A stretch of 64,000 nucleotides of DNA, taken from Thermaerobacter marianensis. Its GTDB lineage: Bacteria; Bacillota; Sulfobacillia; DVGY01. The stretch spans positions 89,501 through 153,500 of the forward strand of contig DYGY01000001.1 of NCBI GenBank assembly GCA_020724425.1, written 5' to 3'. The translations under genes were made by a program, and so were the position numbers. Shown here one piece after another: positions 1 to 64,000 of this stretch (positions within the stretch are counted from its first letter, which is position 1; every line of letters starts with the position of its first letter). The notes beneath the pieces were generated by a model. That model saw only the letters and a program-made list of their open reading frames with translations. It searched no databases and was not told where the DNA came from.

Positions 1-971
1 AAAAGCTTATATTTTTCTGCATTTTTTGCTTCTGCTAAGGATTGTTCATGGACGTCTTTTTTTCTAGCAAGCTTATCTAAGTGGTTCTTTAGAATATCAT
101 CTAGTTGTTTTCTTTTTTCTTCGAGCTTGTTTGTATTCTCTTTTTCTGTATAGACAATATCTAAGAGTTTGCTTGGTGAAGAATATTCCTTTATGTCCAT
201 ACCCTTAAGCATAAAGGGAGCAAAGGCTATTTTGCCTGGTCTTAGGGATGGGGTTGTCTGGTTATTGGCGATAGCATTAATATACTCTTGTACCTTGAGA
301 ATGACTTCCTCCTGATTCTGTTCATTCCAGGGGAGATCTGGGTCATAGTTAAGACTTAAGAGAATCTCGCTGCTGCTCTGTGGGCTTAACCCCTCTATGT
401 TCTTAAATAGTGTCTCTCTCATGGTTCCTGCCTGATTTTCAGGAATTATTGTTTCTTTTAAGAGGTTAATTTTTCCTTGGGCAGGTGGTAGAATGTATTT
501 CTGGCTAGGTAAAACGGTACGGATACGACTTAAGTATGGAGGAATTCTTTTAATGGCATCAAGGATCTTTCCTTCATTATCTAAAAGGATGATGTTGCTG
601 TGTTTACCCATGAGTTCAACTACCAGTCTGTGACTGGTATTCATTCCAAGTTCATCATAACCTTGAAAATCTAGATAGCAGATTCTTTCTAGTTCATGTT
701 GAGATATGGAGTGGAGGATAGCTCCTTGGAGGTGCTTCCTTAGTACCATGGTGAACATTGGGGGAGTGGGTGGGTTAACTGACTTATGCTCTGTTAGATG
801 TATCCTAGCAAAACGAGGATGAGCAGAGATGGAGAGTCTTTTTGAACCTCTAGCCTGCAAAAGGAATACCAGTTCCAGATTATCAGGCTGGTGTATCTTC
901 TCCACCTTTGCTGGTAGGATGGAAGCTATCTCGTTAACTATGGCTTTTAGCATTAATCCATCAAAGCTCAT
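1..971 (-). CDS. rqcH: RqcH/FbpA-family (NFACT, fibronectin-binding protein A-like) ribosome quality control protein, 3'-truncated at the window edge
   Basis: Minus-strand ATG at 971 preceded by an AAGGGGGT RBS. The frame stays open to position 1. The N-terminus MSFDGLMLKAIVNEIASILPAKVEKIHQP... is typical of FbpA/RqcH. It is absent from the ORF track because no stop lies inside the window. Confidence 0.7.
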   Translation of the reverse strand, partial: MSFDGLMLKAIVNEIASILPAKVEKIHQPDNLELVFLLQARGSKRLSISAHPRFARIHLTEHKSVNPPTPPMFTMVLRKHLQGAILHSISQHELERICYLDFQGYDELGMNTSHRLVVELMGKHSNIILLDNEGKILDAIKRIPPYLSRIRTVLPSQKYILPPAQGKINLLKETIIPENQAGTMRETLFKNIEGLSPQSSSEILLSLNYDPDLPWNEQNQEEVILKVQEYINAIANNQTTPSLRPGKIAFAPFMLKGMDIKEYSSPSKLLDIVYTEKENTNKLEEKRKQLDDILKNHLDKLARKKDVHEQSLAEAKNAEKYKL

Positions 972-1100
972 GATATTACCCCCTTAATCACCTTAGTATA
1001 TCATCAGGGAGGAGAAGGGGACAAGGTGAGGAGTCTATTTGGGTTTAGGGGCTTTCTATCTGGGCAGGCTAAGTTTAAGAGATAGTTGGAGGGATTAGCC

Positions 1101-1271
1101 ATGGGTTTAAAGAAAAAGTCTATAGACAGGGATGAGATTCTGGCTTTTGCTGAGATTTATCCGGGATTGATGGCGGAACTTGAGGATAACTTGGCTCAAC
1201 TAAAGGAGATTATTAAGCAGAGTGAGGAGATTGTTAAGAAAATGGAATTGTTCTTAAACAGGAAAGAATAA
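1101..1271 (+). CDS. small hypothetical protein (56 aa), first gene of the ODH / B12-mutase-like module
   Basis: ATG at 1101 with a GGAGGG RBS 8 nt upstream. Its stop lies 35 nt before the downstream GTG start at 1307. Charged, helical-looking sequence with no recognisable family. Confidence 0.35.
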   Translation: MGLKKKSIDRDEILAFAEIYPGLMAELEDNLAQLKEIIKQSEEIVKKMELFLNRKE

Positions 1272-1306
1272 TATAATGGGAGTTGTGTTGGGAGGGGGTA
1301 TTTTTT

Positions 1307-2401
1307 GTGAGCAAGCCTCGTTTTGCTATTTTGGGGGCAGGACATGGTGGGCAAGCGATGGCTGGGTATCTGGCTTTGTTGGGTTATGAGGTAAGCCTTT
1401 TTACCAGAAGTCTTGAAACCATGATGGGTATAGAGAAGCATGGAGGTATCAAGTTAGGTGGTTCTCTAACTGGTATTGGTAGGTTGAGTCGTGTCACTGC
1501 TGACTATGGTACTGTTCTTGATAATGCTGATGTGGTTATGGTTGTGGTTCCTGCTTCTAGTCATAGGGATGTGGCTTTGAGTATAAGTCAGTATGTTCAT
1601 GAGAATCAAGTGGTTGTACTTAATCCTGGGAGAACGGGAGGAGCTTTAGAGTTTGATGCTCTGTTGAGGAGAAATGGTGTTAAGGGAGTTACTGTTGCTG
1701 AGACTCAGACGTTTTTGTTTGCTAGCAGGGTGATTGAACAGGGACAGGTAAATATCTATAGCATTAAGAATGAGGTTGGTTTTGCTGCTTTGCCTGCTTC
1801 TAGGACTGGGGAGATTCTTGGGTTTTTGGGGGATGCTTTTCCTCAGTTTAAGGAGTCGCCTAGTGTTTTGCATACCGGTTTTGATAATATTGGGGGTATT
1901 TTTCATCCAGCACCAACCTTATTGAATGCGGGTTGGATTCAGGCAACTGATGGTGCTTTCACATATTATCATCAGGGAATTACTCCGGCTGTGGCTAATG
2001 TTTTAGAGGCTTTAGATAGAGAGAGGCTTCAGGTTGCTAAAGTTTTTGATATCCAGGCCCAGAGTGCTCATGATTGGCTTGTTTGTGCTTATGGTGCCCA
2101 GGGGAATACTCTTTATGAAGCCATCCAAAATACTCTAGGCTATTCTGATATTAAGGCACCTGATACTTTAGACCATAGGTATATCTATGAGGATGTGGCT
2201 ACTTCTTTAGTACCTCTGAGTGCTCTAGCCAGGGTGGCAAATGTTGCTGTACCCGCTACTGATCTAATTATTGAACTAGCCTATTTAATGACAGGTACAG
2301 ACTATCGTTTAAGTGGCAGGTCATTAAAAACTATGGGTTTAGAGTATAGGGGTGTGGATGAAATACTTGAGTGGGTAAAGTTTGGGAAGGGAGTTGGTTG
2401 A
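1307..2401 (+). CDS. NAD(P)-dependent oxidoreductase of the octopine/nopaline (opine) dehydrogenase family
   Basis: GTG at 1307 with a GGGAGGGGG RBS. The N-terminal Rossmann motif is KPRFAILGAGHGGQAMAGYLAL. Overall length and the C-terminal helical domain are typical of the opine dehydrogenase / glycerol-3-phosphate-dehydrogenase-like fold. The stop overlaps the next start (TGAGTG). Confidence 0.6.
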   Translation: MSKPRFAILGAGHGGQAMAGYLALLGYEVSLFTRSLETMMGIEKHGGIKLGGSLTGIGRLSRVTADYGTVLDNADVVMVVVPASSHRDVALSISQYVHENQVVVLNPGRTGGALEFDALLRRNGVKGVTVAETQTFLFASRVIEQGQVNIYSIKNEVGFAALPASRTGEILGFLGDAFPQFKESPSVLHTGFDNIGGIFHPAPTLLNAGWIQATDGAFTYYHQGITPAVANVLEALDRERLQVAKVFDIQAQSAHDWLVCAYGAQGNTLYEAIQNTLGYSDIKAPDTLDHRYIYEDVATSLVPLSALARVANVAVPATDLIIELAYLMTGTDYRLSGRSLKTMGLEYRGVDEILEWVKFGKGVG

Positions 2402-4033
2402 GTGAAAACTATTGTTGCAGCAGCTGTTGGTGAGTGTGTTCATGTGGCTGGGCCTCTGAATTTTTTGAAACTGGCTGAAGAACAGGGGTATGAGACAACC
2501 TTTCTTGGTCCGGCTGTATCCATTGAGGAACTTTTAGGTGCAGTTATTGAAACTGATCCTGATATTGTGGCTGTAGGGTACAGGTTGACTCCTGAGACTG
2601 CCAGATATTTATTTATGGAGTTGGGTCAAGCCATCATGGAAACGGGTTTGGAGGATAAGGTGTTTATCTTTGGTGGTACTGATCCTGTAGCTAAAGTGGC
2701 TAAAGAAAGTGGGATTTTTGCTGAGGTTTTTGGTGGCAGTACACCAATTGAAGAGATTGTGGCTTTTTTGAAAGGTAAAGAGAGGGCCAAGGGAGAGATA
2801 AGCTATCCTGGTTCATTAAAAGGGAGAATTGAGTGGAAGGCACCGTGGCCGGTTATCAGGCATCATTTTGGTTTGCCAACACTTGAGGATACAGAGGCTG
2901 GTATCAGGAAGATTTCTGAAGCCAAGGTCTTAGATATTATTTCTTTGGGATTAGATCAGAATGCTCAGGAGGCTTTCTTCCAGCCCGAATTGGGAAAGAA
3001 GAGTCAGGATGGAGCTGGGGGGGTACCTGTACGTTCCTTTGAGGATTTTAGGAGTCTTTTTCTGGTTTCAAGGACTGGTAACTATCCTTTGATGCGAAGC
3101 TATAGTGGGACAAAGGATCTGGTTCCTTTAGCAGACGTGTTACATAGGAGTATTAATAATGCCTGGTCTGCTATTCCTCTAACCTGGTATAGTGTGCTTG
3201 ATGGTAGGGGTCCAAGGTCTGTTGCTGAGAGGGTAAGGGAGAGTCAGGAGGTTGCTAGATGGCATGGAGAAAGGGATATCCCTGTGGAGATGAATGAATC
3301 TCACCATTGGAGTCTAAGGGATGCCCATGACACTATTGCTGTTGCCATGGCGTATCTGGCAGCATATAACGCTAAGGAATCTGGTGTTAAAGAGTATATA
3401 GCTCAGTATATGTGGAATACACCTCCAGGTACCTCTTTTAGGATGGATCTAGCTAAGATGTTAGCTAAAAAAGAACTAATTGAGAGTCTTCATGATGAAG
3501 GTTTTGTAACTTACAGGCAGGTGCGGACCGGTCTTTCTAGTTATCCTGCTGATTTGGATATGGCTAAGGGGCAGTTGGCTTCCTCTACTCTTTTACAGAT
3601 GGCTTTAGAGCCTCATATTGTCCATGTGGTAAGTTTTTCTGAGGCTGATCATGCTGCAACTGCAGATGATGTCATTGAAAGCTGCAGGATTGCTGGACAG
3701 GTTATTAGAAATGCAATGCTTGGGCTACCTGATATGACAGCTGATCCTTTGGTGCAGGAAAGGAAAGAGGAGTTATTAAGGGAAGCAAAGATACTTTTAG
3801 AGGCTATTAACAGTCTTGGTCAGGATGGTCTTATTAATCCTGATGCTATCTCTAAAGCTATTGAGATTGGATTGCTAGATGCTCCTCACTTTAAAGGGAA
3901 TAGGTTTGCTAGGGGTGAACTTAAGACTAGAGAGGTTAATGGAGCCTATTATGCCATTGATGATAACGGGAAGATACTGAGGGAAGAGGAAAGAATAGAT
4001 AGGGTTTTTAAGAAGTATCTGAACCGCTCCTGA
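2402..4033 (+). CDS. fused cobalamin-binding domain (GlmS/MutS-like) + glutamate-mutase E-subunit-like barrel protein, 543 aa
   Basis: The N-terminal ~130 aa align collinearly with glutamate mutase S / methylmalonyl-CoA mutase B12 domains (KTIV..VG.C.H.AG ... AVIETDPDIV ... FGG). The canonical DxHxxG is replaced by ECVHVAG (Asp->Cys). The C-terminal ~400 aa show patchy collinear similarity to GlmE (e.g. ..AKESGVK.. and ..YPADLDMAKG.. versus GlmE ..AAEQGVK.. and ..FPQDESKAFG..). Only 2 Cys, so not a radical-SAM protein. Confidence 0.5.
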   Translation: MKTIVAAAVGECVHVAGPLNFLKLAEEQGYETTFLGPAVSIEELLGAVIETDPDIVAVGYRLTPETARYLFMELGQAIMETGLEDKVFIFGGTDPVAKVAKESGIFAEVFGGSTPIEEIVAFLKGKERAKGEISYPGSLKGRIEWKAPWPVIRHHFGLPTLEDTEAGIRKISEAKVLDIISLGLDQNAQEAFFQPELGKKSQDGAGGVPVRSFEDFRSLFLVSRTGNYPLMRSYSGTKDLVPLADVLHRSINNAWSAIPLTWYSVLDGRGPRSVAERVRESQEVARWHGERDIPVEMNESHHWSLRDAHDTIAVAMAYLAAYNAKESGVKEYIAQYMWNTPPGTSFRMDLAKMLAKKELIESLHDEGFVTYRQVRTGLSSYPADLDMAKGQLASSTLLQMALEPHIVHVVSFSEADHAATADDVIESCRIAGQVIRNAMLGLPDMTADPLVQERKEELLREAKILLEAINSLGQDGLINPDAISKAIEIGLLDAPHFKGNRFARGELKTREVNGAYYAIDDNGKILREEERIDRVFKKYLNRS

Positions 4034-4048
4034 TGGGGCGGTTTTTTC
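4022..4048 (+). terminator. rho-independent terminator closing the ODH / B12-mutase-like module
   Basis: AACCGC-loop-GCGGTT stem overlapping the stop codon, followed by TTTTTTC. Confidence 0.6.
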
Positions 4049-4106
4049 ATTCATAGAACGGTTGGTTCTGGCATATCGATTTAATGGTTTCCAAGGAGGA
4101 GATGCC

Positions 4107-6656
4107 ATGACCAACTGGTCTTTAGGTAGCTATCAGGATGTACTTAAGGAGTTAAGAACCTCTTTAGAGGGCTTATCTACCAAGGATAGTCAAAAGAGGT
4201 TAGAGGAGTTTGGCTATAACCGGTTGCCGGAAGGGCAAAAGACCAACTGGGTTCTAGTTTTTTTAGGTCAGTTTAAGGAATTAATGGTCCTAATCCTGCT
4301 AGCGGCAACAGTGGTCTCTTTCCTTTTAGGGGAAAGGGTTGATGCCATAACCATCGCAGTCATTGTTCTGCTTAATGCCATTCTAGGATTTGTGCAGGAA
4401 TTCAGGGCAGAACAGGCTTTAGAGGCATTAAAGAGTTATGCAGCTCCTATAGCTCGAGTTAGAAGAGATGGTAGGGTAGTTAAGATAGATGCAGAGGAGT
4501 TAGTACCAGGAGATATCTATTTGCTTGAAGCGGGTGATAGGGTGCCTGCAGATGGCAGGATTATTGAAGCCCATGAATGTGAGATTGATGAAGCGGCTTT
4601 AACCGGGGAATCTGTTCCGGTTAATAAGCGGGAGGAGACTTTAAGGGAAGCAAAGCCTTTAGCAGATACCGCCAACATGGTGTATCAGGGGACCATGGTT
4701 ACTAGGGGCAGGGCGATAGCGGTTTTGGTGGCAACAGGGGCAAAAACTGAGGTTGGCAAGATAGCTCATCTTTTGCAGGAGGCAACGGTAGGGATGACAC
4801 CTCTGCAGAAACGGTTGCATAAGCTTAGTATTGTGCTTGTAGCTGTCTGTCTTAGTGTTTCTGCTTTTGTGGCTTTAGCAGGGGTTATCAGGGGTGAGTC
4901 TATCTACAAGATGTTTCTAGCAGGTGTAAGTATGGCTGTAGCTGCTATCCCTGAAGGTCTACCAGCTATTGTAACTATTGCTTTGGCTATTGGGGTACAA
5001 AGAATGATAAAGATTAATGTCATTGTCAGAAGATTACCCACGGTAGAGACCTTAGGTTGTGCTACAGTTATCTGTTCAGATAAGACGGGAACTCTGACAG
5101 AGGGAAGGATGGCTCTAAGGGAGATAAGGTTTCAAAATAGGATATTGACTATAGATGAGATTGATAGTGATTTGGCAGAGAGTATTCTTCTGAGTACGGC
5201 TTTAGTTGAAGAGGGAGACCCCACTGAGGTTGCTCTGGTAAGGGGAGCTAAAGAAAAGGGGGTTTCAATAGAGGGTGTATTAAAAAGATGGGAGAAGCTT
5301 GGGGAGATTCCCTTTTCTTCTGAGCGAAAAATGATGACTGTAGCCTACAGGGATAGAAGGACAGGGGAAATCTGGGTCTTTAGCAAAGGGGCTATTGATG
5401 TCATCCTAGATAAAAGCCAAATGGTTGATAAGGTGAGGTTACACAAGGATAACGAAGAAATGGCGGGACTTTCTTTAAGAGTATTAGCTCTGGGTAAAAA
5501 GAAACTTACCTCTTTAGAGGAAGAGTGGGAAGAGGGTTTAGAGTTTCTGGCTTTGATGGGTATTTCTGACCCCCCCAGGAAAGAAGTGAAGCTCTCATTA
5601 GCAAAGAGCAGGAAAGCTGGTATAAAAACCATTATGGTTACAGGAGATCATCCCGCTACTGCTAAATCCATTGGGGAGCAGATTAATCTTTTGCCTCCTG
5701 GAGGGATTGTTCTAACAGGTGCTGAATTAGATAATCTTAGTGATCTGCAGTTAAAGAATCTTCTACCTAGGGTGTATGTACTAGCTCGAGTTACTCCTTC
5801 ACATAAGCTCAGAATTGTCAGGGTGTTAAAAGAGAGTGGTCACGTGGTGGCTATGACCGGTGATGGGGTTAATGATGCTCCTGCTGTTAAGGAAGCGGAT
5901 ATTGGTATAGCTATGGGTAGGAGTGGTACAGATGTAACTAAAGAGGCTGCCTCATTAGTTCTTTTAGAGGATAACTTTTCAGCTATTGTTGAGGCTATTG
6001 AACAGGGTAGAGCCATTTATGATAATATTCGTAAGTTTTTGCGCTATTTGCTTTCCTGTAATACTGGGGAGATTCTGGTTATGCTGGTGGGTACTCTGTT
6101 GGGTTTGCCTTTACCTTTGCTGCCAATTCATATTCTGCTTGTTAATCTAGTTACTGATGGTCTGCCTGCTCTGGCCTTAGGGGTGGAACCTCCCGATTCA
6201 GAAGTGATGACAAGGAAGCCAAGGGATCCTAAAGAGGGTATTTTAGCAGGGGGTCTAGGTATCAGGATAATTATGAAGGGTATAGCTATTGCTTTAGCAG
6301 CTATCGGGGTTTTTGTCTATCTTTTAAGTACTGGCAGTGATGTGGATAGGGCTAGGACAGCTGTTCTGGCATCATTGGTGCTTTCTCAGCTTGTGCATGC
6401 TTTTGAGGTGAGAACAGAGAACAGGTCATTATGGGAGCTAAATCTCTGGGGAAATCGCTATCTACCCTTAGCTGTTGGTTCCTCGTTATTGATTCTTTTG
6501 GGTGTTATTTATCTCCCCTTTGGAGCTATCGCTTTTCAGACTGTACCATTGGGATTATATGAGTGGTCAGTTGTGGTCCTGTTTACAGCTTTAAGTGCTG
6601 GTGTGGTAGATATTTTTAGTGTTAATCTAAGGAGAGTAGCTTTTGGGAGTCTGTGA
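4107..6656 (+). CDS. P-type cation-transporting ATPase, Ca2+-ATPase (PMCA/SERCA-like, YloB-type)
   Basis: AAGGAGG RBS before ATG 4107. DKTGTLT phosphorylation motif, TGDGVNDAPA hinge motif, ~10 TM segments. Confidence 0.8.
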   Translation: MTNWSLGSYQDVLKELRTSLEGLSTKDSQKRLEEFGYNRLPEGQKTNWVLVFLGQFKELMVLILLAATVVSFLLGERVDAITIAVIVLLNAILGFVQEFRAEQALEALKSYAAPIARVRRDGRVVKIDAEELVPGDIYLLEAGDRVPADGRIIEAHECEIDEAALTGESVPVNKREETLREAKPLADTANMVYQGTMVTRGRAIAVLVATGAKTEVGKIAHLLQEATVGMTPLQKRLHKLSIVLVAVCLSVSAFVALAGVIRGESIYKMFLAGVSMAVAAIPEGLPAIVTIALAIGVQRMIKINVIVRRLPTVETLGCATVICSDKTGTLTEGRMALREIRFQNRILTIDEIDSDLAESILLSTALVEEGDPTEVALVRGAKEKGVSIEGVLKRWEKLGEIPFSSERKMMTVAYRDRRTGEIWVFSKGAIDVILDKSQMVDKVRLHKDNEEMAGLSLRVLALGKKKLTSLEEEWEEGLEFLALMGISDPPRKEVKLSLAKSRKAGIKTIMVTGDHPATAKSIGEQINLLPPGGIVLTGAELDNLSDLQLKNLLPRVYVLARVTPSHKLRIVRVLKESGHVVAMTGDGVNDAPAVKEADIGIAMGRSGTDVTKEAASLVLLEDNFSAIVEAIEQGRAIYDNIRKFLRYLLSCNTGEILVMLVGTLLGLPLPLLPIHILLVNLVTDGLPALALGVEPPDSEVMTRKPRDPKEGILAGGLGIRIIMKGIAIALAAIGVFVYLLSTGSDVDRARTAVLASLVLSQLVHAFEVRTENRSLWELNLWGNRYLPLAVGSSLLILLGVIYLPFGAIAFQTVPLGLYEWSVVVLFTALSAGVVDIFSVNLRRVAFGSL

Positions 6657-6694
6657 TATAATATAGGGAAATATTTCTTGGAGGGAGCAGATGG

Positions 6695-7519
6695 ATGGAG
6701 CTTAGATTCACGAAACTACAGGGATTAGGTAATGACTATCTCTTTTTTGATACTATCAGTGAAGATATGAATGAGTTGGATTGGGCCGCTCTTTCTAGGG
6801 ATATCTCTAACAGGCATTTTGGAGTTGGTTCTGATGGAATCATCCTGATTCTACCTTCAGACATGGCTGATTTTCAGATGCGGATTTTTAATGCGGATGG
6901 TAGTGAGGCGATGATGTGTGGTAATGGGATTAGGGGTTTTGGTAAGTATGTCTATGATCATGGTCTAACTAATAAAGAAGAGTTGGATATTGAAACAAGG
7001 GCAGGTATTAAAAAGCTTAAGCTTAATACTGAGGCAGGAAAGGTAGTTTCTGCGATAGTTGATATGGGAAAACCAAAGCTCAAGGATTCTGTTACCTTAG
7101 AGGCTTTAGGTGTTTCTTTTTCTTTTCAGGAGGTCTCCATGGGTAATCCCCATATAGTGGCCTTTGTCAAAGATCCGTATTTGATTCCTTTGGAGGAGTA
7201 TGGGCCTATTTTTGAGAAGGCTTATCCTGATGGCACTAATGTGGAGTTTGTAGCTGTTGATAATTATGGAGAGATAACTATGAGGGTGTGGGAGAGAGGT
7301 TCTGGCATTACCATGGCCTGTGGTACGGGAGCCTGTGCTTCCATGGTAGCAGCATTCAGTCAAGGAGTAGTTGATAGTGTGGTTGTAGTCAAACAACCTG
7401 GTGGAGATTTAATGATTAGCTGGAAACCCGGTGAGTCTTGTTTGATGGAAGGACCAGCAGTTGAGGTATTTACCGGGGTATACTATTGGCAGGAGGGGAA
7501 GATTCTTGGAAAGAGCTAA
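6695..7519 (+). CDS. dapF: diaminopimelate epimerase
   Basis: N-terminus MELRFTKLQGLGNDYLFFD and the two catalytic Cys regions (MCGNGIR, ACGTGACA). Confidence 0.85.
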   Translation: MELRFTKLQGLGNDYLFFDTISEDMNELDWAALSRDISNRHFGVGSDGIILILPSDMADFQMRIFNADGSEAMMCGNGIRGFGKYVYDHGLTNKEELDIETRAGIKKLKLNTEAGKVVSAIVDMGKPKLKDSVTLEALGVSFSFQEVSMGNPHIVAFVKDPYLIPLEEYGPIFEKAYPDGTNVEFVAVDNYGEITMRVWERGSGITMACGTGACASMVAAFSQGVVDSVVVVKQPGGDLMISWKPGESCLMEGPAVEVFTGVYYWQEGKILGKS

Positions 7520-8666
7520 ACGAATTAATGCGGTACCACCCTATCTTTTTGCTGAGATTGATAAGAAAAAGGAAGCGGCGATTGAGAGGGGGGTGGATGT
7601 AATCAGTCTGGGTATTGGTGATCCAGATCAACCCACCCCGGATCATGTGGTAGAAAGGTTGATAGAGGAGGCTAGGAAGTCTTCTAATCATCAGTATCCT
7701 AGTTATGTTGGTCATAGGGAGTTTCGTAAAGCAGTTAGTCAGTATTATTTTAACAGGCATGGTGTTGAAGTTGATCCAGGGGATGAAGCTATCGCTCTAA
7801 TTGGCTCGAAAGAGGGTTTAGCTCATATGATCTGGGCTTATGTGGAAGAAGGGGATTATGTTTTGGTACCTGATCCTGGTTATCCGGTTTATGGCATTCA
7901 TACAAGCCTTGCCGGGGGAAAGGTCTTTGATATGCCTCTTTTAGCTGAAAATGGCTATTTACCTGATTTTTCAGCTATTCCTGAGGAGATAGCCAAAAAG
8001 GCTAAGATTATGTTCCTTAACTATCCGAATAATCCGACTGCCGGTGTGGCTGATCTTAGTTTTTTTGAGGAAGCGGTTGCTTATGGGAAGAAGTATGACA
8101 TTCTGATTTGCCATGATGCAGCTTATACAGACATTACCTTTGATGGTTATGTGGCTCCAAGTATTCTTGAGGTTAATGGTGCTAAGGATATTGCTATTGA
8201 ATTTGGTTCTCTATCTAAACCGTATAATATGACGGGTTGGCGTATTGGTTATGCTGTTGGTGGTAAAGAATATATTGATGCTTTGGGAATAATTAAGACC
8301 AATACGGATTCCGGTCAGTTTACCGCTATTCAAAAAGCTGGTATTGAAGCCTTGCTGAATACCCCTAAGGAGTTTAGGGATAGTCTTAATAGTATGTATC
8401 AGAGGAGAAGGGATCTTGTGATTGGAAGCTTAAAGGAGATTGGTATTGAGATACCACCACCAAAGGGTTCCTTCTATATCTGGGCTCATGTACCAAAGGG
8501 GTATGGTTCAGCTGAGTTTGTTTCTTTGGTATTAGAGAAGACTGGTGTCGTCCTTACTCCTGGCTCTGCTTATGGGAAACAGGGTGAAGGATATTTCAGA
8601 ATCAGTTTAAGTGTTGCTGATGATCGTTTAGAGGAAGCCATGAAAAGGTTAAAGGACCTATTTTAG
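7506..8666 (+). CDS. dapL: LL-diaminopimelate aminotransferase (class I aminotransferase)
   Basis: TTG start 7 nt after AGGAGGGG, overlapping the dapF stop. Motifs AVPPYLFAEIDKK and LGIGDPDQPTP are typical of DapL. Adjacent to dapF. Confidence 0.75.
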   Translation: MERAKRINAVPPYLFAEIDKKKEAAIERGVDVISLGIGDPDQPTPDHVVERLIEEARKSSNHQYPSYVGHREFRKAVSQYYFNRHGVEVDPGDEAIALIGSKEGLAHMIWAYVEEGDYVLVPDPGYPVYGIHTSLAGGKVFDMPLLAENGYLPDFSAIPEEIAKKAKIMFLNYPNNPTAGVADLSFFEEAVAYGKKYDILICHDAAYTDITFDGYVAPSILEVNGAKDIAIEFGSLSKPYNMTGWRIGYAVGGKEYIDALGIIKTNTDSGQFTAIQKAGIEALLNTPKEFRDSLNSMYQRRRDLVIGSLKEIGIEIPPPKGSFYIWAHVPKGYGSAEFVSLVLEKTGVVLTPGSAYGKQGEGYFRISLSVADDRLEEAMKRLKDLF

Positions 8667-8705
8667 GCATAGTAGTTTTTGAGGTACAAGCATGGAGGGA
8701 TCTAG

Positions 8706-9104
8706 ATGGAGCTTTTTGAGGCCTTTACGGAAATAGCTAAAAAAGATCTAGAGGCGGCAAATTTATTAAAGGATAACGGTTTTGTTCCTCAGGCTATTTT
8801 CTTTGCTCAGCAGGGAGCTGAGAAGTCTGCTAAGGCCTTTCTTTACAAGAAGGGTCTTGGGCCTATTAAGAGCCACTATTTGCCCTCTATTTTCAAAAGG
8901 AATTTTCCTGATGAGCAGGCATTGAAGGATATCGTGGAGAATCTTGATTTTTTAGATAATTTCGTTAATGATACTCGTTATCCCCTTGGGAATAATCAGG
9001 GTTATCAAAGTCCTGCAGATATCTATACTATAGAGGATGCTAAGAACGCCATTAACAGAGCAGTACGAGTTAAAGAGGATTTGGAGAGATTATATGGGGA
9101 ATAG
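8706..9104 (+). CDS. HEPN-domain protein (PF05168-like), no partner nucleotidyltransferase
   Basis: AEKSAKAFLYKKGLGPIKSHYLP plus a downstream TRYP motif match the HEPN helical signature. 132 aa. GGAGGGA RBS. Confidence 0.55.
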   Translation: MELFEAFTEIAKKDLEAANLLKDNGFVPQAIFFAQQGAEKSAKAFLYKKGLGPIKSHYLPSIFKRNFPDEQALKDIVENLDFLDNFVNDTRYPLGNNQGYQSPADIYTIEDAKNAINRAVRVKEDLERLYGE

Positions 9105-9117
9105 GGGCTGATTATTC

Positions 9118-10002
9118 TTGGTTTATAGTATGACTGGTTATGGTAGAGCTGAAGAGAATGGAGACAACTATTCAGTGAGAGTGGAACTGAAATCAGTGAA
9201 CCATCGTTTTGCTGATGTGTCAGTGAAGATGCCAAAGGAGTATTATTCTCTAGAAGAGCGTATCCGTAAGAATATTGTTAGCAGGGTTTCAAGGGGTAGG
9301 GTGGATGCTTATCTTTCTGTAGAGAGAACCGGGCAGGGAGAGAAGAATCTCCGTGTTGACAGGGATTTGGCCTTCGCCTATTATAGTTCCTTAGAAGGAT
9401 TGAAGGCTGAGCTGAATTTGGGTGGCCAGGTTGATATTAATCAGTTGGCCATGATGCCTGAGATATTTTCTTTAGAGGAAGAACAAGCAGATATTGAAGA
9501 GGTCTGGGTGCTAATGGAGAAGGCTCTCTTAGGAGCGTTAGAGAGTCTTTTATCTATGCGTAGACAGGAAGGTGAAACCCTTGTTAAGGATCTCCTTAAG
9601 AGGGCAGAGCTTATCAGGGAGTATACTCAAGAGATAGAAGAGCGGGCTCCTCTGGTAGTTGAAGAGTATCGGTTTAAATTAAGGGAACGACTGAATGAGC
9701 TTTTGAGGGATTCTGAAGCAACTGTTGATGAGGTGAGATTGGCTAGTGAGATAGCTATCTATGCGGATCGCTCTAGCATCACTGAAGAGATAGTGCGGCT
9801 TTATAGTCATCTTGATTTTTTAGCAGAGACACTTGCTGAGGATGGTCCAGTGGGCAGGAAGCTTGAATTTATCCTGCAAGAGATTAACAGGGAAGCAAAC
9901 ACAATTGGGTCTAAAGCCCAGGATGCTTCTATGGGACAGAAGGTAGTTAGTATTAAGAGTGAGCTTGAAAAGATTAGAGAACAGTCGCAGAATATTGAGT
10001 AG
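9118..10002 (+). CDS. yicC: YicC/YloC-family stress-induced endoribonuclease
   Basis: N-terminus [11 protein letters not shown] and a C-terminal DUF1732-like region. Position upstream of remA-gmk as in B. subtilis yloC. Confidence 0.8.
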
Positions 10003-10024
10003 CAGGTGGGAGAGGGGAGTTAGT

Positions 10025-10291
10025 ATGGATATCAAGTTGGTCAATATTGGTTTTGGGAATATTGTTGCTGCAAACAGAATCATAGCTATTGTTAGCCCAG
10101 AATCTGCACCTATTAAAAGAACTATTAGTGAGGCTAGGGAATCAGGCCTTTTGATTGACGCTACTTATGGGAGAAGAACAAGAGCCGTAATTGTTACTGA
10201 TAGCGGTCATATCATTCTCTCAGCAGTGCAACCGGAAACAGTTGCTCATCGTGTGGGGGGCAAGGAGGTTGTGGAGAAGGTGGTGGAGTAA
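10025..10291 (+). CDS. remA: RemA/YlzA (DUF370) biofilm matrix regulator
   Basis: [32 protein letters not shown] is near-identical in pattern to B. subtilis RemA. GGGGAG RBS. Lies between yicC and gmk. Confidence 0.8.
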
Positions 10292-10905
10292 TGAGAGAGG
10301 GTGTTCTAACCATTATCTCTGCACCTTCTGGAGCAGGAAAAGGTACAATTAGGGCTTTATTGCAAAAACGGATGCCCAAGCTTCGTTATGGAGTCTCGGT
10401 CACAACAAGACAGCCGCGTGAGGGAGAAGTTGATGGCATCAACTACTACTTCATGGATGAAGAGGTATTTAAGAACGGTCTTAGTGAAGGTAAGTTTGTG
10501 GAACATGCAGAGGTATATGGAAACTATTACGCTACTCCTAGGCAACCTATGGAGGACTGGCTTAAGGAAGGTATAGACGTTATTATTGAAAAGGATGTTC
10601 AGGGGGCTCTAGCTCTTAAAAATGTCTATCCTGAAGCAGTATATGTATTCATTCTACCTCCTTCTTTAGAAGAGTTGCGTCAGCGTATTACTAGACGTGG
10701 TACGGAAACTGAGCAGGCTAGATCTCAGAGACTAAAGAGTGCTGAGATTGAGTTAAACTACATAAATCATTATGACTACGTTATTGTAAATGATGATTTA
10801 GACAAAGCGGTATCAGACTTACAGGCTATCATTGTCAGTGAGAGTTTAAAAATTAAGAGACAGAAAGCAACAGTGGAGAAGTTAATTGGGAAAAGTCTTA
10901 TGTGA
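10291..10905 (+). CDS. gmk: guanylate kinase
   Basis: P-loop SAPSGAGKGT and a Gmk-length ORF. ATGA overlap with the remA stop. Confidence 0.9.
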   Translation: MREGVLTIISAPSGAGKGTIRALLQKRMPKLRYGVSVTTRQPREGEVDGINYYFMDEEVFKNGLSEGKFVEHAEVYGNYYATPRQPMEDWLKEGIDVIIEKDVQGALALKNVYPEAVYVFILPPSLEELRQRITRRGTETEQARSQRLKSAEIELNYINHYDYVIVNDDLDKAVSDLQAIIVSESLKIKRQKATVEKLIGKSLM

Positions 10906-10914
10906 GGTGAAGGA

Positions 10915-11124
10915 TTGGTGTATACAGATACAACAGACAGAGCTTTAGAAAAGGTTGATGCCAGATATTCTCTAGTAATTCTGGTAGCGAAAAGAGCAAG
11001 GCAATTGGTTGAAGATGCACTACCTCTAGTTGAAAGTCAATCAAACAAGCCAGTTACAGTAGCGATGGAGGAACTAGCTGAAGGAACATTTAGTTACAAG
11101 CGAGTGAAAACTGGGATCAAATAG
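10915..11124 (+). CDS. rpoZ: DNA-directed RNA polymerase subunit omega
   Basis: 69 aa with RALEKVDARYSLVILVAKRARQL, an RpoZ signature. Follows gmk. Confidence 0.85.
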   Translation: MVYTDTTDRALEKVDARYSLVILVAKRARQLVEDALPLVESQSNKPVTVAMEELAEGTFSYKRVKTGIK

Positions 11125-11136
11125 GGGGAGAAGGTA

Positions 11137-12324
11137 ATGCTAGCGGGGAAAACTATCCTGTTGGGGGTAAGTGGTGGTATAGCGGCATATAAGAGTGTGG
11201 AGTTGGTACGACTCTTGAAAAAGGAGGGTGCCGATGTCTATGTTATTATGACTGAGCATGCTACGAAATTTGTCACACCTTTAACTTTTGAGAGTCTTTC
11301 AGGCAATCCGGTTTTCACTGATGTTGTAGGAGAGTACAAGAAGTATCCTGTTGAACACATAGTGTTATCTGAAAAAGCTGATCTAATGGTAGTGGCTCCG
11401 GCAACTGCTAATGTCATTGCCAAGTTTGCTAATGGTATTGCTGATGACTATTTAAGTACGACCAATCTAGCCTTAACTTGTCCAAGACTAATTTGTCCGG
11501 CTATGAATCATAACATGTATGCTCACCCGGCAACTCAGGCTAATCTTAAGAGACTTGACAGTTATGATAACTATCAGTTAATGGAGCCTAAAGAAGGGCG
11601 TTTGGCTACAGGTATTGTTGGTAAAGGTAGAATGCCTGAAGCTATAGAGATTTTTAATGAGATTAAGTATCTTTTAAGTCCTAAGGATATGCTTGGCAAA
11701 ACTGTACTTATTACTGCAGGTCCAACTAGGGAGCATTATGACCCTATTCGGTTTCTTTCTAATCCATCCACAGGGAAGATGGGTTATGCTATTGCTAGAA
11801 AGGCAGCAGAGAGAGGAGCTAGGGTCATTCTTGTTTCCGGTCCTGTCAGTATTGAACTACCCCCTAAAGTTAAGGTAGTGTCTGTAAATACAGCCATAGA
11901 GATGAGAGAGGCTGCCATTAAGTATTTTGATGAAACAGATATTTTCATAGGTACTGCTGCTGTAGCTGATTACAGACCTAAAAACAGGGCAGCAGAGAAA
12001 ATAAAGAAGGGTGCAGACACCCTTATTCTTGATTTAGAGAAGAACCCAGATATAATTGCTGAACTTGGTCAGAACAAAGATCAGCGGATTGTGGTTGGTT
12101 TTGCAGCAGAGACTAATAACGGTTTTTCCTATGCTTTAGAGAAGATAAAGAAGAAGAATCTTGACTTTATTGTCCTTAATGATGTGGCGCAAAAGGGAGC
12201 AGGTTTTGGGGTGGATACCAACATTGTTAAGTTTGTTTTCCCTGATGGAACTCATGAAGAATTCCCGTTAATGCTCAAGGAAGATGTGGCCACAAAGATT
12301 CTTGATCAAATTATGAAGCTATAG
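11137..12324 (+). CDS. coaBC: bifunctional phosphopantothenoylcysteine decarboxylase / phosphopantothenate-cysteine ligase
   Basis: N-terminal flavoprotein domain (GVSGGIAAYK) plus a C-terminal CoaB domain. Conserved position before priA. Confidence 0.9.
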   Translation: MLAGKTILLGVSGGIAAYKSVELVRLLKKEGADVYVIMTEHATKFVTPLTFESLSGNPVFTDVVGEYKKYPVEHIVLSEKADLMVVAPATANVIAKFANGIADDYLSTTNLALTCPRLICPAMNHNMYAHPATQANLKRLDSYDNYQLMEPKEGRLATGIVGKGRMPEAIEIFNEIKYLLSPKDMLGKTVLITAGPTREHYDPIRFLSNPSTGKMGYAIARKAAERGARVILVSGPVSIELPPKVKVVSVNTAIEMREAAIKYFDETDIFIGTAAVADYRPKNRAAEKIKKGADTLILDLEKNPDIIAELGQNKDQRIVVGFAAETNNGFSYALEKIKKKNLDFIVLNDVAQKGAGFGVDTNIVKFVFPDGTHEEFPLMLKEDVATKILDQIMKL

Positions 12325-12345
12325 AATTTTCCTTATATATTCGGG

Positions 12346-12372
12346 AAGGACACCTTAAAGGGTGTCTTTTCG
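12346..12372 (+). terminator. intrinsic terminator after coaBC
   Basis: AAGGACACC-ttaaag-GGTGTCTTT followed by TCG, a T-rich tail. Confidence 0.5.
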
Positions 12373-12373
12373 A

Positions 12374-12402
12374 TTGTAGGGGATAGCTGATAATGGTAAA
12401 AT
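12374..12402 (+). promoter_or_regulatory. sigma-A-type promoter for priA (TTGTAG-17-TAAAAT)
   Basis: -35 TTGTAG, 17-nt spacer, -10 TAAAAT, located ~30 nt upstream of the priA GTG. Confidence 0.45.
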
Positions 12403-12432
12403 ACAGTATATATGTTAAAGGGGAGAGAATGT

Positions 12433-14598
12433 GTGAAGCCATATGCTCAGGTTTTGGTCGATATTGCCAGCAAAGATATAGACCATAGCTTTGATTATCT
12501 AATCCCTGATTGGTTACAGGGAAGGGTAGCTTGTGGGCAGAGGGTAGAGGTACCCTTTGGTAACAGAAAAGCCATTGGTTATGTTCTCTCTTTAAGTGAT
12601 GAGTCGGAAGTGGCTGAGTTAAAGGAGATTGCTGGAGTGGTTGATGAGGAACCACTTTTGAATGCTGAGCTTTTGGCTTTAGCTTCCTGGATAGCTACTG
12701 AGTATCTTTCTCCCTTGAGTGTGGTCTATAGAACCATGCTTCCTGCTCCAGTGCGGAAAGGAAGAGAGAAAAAAAAGGTTTTGGCTTTGAGTTCTGCTGG
12801 TGTTGAAGTCAGAGTAACTGAAAAACAGAGAATGGTTTTGGAATTCTTAAATGGCAGGACTGCTGAGTCCATGGCTGCATTGGCTAGAGACTGTGGGGTA
12901 TCTCAAGGGGTTGTAAGAAGCCTCATTGATAAGGGACTGGTAAGTTTTGTTGAAGTAGGGGAAGATATTGATGATATTGATGTTTTTGAAGGGCCAACAC
13001 TTACCTCTGAGCAGGTAAATGTGATACAATCAATGAAAAATCATGGGGATAGGGTTTATCTGTTACATGGAGTAACAGGGAGTGGTAAGACAGAGATCTA
13101 TCTTCAGAGTATTGAGGAAGTTAGAAAACAGGGCAAGACCGCTATTGTTCTGGTTCCTGAGATTGCCTTAACACCTCAGATTACCAAGCGATTTAGGGAG
13201 CGTTTCGGTAGCAGGGTAGCTCTGCTGCATAGTGGGCTTAACGATGAACAGAGATATAATGAATGGATGAGGATTTATCAGGGCAAGGTGGATGTGGTGG
13301 TAGGAGCCCGTTCAGCTGTTTTTGCACCCTTAAGTAACTTGGGGTTGATAGTTTTAGATGAGGAACATGAGAATACTTACAGGCAAGAGGAGTCGCCAAG
13401 GTATCATGCCCGAGAGGTAGCAATTAAAAGAGCTAGTCTAGCAGGTGCAAAATGTATTCTTGGGAGTGCAACTCCTAGTCTTGAATCATATTATCGGGCT
13501 GAAAAAAGGGAATTTGTTCTTTTAGAACTACCTGAAAGAATTGGTCAGGGAATGGCTAAGGTTTCAGTGGTGGATATGAAAGCAGAGTCTAAACGGGGAA
13601 ATCGGTCAATGCTGAGTCAGACTCTCAGGGAAGGTATTGCCAGAAGACTTGAAAGAAAGGAACAGGTAATGCTGTTCCTAAATCGTCGAGGGCATTCAAC
13701 CTTTGTACTCTGCAGGGGTTGTGGGAAGGCGAGAAGGTGCCCTAACTGTGATGTATCCTTAACATATCATCAGCAGAAAGAAAGGCTTCTATGCCACTAT
13801 TGTGACTATTCAGAGAAGGTACCTGTGCAGTGTCCAGGTTGTGAGAGTACCCAGATTGGGTTTTTTGGTATTGGTACCCAGAAGGTAGAGGAAATAGTTA
13901 AGAAGGCTTATCCGCAAGCAAGGGTCAGGCGCATGGATGTGGATACTACCAGGCGTAAGGGTGCTCATGAGGAGATCTATACAGCCTTTGCTAAAGGTGA
14001 AATTGATATATTGATTGGTACACAGATGATTGCTAAGGGTTGGGATATTGGTAGGGTGACCCTTGTCGGAGTTATTTCTGCTGATACATCTTTGCATCTA
14101 CCGGATTTTAGAGCGGGAGAGAGAACCTTCTCTTTGTTAACTCAGGTGGCTGGTAGAGCAGGTAGGGCTGATTTGGAAGGTGAAGTAGTTGTTCAGACCT
14201 TTAGCCCTGATAATTATGCTATTAGAGCTGCATTGAAGCAGGACTATAGAGAGTTTTATGAAGAAGAGATACTAGCTAGAAAAGAGCTTGGTTATCCACC
14301 CTATGGTTCTCTAGCTAGGATTGTGGTTTCTGATCCGGATCAAAAAGTGGTTATAGCTGAATTGAATGGGTTAGCTGAGATATTGAGAAAGGAAATAGAT
14401 ATCTTAGGACCCCAGCCAGCACCTCTACCAAGGTTAAGAGGGAGAAGCAGGTGGCAGATAACCATTAAAGAGATTGGTGAGGAAAACAAGACTAAGGCTG
14501 TTCTTAAGAGGCTTATGCCCAATGGATGGTTAGAGGGAAAAAGATTGAAACCGACAACTAGAGTTGTGGTTGATACTGATCCATATAACATGCTGTAG
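12433..14598 (+). CDS. priA: primosomal protein N' (replication restart helicase)
   Basis: GTG start after GGGGAGAGAA. Walker [13 protein letters not shown] box, and a C-terminal Cys4 zinc fingers (CRGCG...CPNC...CHYC...CPGC). Confidence 0.9.
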
Positions 14599-14611
14599 AA
14601 GGAGTACAGAG

Positions 14612-16030
14612 ATGTCAGAAGATTTTTATGAGGGGATAGAGGCTTTGCCCATCTTTACGGGTGAAGAAGATCCTGTTCTCAGAAAAAAAAGCAAGGCGAT
14701 AAAAAGGATTAACAACAGTACCAGGGAACTGCTCGATCAGATGGCTAAAACCATGTACGCAGCAGGAGGAGTTGGGCTGGCTGCACCACAGATTGGGATT
14801 AACAAGAGAATTATTGTTCTTGATGTTGGAGAGGGCTTAATTGAACTTATTAACCCTGAGGTAACCATGCAGGAAGGAGAGGAGACTGCTTTAGAAGGGT
14901 GTCTTAGTCTCCCAGACCTTATAGGTGAGGTTACTAGGGGTAGAGAAGTTGAAGTTAAGGGCTATGATCGCCAAGGCCGACAAATCTGGGTTAGAGGTGA
15001 AGGGCTACTTAGTAGGGCTCTTCAGCATGAGATTGATCATCTTGATGGTATTCTCTTTATTGATAAGGCTAAGAAAGTTATGGAGATTCCTCCTGAGAGC
15101 AAATTAAGGGTAGTGTTTATGGGTACACCTGAATTTGCAGAGGTGTCTTTAAAAGCTTTGGTTGAGAACCGTTTTGGTGTGATGGCTGTAGTAACTAACC
15201 CCGATAGACCAAAGGGCAGGGGCAAGGTGTTGACTCCTTCTCCGGTTAAGGAACTAGCTAATTCTTATGAAATTCCAGTTTTCCAGCCTAAAAGAGCTAG
15301 AGATCCTGAGTTTATTGAGCAAATTAGGGCTATGGAGCCTGATGTTATTGTTGTTGTAGCCTATGGTAAAATACTACCTAAAGAGATTCTTGATATACCA
15401 AGGTATGGTTGTATTAATGTCCATGGTTCCCTGTTACCCGAATATCGGGGTGCTGCACCGATTCATCGAGCCATTATGGATGGCAAAGAGGTTACCGGAA
15501 TTACTACCATGTTCATGGCAGAGGGAATGGATACCGGGGATATGATTCTGAAAAAAGAGATCCCTGTTAACAGTAGTGATACTGGTGGTTCCTTACATGA
15601 TAAGTTGGCTAAGGTGGGTGCAGAGCTGTTAGTTGATACTTTAAGATTGTTCTTAGAGGACAGGGAGGTGCCAAGAGTCGTTCAGGATGATTCCCTGGCT
15701 ACTTATGCACCCAAACTGACACCTGAAGATGAGGTAATTAATTGGCATAAAGATAGTGAGAGTATAGTAAATCAAATTAGAGCGCTAGATCCCTGGCCTG
15801 GTGCCACCGCAACCCTCAGGGGGAAGGCCATAAAGCTGTATGCTGGGGAAGTTGTAGAAGGCATTGGTACTCCTGGAGAGATTATTGATGTTTTACAAAA
15901 GGTAGGTATCATAGTGGCAACAGGTTCTAAAGCAGTCTTGCTTAAGGAAATTAAGCCTGCTAATGGCAAAAGGATGCCAATGAGTGCTTTTTTGAATGGA
16001 CATGACTTGAAAATAGGAGAGAGGTTGTAG
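14612..16030 (+). CDS. def-fmt: peptide deformylase fused in frame to methionyl-tRNA formyltransferase (single 472-aa ORF)
   Basis: AAGGAG RBS then ATG 14612. Def motifs [17 protein letters not shown] and QHEIDHLDG run straight into the Fmt N-terminus ([13 protein letters not shown]...) with no stop codon. Possible internal starts at ATG 15080 or 15119. Confidence 0.7.
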
Positions 16031-16045
16031 AAGGGAGAGATTTGG

Positions 16046-16726
16046 ATGTTTTTTGATCCGTTGTATTTGATTCTTGTGATGCCTGCTTTAATACTGTCCA
16101 TGTATGCGCAGGCCAAGGTTAAAGGAGCTTTTAATAAGTATTCTAAGGTTAGAGCTAGCAGTGGTAAGACAGGTGCTGATGTTGCTGCTCAGATGTTAAG
16201 ACACGCTGGTATCCATAATGTGCGAGTGGAGATGATTAATAGGGAGCTTGGCGATCATTATGATCCGAAAGCTAAGGCTGTCAGGCTATCACCTAATGTA
16301 TATTCAAGTAATTCCTTAGCAGCTTTAGGGATTGCTGCTCATGAGGTTGGTCATGCCATCCAGGACCATACTCAGTATTCCTGGTTAACTCTAAGGAACA
16401 GTATTATCCCCATATCCAATTTTGGTTCTCAGGCTGCAATTCCCTTATTTTTGCTGGGTATTCTCTTTGGTCTAACCGGGCTTATGTATGCTGGTATTGT
16501 CTTTTTTGCTCTAGCAGTGTTGTTCCAGGTAGTGACCATGCCTGTTGAGACTAATGCTTCTAGAAGAGCTTTATATCTATTAGAGTCTGGTGGCTATATT
16601 ACCAGGGAAGAAACAAAACCTGTTAAGTCTGTATTAAGTGCGGCTGCATTAACCTATCTGGCAGCTCTATTGACGGCTTTGATGCAGCTTCTATATCTAA
16701 TTATTTCTGTTAAGAGGAATGACTAG
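16046..16726 (+). CDS. putative membrane-bound zinc metallopeptidase (zincin, PF04298-like)
   Basis: HEVGHAIQ zinc-binding motif and a C-terminal TM helices. Sits between fmt and rsmB, as is common in Clostridia. Confidence 0.65.
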   Translation: MFFDPLYLILVMPALILSMYAQAKVKGAFNKYSKVRASSGKTGADVAAQMLRHAGIHNVRVEMINRELGDHYDPKAKAVRLSPNVYSSNSLAALGIAAHEVGHAIQDHTQYSWLTLRNSIIPISNFGSQAAIPLFLLGILFGLTGLMYAGIVFFALAVLFQVVTMPVETNASRRALYLLESGGYITREETKPVKSVLSAAALTYLAALLTALMQLLYLIISVKRND

Positions 16727-16737
16727 GAGAGGTATAA

Positions 16738-18057
16738 TTGCAGAGGAAAACTACGGGGCGCGAATTAGCAGTTCGTGCCCTCCATTTGAGTGAAACAAAA
16801 GAGATCTATATTGATAGAGCCTTTAGTGAAGTTGAAAAGGAATATGATCTTAACAAGGTAGAACGTAGTCTGGCTATGGAGTTAGCTTATGGGGTGAGTA
16901 GAAGGCGAAATTCTCTAGATTGGGCTATAAATCTTCATGCAAAGACTAGGGTTGAAAAGACAACCCCCTGGATTAGAGCTATCTTAAGGATAAGTGCCTA
17001 TCAGCTTCTTTATCTTGATAGAATTCCTGCTAGAGCCATCTGTCATGAGGGGACTAATCTTGCCAAGAGGTTTGGTCATCAGGGGGTTTCAAGGTTTGTA
17101 AATGCAGTCTGTCGTAATCTTTCAAGGAATCTAGAGCTACCCTGGCCAGAAGACCCTGTTGAGAATTTGGCCTTAAGATATTGCCATCCAGAGTGGCTGG
17201 TAAGAAGATGGTTAGGACAATATGGATTTGAGGAAACTAAAGCCCTAATGGAGCATAATAACAGGACACCTGTGACAACGTTAAGAGTGAATACCTCTAA
17301 AATTAGCAAAGAAGAGCTAAAAACAATGTTGACTAACGTGGAGGAAGGTTTGTATCTAAAAGATTCTCTTAGAATTACTGGGTATGATCGTATCGAGTCT
17401 TTGCCTGGATACAAGGAAGGATTCTTCTGGGTTCAGGATGAGAGTTCACAGGTGCCGGTAGAGGTTTTAGGGGTAGGGAGTAACGAAACGATAATTGATG
17501 CTTGTAGTGCTCCGGGAAGTAAAACGATGCAAATAGCTGCTAAGTCTAATAATAATCGGATTATCGCTACAGATGTGAGTGATAAGAGACTTATGAGAGT
17601 TAGTGAAAATGCTAACAGGCTAGGTTTTGCTATTGATGTTCTTTCTCTGGATGCCAAAGATTTAGGTAAGAGGTTTCCTTTAGAGGCTGATAGGGTCCTT
17701 GTAGATGCTCCCTGTTCAGGTCTTGGTGTTCTGGCTAAAAGACCTGATGCTCGCTGGCAAAAAAGTGAAGAAAATATTAAGGAACTGGTTAGTATTCAAA
17801 GAGAGATTCTTGAAAGTGCCTGGTTAGCCTTAAAACCAGGTGGTATTCTAGTATATAGTACATGTACACTGGCTCCTGAAGAAAATGAAGAACAAATAAA
17901 GGCTTTCCTAGCAGACCATGAGGATGCAGTCTTAGATGATATGCCTTCTTTGCCAGAGGTATTAAGGGATAGGCTAGTTGGAGGCATGTTACACATTTTG
18001 CCACAGGACTTGGGTATTGATGGTTTCTTTGTGGCCCGGATGGTGAAAAGAAAGTGA
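16738..18057 (+). CDS. rsmB: 16S rRNA (cytosine967-C5)-methyltransferase
   Basis: N-terminal NusB-like domain plus a SAM-dependent methyltransferase with PCSG and catalytic Cys motifs. AGGAGAGG RBS, TTG start. Confidence 0.85.
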   Translation: MQRKTTGRELAVRALHLSETKEIYIDRAFSEVEKEYDLNKVERSLAMELAYGVSRRRNSLDWAINLHAKTRVEKTTPWIRAILRISAYQLLYLDRIPARAICHEGTNLAKRFGHQGVSRFVNAVCRNLSRNLELPWPEDPVENLALRYCHPEWLVRRWLGQYGFEETKALMEHNNRTPVTTLRVNTSKISKEELKTMLTNVEEGLYLKDSLRITGYDRIESLPGYKEGFFWVQDESSQVPVEVLGVGSNETIIDACSAPGSKTMQIAAKSNNNRIIATDVSDKRLMRVSENANRLGFAIDVLSLDAKDLGKRFPLEADRVLVDAPCSGLGVLAKRPDARWQKSEENIKELVSIQREILESAWLALKPGGILVYSTCTLAPEENEEQIKAFLADHEDAVLDDMPSLPEVLRDRLVGGMLHILPQDLGIDGFFVARMVKRK

Positions 18058-19097
18058 TTGAGTTAATAGGCATGGATCTTGCCGAGTTAGAAAAAATGAG
18101 CAAGGACCAGGGACAACCCTCGTTTAGGGGAAAGCAATTATTCTCCTGGTTATATGACAAAAGAGTATCATCCTTTGATGAGATGACAAATCTCCCTAAA
18201 AGATGGAGAGAGGAACTAAAGGAAAAGGCTAAGATTAGCTATCCGCAAGTGGTTGATCGCCAAGTGAATAGTATGGATGGTACCACAAAGTATCTTTTAG
18301 AGCTTACTGATGGGAATACCATTGAAGCTGTTCTACTAAGATATAGGCATGGCAATAGTGTGTGTATCTCTACTCAGGTAGGTTGTCAGATGGGTTGTAG
18401 GTTCTGTGCCTCAACCATTGGAGGATTACAGCGCAACCTAACTGCAAGTGAGATGTTAGCGCAATTGCTGGCTATCTATAGGGATTGGCCAACCGAGGAG
18501 GAAGAAAAACGTATTTCTCATGTGGTTTTAATGGGTATTGGTGAGCCCTTAGAGAACTATGAAGAGGTAATGAAGTTTTTGCGGTTGGTTCATGAACCAG
18601 CAGGTTTTAATATTAGTTATCGCAATATTACCCTTTCTACTTCAGGTTTGATATGGGGTATCAGAAAACTGATGAAAGAGGAACTGCCAATTACTCTTGC
18701 TGTTTCTTTGCATGCTCCTAATGATGCTTTGCGTAGCACTTTGATGCCAATAAATAAGAAGAATCCGTTAAAGCAGTTGATTCCTGTTTGTAATGAGTAT
18801 GGGGAGAGTACGGGTCGTAGAGTAACCTATGAGTATATACTTATCGATAGAGTTAATGATAGGGTAGAGCATGCAAGAGAACTGGCCAATCTATTAAGAG
18901 GTTCTCTGGCTCATGTAAACCTAATTCCTCTTAATCCGGTTGAGGAAAGAGACTTTAATCCATCTAAACCGGAGGCTGTGACCAAGTTTAGAGATATTTT
19001 GAGTGAGAGAGGTATTAGTGTAACTGTACGTAGGGAACTTGGTAAGGAGATAGATGCTGCTTGTGGTCAGTTAAGACGTTCTAGGGAGAAGCTCTAA
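18054..19097 (+). CDS. rlmN: 23S rRNA/tRNA (adenine2503-C2)-methyltransferase, radical SAM
   Basis: CQMGCRFCAS radical-SAM motif and RlmN length. Overlaps the rsmB stop. Confidence 0.9.
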   Translation: MIELIGMDLAELEKMSKDQGQPSFRGKQLFSWLYDKRVSSFDEMTNLPKRWREELKEKAKISYPQVVDRQVNSMDGTTKYLLELTDGNTIEAVLLRYRHGNSVCISTQVGCQMGCRFCASTIGGLQRNLTASEMLAQLLAIYRDWPTEEEEKRISHVVLMGIGEPLENYEEVMKFLRLVHEPAGFNISYRNITLSTSGLIWGIRKLMKEELPITLAVSLHAPNDALRSTLMPINKKNPLKQLIPVCNEYGESTGRRVTYEYILIDRVNDRVEHARELANLLRGSLAHVNLIPLNPVEERDFNPSKPEAVTKFRDILSERGISVTVRRELGKEIDAACGQLRRSREKL

Positions 19098-19118
19098 CCC
19101 GGGAAGGGGCGAAAAGGA

Positions 19119-19865
19119 TTGTTAGTGGGTGTTTACAGCCATACTGGACTTTTGCGGCCTAACAATGAGGACGCCTATTGTCATTGTCAGCTGTCTTCAA
19201 TGAACCTATTGGTTGTAGCGGATGGTATGGGGGGACATAAGGCGGGAGAGGTGGCCAGTCAACTGGCTATTGATCGAATCAAAGAATATTTTGAGGAGCA
19301 TCTTTTGGAGGCTTTTGATGTTCAAGAGCTTCTGGCTCAAGCTTTGCTGTTTGCCAACAGGGGTATCTATGAGCAGGCTGCTGACAATTTAGAGTTTGCA
19401 GGTATGGGTACCACAGTTACTGCTGCTCTTGTGAAAGGGAAAAAGGCCTATCTTGCTCATATTGGGGATTCTCGTGCCTATTTATACAGACATGGTGAGT
19501 TGTTCAGATTAACTGCTGATCATAATCTAGTGCAGCAGATGCTTAGCAATGGTGAGATTACAGAAGATGAAGCATACAGACATCCCCAGAGGAATCTTTT
19601 GCTTAATGCCATGGGTACAGCTAGCAAGTGTGAAATAGATGAAGATATGGTTGAGTTACAGGAGGGTGATCTCTTGCTGTTATGTACTGATGGTTTGACA
19701 TCCATGTTAACGGATGATGAGCTGTTAGTGATCTTGCAGGAAAACCTGAATCCTGAACAATTAGCGGTACGTCTAGTTGATGCAGCAAATGATAGAGGCG
19801 GTCAGGATAATACCACAGTGATTGCGGCATTAGTTACAGCAGAGGGTCAGGAGGTGGGAATGTGA
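19119..19865 (+). CDS. prpC: PP2C-family Ser/Thr phosphatase
   Basis: NEDAY, DGMGGH and a C-terminal GGQDNTT motifs. Directly upstream of prkC with a 4-nt overlap. Confidence 0.9.
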   Translation: MLVGVYSHTGLLRPNNEDAYCHCQLSSMNLLVVADGMGGHKAGEVASQLAIDRIKEYFEEHLLEAFDVQELLAQALLFANRGIYEQAADNLEFAGMGTTVTAALVKGKKAYLAHIGDSRAYLYRHGELFRLTADHNLVQQMLSNGEITEDEAYRHPQRNLLLNAMGTASKCEIDEDMVELQEGDLLLLCTDGLTSMLTDDELLVILQENLNPEQLAVRLVDAANDRGGQDNTTVIAALVTAEGQEVGM

Positions 19866-21742
19866 TAGGGAAGATTTTGGGTAAACGTTATGAGGTTCAG
19901 AAACGCATTGGTGGCGGTGGCATGGCCATTGTCTACAAGGCTTGGGATATATTTTTACAAAGACCTGTAGCTGTGAAGGTTTTACGAGCAGAGTATGTGG
20001 AAGACAGTGAATTTTTGAAAAGATTTGAAAGAGAGGCTCAGGCTGCAGCAAGTCTTTCCCATCCAAACATTGTTGCTATTTATGATATTGGTGAAGAAGA
20101 GGGATTACCCTACATTATCATGGAGTATGTGGATGGGCAAACATTGAAGGATAAGATAAATGATGAGGCTCCTTTGAGTGATGATGAGGCTGTTGAGATA
20201 ACCCTTCAGATTCTTGAGGCGTTAGGGCATGCCCATCAACATGGGGTCATCCACAGGGATATTAAACCTCAGAATATCTTGTTAACCAAAAGTGGCCGGG
20301 TTAAGGTTGCTGATTTTGGTATAGCCAGAGCCATTACGTCGGCTTCGACAACAATTGTACACAGTGAAGTTATTGTTGGTTCAGCCCACTATCTTTCTCC
20401 TGAACAGGCTCGGGGAGGCTACACAGGAGAAGGATCAGATATATACTCTACCGGTGTGGTTCTTTATGAGATGTTGACAGGAGAGGTACCGTTTGTGGGC
20501 GATACTCCTGTAACGATAGCTTTAAAACATCTGCAACAGGAAGCTGTACCTGTTGGGGAGTTAAGGGAGGACATTTCCCCTGGTCTTGAGAGAATTGTAG
20601 CTAAAGCCATGGAAAAAGAGCAGGGACTTAGATTCGCTTCAACAGAAGATATGATTAAGTCCTTGCATAGCTGGTATCGTGGCAATGGTGATTTTTTTGA
20701 TAATGATCATCAACGAACTCAGGTGATAAGGAAAACTGGGGGTGAAAGAAGACAGATGTCTAAGAGAGGGGAAAAACCCCGCAAGGGCGGGCCAAGGGTA
20801 TCCTGGCAGGTTGTTATAGGATTATTCTTGCTTGTTGCTCTACTAACTACAGTTGGTTATGTTGGCTATTCTTTAATGGACTGGCTCACGGTCCCAGATG
20901 TTAATGTACCATCTGTTGAGGGTATGGCATCAGAAGAGGCCTTCAGTGAATTAAGAAAGGCTGGTTTGGAAGGAAGAGTAACTTCTAATAGATATAGCAA
21001 TGAGTATCCAACAGGACATGTTATTAGTCAAGAACCTAGAGCGGGTCTTTCGGTTAAGCATGGTTCTGTGGTTAATCTGGTTGTTAGCAGGGGACCAGAG
21101 TGGCTTGAAGGTGGTAGTCCTGATGTTGAAACCAAGGATTATCGTATTGCCACAACTATTCTTAGCAATGCTGGTCTAGAGGTTGATGTTCAAAGAGAGT
21201 TTAGTGATAGGGTGGCTAAAGATCTGGTAATAAGGCAGAATCCTACACCCGGGTCACCAATTCAGAGAGGCCAGACTGTTACAATGGTTGTTAGTGATGG
21301 TCCTGAACCTTTACCTTTCAGTATGCCTAGTGTTGCTGGTTTACATGTGGATGAAGCTGCCCGGATATTAAGAGATCAAGGTTTGAACTACAGAATTACC
21401 AACAAGGAAACAGCCTATCCTACAGGTTATGTATCAAGACAGAATCCTGATTATGGGCAGACAGTTAAACCAGGTGATCTTGTTGATTTAGAGGTTAGTA
21501 CCGGAATCGGCATTACTCCAAATGTTGATTACATTCAGGTAACCATACCATCAAGCCCTGCTGTTCAAAGTATCAAAGTCACTGTCTATGATGAACAGGG
21601 AGCTAGAAGAGTGTTCCAGGATAGGGTAGCAGCGGGTGCAACTTTGAATTTCACTATTCACTGGTATGGCCAAGCAGCAAGAATCGTTGTTGCTGCTGAT
21701 GGTAGGTCTATAGAGGTTATTGATCTTGGGGGTGAAGAGTAG
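19862..21742 (+). CDS. prkC: Ser/Thr protein kinase with a TM helix and extracellular PASTA repeats
   Basis: Kinase subdomains (GGGGMAIVYKA, HRDIKPQNILL, DFGIA), one TM segment, then three PASTA-like repeats. Confidence 0.9.
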   Translation: MIGKILGKRYEVQKRIGGGGMAIVYKAWDIFLQRPVAVKVLRAEYVEDSEFLKRFEREAQAAASLSHPNIVAIYDIGEEEGLPYIIMEYVDGQTLKDKINDEAPLSDDEAVEITLQILEALGHAHQHGVIHRDIKPQNILLTKSGRVKVADFGIARAITSASTTIVHSEVIVGSAHYLSPEQARGGYTGEGSDIYSTGVVLYEMLTGEVPFVGDTPVTIALKHLQQEAVPVGELREDISPGLERIVAKAMEKEQGLRFASTEDMIKSLHSWYRGNGDFFDNDHQRTQVIRKTGGERRQMSKRGEKPRKGGPRVSWQVVIGLFLLVALLTTVGYVGYSLMDWLTVPDVNVPSVEGMASEEAFSELRKAGLEGRVTSNRYSNEYPTGHVISQEPRAGLSVKHGSVVNLVVSRGPEWLEGGSPDVETKDYRIATTILSNAGLEVDVQREFSDRVAKDLVIRQNPTPGSPIQRGQTVTMVVSDGPEPLPFSMPSVAGLHVDEAARILRDQGLNYRITNKETAYPTGYVSRQNPDYGQTVKPGDLVDLEVSTGIGITPNVDYIQVTIPSSPAVQSIKVTVYDEQGARRVFQDRVAAGATLNFTIHWYGQAARIVVAADGRSIEVIDLGGEE

Positions 21743-21745
21743 AGT

Positions 21746-22621
21746 ATGCCTGATGGCCTGATTGTTAAAGCATTTAGCAACTTCTTCACTACAGAAATAG
21801 ATGGACGCCGAATTAATTTGCAGTTACCAGGAAAATTTAGACAATCAGGAGATAAAGCTTATGCCGGAGATAGGGTGGTAGTTGAATTAGACGGAAATGA
21901 AGGAATTATCACTGAGATTCTACCAAGAAAGAGTCTTTTGCAAAGACCCCCTATTGCCAATGTGGATAATGTATTAATTGTTTTAAGTACCAAAATGCCA
22001 GGTCTGAGTTTAGGGCTTTTGGATCGCCTGCTGGTATTGATTGAAGATGAAAACTTAAAACCCATCATAATTATAAACAAGATAGATTTGCTTAGTGAGT
22101 TGACTGAAGTTAATCAGATAATTGAAGTATACAGAGACATTGGCTATCCCGTCATATGTACTAGTGCCCTTAGTGGTGAGGGTATTAGCAAGCTTAAAGA
22201 GGCTTTGTCTCAGGGAATAACTGTTGTGGCAGGACCTAGTGGCGCCGGTAAGTCCACCTTGCTAAATGCCATCAGTCCTGACCTTAATCTGGCAACCGGA
22301 GCTGTTAGCAAGAAACTAAAAGCGGGAAGACATACAACAAGAAATGTGGAACTTCTAAAGGTGGAAGGCTATGGTTTCCTAGCTGATACTCCCGGTTTTA
22401 GTAATCTTGATATTACTAGTGTGGCTAAGGAGCGTTTAGGACACTGTTTCTTAGAATTTCGGGATTTAAGTCTTAACTGTCGCTTCCGGGGTTGTTTGCA
22501 CAAAAGTGAACCAGATTGTGCAATTAAAGAGAGGGTCCAAGGAGATATTGCTGAATGGAGATACAAAAACTATCTATCTATGTTAGAAGAAATTGAGGAG
22601 TGGGAGGAGAGAAGATATTGA
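21746..22621 (+). CDS. rsgA: ribosome small-subunit biogenesis GTPase
   Basis: Circularly permuted GTPase motifs (NKIDL ... GPSGAGKST) and a C-terminal zinc-finger Cys (CRFRGCLH...C). Confidence 0.85.
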   Translation: MPDGLIVKAFSNFFTTEIDGRRINLQLPGKFRQSGDKAYAGDRVVVELDGNEGIITEILPRKSLLQRPPIANVDNVLIVLSTKMPGLSLGLLDRLLVLIEDENLKPIIIINKIDLLSELTEVNQIIEVYRDIGYPVICTSALSGEGISKLKEALSQGITVVAGPSGAGKSTLLNAISPDLNLATGAVSKKLKAGRHTTRNVELLKVEGYGFLADTPGFSNLDITSVAKERLGHCFLEFRDLSLNCRFRGCLHKSEPDCAIKERVQGDIAEWRYKNYLSMLEEIEEWEERRY

Positions 22622-23277
22622 GTATTAGGATAGCTCCTTCAATTCTTAGTGGTGATTTTGCTAATCTAGCTCTTTCAGTTAAAGCTGTAGAAAACGCAGA
22701 TCTTTTGCATTTGGATATTATGGATGGGCATTTTGTACCCAACATTACTTTTGGTCCAGCAGTTGTAGGGGCATTAAGGGAGCATTCGGATTTGCCTTTT
22801 GATGTTCACCTGATGATTGAAAATCCAGATCAGTATATTGAGGATTTTGTGAAGGCTGGAGCAGACCTTTTAACGGTACATGTGGAAGCTACAAGACATC
22901 TACACCGTACCATCTGTTCGATTAAGGAGTATGGTGTAGAAGCTGGAGTAGCTTTAAACCCGGCAACACCTTTAGCTTCCATTGAAGAGATTCTACCTGA
23001 ACTAGATTTTATCTTGATTATGAGCGTTAATCCCGGTTTTGGTGGACAGAAATTTATTTCTTCATCTTTAGACAAGATTAAGAAGCTTAAGAGTATGTTA
23101 GAAGAAAGAGAGTTAGAAAAACAGATCTTTGTTGATGGTGGTGTTGATAAGACTAATGCAACTGCTTTAGCGATGGCAGGGGCAAATGTCTTGGTTGCCG
23201 GTTCAGCGGTTTTTGGTAGAAACAATGTAGATTTGGCCATTAGTGAGTTGCGTGAAGCAGGTCTAATGGGGTTATAA
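22600..23277 (+). CDS. rpe: ribulose-phosphate 3-epimerase (start may instead be TTG 22618)
   Basis: IAPSILSGDF, HLDIMDGHFVPN and GGQKF motifs. Confidence 0.9.
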   Translation: MGGEKILSIRIAPSILSGDFANLALSVKAVENADLLHLDIMDGHFVPNITFGPAVVGALREHSDLPFDVHLMIENPDQYIEDFVKAGADLLTVHVEATRHLHRTICSIKEYGVEAGVALNPATPLASIEEILPELDFILIMSVNPGFGGQKFISSSLDKIKKLKSMLEERELEKQIFVDGGVDKTNATALAMAGANVLVAGSAVFGRNNVDLAISELREAGLMGL

Positions 23278-23491
23278 GAACGGAAAACAGAAGGTCAGAA
23301 TATACTAACCCAGGGAGAAGACTCAGGCAAAGGGGTTGGATTTATGCAGGCACGTATCTTCCGTTTACCCAAGGTGTTTGGTCGTTTGTTCTCTTTTTTC
23401 CGGGGAAGCAAATAGGGTAGAGGTAGGAGGGGGCTTTTCACAGGCCTTCTTCTGCTTAATTATTTCATGGACAGGCGTGGAGGGATTTGTC

Positions 23492-24367
23492 TTGAAGGAT
23501 TATATGATTAGAGCCATATCTTTAGATGGCTCTATCAGAGTTGTAGCTGCTAGAACAACTGATATTGTTAGTATTGCTAGAGAGGTACATAATTTAAGCA
23601 ATACCGCTACTGCAGCTCTTGGCAGGTTGTTGACTGCAGGACTCCTTGTCAGTACCGGTATGAAGGGTGATGATACCTTAACCTTAAGGGTTAATGGTGG
23701 TGGACCACTTGGGAACCTAATTGTTGATGCTGATGCTGATGGGCACATCAGGGGTTATGTAAGTCATCCAGAGGTTGAGCTACCTCTAAAGAATGGTAAG
23801 CTTGATGTTGGTGGTGCTGTAGGCAGTGAAGGACAGATGTATCTCACTAAGGATCTTGGTTTAAAGGAACCATATACGGGTAGTGCCAGATTAATATCAG
23901 GAGAGATTGCTGAGGATATGACCTATTTTCTTTGGCAGTCTGAGCAGATTAGGTCGGCAACAACCTTAGGGGTTCTGGTAGGAAAAGAAGGAGTGTTGGC
24001 TGCTGGTGGACTCTTGCTTCAGCTTTTGCCAGGGTATGATGAAGGGTTAGTTGATAATATTGAAGCTAATTTTGCAGATCTTTCCGATATCAGCAGAATT
24101 ATCGAAACTGGGGTAGGTCCAGAAGAGCTAGTTGCTAGAGCTCTTGCTGGAATTGATTATCGAATAATTGATGAAAAAGAGGTTTCTTTTACATGTAGAT
24201 GTTCTAAGGACAAAGTCGCTGCAGCCCTTATTCTTCTAGAAGATGAGGAATTGCTTGAGATGATGGGTGATGAAAGAACGGTTGCTAAGTGTCATTTTTG
24301 TGGGGAAGAATATGTTTTCACCCGTGAAGACTTAAGAGAGTTCATAAAAAACAAAAAAGCCCTGTAA
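23492..24367 (+). CDS. hslO: 33 kDa redox-regulated chaperonin Hsp33
   Basis: TTG start 7 nt after GGAGGG. The N-terminus KDYMIRAISLDGSIRVVAARTTD parallels B. subtilis Hsp33. C-terminal zinc centre CRCS...CHFCGEEY. The ORF-track N-terminal extension from 23336 is not supported. Confidence 0.8.
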   Translation: MKDYMIRAISLDGSIRVVAARTTDIVSIAREVHNLSNTATAALGRLLTAGLLVSTGMKGDDTLTLRVNGGGPLGNLIVDADADGHIRGYVSHPEVELPLKNGKLDVGGAVGSEGQMYLTKDLGLKEPYTGSARLISGEIAEDMTYFLWQSEQIRSATTLGVLVGKEGVLAAGGLLLQLLPGYDEGLVDNIEANFADLSDISRIIETGVGPEELVARALAGIDYRIIDEKEVSFTCRCSKDKVAAALILLEDEELLEMMGDERTVAKCHFCGEEYVFTREDLREFIKNKKAL

Positions 24368-24380
24368 AGGGCTCGTTTTG

Positions 24381-24572
24381 CTAGATGACTCTTTGAACTT
24401 TGCCTGAACGTAAGCAACGGGTGCATACATTTACACGACGTGGTGTACCTTCAACTAGTATCTTCACACGCTGTAGATTTGGTTGCCAGCGTCTCTTAGT
24501 TTTTACGTTTGAGTGGCTGACAGAATGCCCGGTTCCGGCGCCCTTGCCGCAAACTGCGCAGGTATATGCCAT
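24381..24572 (-). CDS. rpmB: 50S ribosomal protein L28
   Basis: MAYTCAVCGKGAGTGHSVSHS...RRWQPNLQRVKIL is canonical L28. GGAGGTGG RBS. The 7 N-terminal codons in the ORF track are spurious. Confidence 0.9.
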   Translation of the reverse strand: MAYTCAVCGKGAGTGHSVSHSNVKTKRRWQPNLQRVKILVEGTPRRVNVCTRCLRSGKVQRVI

Positions 24573-24631
24573 ACCATCCACCTCCCCAATCAATCATAGA
24601 CGTGGAACAAGTTCCACCGTAAACCTTAATC

Positions 24632-24661
24632 ATTTTAACACATTGTTTCTATTGCAGGCAA
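24632..24661 (-). promoter_or_regulatory. sigma-A promoter for rpmB (TTGCCT - 17/18 nt - TGtTAAAAT, extended -10)
   Basis: Read on the minus strand, followed by an ~70-nt leader with a GTGGAAC/GTTCCAC hairpin. Confidence 0.45.
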
Positions 24662-24680
24662 GAAAAAGGTAATATATATA
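24652..24680 (+). promoter_or_regulatory. candidate sigma-A promoter for asp23-fakA (TTGCAG-17-TATATA), -35 overlapping the divergent rpmB -35
   Basis: AT-rich TATATATATAAT tract 100 nt upstream of the asp23 ATG. Confidence 0.3.
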
Positions 24681-24783
24681 TAATATAAGAGGTGGGGTTT
24701 TACCTATTTGGGTTAAGTAGCAGGAAATGTAGAAGTTAGGCGAGAATTGTTGTATTTACCAAAGTGTCTATGGAGGAGTTCTC

Positions 24784-25146
24784 ATGACCAAGGAGATAAC
24801 TACAGAGTTAGGGAAAATTGCTGTATCAGATGAAGTGGTTGCTACCATTGCTGGTTTAGCCGCAACTGAGTGTTATGGTGTAGTTGGTATGGCTTCACGT
24901 ACGATTGGTGATGGTTTAGCAGGTATTCTTGGGAAGGATAACCTGAGCAGAGGTGTAGAGGTTGTCCTTGATGACGCTGAATTAGTTATTAACGTCTATA
25001 TCATTGTTGGCTATGGAACAAGAATATCTGAGGTAGCAAGAAACGTTGTGGAGAGAGTGAAATACCTTGTTGAAAATGCTACTGGTGTAACGGTTAAGAA
25101 GGTGAATGTGACAGTGGCGGGAGTGAAGTTGAACAAGGAGCGCTAA
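24784..25146 (+). CDS. Asp23/Gls24-family alkaline shock protein (YloU-like)
   Basis: MTKEITTELGKIAVSDEVVATIAG... is typical of Asp23. Directly upstream of fakA, as yloU-yloV in Bacillus. Confidence 0.85.
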   Translation: MTKEITTELGKIAVSDEVVATIAGLAATECYGVVGMASRTIGDGLAGILGKDNLSRGVEVVLDDAELVINVYIIVGYGTRISEVARNVVERVKYLVENATGVTVKKVNVTVAGVKLNKER

Positions 25147-25168
25147 TTAAGGGGGAGCAGAGGGAAAA

Positions 25169-26767
25169 ATGGATTTTTTGACCGGGGCTGATTATCTTAA
25201 ATTTATAAAAGGGGGGTATCGCAACCTTGCAGCAAGACAGGATAGAGTAAATGCTCTTAATGTTTTCCCGGTACCAGACGGAGATACGGGGAGCAACATG
25301 ACTTTAACCATGAAGGCTGCTGTAGAAGAGGTTGAGCGAAACCCTAAAGCAACGGTAGGAGAGATTGCTCAGGCTGTTGCCAAAGGTTCCCTGATGGGTG
25401 CAAGAGGAAACTCTGGAGTGATTTTGTCACAGCTTTTTCGTGGGATGGCTGAAGAACTCAAGGGTTATGAACAGATTGATGCGGCTACGTTTGCTGAAGC
25501 CTTAAGAGAAGCATCCCGTACTGCATACAAGATGGTGATGAAACCTGTTGAGGGAACAATATTGACGGTATCAAAGGAAGCAGGAAATGGTGCTATTAAT
25601 GCTGCCAAGAACGGAGCAGAGGTTCTAGGTGTCTTACAGAAAACCATTGAGGCAGCTAATATTGCTTTAGCAAAAACACCTGATCAGTTACCAGTTTTGA
25701 AGAAAGCGGGAGTGGTTGATGCTGGTGGTCAGGGATATATCTTCTTCCTTGAGGGTGGTTTACATGGTATTCTCAATGAAGAAATAGTGTTAGAGGATAT
25801 TGTTGTTAGAAAACAGGTTGATTTTGAGTTAACTGAGGATCTTGCTGATATCACTTTCCCTTATGATACGGAACTATTCATTAAGGGGCAGGTACCAATA
25901 GAAGCTGTTAGAGAGACTTTAGGGACAATGGGTGACAGCGTTATTGTTGTTGGCAGCGATGATCTGACTAAGGTACACGTTCATACAGATAAACCAGGTG
26001 ATGTTCTCTCATACCTCATTGGTTTTGGTGAACTGACTAATATTGAGATACTGAATATGAAAGATCAGCATGCAGCTCTTAGTCATGAGAGTGTACAAGA
26101 GGAAGAAGAAAAGGAACTAGGTATGGTTGCTGTAGCAATGGGTGAGGGTTTTGAGGAGATCTTTAGAAGCTTGGGGATAGATAGGATTGTTCACGGTGGA
26201 CAAACTATGAATCCAAGTACTCAAGATATTGTTGATGCTATCGAGAGTGTTCTAGCTCCAGCTGTAGTTCTGTTACCCAATAACTCAAATGTAATCTTGG
26301 CTTGTGAACAGGCTAAGGGGTTAACAGAAAAACAGGTATTTGTTGTTCCCACAAAATCGATGCCTGAGGGTATAGCAGCAGCAATAGGTTTAACTGATAC
26401 TGGTGAAATAGAAGAACGTGTAGAAGCAATGAAGGAAAGTGTAGCACTTGTTACTACAGGTGAAATAACCTATGCAGTACGGGATACGGAGTTTGATAAT
26501 TTAGAGATTAAAGCAGGAGAGTATCTTGGTGTCGCTAATGGAACAATTGTTACTACCGGGACAGATTTAATTAGTATAGCTATAGAACTGGTTGGGAAGA
26601 TGAGTACTGATGATAGTGAGATTCTTTCTCTGTATTATGGTAGTGATGTCACAGAGGAAGATGCTGAAGAATTAGCAACAGTTATTGAAGAGAACTACCC
26701 TGATTTTGATGTACAGGTATATTATGGTGGTCAAGAGCACTACTATTATGTTCTTTCTCTGGAATAA
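25169..26767 (+). CDS. fakA: fatty acid kinase catalytic subunit (Dak2 domain, YloV)
   Basis: NVFPVPDGDTGSNM Dak2 motif and a C-terminal DegV-like region. Confidence 0.85.
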   Translation: MDFLTGADYLKFIKGGYRNLAARQDRVNALNVFPVPDGDTGSNMTLTMKAAVEEVERNPKATVGEIAQAVAKGSLMGARGNSGVILSQLFRGMAEELKGYEQIDAATFAEALREASRTAYKMVMKPVEGTILTVSKEAGNGAINAAKNGAEVLGVLQKTIEAANIALAKTPDQLPVLKKAGVVDAGGQGYIFFLEGGLHGILNEEIVLEDIVVRKQVDFELTEDLADITFPYDTELFIKGQVPIEAVRETLGTMGDSVIVVGSDDLTKVHVHTDKPGDVLSYLIGFGELTNIEILNMKDQHAALSHESVQEEEEKELGMVAVAMGEGFEEIFRSLGIDRIVHGGQTMNPSTQDIVDAIESVLAPAVVLLPNNSNVILACEQAKGLTEKQVFVVPTKSMPEGIAAAIGLTDTGEIEERVEAMKESVALVTTGEITYAVRDTEFDNLEIKAGEYLGVANGTIVTTGTDLISIAIELVGKMSTDDSEILSLYYGSDVTEEDAEELATVIEENYPDFDVQVYYGGQEHYYYVLSLE

Positions 26768-26781
26768 TATTTTGCATGAGA

Positions 26782-26815
26782 AGCCTTCAGCCATTCTGGT
26801 TGAAGGCTTTTTTTC
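26782..26815 (+). terminator. intrinsic terminator after fakA
   Basis: Perfect 8-bp stem AGCCTTCA / TGAAGGCT with an 11-nt loop, then TTTTTTT. Confidence 0.7.
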
Positions 26816-26829
26816 AAGGAGTGAGTTAA

Positions 26830-28125
26830 ATGGCCTGGGTCTTAGAAGGTCTGAAAGAAAAGGAAAGACAATATGAGGTAACTGTACCCGGTGATAAATC
26901 GATAGCTCACCGAGCTATTATGCTTGCCTCTCTTGCCCAAGGGAATACCCATATAACAGGAATTCCTGACGGTGCTGATGTATTTACCACTATTAATGTC
27001 TTTAGGCAACTGGGTATTGATATCAAGCAAACAGATGATGAGCTTTATATAGAAGGCAGCATAGGAGAGCCTAATAGACCTTTAGATATGGGTAACTCTG
27101 GTACTACAGCTAGATTGACCATGGGAATACTTGCAGGAACTGAGGGATACTTTGTTCTAACCGGAGATGAGTCTTTAAGAGAAAGACCAATGAAAAGGGT
27201 TATAGATCCCTTAAGACTGATGGGTGCCGATATTGATGGTAGGGCTAATGGTGCTCTTTTGCCGGTAGGTATCCGTGGTCGAAGGTTAAGAGGTATTGAA
27301 TATGAGATGCCTAAGGCTAGTGCTCAGGTTAAGTCTGCTCTTCTTTTAGCTGGTTTACAGGCAGAGGGTACAACCATAGTTCATGAAAAATTAAAGAGCA
27401 GGGACCATACAGAAAGACTCTTAGCAAGTTTTGGTGTTAAGCTTGATGTGAGTGGGTCTTCTATAGCTATTAAGGGTAGTCAAGTCCTTAAGTCGCCAGG
27501 GAAGCTAGAAATTCCCGGTGATTTTTCTTCAGCTGCTTTTTGGATAGCAGTTGCATTGACTGTACCTAGAAGCACAATTGAAATTAAGAATGTTGGATTA
27601 AATCCTAGTAGGATTGGTCTTCTTACCATATTAAAAAGAATGGGAGCAAAACTAGAAATTAGGGAACATGGGAATATTTTTGGGGAGCCTGTTGGTGATC
27701 TTTTGGTATCATATTCAAAACTAAAAGGTACCGAGGTCGAAAAAGAGATAATCCCAAGTTTGATTGATGAATTGCCAATTTTGGCGGTAATATCGGCACA
27801 GGCAGAGGGAAAGACTGAAGTCTTAGGAGCGGAAGAATTAAGAGTTAAGGAAACAGATAGGATTAAAAGTATTTGCAACAATTTAGGAAAGCTTGGTGTA
27901 GATATTGTTGAACAGAAAGATGGTTTTATAGTTACTGGTGGTAGAGGCCTGATTGGCAATACTGTAAGTGCTGATGGTGATCACAGAATGGCTATAGCTT
28001 TAGCTGTTGCCAGTTTAAATGCTAATGGTATAACAACAATTAAAGGCGCTGAAATTGCTAGTGTTTCCTATCCGGATTTCAAGTTAAAATTAGACGATTT
28101 TGCTAAAGTCAACCGTAACATATAG
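26830..28125 (+). CDS. aroA: 3-phosphoshikimate 1-carboxyvinyltransferase (EPSP synthase)
   Basis: GDKSIAHRAIMLASLAQG N-terminal motif and EPSP synthase length. AAGGAG RBS. Confidence 0.9.
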   Translation: MAWVLEGLKEKERQYEVTVPGDKSIAHRAIMLASLAQGNTHITGIPDGADVFTTINVFRQLGIDIKQTDDELYIEGSIGEPNRPLDMGNSGTTARLTMGILAGTEGYFVLTGDESLRERPMKRVIDPLRLMGADIDGRANGALLPVGIRGRRLRGIEYEMPKASAQVKSALLLAGLQAEGTTIVHEKLKSRDHTERLLASFGVKLDVSGSSIAIKGSQVLKSPGKLEIPGDFSSAAFWIAVALTVPRSTIEIKNVGLNPSRIGLLTILKRMGAKLEIREHGNIFGEPVGDLLVSYSKLKGTEVEKEIIPSLIDELPILAVISAQAEGKTEVLGAEELRVKETDRIKSICNNLGKLGVDIVEQKDGFIVTGGRGLIGNTVSADGDHRMAIALAVASLNANGITTIKGAEIASVSYPDFKLKLDDFAKVNRNI

Positions 28126-28130
28126 TACCA

Positions 28131-28161
28131 GTATATAGAGTTTATTTCTGATGCAGAATAA
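28131..28161 (+). promoter_or_regulatory. forespore sigma-G-like promoter (GTATA-18-CAGAATAA) for the SASP gene
   Basis: Matches GHATR-N18-CAHWHTAH at all but one position. Lies ~27 nt upstream of the AAAGGAGG RBS. Confidence 0.45.
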
Positions 28162-28187
28162 GTGATGCAAAGGAGGTGAACCGCAAC

Positions 28188-28418
28188 ATGGCACAGGGTC
28201 AAAGATCAAATCGCATTTTGGTTAGAGGAGCTGAACAGGCTCTAGATCAGTTCAAGTATGAAGTGGCTCAGGAGTTAGGTATTACCCCTCCTCCCGATGG
28301 ATACTGGGGTGATCTTCCTTCCCGTCAGAATGGTGCAATAGGTGGTCATATGGTTCGCCGGATGATTCAAATGGCCGAACAAAGTCTAGCTGGCCGTACC
28401 GGTGGTACAACTAGGTAG
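28188..28418 (+). CDS. alpha/beta-type small acid-soluble spore protein
   Basis: ALDQFKYEVAQELGI...NGAIGGHMVRRMIQMAEQ is the SspA/B family signature. 76 aa. Confidence 0.85.
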   Translation: MAQGQRSNRILVRGAEQALDQFKYEVAQELGITPPPDGYWGDLPSRQNGAIGGHMVRRMIQMAEQSLAGRTGGTTR

Positions 28419-28478
28419 GATAGGCTCGTTCATTGTCACAACTTGTGAAACACCTCGATTAGTAGTGTTCTTGTAGGG

Positions 28479-28517
28479 GAGCGGACAGATAAGTGAGAAC
28501 TGTCCGCTCTTCATTTT
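28479..28517. terminator. terminator between the convergent SASP gene and gpr
   Basis: GAGCGGACAG / CTGTCCGCTC perfect 10-bp stem, 11-nt loop, then TTCATTTTT, which overlaps the gpr stop. Confidence 0.7.
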
Positions 28518-29471
28518 TCATGCTTTTAAGTCTGTAAGCAATGTATATGTTTTTGAGTCTCTTTGTAAGGCTGTGTTTAATCCTTTAGAGACCACATCAG
28601 CTAATTCTTCCATGAAAACATCTATTTCTTTTGGTGTGACTGTTAGATTGGTTACCCAGGGATTTAGAATTTCTTCAATAAGTTTTTGCTGATTGTCTCC
28701 AAGGTCATCTAGTAGTTGATAGAACTTATGTTGTTCTTTTAGTTCTCTTACCAGAATTTCAATTGTTTCCTGGGCGATGGTTGTTGCATGAACTACTGTT
28801 GGTATACCGATTGCTATTACCGGTACTCCGAGAGTTTCTTGTGTTATGGCACTGCGTTTGTTCCCTACTCCAGATCCTGGTCTAATGCCGGTATTGGTTA
28901 TCTGAACGGTAGTTAGAATACGTTGAATGCTTCTTGATGCTAAAGCATCAATAGCTATTACAAGGTCGGGTTTTATCCTGTCCACTACACCCCTGATTAT
29001 CTCTCCTGTTTCTATACCCGTAAGGCCTAATACTCCAGGTGTTAAGGCAGCTACGGGTCTGAGGTTTTTCCTTTGCTCTGGTGGGAGAATATCACCAAGG
29101 TGTCTTGTAACCATTAGGCGATCAACTACTTTTGGTCCTAGAGAATCTGGGGTTGCCATCCGGTTCCCTAGTCCAATAACTAGAACTGTACCAGAATCAG
29201 GAATGAGGTTAGTTAAGTGGTTCGCAATAGATTTTGCCACTTGTTCTTGCGCTTTTTTGCTGCGTTTGATTAGGTCTCTGTTTTCAATGGTAATATACTG
29301 GCCTTCAGGTTTATCAATATGGTCTGCAGCTTCAGGAGATGATACAAATACCCTGGTAATTAGGGTGGAGCCGACTGATTCTTCTTCAATGTGTAGTCCT
29401 GGCATTTCAGTGGTTCTTTGGACTGTTTCTAGTGCTAGGTCTGTATAGACCATGCCAAGAGGTCGTTGCAT
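28518..29471 (-). CDS. gpr: germination protease (spore endopeptidase degrading SASPs)
   Basis: GLGNRMATPDSLGP and other Gpr family motifs. ~317 aa. Confidence 0.85.
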   Translation of the reverse strand: MQRPLGMVYTDLALETVQRTTEMPGLHIEEESVGSTLITRVFVSSPEAADHIDKPEGQYITIENRDLIKRSKKAQEQVAKSIANHLTNLIPDSGTVLVIGLGNRMATPDSLGPKVVDRLMVTRHLGDILPPEQRKNLRPVAALTPGVLGLTGIETGEIIRGVVDRIKPDLVIAIDALASRSIQRILTTVQITNTGIRPGSGVGNKRSAITQETLGVPVIAIGIPTVVHATTIAQETIEILVRELKEQHKFYQLLDDLGDNQQKLIEEILNPWVTNLTVTPKEIDVFMEELADVVSKGLNTALQRDSKTYTLLTDLKA

Positions 29472-29626
29472 GTTATCACCCCAACATACTTTTTGCTATT
29501 AGCATTGACAAATGCTCGCTATATATTACAATCAACTACAGAATGCAGCCAGTTTTGACTAAAACTGCAGGGATTGTCGAGTATTAGGGCGAATCATTCT
29601 GGAGACCCAGAAAGGGGCAGTCAGCT

Positions 29627-30175
29627 TTGAGAGTCATTGGTGGCAAAGCCAAGGGGATGAGACTAAAATCCGGTAAAGGGTTAGATGTCCGCCCTACAGC
29701 TGATAGAGTGAAGGAAAGCGTATTTAATATGCTAGGTCAGTACATATCTGGTGACTTTTTGGATGTTTTTGCAGGTTATGGTGGTATTGGCATTGAAGCA
29801 GCCAGCCGAGGAGCTCAATCAGTTACCTTTATCGAAAAAGATAGGGGTAATGTGGGGATAATCAGAGAGAATTGTGATAAAGCGCGGATAGATAATATTG
29901 TGATTCTGCAAATGGATTTCCGGTTAGCTTTAGAAAGACTTGCTAGAGATGGCAAGGTTTTTGATTATGTATTTATTGACCCACCATACAGGCAGGATTT
30001 AATCTCTCCTGTTTTGGAACTGCTTCCTGCCTTGTTGAAAAGTGATAGTGTTGTTGTTGTGGAACAGCCAAAAAAAGAGGAATTACCTCTTAGGGAAGGG
30101 TATGTATTGACTAAGACTAGAAGTCTTGGTGATAGCAAGGTCAGTTTTCTGAAGTTGCAGGGAGGTAGTTTTTGA
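29627..30175 (+). CDS. rsmD: 16S rRNA (guanine966-N2)-methyltransferase
   Basis: MRVIGGKAKGMRL...DVFAGYGGIGIEAASRGA...DPPY motifs. TTG start. Confidence 0.85.
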   Translation: MRVIGGKAKGMRLKSGKGLDVRPTADRVKESVFNMLGQYISGDFLDVFAGYGGIGIEAASRGAQSVTFIEKDRGNVGIIRENCDKARIDNIVILQMDFRLALERLARDGKVFDYVFIDPPYRQDLISPVLELLPALLKSDSVVVVEQPKKEELPLREGYVLTKTRSLGDSKVSFLKLQGGSF

Positions 30176-30663
30176 TGTCTGATGCTTTAGTACCGGGAAG
30201 CTATGATCCTATAACTAATGGACACATTGATATTATTGAACGCTCTGCCCGGGTGTTTGATAAGGTGTGGGTCACAATCTTTACAAACAGCAGCAAGAAA
30301 CCTTTGTTCTCAGTGGAAGAGAGACTAGAACTAATCAAGGAGGCAGTATCTCATCTTGATAATGTTGTGGTTGATTCTTCAGAGGGGTTGCTAGTTGATT
30401 ATGCTAGAGAACGGGGTATTAGTGTTGTTGTTAAGGGTTTAAGAGCTGTATCTGACTTTGAATATGAGTTACAGATGGCTCAGATGAACAAGAGGCTTGA
30501 CCCGAAACTTGAGACTTTTTTTGTAACTACTAATGTGGAGTATTCCTATCTTAGCTCTAGCATTATTAAGGTAGTTGTGGCTAATGGAGGAAGTATTAAG
30601 GGGCTTGTTCCTAAACATGTGGAAGAGGCTTTAGTGGCCAAACTTGATGGTAGGGGGTGCTGA
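30175..30663 (+). CDS. coaD: phosphopantetheine adenylyltransferase
   Basis: PGSYDPITNGH nucleotidyltransferase motif. ATGA overlap with the rsmD stop. Confidence 0.9.
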   Translation: MSDALVPGSYDPITNGHIDIIERSARVFDKVWVTIFTNSSKKPLFSVEERLELIKEAVSHLDNVVVDSSEGLLVDYARERGISVVVKGLRAVSDFEYELQMAQMNKRLDPKLETFFVTTNVEYSYLSSSIIKVVVANGGSIKGLVPKHVEEALVAKLDGRGC

Positions 30664-30665
30664 TT

Positions 30666-31148
30666 ATGACCGAGCATTTACTCGCTTTACTAAGAAGAAT
30701 GGAAGAACTAATTGATAATAGTGGCAGAGTACCTTTGAGTGGGAAAATCATTGTTCCAGAAGATGATATTTATGATCTAATTGATGCTCTTAAGGAAAGC
30801 TTGCCCCGGGAGATTGAAGAAGCCTTACGGATTGTAAGGGAAAGGGAAGCTGTTTTGGATGATGCTCGTAAACAGGCAGAAGATATACTGCGTGATGCTT
30901 CAAGTTATGTTGATAAATTAGCTTCAGAATCCAATGTTGTTAAGAGAGCAGAAGAACAGGCTGAACAGTATATGGCAGATGCTCGTAAAGTAGCTCAGGA
31001 GATAAATAGTGGTACTAGAGAGTATGCTGATGATCTCTTAAAAAACGTTCAGGGACTGCTAGAGCAAAGCCTGACAGATGTTAAGAGAAGCCGACAGGAA
31101 CTAAAGGTAAGGAAGCCTATGGGTGATACTGAGAAGTCTAGTTCTTAA
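30666..31148 (+). CDS. hypothetical coiled-coil protein (160 aa)
   Basis: ATG 8 nt after GGGGGTG. Highly charged, helical repeat character. Its 3' end overlaps the convergent ylbJ stop by ~11 nt. Confidence 0.4.
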   Translation: MTEHLLALLRRMEELIDNSGRVPLSGKIIVPEDDIYDLIDALKESLPREIEEALRIVREREAVLDDARKQAEDILRDASSYVDKLASESNVVKRAEEQAEQYMADARKVAQEINSGTREYADDLLKNVQGLLEQSLTDVKRSRQELKVRKPMGDTEKSSS

Positions 31149-32361
31149 ACCAGGTGAATATTAATCTTAATCCTGACCGCAAATATACAATTAGAGTTAT
31201 TAAGAATATAAGAGCCAGTATAGCAAGGAAAATGGTTGCCATCAAGGCAAATCTATTTAACCAGGGAAGTTCTGCAACTATGGGTTCACCGATAGTTGCA
31301 AAAACAGGATGAAGTGTCTCATTGGTTAAGAGATAGGCAGTTATAGCTCCTGCGAGGATGGCATGAAGTAGTCTGCTACGGATGTATGGTCCAATACTGA
31401 TGTCTGTTCCCTGGATCATGGCTGCTACCTGGGCGTGCACACTAAGGCCACTCCAGGCTATAATGGCACTGGCAATGATTAGTCGCTGGTCTAGTGGAGC
31501 CATGGCTTCACTAGCCATTTGTGTTCCTAAGGATATCTCAAAGAGACCACTAATTATTGAGGGAGTTAGGGTGGTGCTTAATCCTAAGGGTATAAGTATA
31601 TAGCCGATAGCTATACTGAGATAAGAGATGAATCCAGTTGTATTTAACATCTGGATAATGACTGAGAAGAGAATGATGAAGCCACCAATCAGAAGAAGGG
31701 TGTTAACGGAGTCTCTGACAGCATCACCAAGGATCTGCCCTAGAGGACGGTTGTCTGCTGCTCTAGCACTGTTTAGTGCTTTCACTGCTCGTGAGAAGGT
31801 TCCTTCTGTTGATGGTGGGCTTTTGGTAATTGGAGCATCTTTTTTGTAGAATCTAAGAATTAGACCGGTAAGGAGGGCAGAGATGTAGTGGGCTGACATG
31901 ATAATGCCCGCTACTGCTGCGTTCTTAAACATGCCTACAGCTACTGCTCCTGCCATAAACAGAGGGTCTGCTGTATTAGTAAAAGACATTAAGCGTTCGG
32001 CTTCAGTCTTGTTAATCATATCTTGTTTTCTTAACCTCGCTGTAAGAATTGAACCAATGGGGTACCCTGATGCTAGGCCCATGGCCATAACAAAGGAACC
32101 TGTTCCTGGTACATTGAATAGTGGACGCATAAAGGGTTCAAGCATGACACCCATAAAGTGTACCACACCTAAAGCCATCAGTATTTGTGCTCCAATAAAG
32201 AAGGGTAGCAGGGCTGGGAACACCACATTCCACCAGATATCTAAGCCTTTAAGGGAGGCTGCAAAGGCTTCTTCCGGGTAAAGAACCATGGCAATTACCA
32301 ACAGGAATCCTGATAGAGCTAGGAAGTAGTTAAAGGTGAGGTTAGTTTTCAAAGCAATCAC
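31138..32361 (-). CDS. ylbJ: sporulation integral membrane protein YlbJ
   Basis: Polytopic membrane protein whose sequence pattern matches the YlbJ family. Same position and orientation as B. subtilis ylbJ after coaD. Confidence 0.75.
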   Translation of the reverse strand: MIALKTNLTFNYFLALSGFLLVIAMVLYPEEAFAASLKGLDIWWNVVFPALLPFFIGAQILMALGVVHFMGVMLEPFMRPLFNVPGTGSFVMAMGLASGYPIGSILTARLRKQDMINKTEAERLMSFTNTADPLFMAGAVAVGMFKNAAVAGIIMSAHYISALLTGLILRFYKKDAPITKSPPSTEGTFSRAVKALNSARAADNRPLGQILGDAVRDSVNTLLLIGGFIILFSVIIQMLNTTGFISYLSIAIGYILIPLGLSTTLTPSIISGLFEISLGTQMASEAMAPLDQRLIIASAIIAWSGLSVHAQVAAMIQGTDISIGPYIRSRLLHAILAGAITAYLLTNETLHPVFATIGEPIVAELPWLNRFALMATIFLAILALIFLITLIVYLRSGLRLIFTWFKN

Positions 32362-32412
32362 CCTTTCTTTAACACTATATGGTCAAGATTAGAGATTTAG
32401 GAGTCGTTTTTT

Positions 32413-33327
32413 ATGTCTGGTAAAGGTATTGCTTCAGTATTTTTGATAAGTATCGGATTAGTATACTTTCTAATCCAGAGTACTTTTCTTGTTGGTCTTG
32501 GACCTATTTGGAAGAGTGGTGATCTTGTATTTATTGAGGGTGAGAATAGACCCAATGAAGGTTTTTCTGTTACAACCATAGCTGTTTACGAAAATAGTTT
32601 TTTAGGTTTGATTAGTACTCTTTTTTCTAGTGATACCTATTTAATATCAAGAAGCTCCCTCATTCCTCAAGGTATAACTAAAGAGGAGTTTGAAAAAGAA
32701 AATCAAATATTGTTAACAGAAAGTCAGGCTCTAGCCTTATATGCAGCAGGAAATTATCTAGGTTATGAGCTTGAGTTAACCAGTCAGGGGTTTATGGTAT
32801 TAGATACAAAAGAACCTCTAAAAAGAGGAGACATACTGCTTAGCTCTGGTGAAACCAAGTTGCTTAGACCGGATGATTTTAAGAATTGTAACAGAGATGA
32901 TACATTAATCTTGTTAAGAGACGATAGTCTTTTGGAATACAATGTATCCTGTGATTTTTTAGCAGAAATTAGGGTAGTGATGGTGGAGCCTTTAGTGGTA
33001 GGTGTTAATGATATCAGGATTGATAGTGGTGGGTTTGGTGGTCCATCAGCCGGACTTAGTCTGGCTTTAGAGATTGTTGATAGGCTAGGTTATGATGGTT
33101 CCTTATCTTTAAAGAGTGTTGCTGCTACGGGTATTGTTGACTTGAATGGACAAATCTTGCCTGTTGGTGGTATACCTTCGAAGGTAAAGAGTGCAGAGGC
33201 CAGTGGTATTGACATATTTCTTGTGCCAGAGGAAAATTATGAAGAGGCAAAAGGAATGGCTACAACTCTAGAGATTTACCCTGTTTCATCTCTAGATGAA
33301 GCGATACAGGTGCTTTTAGCAAACTAG
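32413..33327 (+). CDS. ylbL: YlbL/SepM-family protease (PDZ + Lon-like S16 domain)
   Basis: N-terminal TM segment and a C-terminal GGPSAGLSLALEIV Lon-type serine motif. Confidence 0.7.
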   Translation: MSGKGIASVFLISIGLVYFLIQSTFLVGLGPIWKSGDLVFIEGENRPNEGFSVTTIAVYENSFLGLISTLFSSDTYLISRSSLIPQGITKEEFEKENQILLTESQALALYAAGNYLGYELELTSQGFMVLDTKEPLKRGDILLSSGETKLLRPDDFKNCNRDDTLILLRDDSLLEYNVSCDFLAEIRVVMVEPLVVGVNDIRIDSGGFGGPSAGLSLALEIVDRLGYDGSLSLKSVAATGIVDLNGQILPVGGIPSKVKSAEASGIDIFLVPEENYEEAKGMATTLEIYPVSSLDEAIQVLLAN

Positions 33328-33331
33328 TTGT

Positions 33332-33360
33332 TTGACAATAGGGTTCCGTCCTATTATAAT
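33332..33360 (+). promoter_or_regulatory. consensus sigma-A promoter TTGACA-17-TATAAT for yceD-rpmF
   Basis: Perfect hexamers with a 17-nt spacer, 37 nt upstream of the yceD ATG. Confidence 0.7.
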
Positions 33361-33396
33361 TGCGTTGTGAATCCTCACAGATAAGGGGATTGAAAG

Positions 33397-33873
33397 ATGC
33401 GTATTGATGTATCAAATCTTATGTATGATGACATGGTATTAGAGGTTGAGGGTCAGGAAACATTTGCAGTACTTGAGGTTAGCAAGGCCAGGTATCGCTT
33501 TTTAGAGCCTGTATCTTGGAAGGCTACAGTGGCTAAGAGTGATAAGGGATATCTGGTTTATGGAAAAGCCAGGGTTGTTTTAGAACTTGTTTGTGATCGC
33601 TGCCTTTCTGAGTATGTATGGGAAGATGAGATTGAGTTTTCCTTTGATACTGAGGAAGAGAATATCTCTTTAGATGGGGAGTTTCTTGATCTAGAAGATG
33701 TTCTTTTGGGTGAGATTGTTGTGGCCTTACCGGTCAAGCTTTTGTGTAGGCAAGAGTGCAAGGGCTTGTGTCCTGTGTGTGGTACCGATTTGAATGAGGG
33801 TCAGTGCGATTGTCAGGTACCCACAGGAGATTTACGTTGGGCCAAACTTAACAAGTTCTTTGAAAAGAATTAG
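33397..33873 (+). CDS. yceD: YceD/YlbN (DUF177) 23S rRNA accumulation protein
   Basis: C-terminal CxxC...CPVCGTDLNEGQCDC motif. Immediately upstream of rpmF. Confidence 0.8.
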   Translation: MRIDVSNLMYDDMVLEVEGQETFAVLEVSKARYRFLEPVSWKATVAKSDKGYLVYGKARVVLELVCDRCLSEYVWEDEIEFSFDTEEENISLDGEFLDLEDVLLGEIVVALPVKLLCRQECKGLCPVCGTDLNEGQCDCQVPTGDLRWAKLNKFFEKN

Positions 33874-33893
33874 AATGACAGGAGGAATCTATT

Positions 33894-34070
33894 ATGGCAA
33901 ATCCAAAACGTAAGTGGTCTAAAGCCAGGACAAGAACTAGAAGGTCACAGTGGAAATTAACAGGACCAAAGCTTGTAGAATGCGCTCAATGTCATGAGCT
34001 CAAATTACCTCACAGGGCATGTCCAAACTGTGGATATTACGCAGGTAAGGAAGTAATGGAGGTTGAGTAA
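33894..34070 (+). CDS. rpmF: 50S ribosomal protein L32 (58 aa, below the ORF-track size cut-off)
   Basis: MANPKRKWSKARTRTRRSQWKL...CPNCGYY. AGGAGG RBS. Confidence 0.9.
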   Translation: MANPKRKWSKARTRTRRSQWKLTGPKLVECAQCHELKLPHRACPNCGYYAGKEVMEVE

Positions 34071-34086
34071 TGTCAACCTCTTTCTT
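34058..34086 (+). terminator. intrinsic terminator 1 after rpmF
   Basis: GGAGGTTGA-gtaatg-TCAACCTC then TTTCTTGTTT. Confidence 0.6.
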
Positions 34087-34104
34087 GTTTAGGGTATAGT
34101 CTTT

Positions 34105-34137
34105 GAGAACCCTCTGTAATGGAGAGTTCTCTTTTTA
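34105..34137 (+). terminator. intrinsic terminator 2 after rpmF (tandem)
   Basis: GAGAACCCTC-tgtaatg-GAGAGTTCTC then TTTTTATTT. Confidence 0.55.
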
Positions 34138-34161
34138 TTTCTAATTGTTTATCTGGAAGTA

Positions 34162-34190
34162 TTGCCTTAATCGTCCATCTCCAGTATAAT
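34162..34190 (+). promoter_or_regulatory. sigma-A promoter TTGCCT-17-TATAAT for the fapR-plsX-fab operon
   Basis: Near-consensus hexamers, ~75-nt leader. Confidence 0.6.
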
Positions 34191-34202
34191 AAGTGGAAAG
34201 AA

Positions 34203-34219
34203 ATTAGTACTTAGTCATA
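34203..34219 (+). promoter_or_regulatory. candidate FapR operator (TTAGTAC-tta-GTCATAA)
   Basis: 17-bp imperfect inverted repeat. The left half is identical to the FapR-box half-site TTAGTAC. It lies immediately downstream of the -10. Confidence 0.4.
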
Positions 34220-34265
34220 AGATGAACTATTAAAGGCTCGCCTAATGAACGGATGGTGATAGAGT

Positions 34266-34859
34266 GTGGGGACTCTAAACAGAAAGCAAAGGCAGGAGCA
34301 GTTGGGGAAGACTCTTGCTGAGAATCCATTTCTGACAGATGAGGAGCTAGCTGAACTCTTTAATGTTAGTGTTCAGACTATTAGATTAGATAGATTGACT
34401 CTTGGTATTCCTGAGTTGAGGCTTAGAACTGAGGAGGTAGCTAGAGCCAGTATTGAAAAGGTTAAATCTATAGGTACAAGGGAGATTGTTGGTGAGTTAG
34501 TTGATTTGGAATTAGGTGATTATGGTATATCCATAATGGAAACTACTAGTGATATGGTTTTTGAGAAAACTAAGATTGTTCGTAGTCATTATCTTTTTGC
34601 TCAGGCTGATTCTTTAGCGCTGGCTATAATTGATGCTGATATCGCTGTAACCGGTCTTGTTAATGTTAAATACAAGAGACCTGTAACTGCCGGGGAACGT
34701 CTTGTGGCTAAAGCTGAAGTGATCAGACGTAGAGGTGAAGATAAGTTTGTGGTTCTAGTAACGACCAAGTCAGGTCAGGAACAGGTTTTTAGAGCTAAAT
34801 TTGTTGTTTTTGTTCTAAGAGAAGGAACTGACGGTATCAGCGCGCAATTAAAGGACTAG
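34266..34859 (+). CDS. fapR: fatty acid and phospholipid biosynthesis repressor
   Basis: N-terminal HTH (NPFLTDEELAELFNVSVQTIRLDR) plus a C-terminal hot-dog thioesterase-like domain. Precedes plsX. Confidence 0.85.
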   Translation: MGTLNRKQRQEQLGKTLAENPFLTDEELAELFNVSVQTIRLDRLTLGIPELRLRTEEVARASIEKVKSIGTREIVGELVDLELGDYGISIMETTSDMVFEKTKIVRSHYLFAQADSLALAIIDADIAVTGLVNVKYKRPVTAGERLVAKAEVIRRRGEDKFVVLVTTKSGQEQVFRAKFVVFVLREGTDGISAQLKD

Positions 34860-34886
34860 TTGATTTAATGATAAGGAGTGGTCCAG

Positions 34887-35918
34887 GTGCGAATTGCCGT
34901 AGATGTCATGGGAGGAGATCATGCTCCTCAAGCAGCAATTGAAGGGGTTCATGAAATCTGGCAGGAGAAGATTTTGCCGGATGCTAGATATGTGTTAGTG
35001 GGGCAGCAAGAAAGGATTGAAGCATATCTGGATAGCTTTGAGGATTCTTTTAGGGATGTAGTGGAGGTTATTCATGCAGAGGAAGAAATCACTGCAGATG
35101 ATGATCCTGTTAAAAGTGTGAGACGTAAAAAGAATTCTTCTATGGTTAAGGCTTTGGAACTTGTCAAAGAAAAAGAGGTAGATGCCTGTGTTTCAGCTGG
35201 TAATACCGGGGCTTTAATGGCAGGTGGTTTGCTTATGACTGGTCGATTATCAGGTGTGGATAGACCGGCATTGGCTTCACAAATCCCTACAGTTAATGGT
35301 AACGGTGTTTTGTTTCTTGACTTAGGAGCAAATGCGGAATACAAACCAGAGCATCTTTATCAATTTGCTGTTATGGCAAATGTATATCTTGAAAAGATTA
35401 TTGGTATCAAAAGGCCAAGGATTGCTTTGCTTAACATTGGTACAGAAGAGAACAAGGGGCCTGAAGGCTATAAGAAGGCATATCAGTTGCTAAAGGATAG
35501 TAGTCTTAATTTTGTTGGTAATATGGAAGGCAGGGATATCATCTCTGGCAAGGTTGATGTGATTATAGCTGATGGCTTTACTGGCAACATTACTTTGAAG
35601 GTTATGGAAGGTGTAGCCATTGATATGTTTGCCATGGTAAAAGAGGAACTGACTGCGGATTTCACTAGCAAGGTGGGTGGGCAAATAACTAAGCCAGCAC
35701 TAAAGAGAGTATATCGACGAATGGATTACAGACAGTATGGTGGTGCCCCACTGTTTGGGTTAAATGGTCTTGTGGTTAAGTGTCATGGTAGTTCCGATGG
35801 TACAGCTTTCAAGAATGCTTTAAGGGTGACCGGGGAGATGATAACTAAGGAACTGGTCGCAAGTATTAAGAGTGAGATTGACAAGGGTATTGAAGAAAGA
35901 AGGGTTGTTGTTGACTAA
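34887..35918 (+). CDS. plsX: phosphate:acyl-ACP acyltransferase
   Basis: GTG 8 nt after AAGGAG, giving MRIAVDVMGGDHAP. Confidence 0.9.
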   Translation: MRIAVDVMGGDHAPQAAIEGVHEIWQEKILPDARYVLVGQQERIEAYLDSFEDSFRDVVEVIHAEEEITADDDPVKSVRRKKNSSMVKALELVKEKEVDACVSAGNTGALMAGGLLMTGRLSGVDRPALASQIPTVNGNGVLFLDLGANAEYKPEHLYQFAVMANVYLEKIIGIKRPRIALLNIGTEENKGPEGYKKAYQLLKDSSLNFVGNMEGRDIISGKVDVIIADGFTGNITLKVMEGVAIDMFAMVKEELTADFTSKVGGQITKPALKRVYRRMDYRQYGGAPLFGLNGLVVKCHGSSDGTAFKNALRVTGEMITKELVASIKSEIDKGIEERRVVVD

Positions 35919-36915
35919 TCGAGCAGCCGGGGTCTGGGGTATTGGTTCTTATGTCCCCGAGAAGATATTATCGAACTTTGACTTAGAAAAAATGGTTGAT
36001 ACTAGCGATGAGTGGATAACTACGCGTACAGGTATCCAGGAGAGAAGGTTAGCTGCACCAGAGCAAGCAACGTCGGATTTAGCCTATTATGCGGCAGATA
36101 AGGCACTGGCTGATGCCGGTGTTAAAGCGGAAGAGTTGGACCTAATTATTGTTGCTACTTCAAGTCCAGATCATCTCTTTCCAGCTACTGCTGCACTGTT
36201 ACAGGAACGCTTGGGAGCGAAGAAAGCAGGAGGTTTTGATCTTAGCGTTGCTTGCTCAGGTTATATATATGCACTGGCTGTAGCAGCTCAGTTTGTTGCT
36301 ACAGGGTTACATGAAAAGGTTTTGGTTGTTGGTGCTGAGACCTTATCAAGGATTGTAAATTTTGAGGATAGAGGTACAGCAATTCTCTTTGGTGATGGTG
36401 CTGGAGCAATGGTTATTGGACCTGTAGAGGCAGGTTATGGCCTTATGGGTCATCACCTTGGGTTAGATGGCAGTGGAGCAGAGCTTTTGTCTTTGCCTGC
36501 GGGTGGTTCTCGAGAGCCATTGTCAGAAGAGGTGTTAAAAAACAAGAGGCAGTATGTTGATATGAATGGCAAAGAGGTATATAAGTTTGCTGTTAACATT
36601 ATGGGAGATGCTACCCTAAAGGTGTTGGAGACTACCGGGTTAACACCGGAGGATATTGATCTATATGTGCCCCATCAGGCAAATTATCGAATCATTGAAG
36701 CTTCTGCTAAAAGGTTCAATTTTCCGATGGAAAAAGTTTTGATCAATATCCATAAGTATGGCAATGTCTCTACAGCAACCATACCTCTGGCGATTGATGA
36801 GGCTTATCAGGAAGGCAGAATTAAGGATGGTGATAATCTTCTTCTGGTGGCCTTTGGTGGTGGCTTAAGCTGGGCGGCATCCCTTTTACGTTGGGGAGGG
36901 CGACCAGAAAAATAA
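35911..36915 (+). CDS. fabH: 3-oxoacyl-ACP synthase III (start among TTG codons 35905-35911)
   Basis: GIGSYVPEKILSNFDLEKMVDTSDEWI and the active-site C/H/N pattern. Overlaps the plsX stop. Confidence 0.85.
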   Translation: MTNRAAGVWGIGSYVPEKILSNFDLEKMVDTSDEWITTRTGIQERRLAAPEQATSDLAYYAADKALADAGVKAEELDLIIVATSSPDHLFPATAALLQERLGAKKAGGFDLSVACSGYIYALAVAAQFVATGLHEKVLVVGAETLSRIVNFEDRGTAILFGDGAGAMVIGPVEAGYGLMGHHLGLDGSGAELLSLPAGGSREPLSEEVLKNKRQYVDMNGKEVYKFAVNIMGDATLKVLETTGLTPEDIDLYVPHQANYRIIEASAKRFNFPMEKVLINIHKYGNVSTATIPLAIDEAYQEGRIKDGDNLLLVAFGGGLSWAASLLRWGGRPEK

Positions 36916-36946
36916 CGGGGATATAACCCAAGGGAGAGGTGCTAAT

Positions 36947-37792
36947 ATGGGAATTCGTATCGTTACTGACAGTACTGCTGATTTGCCTAGGGAACTAATT
37001 GAGGAGTTAGGTATTACGGTTGTACCACTTAATGTTCATTTTGGTGATGAGGTGTATAAGGATCAGGTAGAAATTTCAACAGATGAGTTTTTCCATAAGC
37101 TACAGCATGGTGATGTCATGCCAAAGACTTCTCAACCATCACCAGGAGATTTTCTAGAGGTATATAGGGAGCTAAGTGCTGAGGGTGATAGCATTATTTC
37201 TATTCATATTTCTTCTGAGCTTTCCGGTACTCACAACTCAGCTATGTTAGCTAAGGGTATGCTTCCTGAAGCAGATATTAATGTTTTTGATACCAGAAAG
37301 GTTTCTGGTGGTATTGGTCTTTTTGTCATTGAGGCTGCTAGAGCTGTTGAGGCTGGTAAGTCCAAGGAAGAGATTATGGCCATGCTAGAGAATATGCAGG
37401 AAAAGGTACGGGTAATCTTTATTCTGGATAGTCTTGAGTATCTTGAGAAGGGTGGCCGTATTGGTAAGGCCAGTGCCGTACTTGGTTCAATGTTGAGTCT
37501 AAAACCTATTTTAACCATTGAAGAAGGTATTGTTCATTCTAAAGAGAAAGCCCGTGGGTTTAAGAAGGCTAAAAAGAGAATGGTAGAGATGTTTGCTGAA
37601 ACTAATATAGCTACTGGCTCAGATGTAATCATTCTTTATGGTGAATCAGAGACAGAAGATGTTGCCGAAATTAGAGATGCTTTAGTAGCCACAGGAAAGA
37701 CTCAGGATATTCTTGTGAGCAGGGTAGGAGCAGTTATTGGCACCTATTCTGGACCTGGAATTCTTGGTTTGGTGTATCGCGAGGAGGTTTAA
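36947..37792 (+). CDS. fakB: DegV-family fatty-acid-binding protein (FakB)
   Basis: MGIRIVTDSTADLP N-terminus and DegV length. Inserted between fabH and fabD. Confidence 0.8.
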   Translation: MGIRIVTDSTADLPRELIEELGITVVPLNVHFGDEVYKDQVEISTDEFFHKLQHGDVMPKTSQPSPGDFLEVYRELSAEGDSIISIHISSELSGTHNSAMLAKGMLPEADINVFDTRKVSGGIGLFVIEAARAVEAGKSKEEIMAMLENMQEKVRVIFILDSLEYLEKGGRIGKASAVLGSMLSLKPILTIEEGIVHSKEKARGFKKAKKRMVEMFAETNIATGSDVIILYGESETEDVAEIRDALVATGKTQDILVSRVGAVIGTYSGPGILGLVYREEV

Positions 37793-37798
37793 GGTATA

Positions 37799-38728
37799 GT
37801 GGAAAAAACGGCGATTGTTTTTCCCGGTCAGGGAGCTCAATACGTTGGTATGGGTAAGGAATTGGCGGAAGAATTTAAGGTGGTAAGGGATACCTTTGCG
37901 GAGGCTAATGAAGCATTAGGTTATGATCTAGCAGATATTTGCTGGGAAGGACCTAATGATAAGTTGGTGGAAACAGAGGTAACCCAACCCGCTATCCTTA
38001 CAACAAGTGTAGCTATCTGGCGGTTACTTGAAGAACAGGGCTTTGAGTTTGAGATTGGAGCAGGCCTTAGCTTAGGTGAGTATTCAGCTCTGGTGGCAGC
38101 GGGTGCTCTTGATTTTGCTAGCACTGTTCAGCTAGTGACTAAACGGGGTAGGTATATGCAGGAGGCTGTACCACTTGGTACTGGTGGTATGGCAGCCGTG
38201 ATTGGTCTTGATAAGGATACGGTGAATAAGGTTTGTTTACAGGCAGGTATCTATGGCAGGGTTGAACCAGCTAACTTCAATTCACCAGGCCAGATAGTTA
38301 TTTCTGGTGAAAAGAGGGCTTTGGAGGAGGCTGTCAGATTAGCTAAAGAGGCAGGAGCTAAAAGAGCTATTGTTCTAGCTGTTAGTGCTCCTTTCCACTC
38401 TAGTTTGATGAAACCTGCAGCAGAAAGGTTAGCAGAGGATCTGGATATGGTTAGTATTCATGATGCTTTCTGGCCTATTGTTAGCAATGTGGATGCTTTA
38501 CCTGTGCTTGATGGTCAGATTATCAAACCAAAACTTATTCAACAGGTTGATCATCCGGTTTTATGGGATGACTCAGTTAAGACCATGATTAAGAATGGGG
38601 TAAATAGGTTCATTGAAGTGGGACCGGGAACTGCCCTATCAGGCTTCATAAAGAGGATTGCCCCTGGGACTTTGGTTCAAAACGTAGAAGATCTGGCTAC
38701 ACTCAGAAAAGTGTTAGTTATGGTATAA
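37799..38728 (+). CDS. fabD: malonyl-CoA:ACP transacylase
   Basis: FPGQGAQ and GLSLGEYSAL active-site motifs. Confidence 0.9.
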   Translation: MEKTAIVFPGQGAQYVGMGKELAEEFKVVRDTFAEANEALGYDLADICWEGPNDKLVETEVTQPAILTTSVAIWRLLEEQGFEFEIGAGLSLGEYSALVAAGALDFASTVQLVTKRGRYMQEAVPLGTGGMAAVIGLDKDTVNKVCLQAGIYGRVEPANFNSPGQIVISGEKRALEEAVRLAKEAGAKRAIVLAVSAPFHSSLMKPAAERLAEDLDMVSIHDAFWPIVSNVDALPVLDGQIIKPKLIQQVDHPVLWDDSVKTMIKNGVNRFIEVGPGTALSGFIKRIAPGTLVQNVEDLATLRKVLVMV

Positions 38729-38761
38729 GGTACTTGATTTTGATTAGGGGGGTCTGCTAAT

Positions 38762-39514
38762 ATGATAGCCGGAGATATTCAGGGTCAGGTAGCTGTTGTT
38801 ACCGGTGCTTCAAGAGGTATCGGTAAGGCTATAGCTATCTACCTAGCAGGTATGGGAGCTAGAGTTGTAATTAACTACAGAAGTAGTGATACAAAGGCTC
38901 TTATGGTGGTAGATGAGATTAAGGCTAATAATGGTGAAGCTATTGCAATAAAGGCAGATGTTTCTGTATATACAGAAGCAGAAGAGCTCATTAATAGGAC
39001 AGTTGAGGAGTATGGGCAAATTGATATCCTTATTAATAATGCGGGTATCACCAGAGATAATCTCTTGTTGCGGATGAAGGAAGAGGATTGGGATGCTGTC
39101 TATACTACCAATCTCAAGGGTGCTTTTAATTGCAGCAAGGTAGCTCTAAAGCCCATGTTTAAGAAACGTAGGGGTAAGATTATTAATATCGCCTCTATTG
39201 CTGGCCTAATGGCTAATCCCGGACAGGTAAATTACAGTGCCGCTAAAGCGGGTATGATTGGGATGACAAGATCCCTAGCAGCTGAGGTGGCTTCAAGGAA
39301 TATAACTGTGAATGCAGTTGCACCGGGATTAATAGATACAGAGATGATTACCGATATTCCTGAAAAGACTAGGATAGAGATGATAAAAGGCATTCCGTTG
39401 GGACGCCTAGGAAACCCAGAAGAGATAGCTCAACTGGTAGGCTTCCTGGCATCTCCTGCGGGTGACTATATTACAGGACAGACCTTTGTAATTGATGGAG
39501 GATTGTCATTGTAG
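38762..39514 (+). CDS. fabG: 3-oxoacyl-ACP reductase
   Basis: [10 protein letters not shown] Rossmann motif and YSAAK catalytic motif. Confidence 0.9.
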
Positions 39515-39540
39515 GTGACAGTGGGAAAGGGGGTGTAGGT

Positions 39541-39777
39541 ATGGCTGATGAAATCTTTGATAAAGTTAAAGCTATTATTGTAGAACAACTCGGAGTAGAT
39601 GAGGAAGATATTGAGGCAGGAGCCACATTTCTTGATGATTTAGGTGCAGACTCCCTTGATATCGTAGAACTCATTATGGCCCTTGAAGAGGAGTTTGACT
39701 TGGAGATCCCTGATGAGGATGCAGAGAAAATCGTAACTGTTGGGGATGCTGTAGAGTATATTAAGAACAATGCTTAG
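39541..39777 (+). CDS. acpP: acyl carrier protein
   Basis: [19 protein letters not shown] with the phosphopantetheine Ser. Confidence 0.95.
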
Positions 39778-39796
39778 AGAGTGATGGAGATATATC

Positions 39797-39829
39797 GGTC
39801 CCGCGGTAAATAGGCTTTTCTGCGGGACC
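39797..39829 (+). other. stable stem-loop between acpP and fabF (8-bp GC stem, 17-nt loop, no U tract)
   Basis: GGTCCCGC ... GCGGGACC. Confidence 0.4.
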
Positions 39830-39854
39830 ATTGTTCAATATAGGAGGGTGAGTG

Positions 39855-41120
39855 GTGACTCAGAAGTTATATGACTTAAAAGGTCGGCCAAGGATTGTTG
39901 TGACTGGTATGGGAGCAGTTACACCTAATGGAATTGGTGTTGATGCTTTCTGGCAATCATTGAAATCTGGTCAATCAGGAATTGGGAAAATAACAAGGTT
40001 TGATGCTACTGATTTCCCAAGCAAAATAGGTGGAGAGGTCAAGGGTTTTGAACCTACTGATTATATAGATCGTAAAGAAGCAAGAAGAATGGATAGGTTC
40101 ACTCAGTTAGCTATTGCTTCAGCACACATGGCAATAGCTGATTCGGGGATAGAGATTTCTCCTAAGAAGGCTGATAGAATTGGTGTAACTATCGGTAGTG
40201 GTATTGGTGGGATGGAGACCTTAACTGATCAGTTTGCTGTTCTTGATAGTAAGGGTCCTAACAGGATTAGTCCCTTTTTTGTACCGATGATGATTGCGAA
40301 TATGGCAGCTGGTCAGATTGCTATCACTTTTGGGGCTAAGGGACCAAACGCTACTCTGGTTACTGCCTGCGCTTCCTCTTCCCATGCTTTAGGTGAGGCT
40401 GTAAGGGTTTTGCAACGGGGTGAAGCAGATGTGATGATTAGTGGAGGTAGTGAGGCTGCTTTTGTACCAATTGCTTTTGCAGGCTTTTGTTCTATGAAGG
40501 CTCTTTCTACCAGAAACGATGAACCAGAGAGGGCTTCTAGGCCCTTTGATAAGGAGAGAGACGGTTTTGTAATGGGTGAGGGTTCTGGTATCCTGATTTT
40601 GGAGACCTTAGAGCATGCACTGAACAGGGATGCCAAGATTTATGGAGAGATTGTCGGTTATGGTTCAACTGCAGATGCCTATCATATAACGGCTCCAGAA
40701 CCAGAGGGTGAAGGTGGAGCAAGATCAATGGAGATGGCAATAAGGGATGCATCCTTAGAACCTACAGAGGTTGACTATATTAATGCTCATGGTACATCTA
40801 CTCCTCAGGGTGATATTGGTGAAACCCTTGCTATCAAGCGGGTATTTGGTGACCATGCCTATAAGCTATTGGTTAGCTCTACAAAGTCAATGACAGGTCA
40901 CCTATTAGGAGCGGCTGGTGCCATTGAAACTATAGCTAGTATTCTAGCAATATCTGAAGGAATAATACCACCGACGATTAATCTTGAGAATCCTGATGGA
41001 GAATGTGATCTTGATTATGTACCTAATATCGCCAGGAAGGCTGATATATCGGTTGCCCTGACAAATAGTTTTGGCTTTGGAGGTCAGAATGCAACCCTCA
41101 TCATTAAGAAATATCAGTGA
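39855..41120 (+). CDS. fabF: 3-oxoacyl-ACP synthase II
   Basis: KAS II motifs (ACASS, two His, GHLLGAAG). GTG start 6 nt after AGGAGGG. Confidence 0.9.
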
Positions 41121-41130
41121 GAGGGAATGA

Positions 41131-41835
41131 TTGATGGACAAGACTGAAAGATTTGTAAAAGAGGTATTGTTGTTAGGAACAGAGGGTGAGATCAACCTTG
41201 ACTTATACCTGCAGGCCCTAACACATTCATCATATGTGCATGAACAACCGGAATTAAATCAGATGCATAATGAGCGTTTAGAGTTTCTAGGTGATGCTGT
41301 TTTAGATTTAATTGTAAGTGAGAGAATCTTTCTCCTTTACCCTCATCTACCGGAAGGAAAGCTAAGCAGGATCAGGGCAGGGGTTGTCTGTAGTTCCTGT
41401 CTCGCTGATAGAGCTAAATTGGTTGATTTAGGCTCATATCTTCGGTTAGGTAAGGGTGAAGAGGCCAGTGGTGGCAGAGAGAAAGATACTTTGCTAGCTG
41501 ATGCTTTTGAGGCATTAATAGGTGCCATATATCTTGATAAAGGGTTAAAAAGTGTTGAAGCCTTTGTTATGCCTCTGTTAGAAGAGGGCATTATTGCAGC
41601 TGAAAGTGGTTCATATCTTGATGATTTTAAGAGTGCTTTACAAGAAAGGTTTCAGAAAGAAAGAGGTCTGGTACCAAGATACAGTGTCTTAAGTGAGGAA
41701 GGACCCGATCACAGCAAAATCTTTACCGTTGGAGTCTTTGTTGATAGTGAGATTCTTGGTCAGGGTAAAGGAAGATCAAAGAAAGAAGCAGAACAAAGGG
41801 CAGCTCAATCAGCTTGGCAGGATATAACGGAATAG
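41131..41835 (+). CDS. rnc: ribonuclease III
   Basis: ERLEFLGDAVL RNase III signature and a C-terminal dsRBD. Confidence 0.9.
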   Translation: MMDKTERFVKEVLLLGTEGEINLDLYLQALTHSSYVHEQPELNQMHNERLEFLGDAVLDLIVSERIFLLYPHLPEGKLSRIRAGVVCSSCLADRAKLVDLGSYLRLGKGEEASGGREKDTLLADAFEALIGAIYLDKGLKSVEAFVMPLLEEGIIAAESGSYLDDFKSALQERFQKERGLVPRYSVLSEEGPDHSKIFTVGVFVDSEILGQGKGRSKKEAEQRAAQSAWQDITE

Positions 41836-41918
41836 AAGGAATATCATTGTTTAAGAAGAATATAGATATTCCAAAGGGGCATGTCAGTATTCGACCTGGT
41901 AGAAAAGGAGGCTTCCCT

Positions 41919-42179
41919 GTGGAAGAGTTACGGGTATCTGCCACATCTAGACCGAAATCTGTAGCCGGTGCATTAGCGGCTTTAGTGCGAGAAAAAGGTA
42001 CTGTAGAGATTCAGGCTGTAGGAGCAGGGGCGATCAACCAAACTGTCAAAGCAATAGCTATTGCCAGAGGTTATGTTTCACCAAATGGTATCGACCTTAT
42101 CTGTATACCCGCTTTTTCAGAGATCGAAATTGATGGCAATGTCAAAACGGCTATCCGTTTCATTGTAGAGCCACGTTAA
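41919..42179 (+). CDS. spoVS: stage V sporulation protein S (86 aa)
   Basis: GTG after AAAGGAGG. LRVSATSRPKSVAGALAALVREKGTVEIQAVGAGAINQTVKAIAIARGY...LICIPAF is the SpoVS family pattern. The ORF-track N-terminal extension was rejected. Confidence 0.8.
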   Translation: MEELRVSATSRPKSVAGALAALVREKGTVEIQAVGAGAINQTVKAIAIARGYVSPNGIDLICIPAFSEIEIDGNVKTAIRFIVEPR

Positions 42180-42196
42180 CTAGCGATTAGTGACAG

Positions 42197-42231
42197 GGCC
42201 TGCCTATCCAGAGGGATATGCAGGTCTTTTT
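42197..42231 (+). terminator. terminator after spoVS
   Basis: GGCCTGC ... GCAGGTC stem followed by TTTTTGTGTAATTTTT. Confidence 0.45.
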
Positions 42232-42253
42232 GTGTAATTTTTCCCCCATCCTC

Positions 42254-42262
42254 TGATATAAT
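42254..42262 (+). promoter_or_regulatory. extended -10 promoter element TGaTATAAT upstream of smc
   Basis: Exact TGnTATAAT, weak -35. Confidence 0.4.
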
Positions 42263-42298
42263 AGACGGGTGAACAGGTTTTTAGGAGGCGATTGCTGC

Positions 42299-45200
42299 TT
42301 GTACTTAAGACGGATTGAATTAAGAGGGTTTAAATCATTTGCAGATAAGACCACTTTGGAGTTTGGCCCGGGTATTACCGCGGTTGTTGGTCCAAATGGC
42401 AGTGGTAAAAGCAATGTTGCTGACGCTATTCGCTGGGTTATCGGTGAACAGAGTGCTAGACAACTTAGGGGCTCCAAAATGGAAGATGTAATCTTTTCTG
42501 GTAGTGAGACAAGAAAACCTTTACCAATGGCTCAGGTTTCTTTAACTATGGATAATGAGGATGATACTTTACATACTGACTACAAAGAAATATCCATAAC
42601 TAGAAGACTTGATCGGGCCGGTGGTAGTGAATACTTTTTAAATAAGCGGTTATGTCGCCTTAAAGATATCTCCGAGCTTTTTTATGATACCGGTGTTGGC
42701 AAAGAAGGATACTCCATTATTGGTCAGGGGAGGATTGAAGAGATTCTTTCTGCAAAAGCAGAAGACAGAAGAATTCTTTTTGAAGAAGCTTCAGGGATTA
42801 TTAAATACAAAACAAGAAAAACTGAAGCTCTAAAAAGATTAGAAACCACCAATCAGAAGATGGAGAGAGTTGAAGATATTCTCTGGGAGATTAGTCTTCG
42901 TCTTGGTCCATTGGAAGAAGAAGCTATTAAAGCAGAAAAGGCCAAACAGATACAAAAGGAACTTCAGGAGTTGGAAACAATCCTGTACCTAAAAGAAATT
43001 CAGAAAACGGAAGCAGAAAGAACCAAACTTATTACAAGCATTGAAACTGAAGAGGCTCAGATTCGGGTCCTCCAACAAGAGATTGATAAGGCTGAGGAAT
43101 GTGGACATACCCTAGATGCTAAAAAGGAAAGGGTTGAAAAAGAAAGACTTCTTGTTGAACAGGGGCTTTTAGATATCAAAGCACGTCTAAATACAGCGGA
43201 AAAGGAACAGGCTGTTCTTAAAGAACGTAAGCTTGCTTTGAGCAGAGAGACTAGAAGGTTAGAACAGGAAAAGAAAGCTTTAGAAGACCGCCTAACTGGC
43301 TGGCAGGAAGATAACCAGGTTGAATTGGGTAAATTAGAGGAGTTAAGGGACAGGCTTAGGCTGCTCCAAGAAAAGATTCAGAGCAACGAAGAGAGGCTTT
43401 CTCAGTATGAAAAGGAAATGCTTGACTTAGATAATGAAGCTGAAGAGAGAAAATCCGAACTAATTCAACTTCTAAATGACCTAGCAACAACCAAACATGA
43501 ACAGGAACAAGCTAGAAGAAAAATCGAGCAGAATACCCAGCTTCTACAACGGCAGAAGGAAGAAAAAGAGAAATTAGCACAGAAGCGGCAACTGTTAGAA
43601 GAAAGGCTTTCTTTGGTTAAAGAAGAGATAGAGAGTCTCATAAAGGAACAAAACAGGATTCAAGACGAGATGAAGAGACTACATGTTAAGCGTGGGGAGC
43701 ATACCTCTGAGCTAGTCAGGATTAAAAGCCAGGGATCCTCTATGGTTGAAGGGCTTAACAAAAAGGAGAACCGTCTTAATTTCCTCTTAGATTTGCAGGC
43801 AAGTTATGAGGGGTATTTTAGTGGTGTTAAGGCAGTGTTAAAACAGAGAGACCAGGGGAAAAACCAGGTTTTTGGTGTTGTTGCAGAGTTAATTAAGGTA
43901 CCAGAATATTTAGAGACCGCTATTGATGTGGCTTTAGGCGCTAATATTCAGAATGTAGTTGTTGAGTCAGCAAAAGAGGCACAAGAGATTATCGATACCC
44001 TAAAACAGAATCAGAGTGGTCGGGCAACTTTCTTGCCTTTAGACATTATTCAACCGGCAAGAGCTGGCAGTGAGGAAGAAGGGGTTACTAGCATGGATGG
44101 TTCGTTGGGCTGGGCTAGTGATCTCATTGATTATGACTCCAAGATAGCTCATGCTATCAGTCATCTGCTAGGTAGGGTCCTGATAGCTAAAGATCTGACG
44201 GTAGGTCGCAGGTTAGCTAAAGCTTCAGGCTATCGTTTCCGTATAGTAACTCTTGATGGTGAAGTTATTCACACTGGTGGAGCTATGACAGGTGGTAATA
44301 ACAGCAGAAAGAGTAATCTTTTATCTAGGGAAAGAGAAGTCAGTGCCCTTGAAAAAGAAATTACTAGAGAAAAGCAGGAACTCTCAAAACTGTTAGGACT
44401 GGTTACAGATGTCGAAAAGTCTTTGGAACAGGTGGAAACAAGGTTAACTGAATATACTCAGATGCTGCATAATATTCAGCTTGATTTACGAGAAAAGACT
44501 GAGCAGGAACGGAGTATATCTAGTGAACTACAGACAAGTATTGAAAGAGAAGAACTCTTGCTGTTTGACTTAACAGATACTTACAAGTTAGAAGAAGAGA
44601 GTCAAAAAGAGGTACAGGCTATCCAAAAGAGGTTTGAAGAACTAACAGAAGTTAAAGAGTCCCTAGAAAGAAATATGGCCCAGGGTAAGGAAGATATTCT
44701 TGCCATTAAAAGAAAACAGGAGTTAGTTAACAAGGAACTTCTAAATGACAAGATGAATCACTCTGCCTTAGAACAAGAGGAACGGAGTCTATTACAATGG
44801 GAAGAAAGAGCCAATGCCGAAAAGGATAAGATTGTTCAGGAACTTAAGCAAAGAGAAAAAGAGTTATCTGAAAGCCTCTTACAGACAGAAGCCATTCAGA
44901 AGAGATTAATAGACCTTCAAGAAACTATTGCACAGTTGGCTCGGGAACATGGTGAAAAAAGTAGTGATACACAAGGTTTACTAGAACAGCAAAAAAACTA
45001 TACTGAAAAACTTAAAGAAAATGATAGGGTCTTAAAGGATATTAAGAACAGGCAGGATAGGCATAGAGAGGTTCTCCACAATTTAAGGGTGAGTTTTGAG
45101 AGAGCAGATGTTGCTTTTCAAAACCTCATTGAAAGACTTAAAGAAACTCAAGGAGTTGAATATACCGGTTTCCACGACCATGAAGAAAAGATGGTAGGTA

Positions 45201-45844
45201 AGGCGGATGTGGATAAACTAAGGACGGAGTTAAGGGACCTTGGAGAAGTAAATCCCCAGGCTATCGATGAATTTAAAGAACTTAGTGAGAGAGAGGCTTT
45301 CTTAAGGAAACAGTATGATGATCTCAATCGGGCTAAGGAAGCTCTTTATGCGGTCATAAGTGGCATGGATAAGAAGATGCTAAAGATGTTTGATGAAACC
45401 TTTGGTTCGTTAAGGACTGCCTTCCAACAGGTGTTTAAGGAGCTTTTTGGTGGCGGTAGAGCAGATTTAGTATTGATTGATAATGAAGATCCTTTATCTT
45501 CAGGGGTTGATATTTTGGCAGAGCCACCTGGTAAGAAGCTACAGCATCTCTCTTTGCTTTCTGGTGGAGAGAAGTCGCTGACAGCTATAGCACTGCTATT
45601 TGCCTTGTTGAAGGTTAAGCCAACACCGTTCTGTGTTCTAGATGAGATTGATGCAGCTCTTGATGAAGTTAATGTGAGCAGGTATGCCCATTATCTTAGC
45701 AATTTTGCACATGATACGCAATTTATCATCATTACCCATCAAAAAACAACAATGTTAGCTGCTGATGCTCTTTATGGTGTGTCGATGGATGGAGAAGGTA
45801 TTTCAAAGTTAGTATCTGTTAAGCTGAGTGAAGAGGCTAGTTAG
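42299..45844 (+). CDS. smc: chromosome segregation SMC protein
   Basis: TTG start (MYLRRIELRGFKSF) 10 nt after AGGAGG. Walker A GPNGSGKSN, long coiled coils, hinge, and a C-terminal LSGGEKSLTA / D-loop. Confidence 0.9.
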   Translation: MYLRRIELRGFKSFADKTTLEFGPGITAVVGPNGSGKSNVADAIRWVIGEQSARQLRGSKMEDVIFSGSETRKPLPMAQVSLTMDNEDDTLHTDYKEISITRRLDRAGGSEYFLNKRLCRLKDISELFYDTGVGKEGYSIIGQGRIEEILSAKAEDRRILFEEASGIIKYKTRKTEALKRLETTNQKMERVEDILWEISLRLGPLEEEAIKAEKAKQIQKELQELETILYLKEIQKTEAERTKLITSIETEEAQIRVLQQEIDKAEECGHTLDAKKERVEKERLLVEQGLLDIKARLNTAEKEQAVLKERKLALSRETRRLEQEKKALEDRLTGWQEDNQVELGKLEELRDRLRLLQEKIQSNEERLSQYEKEMLDLDNEAEERKSELIQLLNDLATTKHEQEQARRKIEQNTQLLQRQKEEKEKLAQKRQLLEERLSLVKEEIESLIKEQNRIQDEMKRLHVKRGEHTSELVRIKSQGSSMVEGLNKKENRLNFLLDLQASYEGYFSGVKAVLKQRDQGKNQVFGVVAELIKVPEYLETAIDVALGANIQNVVVESAKEAQEIIDTLKQNQSGRATFLPLDIIQPARAGSEEEGVTSMDGSLGWASDLIDYDSKIAHAISHLLGRVLIAKDLTVGRRLAKASGYRFRIVTLDGEVIHTGGAMTGGNNSRKSNLLSREREVSALEKEITREKQELSKLLGLVTDVEKSLEQVETRLTEYTQMLHNIQLDLREKTEQERSISSELQTSIEREELLLFDLTDTYKLEEESQKEVQAIQKRFEELTEVKESLERNMAQGKEDILAIKRKQELVNKELLNDKMNHSALEQEERSLLQWEERANAEKDKIVQELKQREKELSESLLQTEAIQKRLIDLQETIAQLAREHGEKSSDTQGLLEQQKNYTEKLKENDRVLKDIKNRQDRHREVLHNLRVSFERADVAFQNLIERLKETQGVEYTGFHDHEEKMVGKADVDKLRTELRDLGEVNPQAIDEFKELSEREAFLRKQYDDLNRAKEALYAVISGMDKKMLKMFDETFGSLRTAFQQVFKELFGGGRADLVLIDNEDPLSSGVDILAEPPGKKLQHLSLLSGGEKSLTAIALLFALLKVKPTPFCVLDEIDAALDEVNVSRYAHYLSNFAHDTQFIIITHQKTTMLAADALYGVSMDGEGISKLVSVKLSEEAS

Positions 45845-45855
45845 GAGGAAACCCA

Positions 45856-46794
45856 GTGAGTGAAGGATTTTTAGGTAGGCTAAAACAGAGTCTTAGCAAG
45901 ACCAGAGAGAGTCTTGTAGGTAAGGTTCAGAATGTTCTAGGTGGCAAAACCGTTATTGATGAAGAACTATATGAGGAATTAGAAGAAATACTCATTCAGG
46001 CCGATATAGGTTTTGCTACAACAGAAAAGATTCTTGATAATTTGCGAGATACAATTAGAGAACGTAAGATTACTGACCCTCAGGATATTGTTGGGTTGTT
46101 AAAGGAACAAATAGAGGAGCTTTTAATAGAAGATGTTCAGATTGATAAGGAACCTCTTAAGAATGATCCTCTTGTTATTATGGTGGTTGGTGTTAATGGC
46201 GTAGGTAAGACTACTAGTATTGGCAAGATAGCTAATCTGTACAGGAGTGAGGGCCAGAGGGTTATTTTAGGTGCCGGTGATACCTTTAGAGCAGCAGCAA
46301 TTGATCAGCTTAAGGTCTGGGCTGATAGAGCCGATGTTGATATTATAAGTCATCAACCCGGGGCTGATCCTGCAGCTGTAGCCCATGACACCATTCAGGC
46401 TGCTAAGGCTAGAGGGTCAGATGTGGTAATTATTGATACAGCAGGTAGGTTGCATACTAAGGTTAACTTAATGGAAGAGCTTAAGAAGATTGAAAGGGTT
46501 ATCAAAAAGAGTATTCCTGATGGACCCCATCAGACTCTATTAGTGTTAGATGCAGAAACCGGTCAGAATGCTGTACAACAGGCCAAGACCTTTAGTGATG
46601 CGGTAGATATTTCGGGGATAGTATTGACTAAATTGGATGGCACTGCCAAGGGTGGAATAATTCTTGCTATAAAGGATACCCTAGGTATTCCTGTCAAGTA
46701 TATTGGTATAGGTGAAAAAATTGATGACTTAAAGCCATTTGCAGCAGATGCATTCCTTGAGGCATTGTTCGCTGATTTGTCTGTTTCTAAATAA
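45856..46794 (+). CDS. ftsY: signal recognition particle receptor
   Basis: NG domain with GVNGVGKTT, DTAGR and TKLDG motifs. Confidence 0.9.
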   Translation: MSEGFLGRLKQSLSKTRESLVGKVQNVLGGKTVIDEELYEELEEILIQADIGFATTEKILDNLRDTIRERKITDPQDIVGLLKEQIEELLIEDVQIDKEPLKNDPLVIMVVGVNGVGKTTSIGKIANLYRSEGQRVILGAGDTFRAAAIDQLKVWADRADVDIISHQPGADPAAVAHDTIQAAKARGSDVVIIDTAGRLHTKVNLMEELKKIERVIKKSIPDGPHQTLLVLDAETGQNAVQQAKTFSDAVDISGIVLTKLDGTAKGGIILAIKDTLGIPVKYIGIGEKIDDLKPFAADAFLEALFADLSVSK

Positions 46795-46796
46795 AA

Positions 46797-46830
46797 TTTT
46801 AACTGTTAAGGTAAAAGCCTTGACAGTTAA
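46797..46830. other. 13-bp-stem hairpin (one mismatch) between ftsY and ylxM
   Basis: TTAACTGTTAAGG-taaaag-CCTTGACAGTTAA. No U tract on the + strand, but followed by TTTTATTT when read on the minus strand. Confidence 0.4.
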
Positions 46831-46843
46831 CGGGAGGGCTGTT

Positions 46844-47194
46844 ATGCTAGATAAGGTTATTCGGATAGGTAAGCTTTTTGATTTATATGGCCCCCTGTTA
46901 ACAGATAAGCAACGCTCTCTAGTTGAACTATACTATCATCAGGATCTCTCTTTAGCAGAAATCGCTGAGTTAGAGGGAGTTAGCAGACAGGCTGTTTATG
47001 ACACTATAAAGAGAGCAGCCTCATATTTAGAGGATATGGAAGATAAGCTTGGACTGATGAAAGAGCTAGAAAGCATGGATAAAAGGCTTAGAGAAATTGC
47101 TCAGAGTCTTTTGGAGATTGAAAATATGGTTGCTGATGATATTAAATCAGAGTTAACTAAGGTTACTTTAATGGTGAAGCAATTGCGCCAGTAA
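46844..47194 (+). CDS. ylxM: YlxM (UPF0122) putative DNA-binding protein upstream of ffh
   Basis: ATG 5 nt after GGGAGGG. LSLAEIAELEGVSRQAVYDTIKRA HTH. The ORF-track N-terminal extension was rejected. Confidence 0.8.
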   Translation: MLDKVIRIGKLFDLYGPLLTDKQRSLVELYYHQDLSLAEIAELEGVSRQAVYDTIKRAASYLEDMEDKLGLMKELESMDKRLREIAQSLLEIENMVADDIKSELTKVTLMVKQLRQ

Positions 47195-47216
47195 ACCTCA
47201 GTGGGAGAGGATTCTT

Positions 47217-48560
47217 GTGGCTTTTGAAAGTTTAGCAGAAAAACTACAAAGTGGACTAAATAGATTAAAAGGTAAGGGTAAGCTGACTGAAAAGGATGTC
47301 CGTGAGGCCATGCGAGAAGTCAAGCTAGCCTTGTTGGAAGCCGATGTTAACTATAAGGTTGTAAAGGACTTTGTTAACAGGGTAACTGAACGAGCTGTCG
47401 GCTCTGAGGTGATGGAGAGCCTTACCCCCGGACAACAGGTAGTCAAGATTGTTAATGAAGAATTGACTGCTTTAATGGGTGGTGGTCAGAGCAAGCTTAT
47501 TTATGCCGGTGAACCACCTACAGTATTCATGATGGTTGGTTTGCAGGGTTCTGGTAAGACTACTTCTTCTGGAAAGCTTGCCTATCAGTTAAAGAAACAG
47601 GGCAAAAAGCCCATGTTGGTTGCATTAGATATCTATCGTCCTGCTGCTATCAAGCAGTTGCAGGTGTTAGGTGAACAGATTGAGGTACCTGTTTTTGATA
47701 AGGGTACTCAAGATCCAGTTAAGACTGTTAAGAATATTAAACAGGAAGCTTTAAGATTAGGTTGTGATGTACTGATTCTTGATACTGCCGGACGTTTGCA
47801 TGTGGATGAAACACTGATGGCAGAACTAGAGAACATTAAGAGTATTGTAAAGCCTAATGAGATTTTGCTTGTTCTTGATTCGATGACTGGTCAGGATGCT
47901 GTTCAGGTTGCTGAATCTTTTGATAACAAGTTAGGTATCACCGGTATTGTTCTAACCAAGCTTGATAGTGATTCCCGTGGTGGTGCAGCTTTATCTGTTA
48001 AAGCGGTTACGGGTAAGCCAATTAAATATGCAGGTATGGGTGAGAAGATAGATAATCTTGAACCCTTTTACCCGGATAGAATGGCTTCAAGAATCCTTGG
48101 TATGGGTGATGTCCTAACCTTTATTGATAAGGCTCAGGAAGCTATTGATACCAAGAAAGCTAAAGAGTTTGAAAAGAAGATGAGAACCCAGACTTTCACT
48201 CTTGATGACTTTAAAGAGCAATTAGGTCAGTTAAGGAATATGGGTCCAATAGATCAGCTCTTTGGTATGATTCCGGGAATGAATAGCAAGGCTTTAAAGG
48301 GGCTAAGTATTGATGAGAAGGATCTAGTTCGGGTGGAAGCAATAATTGATTCAATGACACCTAAGGAAAGACAGAATCCTTCAATAATCAATGGTAGTCG
48401 CCGGAAGAGAATTGCTATGGGTAGTGGAACAAAGGTCCAGGATGTAAATAAGCTCTTAAAGCAGTTTTTTGATACCCAGAAGATGATGAAACAGTTTTCT
48501 GGTGGGGGTAAGAAGGGAAAGAAAAAGGGTAAGTTTGATATGTCATCTTTCCTCAGATAA
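47217..48560 (+). CDS. ffh: signal recognition particle protein
   Basis: N, G and M domains. GLQGSGKTT. A C-terminal Met/Gly/Lys-rich M domain. Confidence 0.9.
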   Translation: MAFESLAEKLQSGLNRLKGKGKLTEKDVREAMREVKLALLEADVNYKVVKDFVNRVTERAVGSEVMESLTPGQQVVKIVNEELTALMGGGQSKLIYAGEPPTVFMMVGLQGSGKTTSSGKLAYQLKKQGKKPMLVALDIYRPAAIKQLQVLGEQIEVPVFDKGTQDPVKTVKNIKQEALRLGCDVLILDTAGRLHVDETLMAELENIKSIVKPNEILLVLDSMTGQDAVQVAESFDNKLGITGIVLTKLDSDSRGGAALSVKAVTGKPIKYAGMGEKIDNLEPFYPDRMASRILGMGDVLTFIDKAQEAIDTKKAKEFEKKMRTQTFTLDDFKEQLGQLRNMGPIDQLFGMIPGMNSKALKGLSIDEKDLVRVEAIIDSMTPKERQNPSIINGSRRKRIAMGSGTKVQDVNKLLKQFFDTQKMMKQFSGGGKKGKKKGKFDMSSFLR

Positions 48561-48603
48561 TGAGGACTAATATATTAGTATGAATTAAGGAGAGTGAACA
48601 AGA

Positions 48604-48846
48604 ATGGCGGTACGTATTCGTCTAAAAAGGATGGGTGCCAAAAAGGATCCTTTCTACCGTGTTGTTGTTGCTGATTCACGGTCACCAAGAGATGGTCGCT
48701 TCATTGAAGAGATAGGATACTATAACCCTACAACAAGACCTGAGACTATCAACATTGAAAAAGATAAGGCTCTGGAATGGTTGCAGAAGGGTGCTCAACC
48801 TTCTGAGACAGTAAAAACGCTCTTTAAGCGTAATGGTATTCTCTAG
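48604..48846 (+). CDS. rpsP: 30S ribosomal protein S16
   Basis: [35 protein letters not shown]. Confidence 0.95.
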
Positions 48847-48879
48847 AGAAGTGTTGCTTCTGTGAAGGAGGAGAATTAG

Positions 48880-49110
48880 ATGCGAGAGTTAGTTGAGTAT
48901 TTGGCAAAATCTCTGGTTGATCAACCTGAGGCTGTTGAAGTTAGTGAAGTCTCTGGGGAAAGGTCAGTAGTATTAGAGATAAAGGTTGCACCTGATGATA
49001 TGGGTAAGATTATTGGTAAGCATGGCCGTATTGTTAAGGCCATCAGGACTGTAGCTAAAGCTGCAGCAACCAAGGAAGGCAAAAGAGTCGAAGTGGAGAT
49101 TATTGAATAG
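48880..49110 (+). CDS. KH-domain RNA-binding protein (YlqC-like)
   Basis: GKIIGKHGRIVKAIRTV KH motif. Conserved position between rpsP and rimM. Confidence 0.8.
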   Translation: MRELVEYLAKSLVDQPEAVEVSEVSGERSVVLEIKVAPDDMGKIIGKHGRIVKAIRTVAKAAATKEGKRVEVEIIE

Positions 49111-49619
49111 TGAAACGATTAGTTATCATTGGTAGAGTAACTGCACCACATGGTATCAAAGGGGAAGTTAGAGTGCAACCACTGACTGATTTTCCTGAGA
49201 GGTATACCAGGGGCTTAAGAGTTATGACCGATGAGAATCCGTCGAGATCTCTTGTAGTTGAAACGGCTCGTAGTCATAAACAGTATATACTTGTGCAGTT
49301 TGAAGGTTTAGCTGACCGCAATGAGGTGGAAGCTTTAAGAGGTATTCTGCTTCAGATTCCTGAAGAAGAGACTATGCCTTTACCTGAGGGTAGATATTAT
49401 ATATATCAACTCATTGGCCTAAAGGTAGCCTTAGTAGATGGAACTGAGGTTGGCAGTCTTGCAGAAGTTTTGAGTCCGGGTCCTCATGATGTCTATGTTA
49501 TCAAGAAACTTGATGGAAAATTGGCCTACATTCCAGCAGTTAAAGAATTCATCAAGGAGATAAACATAGATAAGGGGATAATGGTGATTGATCCAATTCC
49601 GGGTATGCTAGATGAGTAG
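49110..49619 (+). CDS. rimM: 16S rRNA processing protein RimM
   Basis: IGRVTAPHGIKGEVRV N-terminus and a PRC barrel. Confidence 0.9.
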   Translation: MKRLVIIGRVTAPHGIKGEVRVQPLTDFPERYTRGLRVMTDENPSRSLVVETARSHKQYILVQFEGLADRNEVEALRGILLQIPEEETMPLPEGRYYIYQLIGLKVALVDGTEVGSLAEVLSPGPHDVYVIKKLDGKLAYIPAVKEFIKEINIDKGIMVIDPIPGMLDE

Positions 49620-49628
49620 GTGTAGTTA

Positions 49629-50348
49629 ATGAGAATCGATATTCTAACATTGTTTCCTTCGATGTTTGTCGGTCCCTTTGATACTAGTATGTTAAAGAAG
49701 GCTAAGGATAATTTGCTGGTCGAGATTTATGTACATGATATTAGGGAGTATACCTTTGATAAGCATCGTGTGGTTGATGACTACCCCTATGGTGGTGGAC
49801 CAGGAATGGTCATGAAGGCTGAACCCATCTATACTGCAATAGGAGATATTAAGAAGGATTTAAGGACTAAAGTTGTCCTAACTACTCCTCAGGGGAGAGT
49901 ATATAATCAGGAATTGGCCTGGGAGCTTGCTAGAACAGAGCAGTTAATCATCATAGCCGGTCATTATGAAGGTGTTGATGAAAGAGTAACTGAACTGGTG
50001 GATGAAGAGATATCTATCGGTGATTATGTATTAACCGGTGGAGAGATTCCAGCTATGGTTCTGGTAGATTCTGTTGTTAGACTCCTACCCGGTGTTTTAG
50101 GTGGAGAAGAGGCTGCAGAGGATGATTCTTTTGCAACTGGTCTTTTAGAGGGTCCACAGTATACTCGTCCGGAAGTTTTTGAAGGTATGAGTGTACCTGA
50201 GGTTCTGTTATCGGGACATCATGCAAATATTGCTCGCTGGCGTAGAGAACAGGCATTAAGAAGAACCAAGGAACGTCGGCCTGATCTTTTAGAAAAAGCG
50301 ATTCTTAGCCAGCAGGACATTGATTTTCTAAAGAAACTAGAGGATTAA
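49629..50348 (+). CDS. trmD: tRNA (guanine37-N1)-methyltransferase
   Basis: [10 protein letters not shown] and a SPOUT knot with GGGPGMV. Confidence 0.9.
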
Positions 50349-50377
50349 TTGTTTTAAGTATTTCCCTATGCTATAAT
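50349..50377 (+). promoter_or_regulatory. sigma-A promoter TTGTTT-17-TGcTATAAT (extended -10) for rplS
   Basis: Starts directly after the trmD stop. ~22-nt leader to the rplS ATG. Confidence 0.5.
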
Positions 50378-50405
50378 ATCTTGAGCAAAGAAGGGGGTAT
50401 AACCC

Positions 50406-50750
50406 ATGGACTTGGTAAAAGTCATTGAAAGTGAACAGCTGAAAACTGATATTGCCGATTTTGGACCTGGTGATACTGTCAGAGTTCATGTAATCGTTAA
50501 AGAAGGTAACCGTGAACGTATTCAGGTATTTGAAGGTGTAGTTATCGCCAGACAGGGTAGTGGGGTTAACGAGACCTTTAAGGTTCGCCGTATTTCCTAC
50601 AATGTTGGTGTGGAAAGAACCTTTATGTTGCATTCACCTAAGATTGCAAAGATTGAGAGAGTTCGTCAGGGTAGGGTACGTAGAGCCAAGCTGTATTATC
50701 TACGTGGACTACGTGGTAAAGCTGCTAAGATCAAAGAAGTGCAGCGCTAG
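50406..50750 (+). CDS. rplS: 50S ribosomal protein L19
   Basis: Canonical L19 sequence. AAGGGGG RBS. Confidence 0.95.
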
Positions 50751-50758
50751 TTCCGAAG

Positions 50759-50786
50759 TAAAAGGGCTGCAGATGCAGTCCTTTTG
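50759..50786 (+). terminator. terminator after rplS
   Basis: AAAGGGCTGC-agat-GCAGTCCTTT (one G-U pair), then TGTG. Confidence 0.55.
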
Positions 50787-50809
50787 TGCTGGAAAGGCGG
50801 TAACAAACG

Positions 50810-51352
50810 ATGGGAGATTCATGGTTAAAGATCGTTTGGGAGACTGTTCAAACTATTGTAATTGCTTTGGTTTTAGCGATTTTGATAAAAAGCTTTGTGG
50901 TTGACTCCTTCCTTGTACAGGGACACTCAATGGAGCCGACTCTCCGCAATGGTGAACGTCTTCTAGTGAATAAATTCCTGTATCGGTTCAAGGTTCCGGA
51001 ATTAGGAGATATTGTGGTTTTTGAATATCCCAAGGATCCAGAACGGGACTTTATTAAGCGTGTCATTGGTCGAGAAGGAGATACAATCGAAATCATAGAT
51101 GGTTATGTCTATGTAAATGGAAGTCTTTTAGAAGAATCATATCTTGTCAATCGGGGTAGGGATAACTTTGGTCCGGTTTTAGTGCCACCAGGGCAACTAT
51201 TTGTCCTTGGGGATAATAGGACTAATAGTGATGATTCTCGCTATTTTGGTTTTGTTCCTGCAGAGAACCTGGTTGGTCAGGCCATGGTTGTATACTGGCC
51301 AATTAGTAATCTGAGAGTATTCCAGAATGGGCCAGAATTAGCTGCACCATAA
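50810..51352 (+). CDS. lepB: signal peptidase I
   Basis: SMEPTL (catalytic Ser) ... KRVIG ... GDNRTNSDDSRYFG boxes. Confidence 0.9.
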   Translation: MGDSWLKIVWETVQTIVIALVLAILIKSFVVDSFLVQGHSMEPTLRNGERLLVNKFLYRFKVPELGDIVVFEYPKDPERDFIKRVIGREGDTIEIIDGYVYVNGSLLEESYLVNRGRDNFGPVLVPPGQLFVLGDNRTNSDDSRYFGFVPAENLVGQAMVVYWPISNLRVFQNGPELAAP

Positions 51353-51366
51353 TCGAGATGGAGTTT

Positions 51367-51392
51367 GGGGGCCTAAGGGCCCCTATTTAGTT
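51367..51392 (+). terminator. GC-rich hairpin / terminator after lepB
   Basis: GGGGCC-taag-GGCCCC then TATTTAGTT. Confidence 0.4.
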
Positions 51393-51407
51393 AAGGGAGG
51401 TTTTTTA

Positions 51408-52256
51408 GTGAAGGGTCATATGGCAAAAATGCACCCAATTATCCGTTCATATTTGCCGGTGGTAGATCTGGTTATTGAAGTAACGGATGCCCGTGCTCCC
51501 TGGTCTGGTAGGAATATGCAGTTACGCAAGTTAATTGGTCAGAAAAAACATATTCTTGTGCTTAATAAGGCGGATTTGGCCCAAGTGCAGACAACAGAGG
51601 CCTGGCTTAAGTTCTTTAAGCAAAAGGATACAGAAGTGCTGGCAGTTAACAGTCAGAATAAGGGGGATATTCGTAAACTTCAGGAATTGGCTCTTTCCTT
51701 AAAGCCTGTTAGACCTTCCTTTGAACGGCTGGGATTAAAGCAGCCTTTTAGAGTTATGGTCGTAGGGATACCCAATGTTGGCAAAAGTACTTTGATAAAT
51801 AGGTTAGTGGGTGGTTCAAGAGCCAAGACCGGAGCGAGACCAGGTATAACTAGAGGAGAACAGTGGATCAAAAGTGGGAGGGATTGGGAACTTTTAGATA
51901 CTCCCGGTATTTTGCAGCCAAGCTGGAGCAACAGGGAAGTATTAAGCAAGTTAATACTAATCGATGCTGTTGATTCTTCGGAGCTTTCTGTAGAAGAGAT
52001 GGTTGAATACCTATTAGAGAGGCTCATGATTAAAATACCCGGCCAGATTACTGACACTTACGGTGTTATAGAGAGCGAATTAGAAACTATTCTGACTGAG
52101 ATTGGCAAACAAAAGGGAGCCCTAGCTTCTGGGGGTAGTGTTGATTTAAACAAGGTTAGTACCTTAATATTAAAAGACTACCGTAATGGTAAATTAGGAT
52201 ACTTTAGTCTTGAAGAACCAGAGGATGCTTTAACAAAGGGGAAAAGTGATGTCTAA
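51408..52256 (+). CDS. rbgA: ribosome biogenesis GTPase A (YlqF)
   Basis: GTG after AAGGGAGG. The KGHMAK N-terminus (cf. FPGHMAKA) and circularly permuted GTPase motifs (NKADL ... GIPNVGKST). Confidence 0.9.
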   Translation: MKGHMAKMHPIIRSYLPVVDLVIEVTDARAPWSGRNMQLRKLIGQKKHILVLNKADLAQVQTTEAWLKFFKQKDTEVLAVNSQNKGDIRKLQELALSLKPVRPSFERLGLKQPFRVMVVGIPNVGKSTLINRLVGGSRAKTGARPGITRGEQWIKSGRDWELLDTPGILQPSWSNREVLSKLILIDAVDSSELSVEEMVEYLLERLMIKIPGQITDTYGVIESELETILTEIGKQKGALASGGSVDLNKVSTLILKDYRNGKLGYFSLEEPEDALTKGKSDV

Positions 52257-53004
52257 GAGTATTACAGAGATAGATGCATATACAAAAGCCCTATGGCAAA
52301 AACAAGATCTACAAAAGCTAAAAGATCTACTAGATAATCTGGCTAGCGATCAAAGGGTTGGCATTCAGAAGCTACATAGGAGATATCAGAAGAAACTAGA
52401 AGAGTATGAGCAATACTGGAAGCTCTTTAGCCATGAAATAGAGATTTGGGATAAAGGATTTAGTTATGTAGCTGGAGTAGATGAAGCAGGTAGGGGTCCT
52501 GTAGCAGGGCCAGTGGTTGCTGCAGCAGTTGTTCTTAATAGGGATATATACATACCTGGATTAAAGGACTCAAAAAAGCTCTCTGCCAACAAGAGAGAAG
52601 AAATTGCGGAGACTATTAAGAAAAAGGCTGTAAGTTATAGTGTTTCTTCAGTCTCAGCTGAGATAATTGATAAGATAAATATCCTAAGGGCTAATCATCA
52701 GGCAATGGCAGAGGCAGTTCTAGGTCTTGCAAAGGTAGATTATGCCCTAATTGATGGTCAGTTAACTGTATCACAACTAAATATTCCTCAAAGCGCTATA
52801 ATTAAAGGTGATAATCTGAGCAATAGTGTGGCTGCCGCTTCTGTCTTAGCAAAGGTTGCTAGAGACACAATGATGGTTCAGTATGACAAAGAGTATCCAG
52901 AGTATGGTTTTGCAGTTAACAAGGGATACTTGACTAAAGAGCATCAGGAGGCACTGAAAACTCATGGGCCTTCACCAATACACAGAAAAAGCTTTTCATT
53001 CTAG
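52246..53004 (+). CDS. rnhB: ribonuclease HII
   Basis: VAGVDEAGRGP catalytic motif. Overlaps rbgA by 11 nt. Confidence 0.9.
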   Translation: MMSKSITEIDAYTKALWQKQDLQKLKDLLDNLASDQRVGIQKLHRRYQKKLEEYEQYWKLFSHEIEIWDKGFSYVAGVDEAGRGPVAGPVVAAAVVLNRDIYIPGLKDSKKLSANKREEIAETIKKKAVSYSVSSVSAEIIDKINILRANHQAMAEAVLGLAKVDYALIDGQLTVSQLNIPQSAIIKGDNLSNSVAAASVLAKVARDTMMVQYDKEYPEYGFAVNKGYLTKEHQEALKTHGPSPIHRKSFSF

Positions 53005-53017
53005 GGAGGTAGTGTAG

Positions 53018-53395
53018 ATGAGTAAAGTAGCTATACCGGCATTAGGACAGGATCTTCTGGCAAAGTATTCACCAAGTGTAGGACATTCACCATATCTTCT
53101 GTATGTGGATTCAGAGACAAAGGCCTATGAAGTGAAGGATAATCCCGGCTATTCAGCAGAATCCCATGCAGGTATGGTCGCTGCCAAAGCTATTTGGGAA
53201 GATGGTGCAGAGGTAGTTTTAGGTCATCAGTTTGGTCCTCATCCGGCAGAGTTCTTTGAGAAAAAAGGCATTGAGGTCTATACAGTCACCCTGACAGGAA
53301 CAGTAGAAGAAATACTAAATGCTTATTTGAATAACAAGTTTCACAAATTAACCACAGAAGATACCGCTAATCATCAGTGTGGTCATCATCATTAA
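53018..53395 (+). CDS. NifB/NifX/NafY-family (dinitrogenase FeMo-cofactor-binding fold) small protein with a His-rich C-terminus
   Basis: IAIPALGQD...GHSPYLLYVD...ESHAGMVAAKAIWEDGAEVVLGHQFGPHPAEFFEKKGIEVY is the PF02579 pattern. Ends in CGHHH. Confidence 0.6.
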   Translation: MSKVAIPALGQDLLAKYSPSVGHSPYLLYVDSETKAYEVKDNPGYSAESHAGMVAAKAIWEDGAEVVLGHQFGPHPAEFFEKKGIEVYTVTLTGTVEEILNAYLNNKFHKLTTEDTANHQCGHHH

Positions 53396-53424
53396 TTGAC
53401 AGTATCTCTAGTGATGGTTAAAAT
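53396..53424 (+). promoter_or_regulatory. sigma-A promoter TTGACA-17-TAAAAT for the tetR-ubiD-ubiA-ubiX-ABC operon
   Basis: Consensus -35, good -10, 30 nt upstream of the tetR ATG. Confidence 0.6.
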
Positions 53425-53437
53425 GAATATGTATTCA
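53424..53437 (+). promoter_or_regulatory. 14-bp perfect palindrome TGAATATGTATTCA overlapping -10/+1 (candidate TetR operator)
   Basis: Inverted repeat TGAATA-tg-TATTCA at a classic autoregulatory operator position. Confidence 0.45.
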
Positions 53438-53453
53438 GTTTTGAGGTGGGTAG

Positions 53454-54101
53454 ATGGCATATCAACGGACAGAGCGTGTTGTTGAAAGGTTGCAGAGCAA
53501 TGAACAGGCTCTATTAACTGCTGCTCAAGAGCTTTTTGCCAAACAGGGGTATCATGGTACAACAATTAAGCAGATTGCTAACAGAGCTGGTTTTGCTGTA
53601 GGTACTTTCTATTTGTATTTTGAAAACAAGGAAGAGCTCTTTATTCGGCTCTTGAATGAACTTTTTAACAGACTGATTGAAGAGGTTAGAGAGAGTCGGC
53701 AGGGTAAGGTTGACCCTATTGCCAAGTTAACTGCTTCCATGGATAAAGCTGTAGAGATTTTTGCACAAGAAGAAGAACTATCAAGAATTCTCCTTTTACA
53801 AAGCACAGGCGCTAATGCTCGTTTCTCTGAAAGGCTAGCAGAACTTCATGGAGCTCTAGCTATTTTGGTTAAGGAGGATCTCTCTGAGGCATTAGATATG
53901 GGTATCATTGATATGGATAAAGAGTCTCTTTCGACAGCTGCCAAGGCTCTTGTGGGTACTTTCTATGAGAATATCCTTGGTTGGTTAAGGGGTAGAGAGC
54001 CGGAATCATTGATAGATATCCTGCCAATATTGACTCGATATAACTTGAGAGGTCTAGGAATATCGAACCCAGATAAATACTTATCTTTAGGAGGAAATTA
54101 A
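53454..54101 (+). CDS. TetR/AcrR-family transcriptional regulator
   Basis: HTH GYHGTTIKQIANRAGFAVGTFYLYFENKEEL. Stop overlaps the ubiD start. Confidence 0.85.
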   Translation: MAYQRTERVVERLQSNEQALLTAAQELFAKQGYHGTTIKQIANRAGFAVGTFYLYFENKEELFIRLLNELFNRLIEEVRESRQGKVDPIAKLTASMDKAVEIFAQEEELSRILLLQSTGANARFSERLAELHGALAILVKEDLSEALDMGIIDMDKESLSTAAKALVGTFYENILGWLRGREPESLIDILPILTRYNLRGLGISNPDKYLSLGGN

Positions 54102-55555
54102 TGGCCTACGAAAATCTAAGAGAATTTTTAACTGATATTGAAAACAAGGGTGAACTAAGACGGATAGCTGCTCCTGTTTCGTCTGATTTGGAAATTACTG
54201 AAATTGCCGATAGGGTGGTAAAGGCTGGGGGTCCCACACTTCTTTTTGAAAATGTGGATGGTGGAGATATCCCTGTCGCTATTGGTCTTTTTGGTACAAG
54301 AGAGAGAACTGCAATGGCTTTAGGAGTTGAGGAGCTTGATGAACTGAGCCTTGCCATGCAGGATCTTTTGGATCTGACCAAGACTAAAGCTGTTAGTTTT
54401 ATGGACAAGTTATCTGTTCTACCAAAACTAGCCCAGTTAGCTTCCTTTCCACCTAAAATGGTGAAAAAGGCGCCTGTGCAAGAAGTAGTCTTGACAGGAG
54501 ATGAAGTTGATCTTACTAAGATACCGGTACTTAGAACCTGGCCTTTAGATGCAGGTCCCTTCGTTACTCTGCCCATGGTAATCACCAAGGATCCTGAAAC
54601 TGGTGAACGTAACATGGGCATGTATCGGATGCAGGTTTATGATAAGAACACTACAGCCATGCACTGGCATAGACACAAGACAGGTGCTAGACATCTAGAA
54701 AAAGCCAAGCAAATGGGTAAAAAGCTTGAAGTAGCGGTAGCTTTAGGTGGAGATCCCGCTACCATCTATTCTGCCTCTGCCCCATTGCCAGATGGAATAG
54801 ATGAGTTTCTTTTTGCTGGATTCCTTAGGAAAAAGGGAGTTAACCTGATTAAAGGTAAAACAGTTGATCTGGAAGTACCGGCTGAAGCTGAGATAATTAT
54901 TGAAGGTTATATTGATCCAGAGGAGCCCTGGAGGAGAGAAGGTCCTTTTGGTGACCATACAGGCTTCTATTCTTTAGCTGATGATTATCCAGTCTTACAC
55001 GTGACCGCCATTACTAGAAGGCAAGATGCCATATACCCCGCCACTATCGTTGGTAAGCCGATTATGGAGGATTTCTGGTTAGGACAGGCAACTGAGCGTT
55101 TGTTCCTGCCTCTTTTTAGAATGATTTTGCCAGAGGTGGTTGACTACCATATGCCAGCCGCAGGTGTTTTCCATAACCTTGTCTTTGTATCTATTGACAA
55201 GAAGTATCCGGGTCATGCATTTAAGGTAGGTAGTGGGATGTTAGGCATGGGACTTATGATGCTAGGTAAGGTAATTGTGGTTGTTGATGCTGATGTCAAT
55301 GTTTCCGACCCTGAAGAGGTCTGGTGGGTAGCATTAAATAACATTGACCCTGAAAGAGATGCCCGCTTTATGCCAGGACCATTAGATGTTCTTGACCATG
55401 CTTCAAGGGAGTTTACCTATGGCACCAAGATGATAATAGATGGTACCAAGAAATGGCCAGAGGAAGGCTTTACCCGTGAATGGCCAGAAAAAATTAATAT
55501 GAGCCAGGAAATTAAGGATCTTGTTAATAAGCGCTGGCAGGAGTATGGGATCTAA
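54101..55555 (+). CDS. ubiD: UbiD-family (prenylated-FMN-dependent) aromatic acid decarboxylase
   Basis: 484 aa with conserved UbiD N-terminal and central motifs. Tight operon with ubiA and ubiX. Confidence 0.8.
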   Translation: MAYENLREFLTDIENKGELRRIAAPVSSDLEITEIADRVVKAGGPTLLFENVDGGDIPVAIGLFGTRERTAMALGVEELDELSLAMQDLLDLTKTKAVSFMDKLSVLPKLAQLASFPPKMVKKAPVQEVVLTGDEVDLTKIPVLRTWPLDAGPFVTLPMVITKDPETGERNMGMYRMQVYDKNTTAMHWHRHKTGARHLEKAKQMGKKLEVAVALGGDPATIYSASAPLPDGIDEFLFAGFLRKKGVNLIKGKTVDLEVPAEAEIIIEGYIDPEEPWRREGPFGDHTGFYSLADDYPVLHVTAITRRQDAIYPATIVGKPIMEDFWLGQATERLFLPLFRMILPEVVDYHMPAAGVFHNLVFVSIDKKYPGHAFKVGSGMLGMGLMMLGKVIVVVDADVNVSDPEEVWWVALNNIDPERDARFMPGPLDVLDHASREFTYGTKMIIDGTKKWPEEGFTREWPEKINMSQEIKDLVNKRWQEYGI

Positions 55556-55569
55556 CTGGGGGTTTATAA

Positions 55570-56442
55570 ATGCAAAGAGTAACTAGCTGGCTTAACCGGT
55601 TAGGTTTGTTAGGTGAACTGGTCAAGTTTGAGCATACCATTTTTGCATTGCCATTTGCCTATGCTGGAGCATTTCTGGGTGCAAGAGGTATGCCTACATG
55701 GACTGAACTTATTCTAATTACCCTGGCTATGGTAGGTGCTAGGACTTCTGCCATGGGTTTTAATAGACTAATTGACAAACAGATAGATGCTAAGAATCCA
55801 CGAACAAAGGATAGACCGTTGGCTAAGGGAGTGGTATCAGATTTTAGTGTTCTTTCCATCTCTATTGGGGGGTTAATCCTTTTAGGTGTTTCTGCTTGGT
55901 TGCTTAATCCGGTAGCGGCTCTTTTTCTGCCACTGGTGATTCCGATTCTGGTTATCTATCCATATACCAAGAGATTCACCTGGCTCTGCCACTATTGGTT
56001 AGGTTTGGCACAGTTTTTTGCACCCTTTGGTGGTTGGATAGCAGTGACTGGTCAGGTTGAGCTAGGTGCCATAATTCTTGGCTTAATTGTAGGTCTTTGG
56101 ATTGCTGGCTTTGATATTATCTACGCTACCCAGGACTTTGAGTTTGATCGGCAAGAGAAATTGCATTCTGTTCCCGCTAATTTTGGTCTGGAAAGGGCCT
56201 TAAATCTGGCTAGGTTGACTCATGTGGTAGTGATATTTCTTTTAGTGGTGTTCCATGTGGGTAATAATATGGGCCTTGCTTTCCTGATAGGTATAATCAT
56301 TGCAGCTCTAATGCTTATCTATGAACACTCATTAGTCTCTGCAGAAGACCTATCTAGGGTGAATGTGGCCTTTTTCAACGTCAATGCCATGATTAGCATT
56401 GTTCTCTTTGTGGCAGTGGTGCTAGATTTGTTTGTGCTTTAA
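55570..56442 (+). CDS. ubiA: UbiA-family aromatic prenyltransferase (4-hydroxybenzoate polyprenyltransferase-like)
   Basis: FNRLIDKQIDAKNPRTKDRP (NxxxDxxxD) and a second Asp-rich motif (DIIYATQDFEFD). 8-9 TM helices. Confidence 0.8.
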   Translation: MQRVTSWLNRLGLLGELVKFEHTIFALPFAYAGAFLGARGMPTWTELILITLAMVGARTSAMGFNRLIDKQIDAKNPRTKDRPLAKGVVSDFSVLSISIGGLILLGVSAWLLNPVAALFLPLVIPILVIYPYTKRFTWLCHYWLGLAQFFAPFGGWIAVTGQVELGAIILGLIVGLWIAGFDIIYATQDFEFDRQEKLHSVPANFGLERALNLARLTHVVVIFLLVVFHVGNNMGLAFLIGIIIAALMLIYEHSLVSAEDLSRVNVAFFNVNAMISIVLFVAVVLDLFVL

Positions 56443-56457
56443 GAAAGGGGTTTTCTC

Positions 56458-57069
56458 TTGAGATATGTGGTTGGGATAACTGGTGCTAGTGGAACCATCT
56501 ATGGTCAACGCTTAGTTGAGGTACTACTTTTAGCAAATCATAGAGTTGACTTAATAGTGACTGATGCTGGCTTTGAGGTAGGCAGGTTAGAGCTTGGCTG
56601 GGAGACCTCAAAAGATAACTTGGAGTCTAATATAGAGTTTCTCAATAGGTTCTATGCTAGCAGAGGAGTACCGACAGAAAACCTTAGGGTATATGATCTT
56701 TTTAATATAGCCAGTGACATAGCCAGTGGTTCAGTCAATGTTGAAGCAATGATAGTGGTTCCCTGCAGTATGGGTACTCTAGCTTCAATAGCTACAGGAC
56801 AATCAGGCAATCTCTTAGAGAGGGTTGCCGATGTCATGTTAAAGGAAAAAAGACAATTGGTTCTTGTACCTAGAGAAACACCCTTTAGCACTATTCATTT
56901 AAGGAATCTATTAACGGTGGCAGAGGCAGGAGCTCATGTACTTCCAGCCATGCCAGGCTTTTATCACAGACCAGAAACATTAGAGGATGTAGTTGATTTT
57001 GTGGTAGGCAAGATATTAAATACTCTAAATCTACCACAGGATATATTGCAACAATGGATGGGGGATTAA
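56458..57069 (+). CDS. ubiX: flavin prenyltransferase UbiX
   Basis: YVVGITGASGTIYGQRLVEVLL N-terminus. Flavoprotein-fold decarboxylase family. Confidence 0.85.
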   Translation: MRYVVGITGASGTIYGQRLVEVLLLANHRVDLIVTDAGFEVGRLELGWETSKDNLESNIEFLNRFYASRGVPTENLRVYDLFNIASDIASGSVNVEAMIVVPCSMGTLASIATGQSGNLLERVADVMLKEKRQLVLVPRETPFSTIHLRNLLTVAEAGAHVLPAMPGFYHRPETLEDVVDFVVGKILNTLNLPQDILQQWMGD

Positions 57070-57070
57070 T

Positions 57071-58009
57071 GTGCGTAAGTATATGGCTTTAGGATTAATT
57101 TTCTTATTAGTCATGGGTATATTCTCAGGCTGTGGTCAAAAGGAAGAGGATACTCTAACAATCGGACTACTACCGATTGTTGATGCCCTACCTTTGTTAG
57201 TCGCTAGAGATAACGGCTATTTTGAAGAGGTTGCTGTGGATGTTGAACTAGTTTTCTTCCAGAGCGCTTTAGATAGGGATAGTGCTTTTCAGGCAGGGAG
57301 TCTTGATGGTGCCGTAGGTGACCTTTTAGCAGCAGCCTTGCTTGAACAATCAATTGGGGTCACAGTTATTGCGACAATACTTGGAGTATCAGCGGATGAA
57401 GGTGCCTTTGCCATTCTAGCCGCCCCTGATTCAGATATCCATACTGTTGAGGATTTAAAGGGTGTACCAATAGGGATATCACCCAATTCAATAATTGAAT
57501 ATACCACTGATAAGATGCTTTTGGCCGAGGGCTTTTCACAGGATGACATAGAGAAGACAGTAGTCATAAATATCAGTCAGAGGATGGAGATGCTCCTATC
57601 TGGGCAGCTTCAAGCGGCAAATCTGCCTGATCCTTTAGCAACCCTAGCAGAAACAAAGGGTGCTAGAAAAATTATTGATGATACTCAAGGAGAAAATATC
57701 TCTCAAACGGTATTAATCATGACCGATAAAGCAGTAGATACAAAAGCTTCACAGATTGAGAAGCTAATGGAAGCTTATGTAATGGCCATTAGGGATATTC
57801 AAGAGAATCCTGAGGCATATAGAGGACTACTAGAAGAAGAGCTTCGCCTACCTGAAGGTCTATCTGAGTTTGAGATTGATTCATTTTCCTATCCTCAGGT
57901 ACCCACTGAGGCTGAAATAGAGGCAGTAATCTCTTGGATGTTAGATAAAGACATATTAAAAAATACCATTAAGTATGAGGAATTAATCAATGAATCCTTT
58001 ATCCCCTAA
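57071..58009 (+). CDS. ABC transporter substrate-binding lipoprotein, NitT/TauT (NMT1/SsuA-like) family
   Basis: GTG 1 nt after the ubiX stop. Signal peptide with lipobox FSGC. Periplasmic-binding-protein type 2 fold. Confidence 0.7.
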   Translation: MRKYMALGLIFLLVMGIFSGCGQKEEDTLTIGLLPIVDALPLLVARDNGYFEEVAVDVELVFFQSALDRDSAFQAGSLDGAVGDLLAAALLEQSIGVTVIATILGVSADEGAFAILAAPDSDIHTVEDLKGVPIGISPNSIIEYTTDKMLLAEGFSQDDIEKTVVINISQRMEMLLSGQLQAANLPDPLATLAETKGARKIIDDTQGENISQTVLIMTDKAVDTKASQIEKLMEAYVMAIRDIQENPEAYRGLLEEELRLPEGLSEFEIDSFSYPQVPTEAEIEAVISWMLDKDILKNTIKYEELINESFIP

Positions 58010-58769
58010 GGTAGAGGTAAATAACTTAAGTGTTAGCTATAGAAATAGTGGACAGGGCAGTGTGGAGGCCCTGTCCAATGTTAGTTTGGGTCTGAAGAAG
58101 GGTGAAAGCTGTGCTTTAATTGGCCCTTCAGGTTGTGGCAAAACCACATTGCTTTATGTCTTGGCAGGTCTACTTAAACCCACTATAGGACAAGCAAACA
58201 TTGATGGTCAGCCAATTAGACCAAAACGCAAGGAAACAGCCATAATCCTGCAAGATTATGGCCTTATGCCCTGGAAGACAGTTTGGGAAAACACCGCTTT
58301 AGGACTAGTTATTCGTAAGCTACCAGAAAAGGATATTGAAAAAAGAGTCTCAAGGATATTAGCCAAGCTTGGTCTAGAAAAGCTAAGAAATAGTTATCCA
58401 CATCAGTTAAGTGGTGGTCAAAGACAAAGAGTAGCCATAGCCAGATCTCTGGCATTGGAACCTGACCTCCTCTTAATGGATGAGCCATTTTCGTCTTTGG
58501 ATGCATTAACTCGAGAGGAACTGCAAGAGGATCTTTTACACTTATGGCAGGAAAAAGAACTTACCATGGTACTTGTGACTCACAGTATTGAAGAAGCAGC
58601 ATATCTGGGCCAGAGAATATTTATCTTCTCTAAAGGACCTGGTAGGGTAGTGGCGGAGCTAAGAAATTCGGGGGTTGGCAAAGAGGATTATCGCAGCAGT
58701 GAAGAGTATCATGCGAGGACTGATGAAATTAGACAGATACTTCTAAAACATCGCTTACAGAGTATCTAG
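57990..58769 (+). CDS. ABC transporter ATP-binding protein (NitT/TauT family)
   Basis: Walker A GPSGCGKTT, LSGGQRQRVAIAR signature, Walker B LLLMDEP. Confidence 0.9.
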   Translation: MNPLSPKVEVNNLSVSYRNSGQGSVEALSNVSLGLKKGESCALIGPSGCGKTTLLYVLAGLLKPTIGQANIDGQPIRPKRKETAIILQDYGLMPWKTVWENTALGLVIRKLPEKDIEKRVSRILAKLGLEKLRNSYPHQLSGGQRQRVAIARSLALEPDLLLMDEPFSSLDALTREELQEDLLHLWQEKELTMVLVTHSIEEAAYLGQRIFIFSKGPGRVVAELRNSGVGKEDYRSSEEYHARTDEIRQILLKHRLQSI

Positions 58770-58786
58770 ACTGGGGTAGGAAGATA

Positions 58787-59533
58787 ATGAATAGATGGTA
58801 TACAGGTTTCTATTATGTGCTGGCATTAGGTATTCTTCTAATATCCTGGGAACTCTTATCTCTGTGGGTTAATTCAATTGCTTTACCATCACCTCGCAGT
58901 GCTTTAGGTTCTTTTTTTGAATTGGCAGCTAAAGGCTCTCTAAGAAGTCATTTCCTTGTTAGTGCCTACAGAGTTACTGCAAGTATTGCTTTAGCATTAG
59001 TAACTGCTGTACCTTTAGGGCTGTTTCTAGGTCGGGTTAAAGCCTTAGATCGTTTGGCTGTACCATTAATATTTCTAACTTACCCTATTCCTAAAATCGT
59101 TTTCTTACCGGTTTTTATGGCTCTATTTGGTTTAGGTGATCTTTCTAAGATTACTCTGGTAGCTCTCATTGTTTTCTACCAGATTCTTGTGACTACCTGG
59201 GATGAAGCAAGATCCATTAATCAACAGATGATCTATTCAGTGACATCTTTAGGAGCAGGGGAAAGGGATATCTACAGGCATGTACTATTCCCTGCAGTCC
59301 TACCTAAGATATTTACTTCCATGAGGATATCTTTGGGTACAGCCATAGCTGTCCTCTTCATTGCGGAAACCTATGCTACAAACGTTGGTCTTGGCTATTT
59401 CTTGATTGAGACTTGGTCTAGGGGTGCTTATGATCAAATGTATGCTGGTATTATTGGTATGGGTATCCTTGGCTTTACTCTATATCAGCTCTTTTCAGTC
59501 TTTGAAAGGATATTATGTCCTTGGACCAAATAG
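58787..59533 (+). CDS. ABC transporter permease (NitT/TauT family)
   Basis: Six TM segments with an EAA-like loop. Confidence 0.8.
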   Translation: MNRWYTGFYYVLALGILLISWELLSLWVNSIALPSPRSALGSFFELAAKGSLRSHFLVSAYRVTASIALALVTAVPLGLFLGRVKALDRLAVPLIFLTYPIPKIVFLPVFMALFGLGDLSKITLVALIVFYQILVTTWDEARSINQQMIYSVTSLGAGERDIYRHVLFPAVLPKIFTSMRISLGTAIAVLFIAETYATNVGLGYFLIETWSRGAYDQMYAGIIGMGILGFTLYQLFSVFERILCPWTK

Positions 59534-59559
59534 GCTACCATTTACGGTAGTCTTTTTTT
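59534..59559 (+). terminator. terminator closing the tetR-ubiDAX-ABC operon
   Basis: GGCTACC-atttac-GGTAGTC then TTTTTTTCTG. Confidence 0.6.
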
Positions 59560-59612
59560 CTGTAAAGGGATTTTCCTACTTTCAAAGAAATATCTCTATG
59601 GAGGGATGCCTA

Positions 59613-60827
59613 GTGAGAGAGATACGAGCTATCGGTGAAGACTTAAAGAAGTTTGCTGAGATTTCGGCAAATGCCTATCCTGGAATGAAGCGAACAGCTG
59701 AAGAGTTATATGAGAGATATAAGGAGCTATTGGAGGTAGACAAGACATCTAGTTTTTATGGTATCTATGAAGATGAACTTCTAGGTGGTATGCGACTATT
59801 AGATTTAAAACTAAACTACCTAGGCAAAATTATTCCAGCAGCTGGTTTGGGGTTAGTATCGGTTGATCTCATCAGAAAGAAACAGGGCATTGCTAGGGAT
59901 ATGGTTAAATATTTCTTAGATCATTATAGAGCAAAGGGGACTTATCTTGCTCTTTTGTATCCATTTAGGCATGATTTCTACAAGGAGATGGGGTTTGGTT
60001 ACGGCTCCAAGATGCATCGATATTCCTTTAAACCTCTAAGCCTTTCTGGAAAAGCAAAGGGCATTACCTACCTTGGTGACACTGATATCCCAGAGATTGA
60101 AGCTTTCTATACAGAATACGCTAAGCAAAAACATGGATATTGCTTGATGAGCAATTGGGATCTGGCATATCTCAAAAGAGAGTACATAAGCAAAAGGAGT
60201 ATTGTAGGTTACAGGGCTAATGGGAAGTTAAGGGGATATCTGACCTTCTATTTTGATTTGGGTGAGAATTTCCTGCACAATAATCTGGTTATTGATGACT
60301 GGTTCTGGTTAGATATTGATGCTCTAGAAGCACTAAGTGGTTTTCTTAGAAGCCAGGCTGATCAGTTTGACAGGATTATCTATCATACAACGGACCCAGA
60401 TTTTGTATATCTTCTTTCAGATGTTGGTGATGGTACCAACCGATTGCTATCTGGTGGCTATCATGAAAGCAATACTAGTGGTGTCGGGCTCATGTATAGA
60501 ATAATTGACCTACGAGCGTTTTTGGAACAGACAAGCTATCGCGAGTATAAAGGTAATCTAGACCTGACTCTTGTTGTTAAAGACTCATTTGCTCCTGAAA
60601 ATGAGGGGGAACATCATCTATCCTTTGTTGATGGCCAACTGATCATTAGAAATGAGCCTGTAAGTGGGTATAGGTTAGAGATAGATATTGCTGATCTCTC
60701 TTCTCTTTTGATGGGCAGTGTTAGTTTAAGAAGCCTTGCGCGTCTGGGTAGAGTATCTGGGGATATGGAATCCTTAGAAGATCTCTTTTCGGTACGGGAT
60801 AGGCCTGAATGTGTGACCCATTTCTAG
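59613..60827 (+). CDS. Eis-like GNAT acetyltransferase with a C-terminal sterol-carrier-like domain
   Basis: GTG 7 nt after GGAGGG. GNAT fold (LGKIIPAAGLGLVSVDLIRKKQGIARDMV) plus a ~200-aa C-terminal domain. The ORF-track N-terminal extension overlaps the permease and was rejected. Confidence 0.6.
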   Translation: MREIRAIGEDLKKFAEISANAYPGMKRTAEELYERYKELLEVDKTSSFYGIYEDELLGGMRLLDLKLNYLGKIIPAAGLGLVSVDLIRKKQGIARDMVKYFLDHYRAKGTYLALLYPFRHDFYKEMGFGYGSKMHRYSFKPLSLSGKAKGITYLGDTDIPEIEAFYTEYAKQKHGYCLMSNWDLAYLKREYISKRSIVGYRANGKLRGYLTFYFDLGENFLHNNLVIDDWFWLDIDALEALSGFLRSQADQFDRIIYHTTDPDFVYLLSDVGDGTNRLLSGGYHESNTSGVGLMYRIIDLRAFLEQTSYREYKGNLDLTLVVKDSFAPENEGEHHLSFVDGQLIIRNEPVSGYRLEIDIADLSSLLMGSVSLRSLARLGRVSGDMESLEDLFSVRDRPECVTHF

Positions 60828-60840
60828 AGGAGGAGTGCTC

Positions 60841-61131
60841 ATGGATTATATCCGCTATGTCATACTATTGAGTCGAGTAGCTGAGGTGACTGAAGACCTA
60901 ATTAAAGCTCATGTGAACCACCTAAAAGATTTAGAGGCTAAGGGGAATTTGGTCCTCTGTGGTCCGTTTCTTGATTATCCGGGTGGCATAATCATAATTA
61001 AAGCAGAATCTCTTACAGCTGCAAAGGCTATAGCAGAGAGGGATCCCTTCGTTTCTGCAGGGGTTCAGACATATGAACTAAGAACCATGGAAGTGTCTAG
61101 TAGGGATAACAACCATCTGGGTATGGGTTAG
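60841..61131 (+). CDS. YciI-like (Dabb-fold) protein
   Basis: ATG 5 nt after GAGGAGGAG. ~95 aa with the YciI pattern. Confidence 0.6.
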   Translation: MDYIRYVILLSRVAEVTEDLIKAHVNHLKDLEAKGNLVLCGPFLDYPGGIIIIKAESLTAAKAIAERDPFVSAGVQTYELRTMEVSSRDNNHLGMG

Positions 61132-61141
61132 GAGGGGACAT

Positions 61142-61990
61142 ATGGCTAAGGTCTTAGGAGTACTGGCTAGTGCTCGGCATCTAGGTAACTCAGAGGTTCT
61201 GTTAAGAGAGTCATTAAGTGTATGTCAGGAGCATGGTCTTAAAACAGAGATTGTTCGCCTGACTGATCTAAATATGTCATTCTGTCATGGCTGTTTGCGC
61301 TGCATCCTCACTGGCAAGGAATGTCGGATAAAGGATGACATACCACTTTTTTTAGATAAGCTCCTAGCTTTTGATGCAGTCATTGTTGCTGCTCCCACCT
61401 ATATGCTTGGCCCTACAGGTATTGTCAAATCAGTGACTGATAGATTCTTATGCCGGGTGGATAGAGTCTTGGATAGAAGAACTATAAGACCCGGAGCGGT
61501 AATTAGTGTTGCTGGATTAGAGGAATGGAAAGGGCAGGGGCTTGGTCAGTTGAGTCTTTTCCTTTTGTCCTTTGGTATTAGACCCTTAGGTTTCATGGAA
61601 GCCTATGCTCCAGGTCCCGGAGAGGTTGTCCTAGAAAAGGCCAATATAGAAAAAGCAAGAGAGATTGGGGAGCTAATTAGTAACTCCATACTGAATCAGA
61701 CACTAATAAGGCAAGAGGTGGGTCCCAACAGGTGTCCTGTTTGTTTTGGTGATGTCTTTAGATTCCTTCCCGAAGGTACGGTTCATTGTCCTAATTGTGG
61801 TTTAGAAGGAGAACTAACTGATTCAGGTATATCTTTTCCCAAGAACTATGAAGAGCTTCATCGCTTTACCTGGGAGCACCTTCAAAGTCATATTGAGGAC
61901 TGGGTTAAAGCTAGTGCTCCTAGATACCTTGCTTCACGCAAAGACATACAAAAAGAGATTATCAATCTAAAGGAGAAGTGGGGCGAGTGA
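61142..61990 (+). CDS. iron-sulfur flavoprotein (NADPH-dependent FMN reductase fold, Isf-like) with a C-terminal zinc ribbon
   Basis: Compact Cys motif CHGCLRCILTGKEC (C-x2-C-x2-C-x7-C) in a flavodoxin-like fold. C-terminal CPVC...CPNC. Confidence 0.6.
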   Translation: MAKVLGVLASARHLGNSEVLLRESLSVCQEHGLKTEIVRLTDLNMSFCHGCLRCILTGKECRIKDDIPLFLDKLLAFDAVIVAAPTYMLGPTGIVKSVTDRFLCRVDRVLDRRTIRPGAVISVAGLEEWKGQGLGQLSLFLLSFGIRPLGFMEAYAPGPGEVVLEKANIEKAREIGELISNSILNQTLIRQEVGPNRCPVCFGDVFRFLPEGTVHCPNCGLEGELTDSGISFPKNYEELHRFTWEHLQSHIEDWVKASAPRYLASRKDIQKEIINLKEKWGE

Positions 61991-62523
61991 ATCGTTGTAG
62001 TTGGGCAACAGAGCCAATCTTAATTGAGTATCATGACAGGGAATGGGGTATTCCCCCTGAAGATGACCGGGGGTATTTTGAGATTCTTTCTTTAGAAGCT
62101 TTTCAAGCAGGTCTTTCCTGGTACATAGTCCTGCAAAAAAGAGCTGCTTTAAGAAAGGCCTTTATGCAATTTGAACCTGAGAAAGTCTTAACAGTGGATA
62201 TCAATGCCCTGCTGCAAGACCGAAGTCTAATTCGCAATAGGATGAAGCTTGAAGCTACTGTTCATAACGCCAGGGTTTTTTTAGATTTAGTGACTGAGTA
62301 TGGTTCTTTTGAAAAATACTTAAGAAATCTCCCTGATGACCCTAAGCTAGCTAGTAAAATTTTTAAAAGACAGGGCTTTAAGTTTCTAGGTCCTGTGGTT
62401 ACAGAAAGCTTCTTTCAGGCTGTTGGTAAAATCAAACCGCCCCATGAGGATGTATGTTTGTTAAAGGAGAGGGAAGATGAGGATTACCAAACTAACAGAG
62501 AAGTGGATTTTACAAACTGCTGA
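61978..62523 (+). CDS. tag: DNA-3-methyladenine glycosylase I
   Basis: RCSWA...YHDREWGIP..DD..LFE.LSLEAFQAGLSW is the Tag signature. Confidence 0.85.
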   Translation: MGRVNRCSWATEPILIEYHDREWGIPPEDDRGYFEILSLEAFQAGLSWYIVLQKRAALRKAFMQFEPEKVLTVDINALLQDRSLIRNRMKLEATVHNARVFLDLVTEYGSFEKYLRNLPDDPKLASKIFKRQGFKFLGPVVTESFFQAVGKIKPPHEDVCLLKEREDEDYQTNREVDFTNC

Positions 62524-63013
62524 AATACTGTATAAGGAGTTTGCTGATATTGATGCTTGGCCTGATATGGATTCAGCTATACAGGAAGTTCAGGAATCTT
62601 TAAGTGACAATAGATTAAGTCTAATTGCTGTAGATGGAGATACTGTCACTGGTTGGGTAGGGGGAATCCCAACCTATGGAGGCAGGGTGTGGGAGCTGCA
62701 TCCCTTGGTAGTTGCTAGGAAATATCAAGGCCAAGGTATTGGTAGACTGCTTGTTCTTGAACTAGAGAAAAGAGCAAAGGAACTAGGAGGCTTAACCCTC
62801 TGGCTTGGTTCAGATGATGAGAAATATCAGACCAGTATTTCTGGTATTGATCTTTATCCTGATGTTTGGCAGCATATGCGGGATATCCGGAATATCAAGA
62901 ATCATCCCTATGAGTTCTATCAAAAGCTAGGCTTTGTGATTGTAGGCTTGATGCCTGATGCCAATGGCTTTGGTAAGCCTGATATCTATCTTGCCAAAAG
63001 GATTTTAGGATAA
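62477..63013 (+). CDS. GNAT-family N-acetyltransferase
   Basis: Q/RxxGxG/A-type motif (ARKYQGQGIGRLL). Confidence 0.7.
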   Translation: MRITKLTEKWILQTAEILYKEFADIDAWPDMDSAIQEVQESLSDNRLSLIAVDGDTVTGWVGGIPTYGGRVWELHPLVVARKYQGQGIGRLLVLELEKRAKELGGLTLWLGSDDEKYQTSISGIDLYPDVWQHMRDIRNIKNHPYEFYQKLGFVIVGLMPDANGFGKPDIYLAKRILG

Positions 63014-63433
63014 CTGGAAGATAATAATACCAATAATCATAATGACTATCCCTAGTGGTTTAGTGTAGGTAAGGGTGATTCTTTCCTGACCGAAAAGACC
63101 AAAGGAATCTATCATCAAGGCAAAGAGCAGCTGGCTTACCATCAGGATGGAGATGGTATAGGTGGGTCCGAGGATAGTTATTCCTCTCATAATGGTATAG
63201 ATAATGAGTACACCAAAGACACCACCGAGGAAGTATATCTTGTCAACATCTTTTAGTTTACTAAAATCACCATCACGGGTTAAGAGGAAGATGGTTGTCG
63301 AAGTGAGAAGACCAACTGTAAAGACTACGGTTGTGGTAGCCCAGAGTCCTATATGTTCGCTAACTCTTGTGTTGAATACGTTTTGAAGTGCTATGAAAAG
63401 GCCAGCTAAGATTGAGTAGATGATTCCTGCCAT
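63005..63433 (-). CDS. DMT-superfamily small membrane protein (DUF606/YdcZ-like)
   Basis: 142 aa with 4-5 TM helices and a half-transporter pattern. Confidence 0.55.
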   Translation of the reverse strand: MAGIIYSILAGLFIALQNVFNTRVSEHIGLWATTTVVFTVGLLTSTTIFLLTRDGDFSKLKDVDKIYFLGGVFGVLIIYTIMRGITILGPTYTISILMVSQLLFALMIDSFGLFGQERITLTYTKPLGIVIMIIGIIIFQLS

Positions 63434-63504
63434 TTAGACTTCTCCTTTTGTAGAAATATGTCTATGTATCTTTCGTGATTGGAAGGTGTTTTCCTTTTGA
63501 GAAA

Positions 63505-63537
63505 AATTAGCTTGCCGAAGATTTCGGCAAGCTAATT
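63505..63537 (-). terminator. strong intrinsic terminator for the upstream minus-strand ECF-S gene
   Basis: 15-bp perfect palindrome AATTAGCTTGCCGAA-gat-TTCGGCAAGCTAATT. On the minus strand it is followed by TTTT. Confidence 0.65.
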
Positions 63538-63539
63538 AG

Positions 63540-64000
63540 TTAACGTCTTAAGTGTGCTGGTATGCCTATAACAGCATGATATCTGTTGAGAATGGTATAG
63601 AGGACAAAGCTATAGATGGGAATCAAGATGATTCTAGCTATTAGTCTAGAGGGTAGAAGTACCAAGAAAGCTTTGTCATAAAGGATACTTAACCAGAGGG
63701 TATTTAACCCTACTGAAACTATCATACTGGTAATTATCATGGCAATGACGATGTTTTTCATAGTAAGTTCTTTACGTCTGCTATAGATTAACCAGCCGGG
63801 GATTGCACCTACTAAAGCTGAACTCAAGGTGAATCCGGGAAAGTATGTGCCTATTGGGAAGAGGGCAAAACCGGTTAGGTCTGCAAGAACACCGACAATT
63901 GCACCAGCCCAAGGGCCAAAAAGTATACCGGCTAAAGCTATGGGAATTTCTCCAAAGCTGAGCCTTAATGCCATGGCACCACCTACAGGTACCATAACAC
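63540..64000 (-). CDS. ECF-transporter substrate-specific (S) component-like membrane protein, N-terminus probably beyond the window
   Basis: LSFGEIPIALAGILFGPWAGAIVGVLADLTGF is typical of ECF S components. Confidence 0.5.
   Translation of the reverse strand, partial: VMVPVGGAMALRLSFGEIPIALAGILFGPWAGAIVGVLADLTGFALFPIGTYFPGFTLSSALVGAIPGWLIYSRRKELTMKNIVIAMIITSMIVSVGLNTLWLSILYDKAFLVLLPSRLIARIILIPIYSFVLYTILNRYHAVIGIPAHLRR

Follow-up and report, generated by a model that had tools for sequence, protein, structure and literature searches.

Organization of the locus

The window analyzed here, i.e. the whole 64-kb stretch of DNA, contains three consecutive co-directional open reading frames (ORFs), which end in an intrinsic terminator.

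1101-1271, plus strand: small ORF of 56 amino acids (aa), predicted helical, with GGAGGG before ATG 1101 (longest form from TTG 1086)
1307-2401, plus strand: gene 2, 364 aa from GTG 1307, preceded by GGGAGGGGG (longest ORF from TTG 1283)
2402-4033, plus strand: gene 3, 543 aa, with its ribosome-binding site GGGAAGGGAG within gene 2
4021-4050, plus strand: intrinsic terminator, with stem GAACCGCTCC/GGGGCGGTTT, loop TGAT and a T-run

The ORF coordinates of the initial annotation were reproduced (1086/1101-1271, 1283/1307-2401, and 2402-4033), as was the 35-nt gap between the small ORF and gene 2 (1272-1306), and the GTG 1307 start of gene 2 agrees with the public gene call. The TGAGTG stop/start overlap proposed for genes 2 and 3 has to be corrected, because TGA (2399-2401) and GTG (2402-2404) abut and share no base. 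The predicted hairpin and U-tract were recovered. The hairpin (4021-4044) has a 10-bp stem with six G-C pairs and a loop of four, is followed by T6, and has a folding energy of -18.7 kcal/mol (z = -3.9 versus shuffles); the stop codon of gene 3 sits in its loop. The description of the module as terminator-bounded therefore applies to its 3' side, but not to its 5' side, which is a divergent intergenic region beside a minus-strand NFACT gene. A search for an upstream riboswitch or leader RNA identified no Rfam family at gathering score in the window, in locus L001 or in locus L003, and there are neither B12 transport genes nor a B12 riboswitch within the 64 kb. Horizontal acquisition of the module was considered and is unsupported (GC 43% versus 42%, synteny with Halothermothrix).

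The small ORF, which is also annotated as a gene on public contigs, has no match in Pfam or NCBIfam. Among 5.8 billion proteins searched, its sole match is an identical copy, and none of 88 related loci carries a homologue. This rules it out as a conserved third component, contrary to its initial inclusion in the module, and it is probably a species-specific orphan.

Gene 2 encodes an opine dehydrogenase-type protein

As initially proposed, gene 2 is of the opine/octopine dehydrogenase type. It has both an N-terminal GxGxxG Rossmann domain and an Octopine_DH helical domain, with a match to PF02317 at 7.5e-46 (156 bits versus a Pfam cut-off of 30).

1334-1351, plus strand: GAGHGG dinucleotide-binding motif
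1904-2194, plus strand: catalytic residues His200 (1904-1906), Arg291 (2177-2179) and Asp296 (2192-2194)

Gene 2 matches over its full length (1.7e-84) the N-(1-D-carboxyethyl)-L-norvaline dehydrogenase (CENDH) of Arthrobacter sp. 1C (PDB 1BG6), and alignment to this structure shows that His200, Arg291 and Asp296 are equivalent to CENDH His202, Arg292 and Asp297. These His, Arg and Asp residues are kept in 73, 73 and 72, respectively, of 73 partner enzymes. The two proteins differ at the end of strand β2, where NADH-specific CENDH has an Asp, whereas the strand ends in T-R-S in gene 2 (1403-1411) and in N/T-R/K-T/S in the 73 partner enzymes. Since T-R-S replaces Asp, the usual Rossmann rule predicts a preference for NADPH, and the gene 2 product is probably NADPH-specific. 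Unlike CENDH, the gene 2 family pairs obligately, in genomes, with a B12 enzyme.

Gene 3 combines a putative B12-binding domain with a TIM barrel

Gene 3 was divided into the following parts.

2402-2770, plus strand: B12-binding Rossmann-like domain (residues 1-123), without a preceding four-helix cap
2435-2452, plus strand: CVHVAG motif (Cys12-x-His14-x-x-Gly17), a variant of the DxHxxG lower-ligand motif
2771-2842, plus strand: inter-domain linker (residues 124-147), the sole low-confidence stretch of the predicted model (pLDDT < 50 at residues 127-132)
2843-3721, plus strand: eight-stranded TIM barrel of the adenosylcobalamin-isomerase type (residues 148-440)
2855-2872, plus strand: invariant IRHHFG in the barrel
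3641-3643, plus strand: Glu414 in the barrel, which aligns with GlmE Glu330, a ribose-binding residue
3722-4030, plus strand: C-terminal helical/β-hairpin region (residues 441-543)

The N-terminal domain had been read as cobalamin-binding, and it does have the expected Rossmann-like α/β fold, but its PF02310 score (29.9 bits) falls slightly below the Pfam cut-off of 32.1; many gene 3 homologues carry a precomputed PF02310 match. Its profile matches include corrinoid proteins (4jgi at 8.6e-7, MttC at 4.3e-5, MetH at ∼0.01), which, together with "methionine synthase" as source name of homologues, would fit a corrinoid-dependent methyltransferase in which a corrinoid domain is fused to a substrate-activating TIM barrel. 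Gene 3, however, has neither the four-helix cap (B12-binding_2) nor the methyltransferase-type barrel of MetH or MtaC-type systems, and this reading is very unlikely.

The Asp of DxHxxG normally hydrogen-bonds the lower-ligand His. Its replacement by Cys in gene 3, as originally noticed, is borne out by the alignment of CVHVAG with DEHSVG of OraE. Cys12, His14 and Gly17 are invariant across 54 homologues. The first motif residue is Cys in all 120 close homologues and Asp in a sister branch of 600-636-aa proteins; among 79 genome loci, 77 have Cys and two have Asp. At the sequence level, Cys12 thus marks the clade as a whole, and Asp occurs naturally in the same column. That Asp is found in these two loci as well as in the sister branch speaks for an equivalent function of Cys12. 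The SxL motif is also non-canonical (G/S-Y-R-L).

Sequence searches of the PDB, with either the single sequence or a 54-sequence profile, matched the B12 domain only, which made a fold comparison necessary for the barrel. The best structural matches of the two domains in the predicted model are GlmE and GlmS. Residues 274-519 score above the Pfam cut-off for Met_asp_mut_E (PF06368; 33.8 versus 26.6 bits), so that the C-terminal region does have a significant match to the glutamate mutase E family. Local low-stringency hhalign with Escherichia coli GlmE gave a collinear, low-confidence alignment. The two patches originally singled out as GlmE-like, ESGVK and YPADLDMAKG, are exactly those that hhalign pairs with EQGVK and FPEDESKAF of GlmE. 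Residues 441-543 are collinear with the C-terminal part of GlmE (GLLDAPH versus GVLDVPF). The N-terminal barrel half aligns to GlmE at low confidence, and statements on substrate residues are therefore tentative.

These similarities raise the question whether gene 3 is a fused form of true glutamate mutase (EC 5.4.99.1), forming 3-methylaspartate, as the Met_asp_mut_E score and the two top structural matches would suggest. Several findings render this very unlikely. The NCBIfam GlmS models score 22.5 and 15.5 bits versus cut-offs of 110 and 135.8, there is no GlmE equivalog match, and identity to GlmE is 15%. Of the glutamate-binding residues of GlmE (Arg66, Arg100, Arg149, Glu171 and Tyr181, Clostridium cochlearium numbering, from the literature), Arg100, Glu171 and Tyr181 are not conserved, and the columns of Arg66 and Arg149 hold His155 and Tyr234, with family arginines two residues earlier, as judged from low-confidence hhalign. 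Methylaspartase and GlmL are absent from the window, methylaspartase is absent from about 90 loci, and the conserved partner is another enzyme. "Glutamate-mutase-like" thus applies to fold and predicted type of chemistry but, tentatively, not to substrate, the glutamate-binding residues of GlmE not being kept.

Gene 3 differs in architecture from known B12 enzymes

The GlmE-type TIM fold of the gene 3 barrel, scored in the GlmE Pfam family, is shared with C. cochlearium GlmS/GlmE (PDB 1CB7/1CCW/1I9C). The latter consists of two subunits, whereas gene 3 is one chain with an N-terminal B12 domain and Cys in place of the motif Asp, in a locus that has a conserved opine-dehydrogenase partner instead of methylaspartase. 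The GlmE family has one other CoA-free carbon-skeleton mutase, 2-methyleneglutarate mutase (Mgm) of Eubacterium barkeri. Mgm is a single polypeptide with barrel and B12 domain and a canonical DxHxxG, functions in nicotinate fermentation with methylitaconate isomerase, and is not known to have an opine-dehydrogenase partner. By description, both are single-chain, but the B12 domain is C-terminal in Mgm and N-terminal in gene 3.

D-Ornithine 4,5-aminomutase (OraSE) and lysine 5,6-aminomutase (KamDE) (PDB 3KOW, 1XRS, 8T0V) offer a precedent for another reading, since in amino-acid fermentation OraSE/Ord and KamDE/Kdd are aminomutases followed by a dehydrogenase. A PLP- and adenosylcobalamin-dependent aminomutase encoded by gene 3 would shift an amino group, and the dehydrogenase would then oxidize the new amine. 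This is unlikely, considering that the PLP-lysine loop of OraE (DIKHGG) is a gap in gene 3 and that residues 1-130 contain no invariant Lys in 54 homologues; the conserved lysines K352 and K389 are in the barrel. In addition, the domain order is reversed, there is no S/β subunit, and the partner comes from a different dehydrogenase family.

The gene pair is widely conserved in anaerobes

Hundreds of anaerobes retain the gene 2-gene 3 pair, with both gene orders found and both bacteria and archaea represented. The gene 3 family extends from Bacillota to Asgard-type archaea at 52-60% identity, and one scan identified it in at least 556 species. Homologues bear generic database names, none of which places them in a characterized pathway, and their source name "methionine synthase" is misleading. 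As first reported for the immediate neighbourhood, no GlmL or methylaspartase was found, and this extends to the whole window, in which GlmL, methylaspartase, GlmE-level and PduO-type adenosyltransferase searches gave no match. Across about 90 loci, methylaspartase was never found, but the absence of GlmL is not universal: this reactivase occurs in a minority of relatives, including as reactivase fusions.

The non-canonical motif and the absence of reactivase and adenosyltransferase nearby could be taken to mean that gene 3 has lost its activity and is a relic, or that it binds B12 as a sensor or storage protein without catalyzing a reaction. That is extremely unlikely for a protein in which eighty-odd residues, largely from the barrel, are invariant in 54 homologues, with 52-60% identity between bacteria and archaea, and with an operon partner whose catalytic residues are invariant.

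The pair occurs in varied surroundings (glycan clusters, aconitase-like genes, housekeeping regions), and an amide-forming neighbour is lacking in ∼64% of loci, so that a single common end product is not established. In other genomes, AsnB-like, NadE-like and ATP-grasp enzymes are found near the pair, in some cases in glycan clusters, and one relative adjoins LeuCD-like aconitase genes. The Crp/Fnr regulator found downstream of the pair in Halanaerobiales is absent here. Genes for 2-oxoacid:ferredoxin oxidoreductase upstream of the pair in eight Tissierellia-type loci were judged to be lineage synteny (gaps of 0.5-1.5 kb).

The family was predicted in 2009

It is rare for a new adenosylcobalamin isomerase reaction to be found and, to our knowledge, carbon-skeleton mutases described since the 1990s are nearly all acyl-CoA mutases. 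Here, a family that matches a radical B12 enzyme in fold, motif and reactivase associations has a fixed dehydrogenase partner. Solving it would yield a new B12 reaction, account for some of the cobamide that anaerobic communities require, reveal the effect of Cys for a conserved Asp on His-on cobalamin, and correct two misleading database names ("methionine synthase" and "NADP transhydrogenase subunit alpha").

The initial annotation could match the locus to no described operon. [quoted passage not shown] That family, found in 11 genomes of Clostridia, Lactobacillales, Chloroflexi and Thermotogae, has a distant N-terminal B12-binding domain and a TIM-barrel-like part, always adjoins pfam02317, and in several genomes has D-Ala-D-Ala ligase and asparagine synthase close by (PMC2667541). 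By this description (B12 domain, barrel body and pfam02317 neighbour), gene 3 is a member. The GlmE fold assignment, Cys variant, reactivase fusions, archaeal members, inverted gene order and glycan-cluster contexts go beyond the 2009 paper (PMC2667541). That paper was the only one found on opine dehydrogenase with cobalamin or on CxHxxG, with no experiment then or since, in a search of the openly accessible literature. The family is thus unsolved rather than unseen, having been flagged in 2009 with no reaction assigned 17 years on.

Proposed function of the module

The core of the original proposal, a single-chain GlmE-like B12 mutase working with an NAD(P)H-dependent opine-type dehydrogenase, is supported by the fold, the conservation of the His-on motif, the conserved pairing, and the reactivase fusions in relatives. 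Sequence, predicted fold, motif conservation and gene linkage are observed, and from them we infer cofactor binding, radical chemistry, NADPH use and substrate class. Genes 2 and 3 likely form a two-enzyme metabolic module, in which gene 3 provides a radical isomerase that is single-chain, depends on adenosylcobalamin and most likely acts on a C5-dicarboxylate.

Within the GlmE/aminomutase/acyl-CoA-mutase superfamily, gene 3 would represent a family of its own. Its N-terminal domain would bind the cofactor base-off/His-on via His14, with Cys12 standing in for the His-bonding Asp, and its TIM barrel would cover the upper face of the cofactor and hold the 5'-deoxyadenosyl radical, Glu414 corresponding to GlmE Glu330. 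The predicted substrate is small, CoA-free, carboxylate-bearing and other than free glutamate. Most likely, a C5-dicarboxylate skeleton would be converted to a branched isomer by 1,2-rearrangement, with candidate substrates derived from glutamate, 2-oxoglutarate or 2-hydroxyglutarate, and possibly N-carboxyalkylated. Gene 2, which appears translationally coupled to gene 3, would use its His/Arg/Asp residues to reduce (or oxidize) a carboxylate-adjacent C=N or C=O, thereby making the mutase substrate or consuming its product. Elsewhere, the product may then be amidated or ligated by the AsnB-like, NadE-like and ATP-grasp enzymes, sometimes within glycan clusters.

A more specific possibility, which we consider rather doubtful, is that gene 3 is a third kind of CoA-independent adenosylcobalamin carbon-skeleton mutase beside glutamate mutase and 2-methyleneglutarate mutase, with an opine-type-dehydrogenase-linked substrate and with a lower ligand that is thiol-tuned (Cys-His) and found in anaerobes alone. 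Its substrate may be, for example, an N-(carboxyalkyl)glutamate, 2-oxoglutarate or 2-hydroxyglutarate. If so, many anaerobes would make a branched dicarboxylate block that is amidated or ligated into envelope glycans, peptides or solutes. In one sub-variant, gene 2 may reduce 2-oxoglutarate to 2-hydroxyglutarate, which gene 3 may rearrange to 3-methylmalate, leading to 2-oxobutyrate and isoleucine synthesis.

Gene layout at the locus

An ORF scan recovered the three co-directional ORFs of the initial annotation, with a 35-nt spacing between the small ORF and gene 2. These features, and the terminator at their 3' end, are as follows.

1086/1101-1271, + strand, small ORF
1283/1307-2401, + strand, gene 2, opine-dehydrogenase-family (ODH) oxidoreductase
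2402-4033, + strand, gene 3, 543-aa "mutase" (fused B12-binding domain and GlmE-like TIM barrel)
4021-4044, terminator stem of 10 bp, then T6, with the gene 3 stop codon inside the loop

Ribosome-binding sites suggest that the small ORF starts at ATG 1101 and gene 2 at GTG 1307, and the same starts are chosen in public gene calls on identical contigs. What had been read as a TGAGTG stop/start overlap is a contiguous stop and start, with TGA 2399-2401 followed at once by the GTG of gene 3 (2402-2404), but the codons abut and do not overlap; GGGAAGGGAG is found shortly 5' of this start codon. The description of the module as terminator-bounded holds for its 3' side (-18.7 kcal/mol, z = -3.9), whereas its 5' flank has no terminator and is formed by a divergent intergenic region beside a minus-strand NFACT gene.

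The small ORF, directly 5' of the module, has a good ribosome-binding site, is called as a gene, and would encode a helical protein of 56 aa. Searched against 5.8 billion proteins, it matched only identical copies on contigs of the same organism. The three-gene module first proposed is thus conserved as the pair of genes 2 and 3, but the small ORF has a counterpart in none of the related loci, and its putative protein lies outside the conserved module.

Conservation of the mutase-dehydrogenase pair

With each species represented by one genome, a scan found the gene 3 family at no fewer than 556 loci. The best 80 of these, with 52-60% identity to gene 3, belong to bacteria (Bacillota, Chloroflexota, Bacteroidota/Ignavibacteria, Actinomycetota, Aminicenantes, Poribacteria, Sumerlaeota, and Cloacimonadota) and to seven archaeal bins (Thor-, Prometh-, Theion-, and Bathyarchaeia, and Methanomicrobia). 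An ODH homologue is present in the same cluster at 72 of these 80 loci, and four of the other eight are contig ends. It usually lies directly upstream of the mutase, with an overlap of 0-4 nt. In eight Chloroflexota/Anaerolineae loci (L059, L066, L067, L075, and L085-L088) the mutase comes first, the reverse of the order in all other lineages. ODH genes also accompany distant relatives of gene 3, namely a MutL fusion, an ATP-grasp fusion, an archaeal 632-residue form, and the DxHxxG branch of sister proteins. Because the pairing is kept in both gene orders and in both domains, it points to two genes that function together, not to synteny by descent. Variants in other genomes (L, loci; P, proteins homologous to gene 3) include the following.

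L005:8001-11801, mutase-GlmL/MutL reactivase fusion (P0274, P0275, P0279)
L062:829-2442 and L072:2149-3819, Asp variants of Cloacimonadota/Bathyarchaeia (DIHVAG, DVHIAG)
L098:1174-3765, mutase fused to a RimK/GSH-S-type ATP-grasp domain (P0249), then a Peptidase_C26/GATase gene
L099:163-2361, mutase with a weak M15-peptidase-like tail (P0255), then LeuCD-like aconitase subunits
L093:146-12802 and L095:336-6185, DxHxxG branch with an Octopine_DH gene in glycan-synthesis clusters

This widespread family and its ODH partner were pointed out as early as 2009 (Zhang, Rodionov, Gelfand, and Gladyshev, BMC Genomics 10:78, PMC2667541); the family predicted there, for which its authors asked for experiments, is the gene 3 family. 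No later characterization was found in literature outside subscription journals, and NCBIfam holds no family-specific model for gene 3, in line with the initial view that the genes match no described operon. Its interest for B12 enzymology is moderate to high, lowered by this earlier flagging and because sequence cannot assign the substrate.

Gene 2 belongs to the opine dehydrogenase family

The opine-dehydrogenase architecture ascribed to gene 2 was borne out by matches to Octopine_DH in Pfam (7.5e-46) and, over the full length, to the structure of N-(1-D-carboxyethyl)-L-norvaline dehydrogenase (CENDH, PDB 1BG6; 1.7e-84). The equivalents of CENDH His202, Arg292, and Asp297 are all kept in the alignment and are invariant or nearly so among 73 partners encoded in other genomes. 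The gene 2 clade ends strand beta2 with N/T-R/K-S/T in place of the Asp of NADH-specific CENDH, from which, by the usual Rossmann rule, gene 2 is predicted to use NADPH. In public records, such partners are misleadingly named 'NADP transhydrogenase subunit alpha'.

Gene 3 resembles glutamate mutase but probably differs at the glutamate site

As initially proposed, the C-terminal region of gene 3 matches the GlmE family (Pfam Met_asp_mut_E, residues 274-519, 33.8 bits against a cut-off of 26.6). In a profile alignment, residues 275-527 are collinear with E. coli GlmE 184-431, the two patches noticed at first pair with GlmE EQGVK and FPEDESKAF, and invariant Glu414 falls on GlmE Glu330, which according to the literature binds the ribose. 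The B12-binding model (PF02310) was also matched, but at 29.9 bits, just short of its 32.1 cut-off. The top NCBIfam match is the OraE B12 domain, NCBIfam GlmS models score far under their cut-offs, and PDB sequence searches detect the B12 domain only; in fold comparison, no solved structure is nearer than GlmE. In the N-terminal half of the barrel, aligned at low confidence, GlmE Arg100, Glu171, and Tyr181 are not kept, and His155 and Tyr234 take the places of Arg66 and Arg149, two residues after the family arginines Arg153 and Arg232. By these comparisons, gene 3 has the GlmE fold and probably GlmE-type chemistry, but apparently not the glutamate site, which lies in this low-confidence half.

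The Cys reported at the Asp position of DxHxxG is a constant feature: Cys12, His14, and Gly17 are invariant in a 54-sequence alignment, and CxHxxG occurs in 120/120 close homologues. Among genome loci, the position is Cys in 77 of 79 and Asp in two, of which the Bathyarchaeia locus also carries a stand-alone GlmL gene. The sister branch of 600-636 residues has canonical DPHTxG or DAHTLG. The change from Asp to Cys is therefore a clade trait, and this natural exchange supports a predicted equivalent role of the two residues beside the cobalt-ligating histidine. The string CxHxxG was not found in searchable literature.

Database names would make gene 3 homologues 'methionine synthase', against which stand the fold ranking of gene 3, its missing cap domain, and the reactivases of its relatives; another misleading public name is 'methylmalonyl-CoA mutase cobalamin-binding subunit'. 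P0274, P0275, and P0279 (39-41% identity) carry a fused C-terminal GlmL/MutL domain (2.4e-82), and four core-family loci (L024, L042, L051, and L072) have an in-operon stand-alone homologue of E. coli GlmL (1e-56 to 1e-75). Such reactivases are known only for adenosylcobalamin enzymes. The window itself contains no reactivase or methylaspartase, as first noted, and no PduO-type adenosyltransferase. The gene 3 family is probably a distinct variant within the adenosylcobalamin isomerases, and the initial observation is confirmed and its interpretation supported.

Neighboring genes and proposed reaction

The bare pair seen in the window is the majority arrangement. At 17 distinct loci the mutase is followed by an AsnB-like gene (19 BLAST rows, of which three represent a single place), ~10 loci include an ATP-grasp ligase, Ddl-like or other, in the operon, and a NadE-like amidotransferase occurs at one; a Dehalococcoidia locus runs DegT aminotransferase-GT4-ODH-mutase-ATP-grasp. 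In about one-third of genomes, the product would thus pass to a carboxylate-activating, amide-forming enzyme. The DxHxxG branch lies in glycan clusters with a priming transferase, glycosyltransferases, FdtA, DegT, and a MurJ-type flippase; L093 and L095 hold a priming transferase, GT1, ATP-grasp, SDR, aldo-keto reductase, DegT, and FdtA, or Alg14/GT28 and a MurJ-type flippase.

From sequence, predicted fold, motif conservation, and gene linkage, all directly observed, we infer the following steps. Gene 3 would bind adenosylcobalamin base-off/His-on through His14; substrate in the barrel would set off Co-C homolysis, and the adenosyl radical would take a hydrogen, leading to a 1,2-shift in a CoA-free, carboxylate-bearing substrate other than free glutamate. 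Gene 2, with NADPH and its His/Arg/Asp site, would reduce a C=N or C=O beside a carboxylate, or oxidize in reverse, and may either make the mutase substrate or trap its product. One candidate scheme runs from glutamate and a 2-oxo acid to an opine that the mutase rearranges, where the N-substituted amine would account for the missing Glu171; others are conversion of 2-oxoglutarate or 2-hydroxyglutarate to 3-methyl-oxaloacetate or 3-methylmalate, and an amino-group shift. As analogies, pyrrolysine synthesis by PylB, PylC, and PylD may resemble the mutase, ATP-grasp, and dehydrogenase logic found here, and NAGGN and D-Asp cross-bridge synthesis may resemble the AsnB-like and ATP-grasp pair.

Eight Tissierellia-type loci (L014, L025, L035, L048, L053, L054, L064, and L065) have, ~1-4.5 kb upstream of the pair, a ParA/CbiA-like gene and three 2-oxoacid:ferredoxin oxidoreductase subunits. 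Given gaps of 0.5-1.5 kb, these upstream genes are possibly synteny only; a 2-oxo acid link is conceivable.

Setting in the window

The window covers housekeeping genes of an uncultured spore-forming Bacillota member (pyr operon, priA, fmt, fatty-acid synthesis, smc, ftsY, ffh, SASP, and GPR), and the module shares the G+C content of its surroundings. An Rfam scan of the whole 64-kb window gave no family at gathering score and no cobalamin riboswitch near gene 3. Positions 1-14000 are syntenic with the Halothermothrix locus L003 (NFACT gene, dehydrogenase-mutase pair, P-type ATPase, RemA, guanylate kinase, RpoZ); in Halothermothrix and Anoxybacter, the pair is additionally preceded by an EF-G paralogue and followed by a Crp/Fnr regulator, neither of which is present in the window. 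The genes downstream of the module have no evident link to it.

4107-6656, P-type cation ATPase
6695-7519, DAP epimerase
7506-8666, class I/II aminotransferase, possibly LL-DAP type, overlapping the DAP epimerase
8706-9104, HEPN-domain protein

Farther on (~53400-57100), a small Nitro_FeMo-Co-family protein precedes a TetR regulator, UbiD-family decarboxylase, UbiA prenyltransferase, and UbiX-like flavoprotein in a row.

Follow-up and report, generated by a model that had tools for sequence, protein, structure and literature searches.

Some bacteria, such as Streptococcus agalactiae and gut isolates, retain just MenA or MenA/MenG and salvage DHNA; the importers that ought to bring in such quinone precursors have not been identified (PMC4746308; PMC5738691). 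A locus of Thermaerobacter marianensis, in which late menaquinone enzymes and an ABC importer are encoded together, raises the question of what such an importer carries and whether it serves the enzymes beside it. We analysed this locus within a window of 64,000 nucleotides (contig DYGY01000001.1) and followed the transporter through related loci of other bacteria.

A seven-gene operon with late menaquinone enzymes and an ABC importer

Seven closely packed genes of the same direction (53454-59533) form a single operon (Table 1). The promoter, announced as consensus in the first-pass annotation, is near-consensus (11 of 12 positions) and begins one base past the stop codon of the gene upstream. 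It is the top-scoring site within 52000-61000, where sites resembling promoters show no overall enrichment (13 seen versus 21.4 expected); the call draws its weight from its location in the 58-nt gap preceding tetR. The successive junctions are a 1-nt overlap, gaps of 14, 15 and 1 nt, a 20-nt overlap, which places the start of the ATPase within the binding-protein gene, and a 17-nt gap, and each start codon is preceded by a purine-rich ribosome-binding site. The tight spacing described earlier was thus confirmed (gaps of at most 17 nt, overlaps of at most 20 nt), as was the terminator at the operon end. Since its G+C content (0.419) equals that of the window, the operon is not an island.

Table 1. 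Features of the operon, in coordinates of the window
Feature	Position	Strand	Basis
Promoter, sigma-70-type	53396..53424	+	TTGACA 53396-53401, 17-nt spacer, TAAAAT 53419-53424
Probable TetR operator	53424..53437	.	TGAATA-tg-TATTCA; overlaps last -10 base and likely transcription start
TetR-family repressor, FadR-like, 215 aa	53454..54101	+	TetR_N domain, E = 6.6e-18
MqnL, UbiD-family prFMN-dependent menaquinone-pathway decarboxylase, 484 aa	54101..55555	+	TIGR03701 passed
MqnP-like UbiA-family polyprenyltransferase, 290 aa	55570..56442	+	Best NCBIfam models MqnP
MqnM, UbiX-family flavin prenyltransferase making prFMN for MqnL, 203 aa	56458..57069	+	TIGR00421, NF004685 passed
Lipoprotein substrate-binding protein, NMT1/TauT-type, menaquinone-linked subfamily, 312 aa	57071..58009	+	Pfam NMT1, NMT1_2
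ABC ATPase, TauB/SsuB-like, 259 aa	57990..58769	+	Pfam ABC_tran, E = 5e-36
ABC permease, TauC/SsuC-like, 248 aa	58787..59533	+	Pfam BPD_transp_1
Intrinsic terminator	59532..59560	+	8-bp stem (59532-59553), 4 G-C pairs, 6-nt loop, then TTTTTTT

Family models bear out that the three enzymes belong, as first proposed, to the late part of the futalosine pathway. The UbiD-family protein passes the TIGR03701 mena_SCO4490 equivalog (647.5 bits versus a cut-off of 495.9); it falls below the cut-offs for UbiD proper (436 versus 788) and VdcC (249 versus 650). The top NCBIfam model of the UbiA-family protein is MqnP_DT, with a score (343.7 bits) under its clade-specific cut-off of 430, and the protein clears TIGR01475 UbiA-like (325 versus 181); the UbiX-family protein passes TIGR00421 (196.9 bits versus 108.9) and NF004685 (195.1 versus 188). 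The same three adjacent enzyme families constitute the late futalosine cluster mqnL-mqnP-mqnM (SCO4490-SCO4492 type; PMC4746308), to which the present operon adds a TetR repressor ahead and a three-gene ABC importer after. UbiD-UbiA-UbiX is a common metagenomic arrangement, with UbiA adjoining UbiD in 45 and UbiX in 37 of 80 MqnL loci. The MqnL of this operon shares 54-59% identity with transporter-linked MqnLs and up to 65% with unlinked metagenomic ones. With no greater similarity to the former, it looks like an ordinary housekeeping copy, yet one put under regulation.

The binding protein bears the lipoprotein signal MRKYMALGLIFLLVMGIFSGC and scores under the SsuA family cut-off (106.9 versus 163.5). 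The top NCBIfam model of the ATPase is the taurine ATPase, and those of the permease are SaoP, TauC and SsuC; none reaches its cut-off. Lipoprotein binding protein and permease type together point to uptake as the direction of transport. The structure model of the binding protein (pLDDT 92.7) adopts a periplasmic-binding-protein fold and matches those of two TauT/NitT-family (TC 3.A.1.17) salvage importers, ThiXYZ/ThiY (3IX1) and PqqT (9B1U), with Foldseek E-values of about 1e-14 to 1e-16. Like the present system, these comprise one binding protein, one ATPase and one permease, and they salvage a cofactor or cofactor precursor, the role proposed here. PqqT, a quinone-cofactor binder solved with PQQ bound, demonstrates that this fold can accommodate a quinone carboxylate. 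In contrast to both, the transporter here has menaquinone prenylation genes as its distinct neighbourhood and lacks a riboswitch ahead of it, in the window as in 15 related loci; moreover, identity to the nearest solved structures, whose ligands are sulfonates, pyrimidines, PLP or PQQ, is only 13-20%.

The repressor and its operator

The repressor's nearest solved structures are fatty-acyl-CoA regulators (FadR 3WHB/1VI0, aligned across residues 19-187). Bacillus FadR (YsiA; PDB 3WHB, 5GPC; PMC5397183), a TetR-family repressor responsive to long-chain acyl-CoA, is its top structural relative over nearly the full length, but the protein is not FadR itself, since it scores 78 bits with the FadR equivalog, whose cut-off is 200. 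Full-length orthologues occur within the same module at loci L054 (36% identity) and L023 (32%).

The site over the likely transcription start, TGAATATGTATTCA (53424-53437), had been taken for a perfect 14-bp palindrome. It differs, however, from its reverse complement, TGAATACATATTCA, and is instead a 6+2+6 inverted repeat with 6-bp arms and a 2-nt non-symmetric centre, of a size frequent by chance. The window holds a single TGAAT-N4-ATTCA, versus 0.17 expected, and this motif is conserved: among 175 loci it is confined to copies of this locus and to L054/L082, where it separates the promoter from the orthologous tetR. Its half-site TGAAT/ATTCA fits the FadR box of B. subtilis, WTGAATGAMTANTCATTCAN (PMC5397183), which is a longer double repeat, unlike the one simple site found here. 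The repressor also differs from FadR in that its targets are quinone and transport genes in place of those for beta-oxidation. The overlap of operator and promoter suggests autoregulation. Whereas an aromatic acid had been envisaged as the effector, the resemblance to an acyl-CoA sensor points instead to a lipid-like one.

Linkage of the transporter subfamily to menaquinone prenylation genes

A scan of species-representative genomes provided 80 transporter loci, nearly all from Bacillota. In 13 of them the transporter adjoins UbiD/UbiA, in some cases together with UbiX or TetR. These 13 loci represent four or more distinct clades of the binding-protein tree and vary in gene order (e.g. UbiD-SBP-ATPase-permease-UbiA); UbiX is not nearby in many of them. 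MenA adjoins divergently in five further loci. Among ten distant homologues, chosen only by the length of the surrounding sequence, seven have late menaquinone genes next to the transporter: MqnL and MqnP in L088, L089, L173 and L174 (MqnL 619-623 bits in L088 and L089, the two scored), MenA in L086, and MenG-MenA in L090 and L092 (MenA 313-342 bits versus a cut-off of 264). L023, L037 and L174 carry MenG after the module; the transporter may sit inside complete late modules, as in L174 and L023, or be inserted between mqnL and mqnP.

The partners thus vary by organism, MqnL/MqnP(/MqnM/MenG) or MenA(/MenG), and the linkage spans about ten lineages of several phyla in at least six gene orders, the chance of such a gene in a random 12-kb neighbourhood being roughly estimated at 2%. 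This comparative linkage of an uncharacterised transporter subfamily to menaquinone prenylation genes is a new result, and it much strengthens the original suggestion of an importer working for the quinone enzymes. On these genomic grounds, the subfamily is a strong candidate for an importer of vitamin K2 (menaquinone) building blocks. Early-pathway genes were recognised neither in the Pfam tables of the related loci nor in recurrent neighbour clusters next to the transporter, a pattern that locates entry into the pathway at the prenylation step. The importer was present in only one of 80 unselected metagenomic MqnL loci and is therefore an optional add-on.

The proposed cargo and its alternatives

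The cargo that we infer for the transporter is a soluble precursor of the naphthoquinone head group, which after uptake would be prenylated and decarboxylated to demethylmenaquinone; we assign this reading a probability of about 0.5. In such a scheme, the FadR-like repressor would bind the TGAAT-N4-ATTCA operator over the transcription start of a single unit encoding itself, MqnP, MqnL, MqnM and the importer, up to the terminator. The importer of this operon would take up 1,4-dihydroxy-6-naphthoate or its oxidised form, and its MenA-linked relatives 1,4-dihydroxy-2-naphthoate. MqnP would prenylate the imported compound and MqnL, using the prFMN cofactor from MqnM, would decarboxylate the product to demethylmenaquinone. 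Uptake of a soluble precursor that late enzymes finish would resemble DHNA salvage, the known cases of which use the classical MenA route with no transporter identified (PMC5738691), in contrast to the futalosine-type route and the candidate transporter within the operon here. If correct, the pump would fill the so far unknown role of importer for vitamin K2 precursors; no description of such a transporter or transporter-coupled system was found in the searchable literature, in line with the first-pass annotation. The overall reading of that annotation is partly supported: the late futalosine enzymes were confirmed and the importer-quinone link gained support, the palindrome proved imperfect, an aromatic-acid effector became less likely, and salvage in place of de novo synthesis found no support.

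Besides the gene linkage, head-group import draws support from the PQQ-binding relative of the same fold class, from the absence of a riboswitch, from a binding-protein column that differs between MenA-linked and MqnL/P-linked copies, and from cytochrome fusions and an adjacent flavin reductase that fit a redox-active cargo (the last two detailed below). Several observations count against it: the rarity of the importer among MqnL loci, the varied ligands of its distant structural relatives, and the fact that roughly 60 of the 80 Bacillota copies have no quinone gene in the vicinity. In the MenA-linked clade of Bacillota, four of five loci also have a pyridoxamine kinase downstream (NF005491, 412 bits), and the late futalosine steps were themselves assigned through comparative genomics (PMC4746308). 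Furthermore, the presumed cleft residues of the binding protein (D38, D84, D187, D204), assigned by judgement from their position in predicted secondary structure, are mostly acidic and would offer no obvious site for an anionic naphthoate.

A narrower version of head-group import, which we regard as tentative and rather unlikely, holds that the organism lacks mqnA-E and makes menaquinone from imported precursor only, the repressor turning on the whole late pathway when precursor is present. Late enzymes and importer under a dedicated repressor are a layout typical of inducible salvage, the housekeeping-looking MqnL is nonetheless regulated, and no early-pathway gene occurs in the window or beside any related module. 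However, the window consists of housekeeping genes, and menaquinone pathway genes are commonly scattered, so that the absence of mqnA-D there is uninformative about the genome. Members of the family are likewise encoded by Desulfitobacterium, Desulfosporosinus, Moorellales and Thermincola, which make menaquinone themselves; salvage may thus supplement synthesis rather than replace it. In vitamin biosynthesis operons, salvage transporters frequently accompany full pathways. A cargo within menaquinone metabolism other than dihydroxynaphthoate is unlikely; candidates are common naphthoquinones like menadione and 1,4-naphthoquinone, 2-amino-3-carboxy-1,4-naphthoquinone or another shuttle, products of quinone breakdown, and pathway intermediates that leak out and are recaptured. 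The presumed cleft residues are identical in MenA-linked and MqnP/MqnL-linked copies, which suits one common cargo better than two isomers, and the position inside complete late modules agrees with it. Moreover, c-type cytochromes fused to some homologues and a flavin reductase directly upstream of one would fit a redox-active quinone or quinol. On the other hand, the constant presence of a prenyltransferase, joined in futalosine-type modules by a decarboxylase, implies an unprenylated, carboxylated substrate, as MenA requires, and column 164 of the binding protein (Ser in 8/8 MenA-linked and 0/18 MqnL/P-linked copies) separates the contexts as isomer specificity would.

Import of an unrelated nutrient (for instance a sulfonate, a B6 vitamer or a pyrimidine precursor of thiamine) beside functionally meaningless quinone neighbours would agree with a fold and family shared with SsuA, TauA, ThiY and Thi5, with the pyridoxamine kinase, with the many copies lacking a quinone neighbour and with an acidic cleft suited to a cationic or polyhydroxy ligand. 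It is improbable given the recurrence of the linkage across lineages and gene orders, the failure of the protein to reach the cut-off of any sulfonate, taurine or nitrate model, and the absence of TPP, FMN or other riboswitches from the window and 15 related loci. That last result also speaks against supply of the prFMN system with riboflavin/FMN, or with a prenol for dimethylallyl phosphate, instead of a quinone head group. This ABC family does include predicted riboflavin transporters, and the binding-protein gene begins 1 nt past ubiX here; such a role is nevertheless very improbable, since UbiX is often missing near UbiD-UbiA-linked copies and the subfamily is equally linked to MenA and MenG-MenA modules without UbiD or UbiX, which need no prFMN.

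Operon layout and quinone enzymes

A promoter, seven tightly spaced genes and a terminator had been proposed in the first-pass annotation, and all of these elements are present (see table). The six junctions between the ORFs, which encode in order a TetR-family regulator, UbiD-, UbiA- and UbiX-family enzymes, and the binding protein (SBP), ATPase and permease of an ABC importer, measure -1, 14, 15, 1, -20 and 17 nt, and a purine-rich ribosome-binding site precedes each ORF. The feature described as a perfect 14-bp palindrome is instead a 6+2+6 inverted repeat, TGAATATGTATTCA. The seven genes very probably constitute one functional unit. The G+C content of the operon (0.419) and its third-position G+C equal those of the rest of the window, which marks it as resident DNA and rules out a horizontally acquired island.

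Features of the operon, its flanks and the comparison loci
Feature	Sequence	Coordinates	Strand	Remarks
Compact transcription unit	window	53396-59560	+	promoter, seven ORFs, terminator
Promoter TTGACA-17-TAAAAT	window	53396-53424	+	11 of 12 consensus positions; begins one base past the upstream gene's stop codon
Terminator	window	59532-59553	+	stem-loop and T-run; closes the operon
Nitro_FeMo-Co gene	window	53018-53395		125 aa, NifX/NifB C-terminal-like; C-terminal end CGHHH
Eis-like acetyltransferase (GNAT + SCP2)	window	59598-60827		intact
FMN_red-domain gene	window	61142-61990		282 aa; two genes downstream of the operon
Interrupted acetyltransferase	L001	12543-13758		162- and 251-aa reading frames
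Fullest module	L023 (Symbiobacterium thermophilum)	7385-14504		UbiD-UbiA-SBP-ATPase-permease-UbiX-TetR-MenG, all co-directional
Cytochrome-fused SBP homologue	L090	2563-3753		heads an SBP-ATPase-permease-MenG-MenA cluster
Flavin_Reduct-domain gene	L087 (Desulfobulbaceae)	6480-6977		ends 24 nt before the SBP gene
Pyridoxamine kinase	L065	3836-4708		directly after the permease
Second NMT1-type transporter	L033, L041, L049, L050, L085 (Desulfosporosinus)	~3700-6400		SBP with own ATPase and permease
Group II intron RNA domains	L035 (Desulfitobacterium)	4763-6687		few kb upstream of an unlinked transporter
Group II intron RNA domains	L031 (Thermoanaerobacteraceae)	9053-9217		few kb upstream of an unlinked transporter
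SBP homologue with ECF-type parts	L175	6001-9587		double ATPase and CbiQ/EcfT follow the SBP

The remainder of the window, as far as checked (1-42 kb and 50.8-62.5 kb), holds housekeeping genes such as those for fatty-acid synthesis, smc, ffh, rimM, trmD, rplS, lepB and rnhB. The stop codon of the Nitro_FeMo-Co gene abuts the -35 box of the operon and no terminator separates the two, so that read-through from rnhB and the Nitro_FeMo-Co gene is possible. On the downstream side, the Eis-like acetyltransferase is also intact in the related loci L002 and L003; its interruption in L001 is due either to a frameshift or to misassembly of that sample. The FMN_red protein has a Cys-rich C-terminal half (CPVC...CPNC) and matched no NCBIfam model.

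Gene identities were assigned with Pfam and NCBIfam models and their curated cut-offs. The UbiD-family protein passes TIGR03701, the equivalog model of the SCO4490-type MqnL (647.5 bits vs a cut-off of 495.9), and falls short of threshold on those of UbiD proper, VdcC and phenylphosphate carboxylase. For the UbiA-family protein, the best models are three clade-specific MqnP models, all of which it misses (MqnP_DT on top with 343.7 bits vs 430; MqnP_SCO4491 with 303 vs 420); it passes the general UbiA-like model TIGR01475 and fails the proteobacterial UbiA model (131 vs 275). The UbiX-family flavin prenyltransferase passes TIGR00421 and NF004685. The earlier assignment of the three proteins to the late futalosine pathway is thus borne out for the UbiD- and UbiX-family members, while the UbiA-family protein is MqnP-like but below threshold. 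Comparative genomics is the source of the names MqnP, MqnL and MqnM and of the proposed roles, in which 1,4-dihydroxy-6-naphthoate is prenylated and decarboxylated (PMC4746308). The enzyme trio is probably the already known late futalosine cluster.

The UbiX gene adjoins the other two, and the order UbiD-UbiA-UbiX recurs in locus L128 and in many metagenomic loci. When metagenomes were scanned with an MqnL alignment and the best 80 loci kept (51-65% identical to the window's MqnL), UbiA adjoined MqnL in 45 and UbiX in 37, whereas the transporter did so in only one, L128, with exactly the gene order of the window. The mqnL-mqnP-mqnM set is therefore a common core, to which the transporter is an optional addition. 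A specialised MqnL paralogue is rejected: with up to 65% identity to unlinked metagenomic MqnLs and 54-59% to transporter-linked ones, the window's protein resembles the two groups equally and looks like an ordinary pathway enzyme. None of mqnA-E lies in the window, a single 64-kb stretch that is uninformative on the rest of the genome.

An ABC importer beside menaquinone prenylation genes

The main new result is that the transporter is tied to menaquinone prenylation genes in many lineages. Its parts are encoded together: an NMT1-fold binding protein (Pfam NMT1 and NMT1_2) with a lipoprotein signal peptide and a visible lipobox FSGC, a BPD_transp_1 permease that is TauC/SsuC-like by NCBIfam, and an ABC_tran ATPase. 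None of the three attains a curated cut-off for sulfonate, taurine or nitrate transporters (SsuA_fam 106.9 vs 163.5; TauB 209.8 vs 357; TauC 95.6 vs 342; SsuC 91.6 vs 347; NtrB 67 vs 209), and a specificity of the SsuABC, TauABC or NrtABC type is rejected on these scores. The structure model of the binding protein has a periplasmic-binding-protein fold (pLDDT 92.7). A sequence search of solved structures returned nothing close to it, and Foldseek recovered only the generic fold class of SsuA, TauA, ThiY, Thi5 and PqqT, at 13-20% identity and with very different ligands, so that no ligand can be assigned from them. By its family scores, the transporter is a TauT/NitT-class ABC importer outside every characterised family. 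The cofactor-salvage importers of ThiY and PqqT, which have this fold in common with the window's binding protein, are among the nearest functional analogies; unlike the ThiXYZ and RibXY systems, which are linked to TPP or FMN riboswitches and to thiamine or riboflavin genes, the window's transporter has neither and adjoins quinone genes.

A subfamily was defined by a binding protein with at least ~35% identity over its full length, conservation of LPDPLA, R171 and W289, and an adjoining TauC-like permease and ATPase; alignments A1-A3 place the window's transporter within it. The binding protein has numerous homologues at 35-56% identity, the closest species-representative match being Firmicutes bacterium UBA3576 (56%). 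A scan of species-representative genomes with a 12-sequence alignment yielded 80 loci, nearly all from Bacillota. In 13 of these, UbiD and/or UbiA, some with UbiX or TetR, adjoin the SBP-ATPase-permease trio (locus L004 is an additional such case), and in the tree of binding proteins these 13 are spread over four or more separate clades. Their gene orders vary, comprising UbiD-UbiA-SBP-ATPase-permease, UbiD-SBP-ATPase-permease-UbiA and a divergent UbiA-UbiD beside UbiX-SBP; the fullest version of the module is found in Symbiobacterium thermophilum. Five further scan loci form one clade in which a bona fide MenA, the prenyltransferase of the classical route (464 bits vs a cut-off of 277), is divergently adjacent.

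Ten more distant homologues (36-43% identity), picked solely for their long contigs and including sequences from Anaerolineae, Tectomicrobia, Desulfobulbaceae and Armatimonadetes, extend this pattern: seven adjoin late menaquinone genes and three are without a quinone neighbour. Among the seven, (i) four lie in UbiD...UbiA-SBP-ATPase(-permease) clusters, one of them also with MenG and UbiX, and the two UbiDs of this group that were scored (L088, L089) pass the MqnL model with 619-623 bits; (ii) one has the order SBP-ATPase-permease-MenA; and (iii) two have SBP-ATPase-permease-MenG-MenA, with MenA at 329-342 bits vs a cut-off of 264. No early-pathway genes were recognised beside the transporter in the Pfam tables of the contig look-ups or in the annotated recurrent neighbour clusters. 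Since it is linked to both MqnL/MqnP and MenA(/MenG) loci, the transporter goes with either prenylation system, depending on which one an organism has. By a rough estimate, a late menaquinone gene is expected in ~2% of random 12-kb neighbourhoods; chance linkage is ruled out by how often such genes are found there and, even more, by how varied the gene orders are. The transporter probably works with the quinone enzymes.

A FadR-like repressor and its putative operator

The product of the first gene, a TetR-family regulator by Pfam and NCBIfam, aligns over nearly its full length with the acyl-CoA-responsive repressor FadR of Bacillus (3WHB, 1VI0; E ~6e-18) but fails the FadR equivalog model NF053878 (78 bits vs a cut-off of 200). 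Full-length orthologues occur in the same module at L054/L082 (36% identity) and in the Symbiobacterium locus (32%). At L054/L082, a promoter TTGACA-17-TATTAT is followed by AAATGAATT-ag-AATTCATTT. The core TGAAT-N4-ATTCA has a single occurrence in the window (0.17 expected) and, among the 175 comparison loci, lies only at the positions of the window's operon and of L054/L082; it is absent from the G+C-rich Symbiobacterium locus. Its half-site agrees with the FadR box WTGAATGAMTANTCATTCAN described in the literature (PMC5397183). We conclude that the inverted repeat is the predicted operator of the TetR protein, to which we infer that the repressor binds and thereby controls the whole operon.

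The likeness to FadR lies in fold and operator half-site, whereas the equivalog score is not reached, and FadR controls fatty-acid degradation genes while the window's operon holds quinone and transport genes; by these comparisons the regulator is FadR-like, not FadR. As a lead, this likeness makes a lipid-like compound with a long chain, such as an acyl-CoA, a polyprenyl diphosphate or the quinone, a more plausible effector than the aromatic acid favoured in the first-pass annotation. The conserved repressor/operator pair would add one of few examples in which menaquinone synthesis is transcriptionally controlled.

Cargo, proposed route and transporter variants

The cargo may be dihydroxynaphthoate, at close to even odds. 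The residues at the usual cleft positions of the fold (D38, S65, D84, S137, R171, D187, D204, W289) are conserved in all contexts, and with their rather acidic character an anionic naphthoate is not obviously favoured. In the alignment of linked binding proteins, no specificity positions separating the two contexts were found at a 70% majority threshold, and residue sets without overlap are confined to columns 164 and 255. Ser occupies column 164 in 8 of 8 MenA-linked and in 0 of 18 MqnL/P-linked proteins, and also in unlinked Desulfosporosinus and Desulfitobacterium copies; since the two linked groups are phylogenetically non-independent, this column is no more than a candidate marker of specificity. 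Four binding-protein homologues (P0048, P0107, P0110, P0114) have a c-type cytochrome domain, with its CxxCH motif, at the C-terminus, and the one looked up heads a MenG-MenA cluster. In the Desulfobulbaceae locus L087, which has no quinone gene nearby, the flavin reductase encoded just upstream of the binding protein could reduce an imported quinone. Both the cytochrome domains and this reductase would fit a redox-active cargo.

Other kinds of cargo were weighed against this. An Rfam riboswitch scan of the window and of the DNA preceding the transporter in 15 related loci gave no match, which argues against thiamine- or riboflavin-type salvage. A role in prFMN or riboflavin supply is rejected, as the linkage persists in MenA/MenG modules that have neither UbiD nor UbiX. 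The sole observation pointing away from a menaquinone cargo is a pyridoxamine kinase gene (NF005491, 412 bits) downstream of the transporter in four loci of the MenA-linked Bacillota clade (L063, L065, L067, L070), in two of which (L065 and L070) it directly follows the permease.

The operon would most probably act in the following manner: Outside the membrane, the lipoprotein would bind a soluble precursor of the naphthoquinone head group, and permease and ATPase would import it. MqnP would then add the polyprenyl chain, and MqnL, carrying prFMN from MqnM, would take off the carboxyl group, yielding demethylmenaquinone, which a methyltransferase encoded elsewhere would finish to menaquinone. 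The repressor would hold the operon off until its effector appears. In the widest form of this reading, to which we give a probability of roughly 0.4, the SBP/ABC subfamily would be the missing importer of menaquinone head-group precursors across Bacillota, Chloroflexota, Tectomicrobia-like and other lineages, tuned either to the 2-carboxy isomer (1,4-dihydroxy-2-naphthoate, DHNA; partner MenA) or to the 6-carboxy isomer (partner MqnP/MqnL). In this form, residue 164 would mark the specificity, and in the window's organism a FadR-like repressor that senses lipids would co-regulate the importer and the whole late pathway.

Many bacteria depend on neighbours for menaquinone or its soluble precursors. 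A transporter for either is explicitly stated as not known (PMC5738691; PMC4746308), and another of the nearest functional analogies to the operon, DHNA salvage through MenA, is known without one (PMC5738691). In agreement with the first-pass annotation, open-access papers and preprints yielded no account of menaquinone prenylation genes coupled to a transporter; in its text form, the Zhi et al. 2014 supplement lists taxa and has no pathway calls for the relevant genera, and papers on the Qo motif and on Clostridium aceticum hold nothing further on transport. A transporter family beside the prenylation step in either pathway is a concrete, cheaply testable importer candidate, with which a recognised gap becomes open to a simple experiment. 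Confirmation would make quinone-precursor auxotrophy and cross-feeding predictable from genomes and help in cultivating uncultured anaerobes. Indirectly, it would also back the late futalosine steps, which so far are mostly predictions; the pathway is a drug target in Helicobacter, Campylobacter and Chlamydia. The widest reading, if true, would supply a molecular basis for quinone-precursor cross-feeding in anaerobic communities.

Some loci carry further elements near the transporter. In the five Desulfosporosinus loci, a second transporter with an unrelated NMT1-type binding protein lies ~4 kb upstream of the menaquinone-linked type, with an EamA transporter and a class A penicillin-binding protein in between. 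Group II intron RNA domains precede unlinked copies in Desulfitobacterium and Thermoanaerobacteraceae. In L175, the ECF-type parts replace the TauT-type ATPase and permease, an unusual pairing with a binding protein of this kind.
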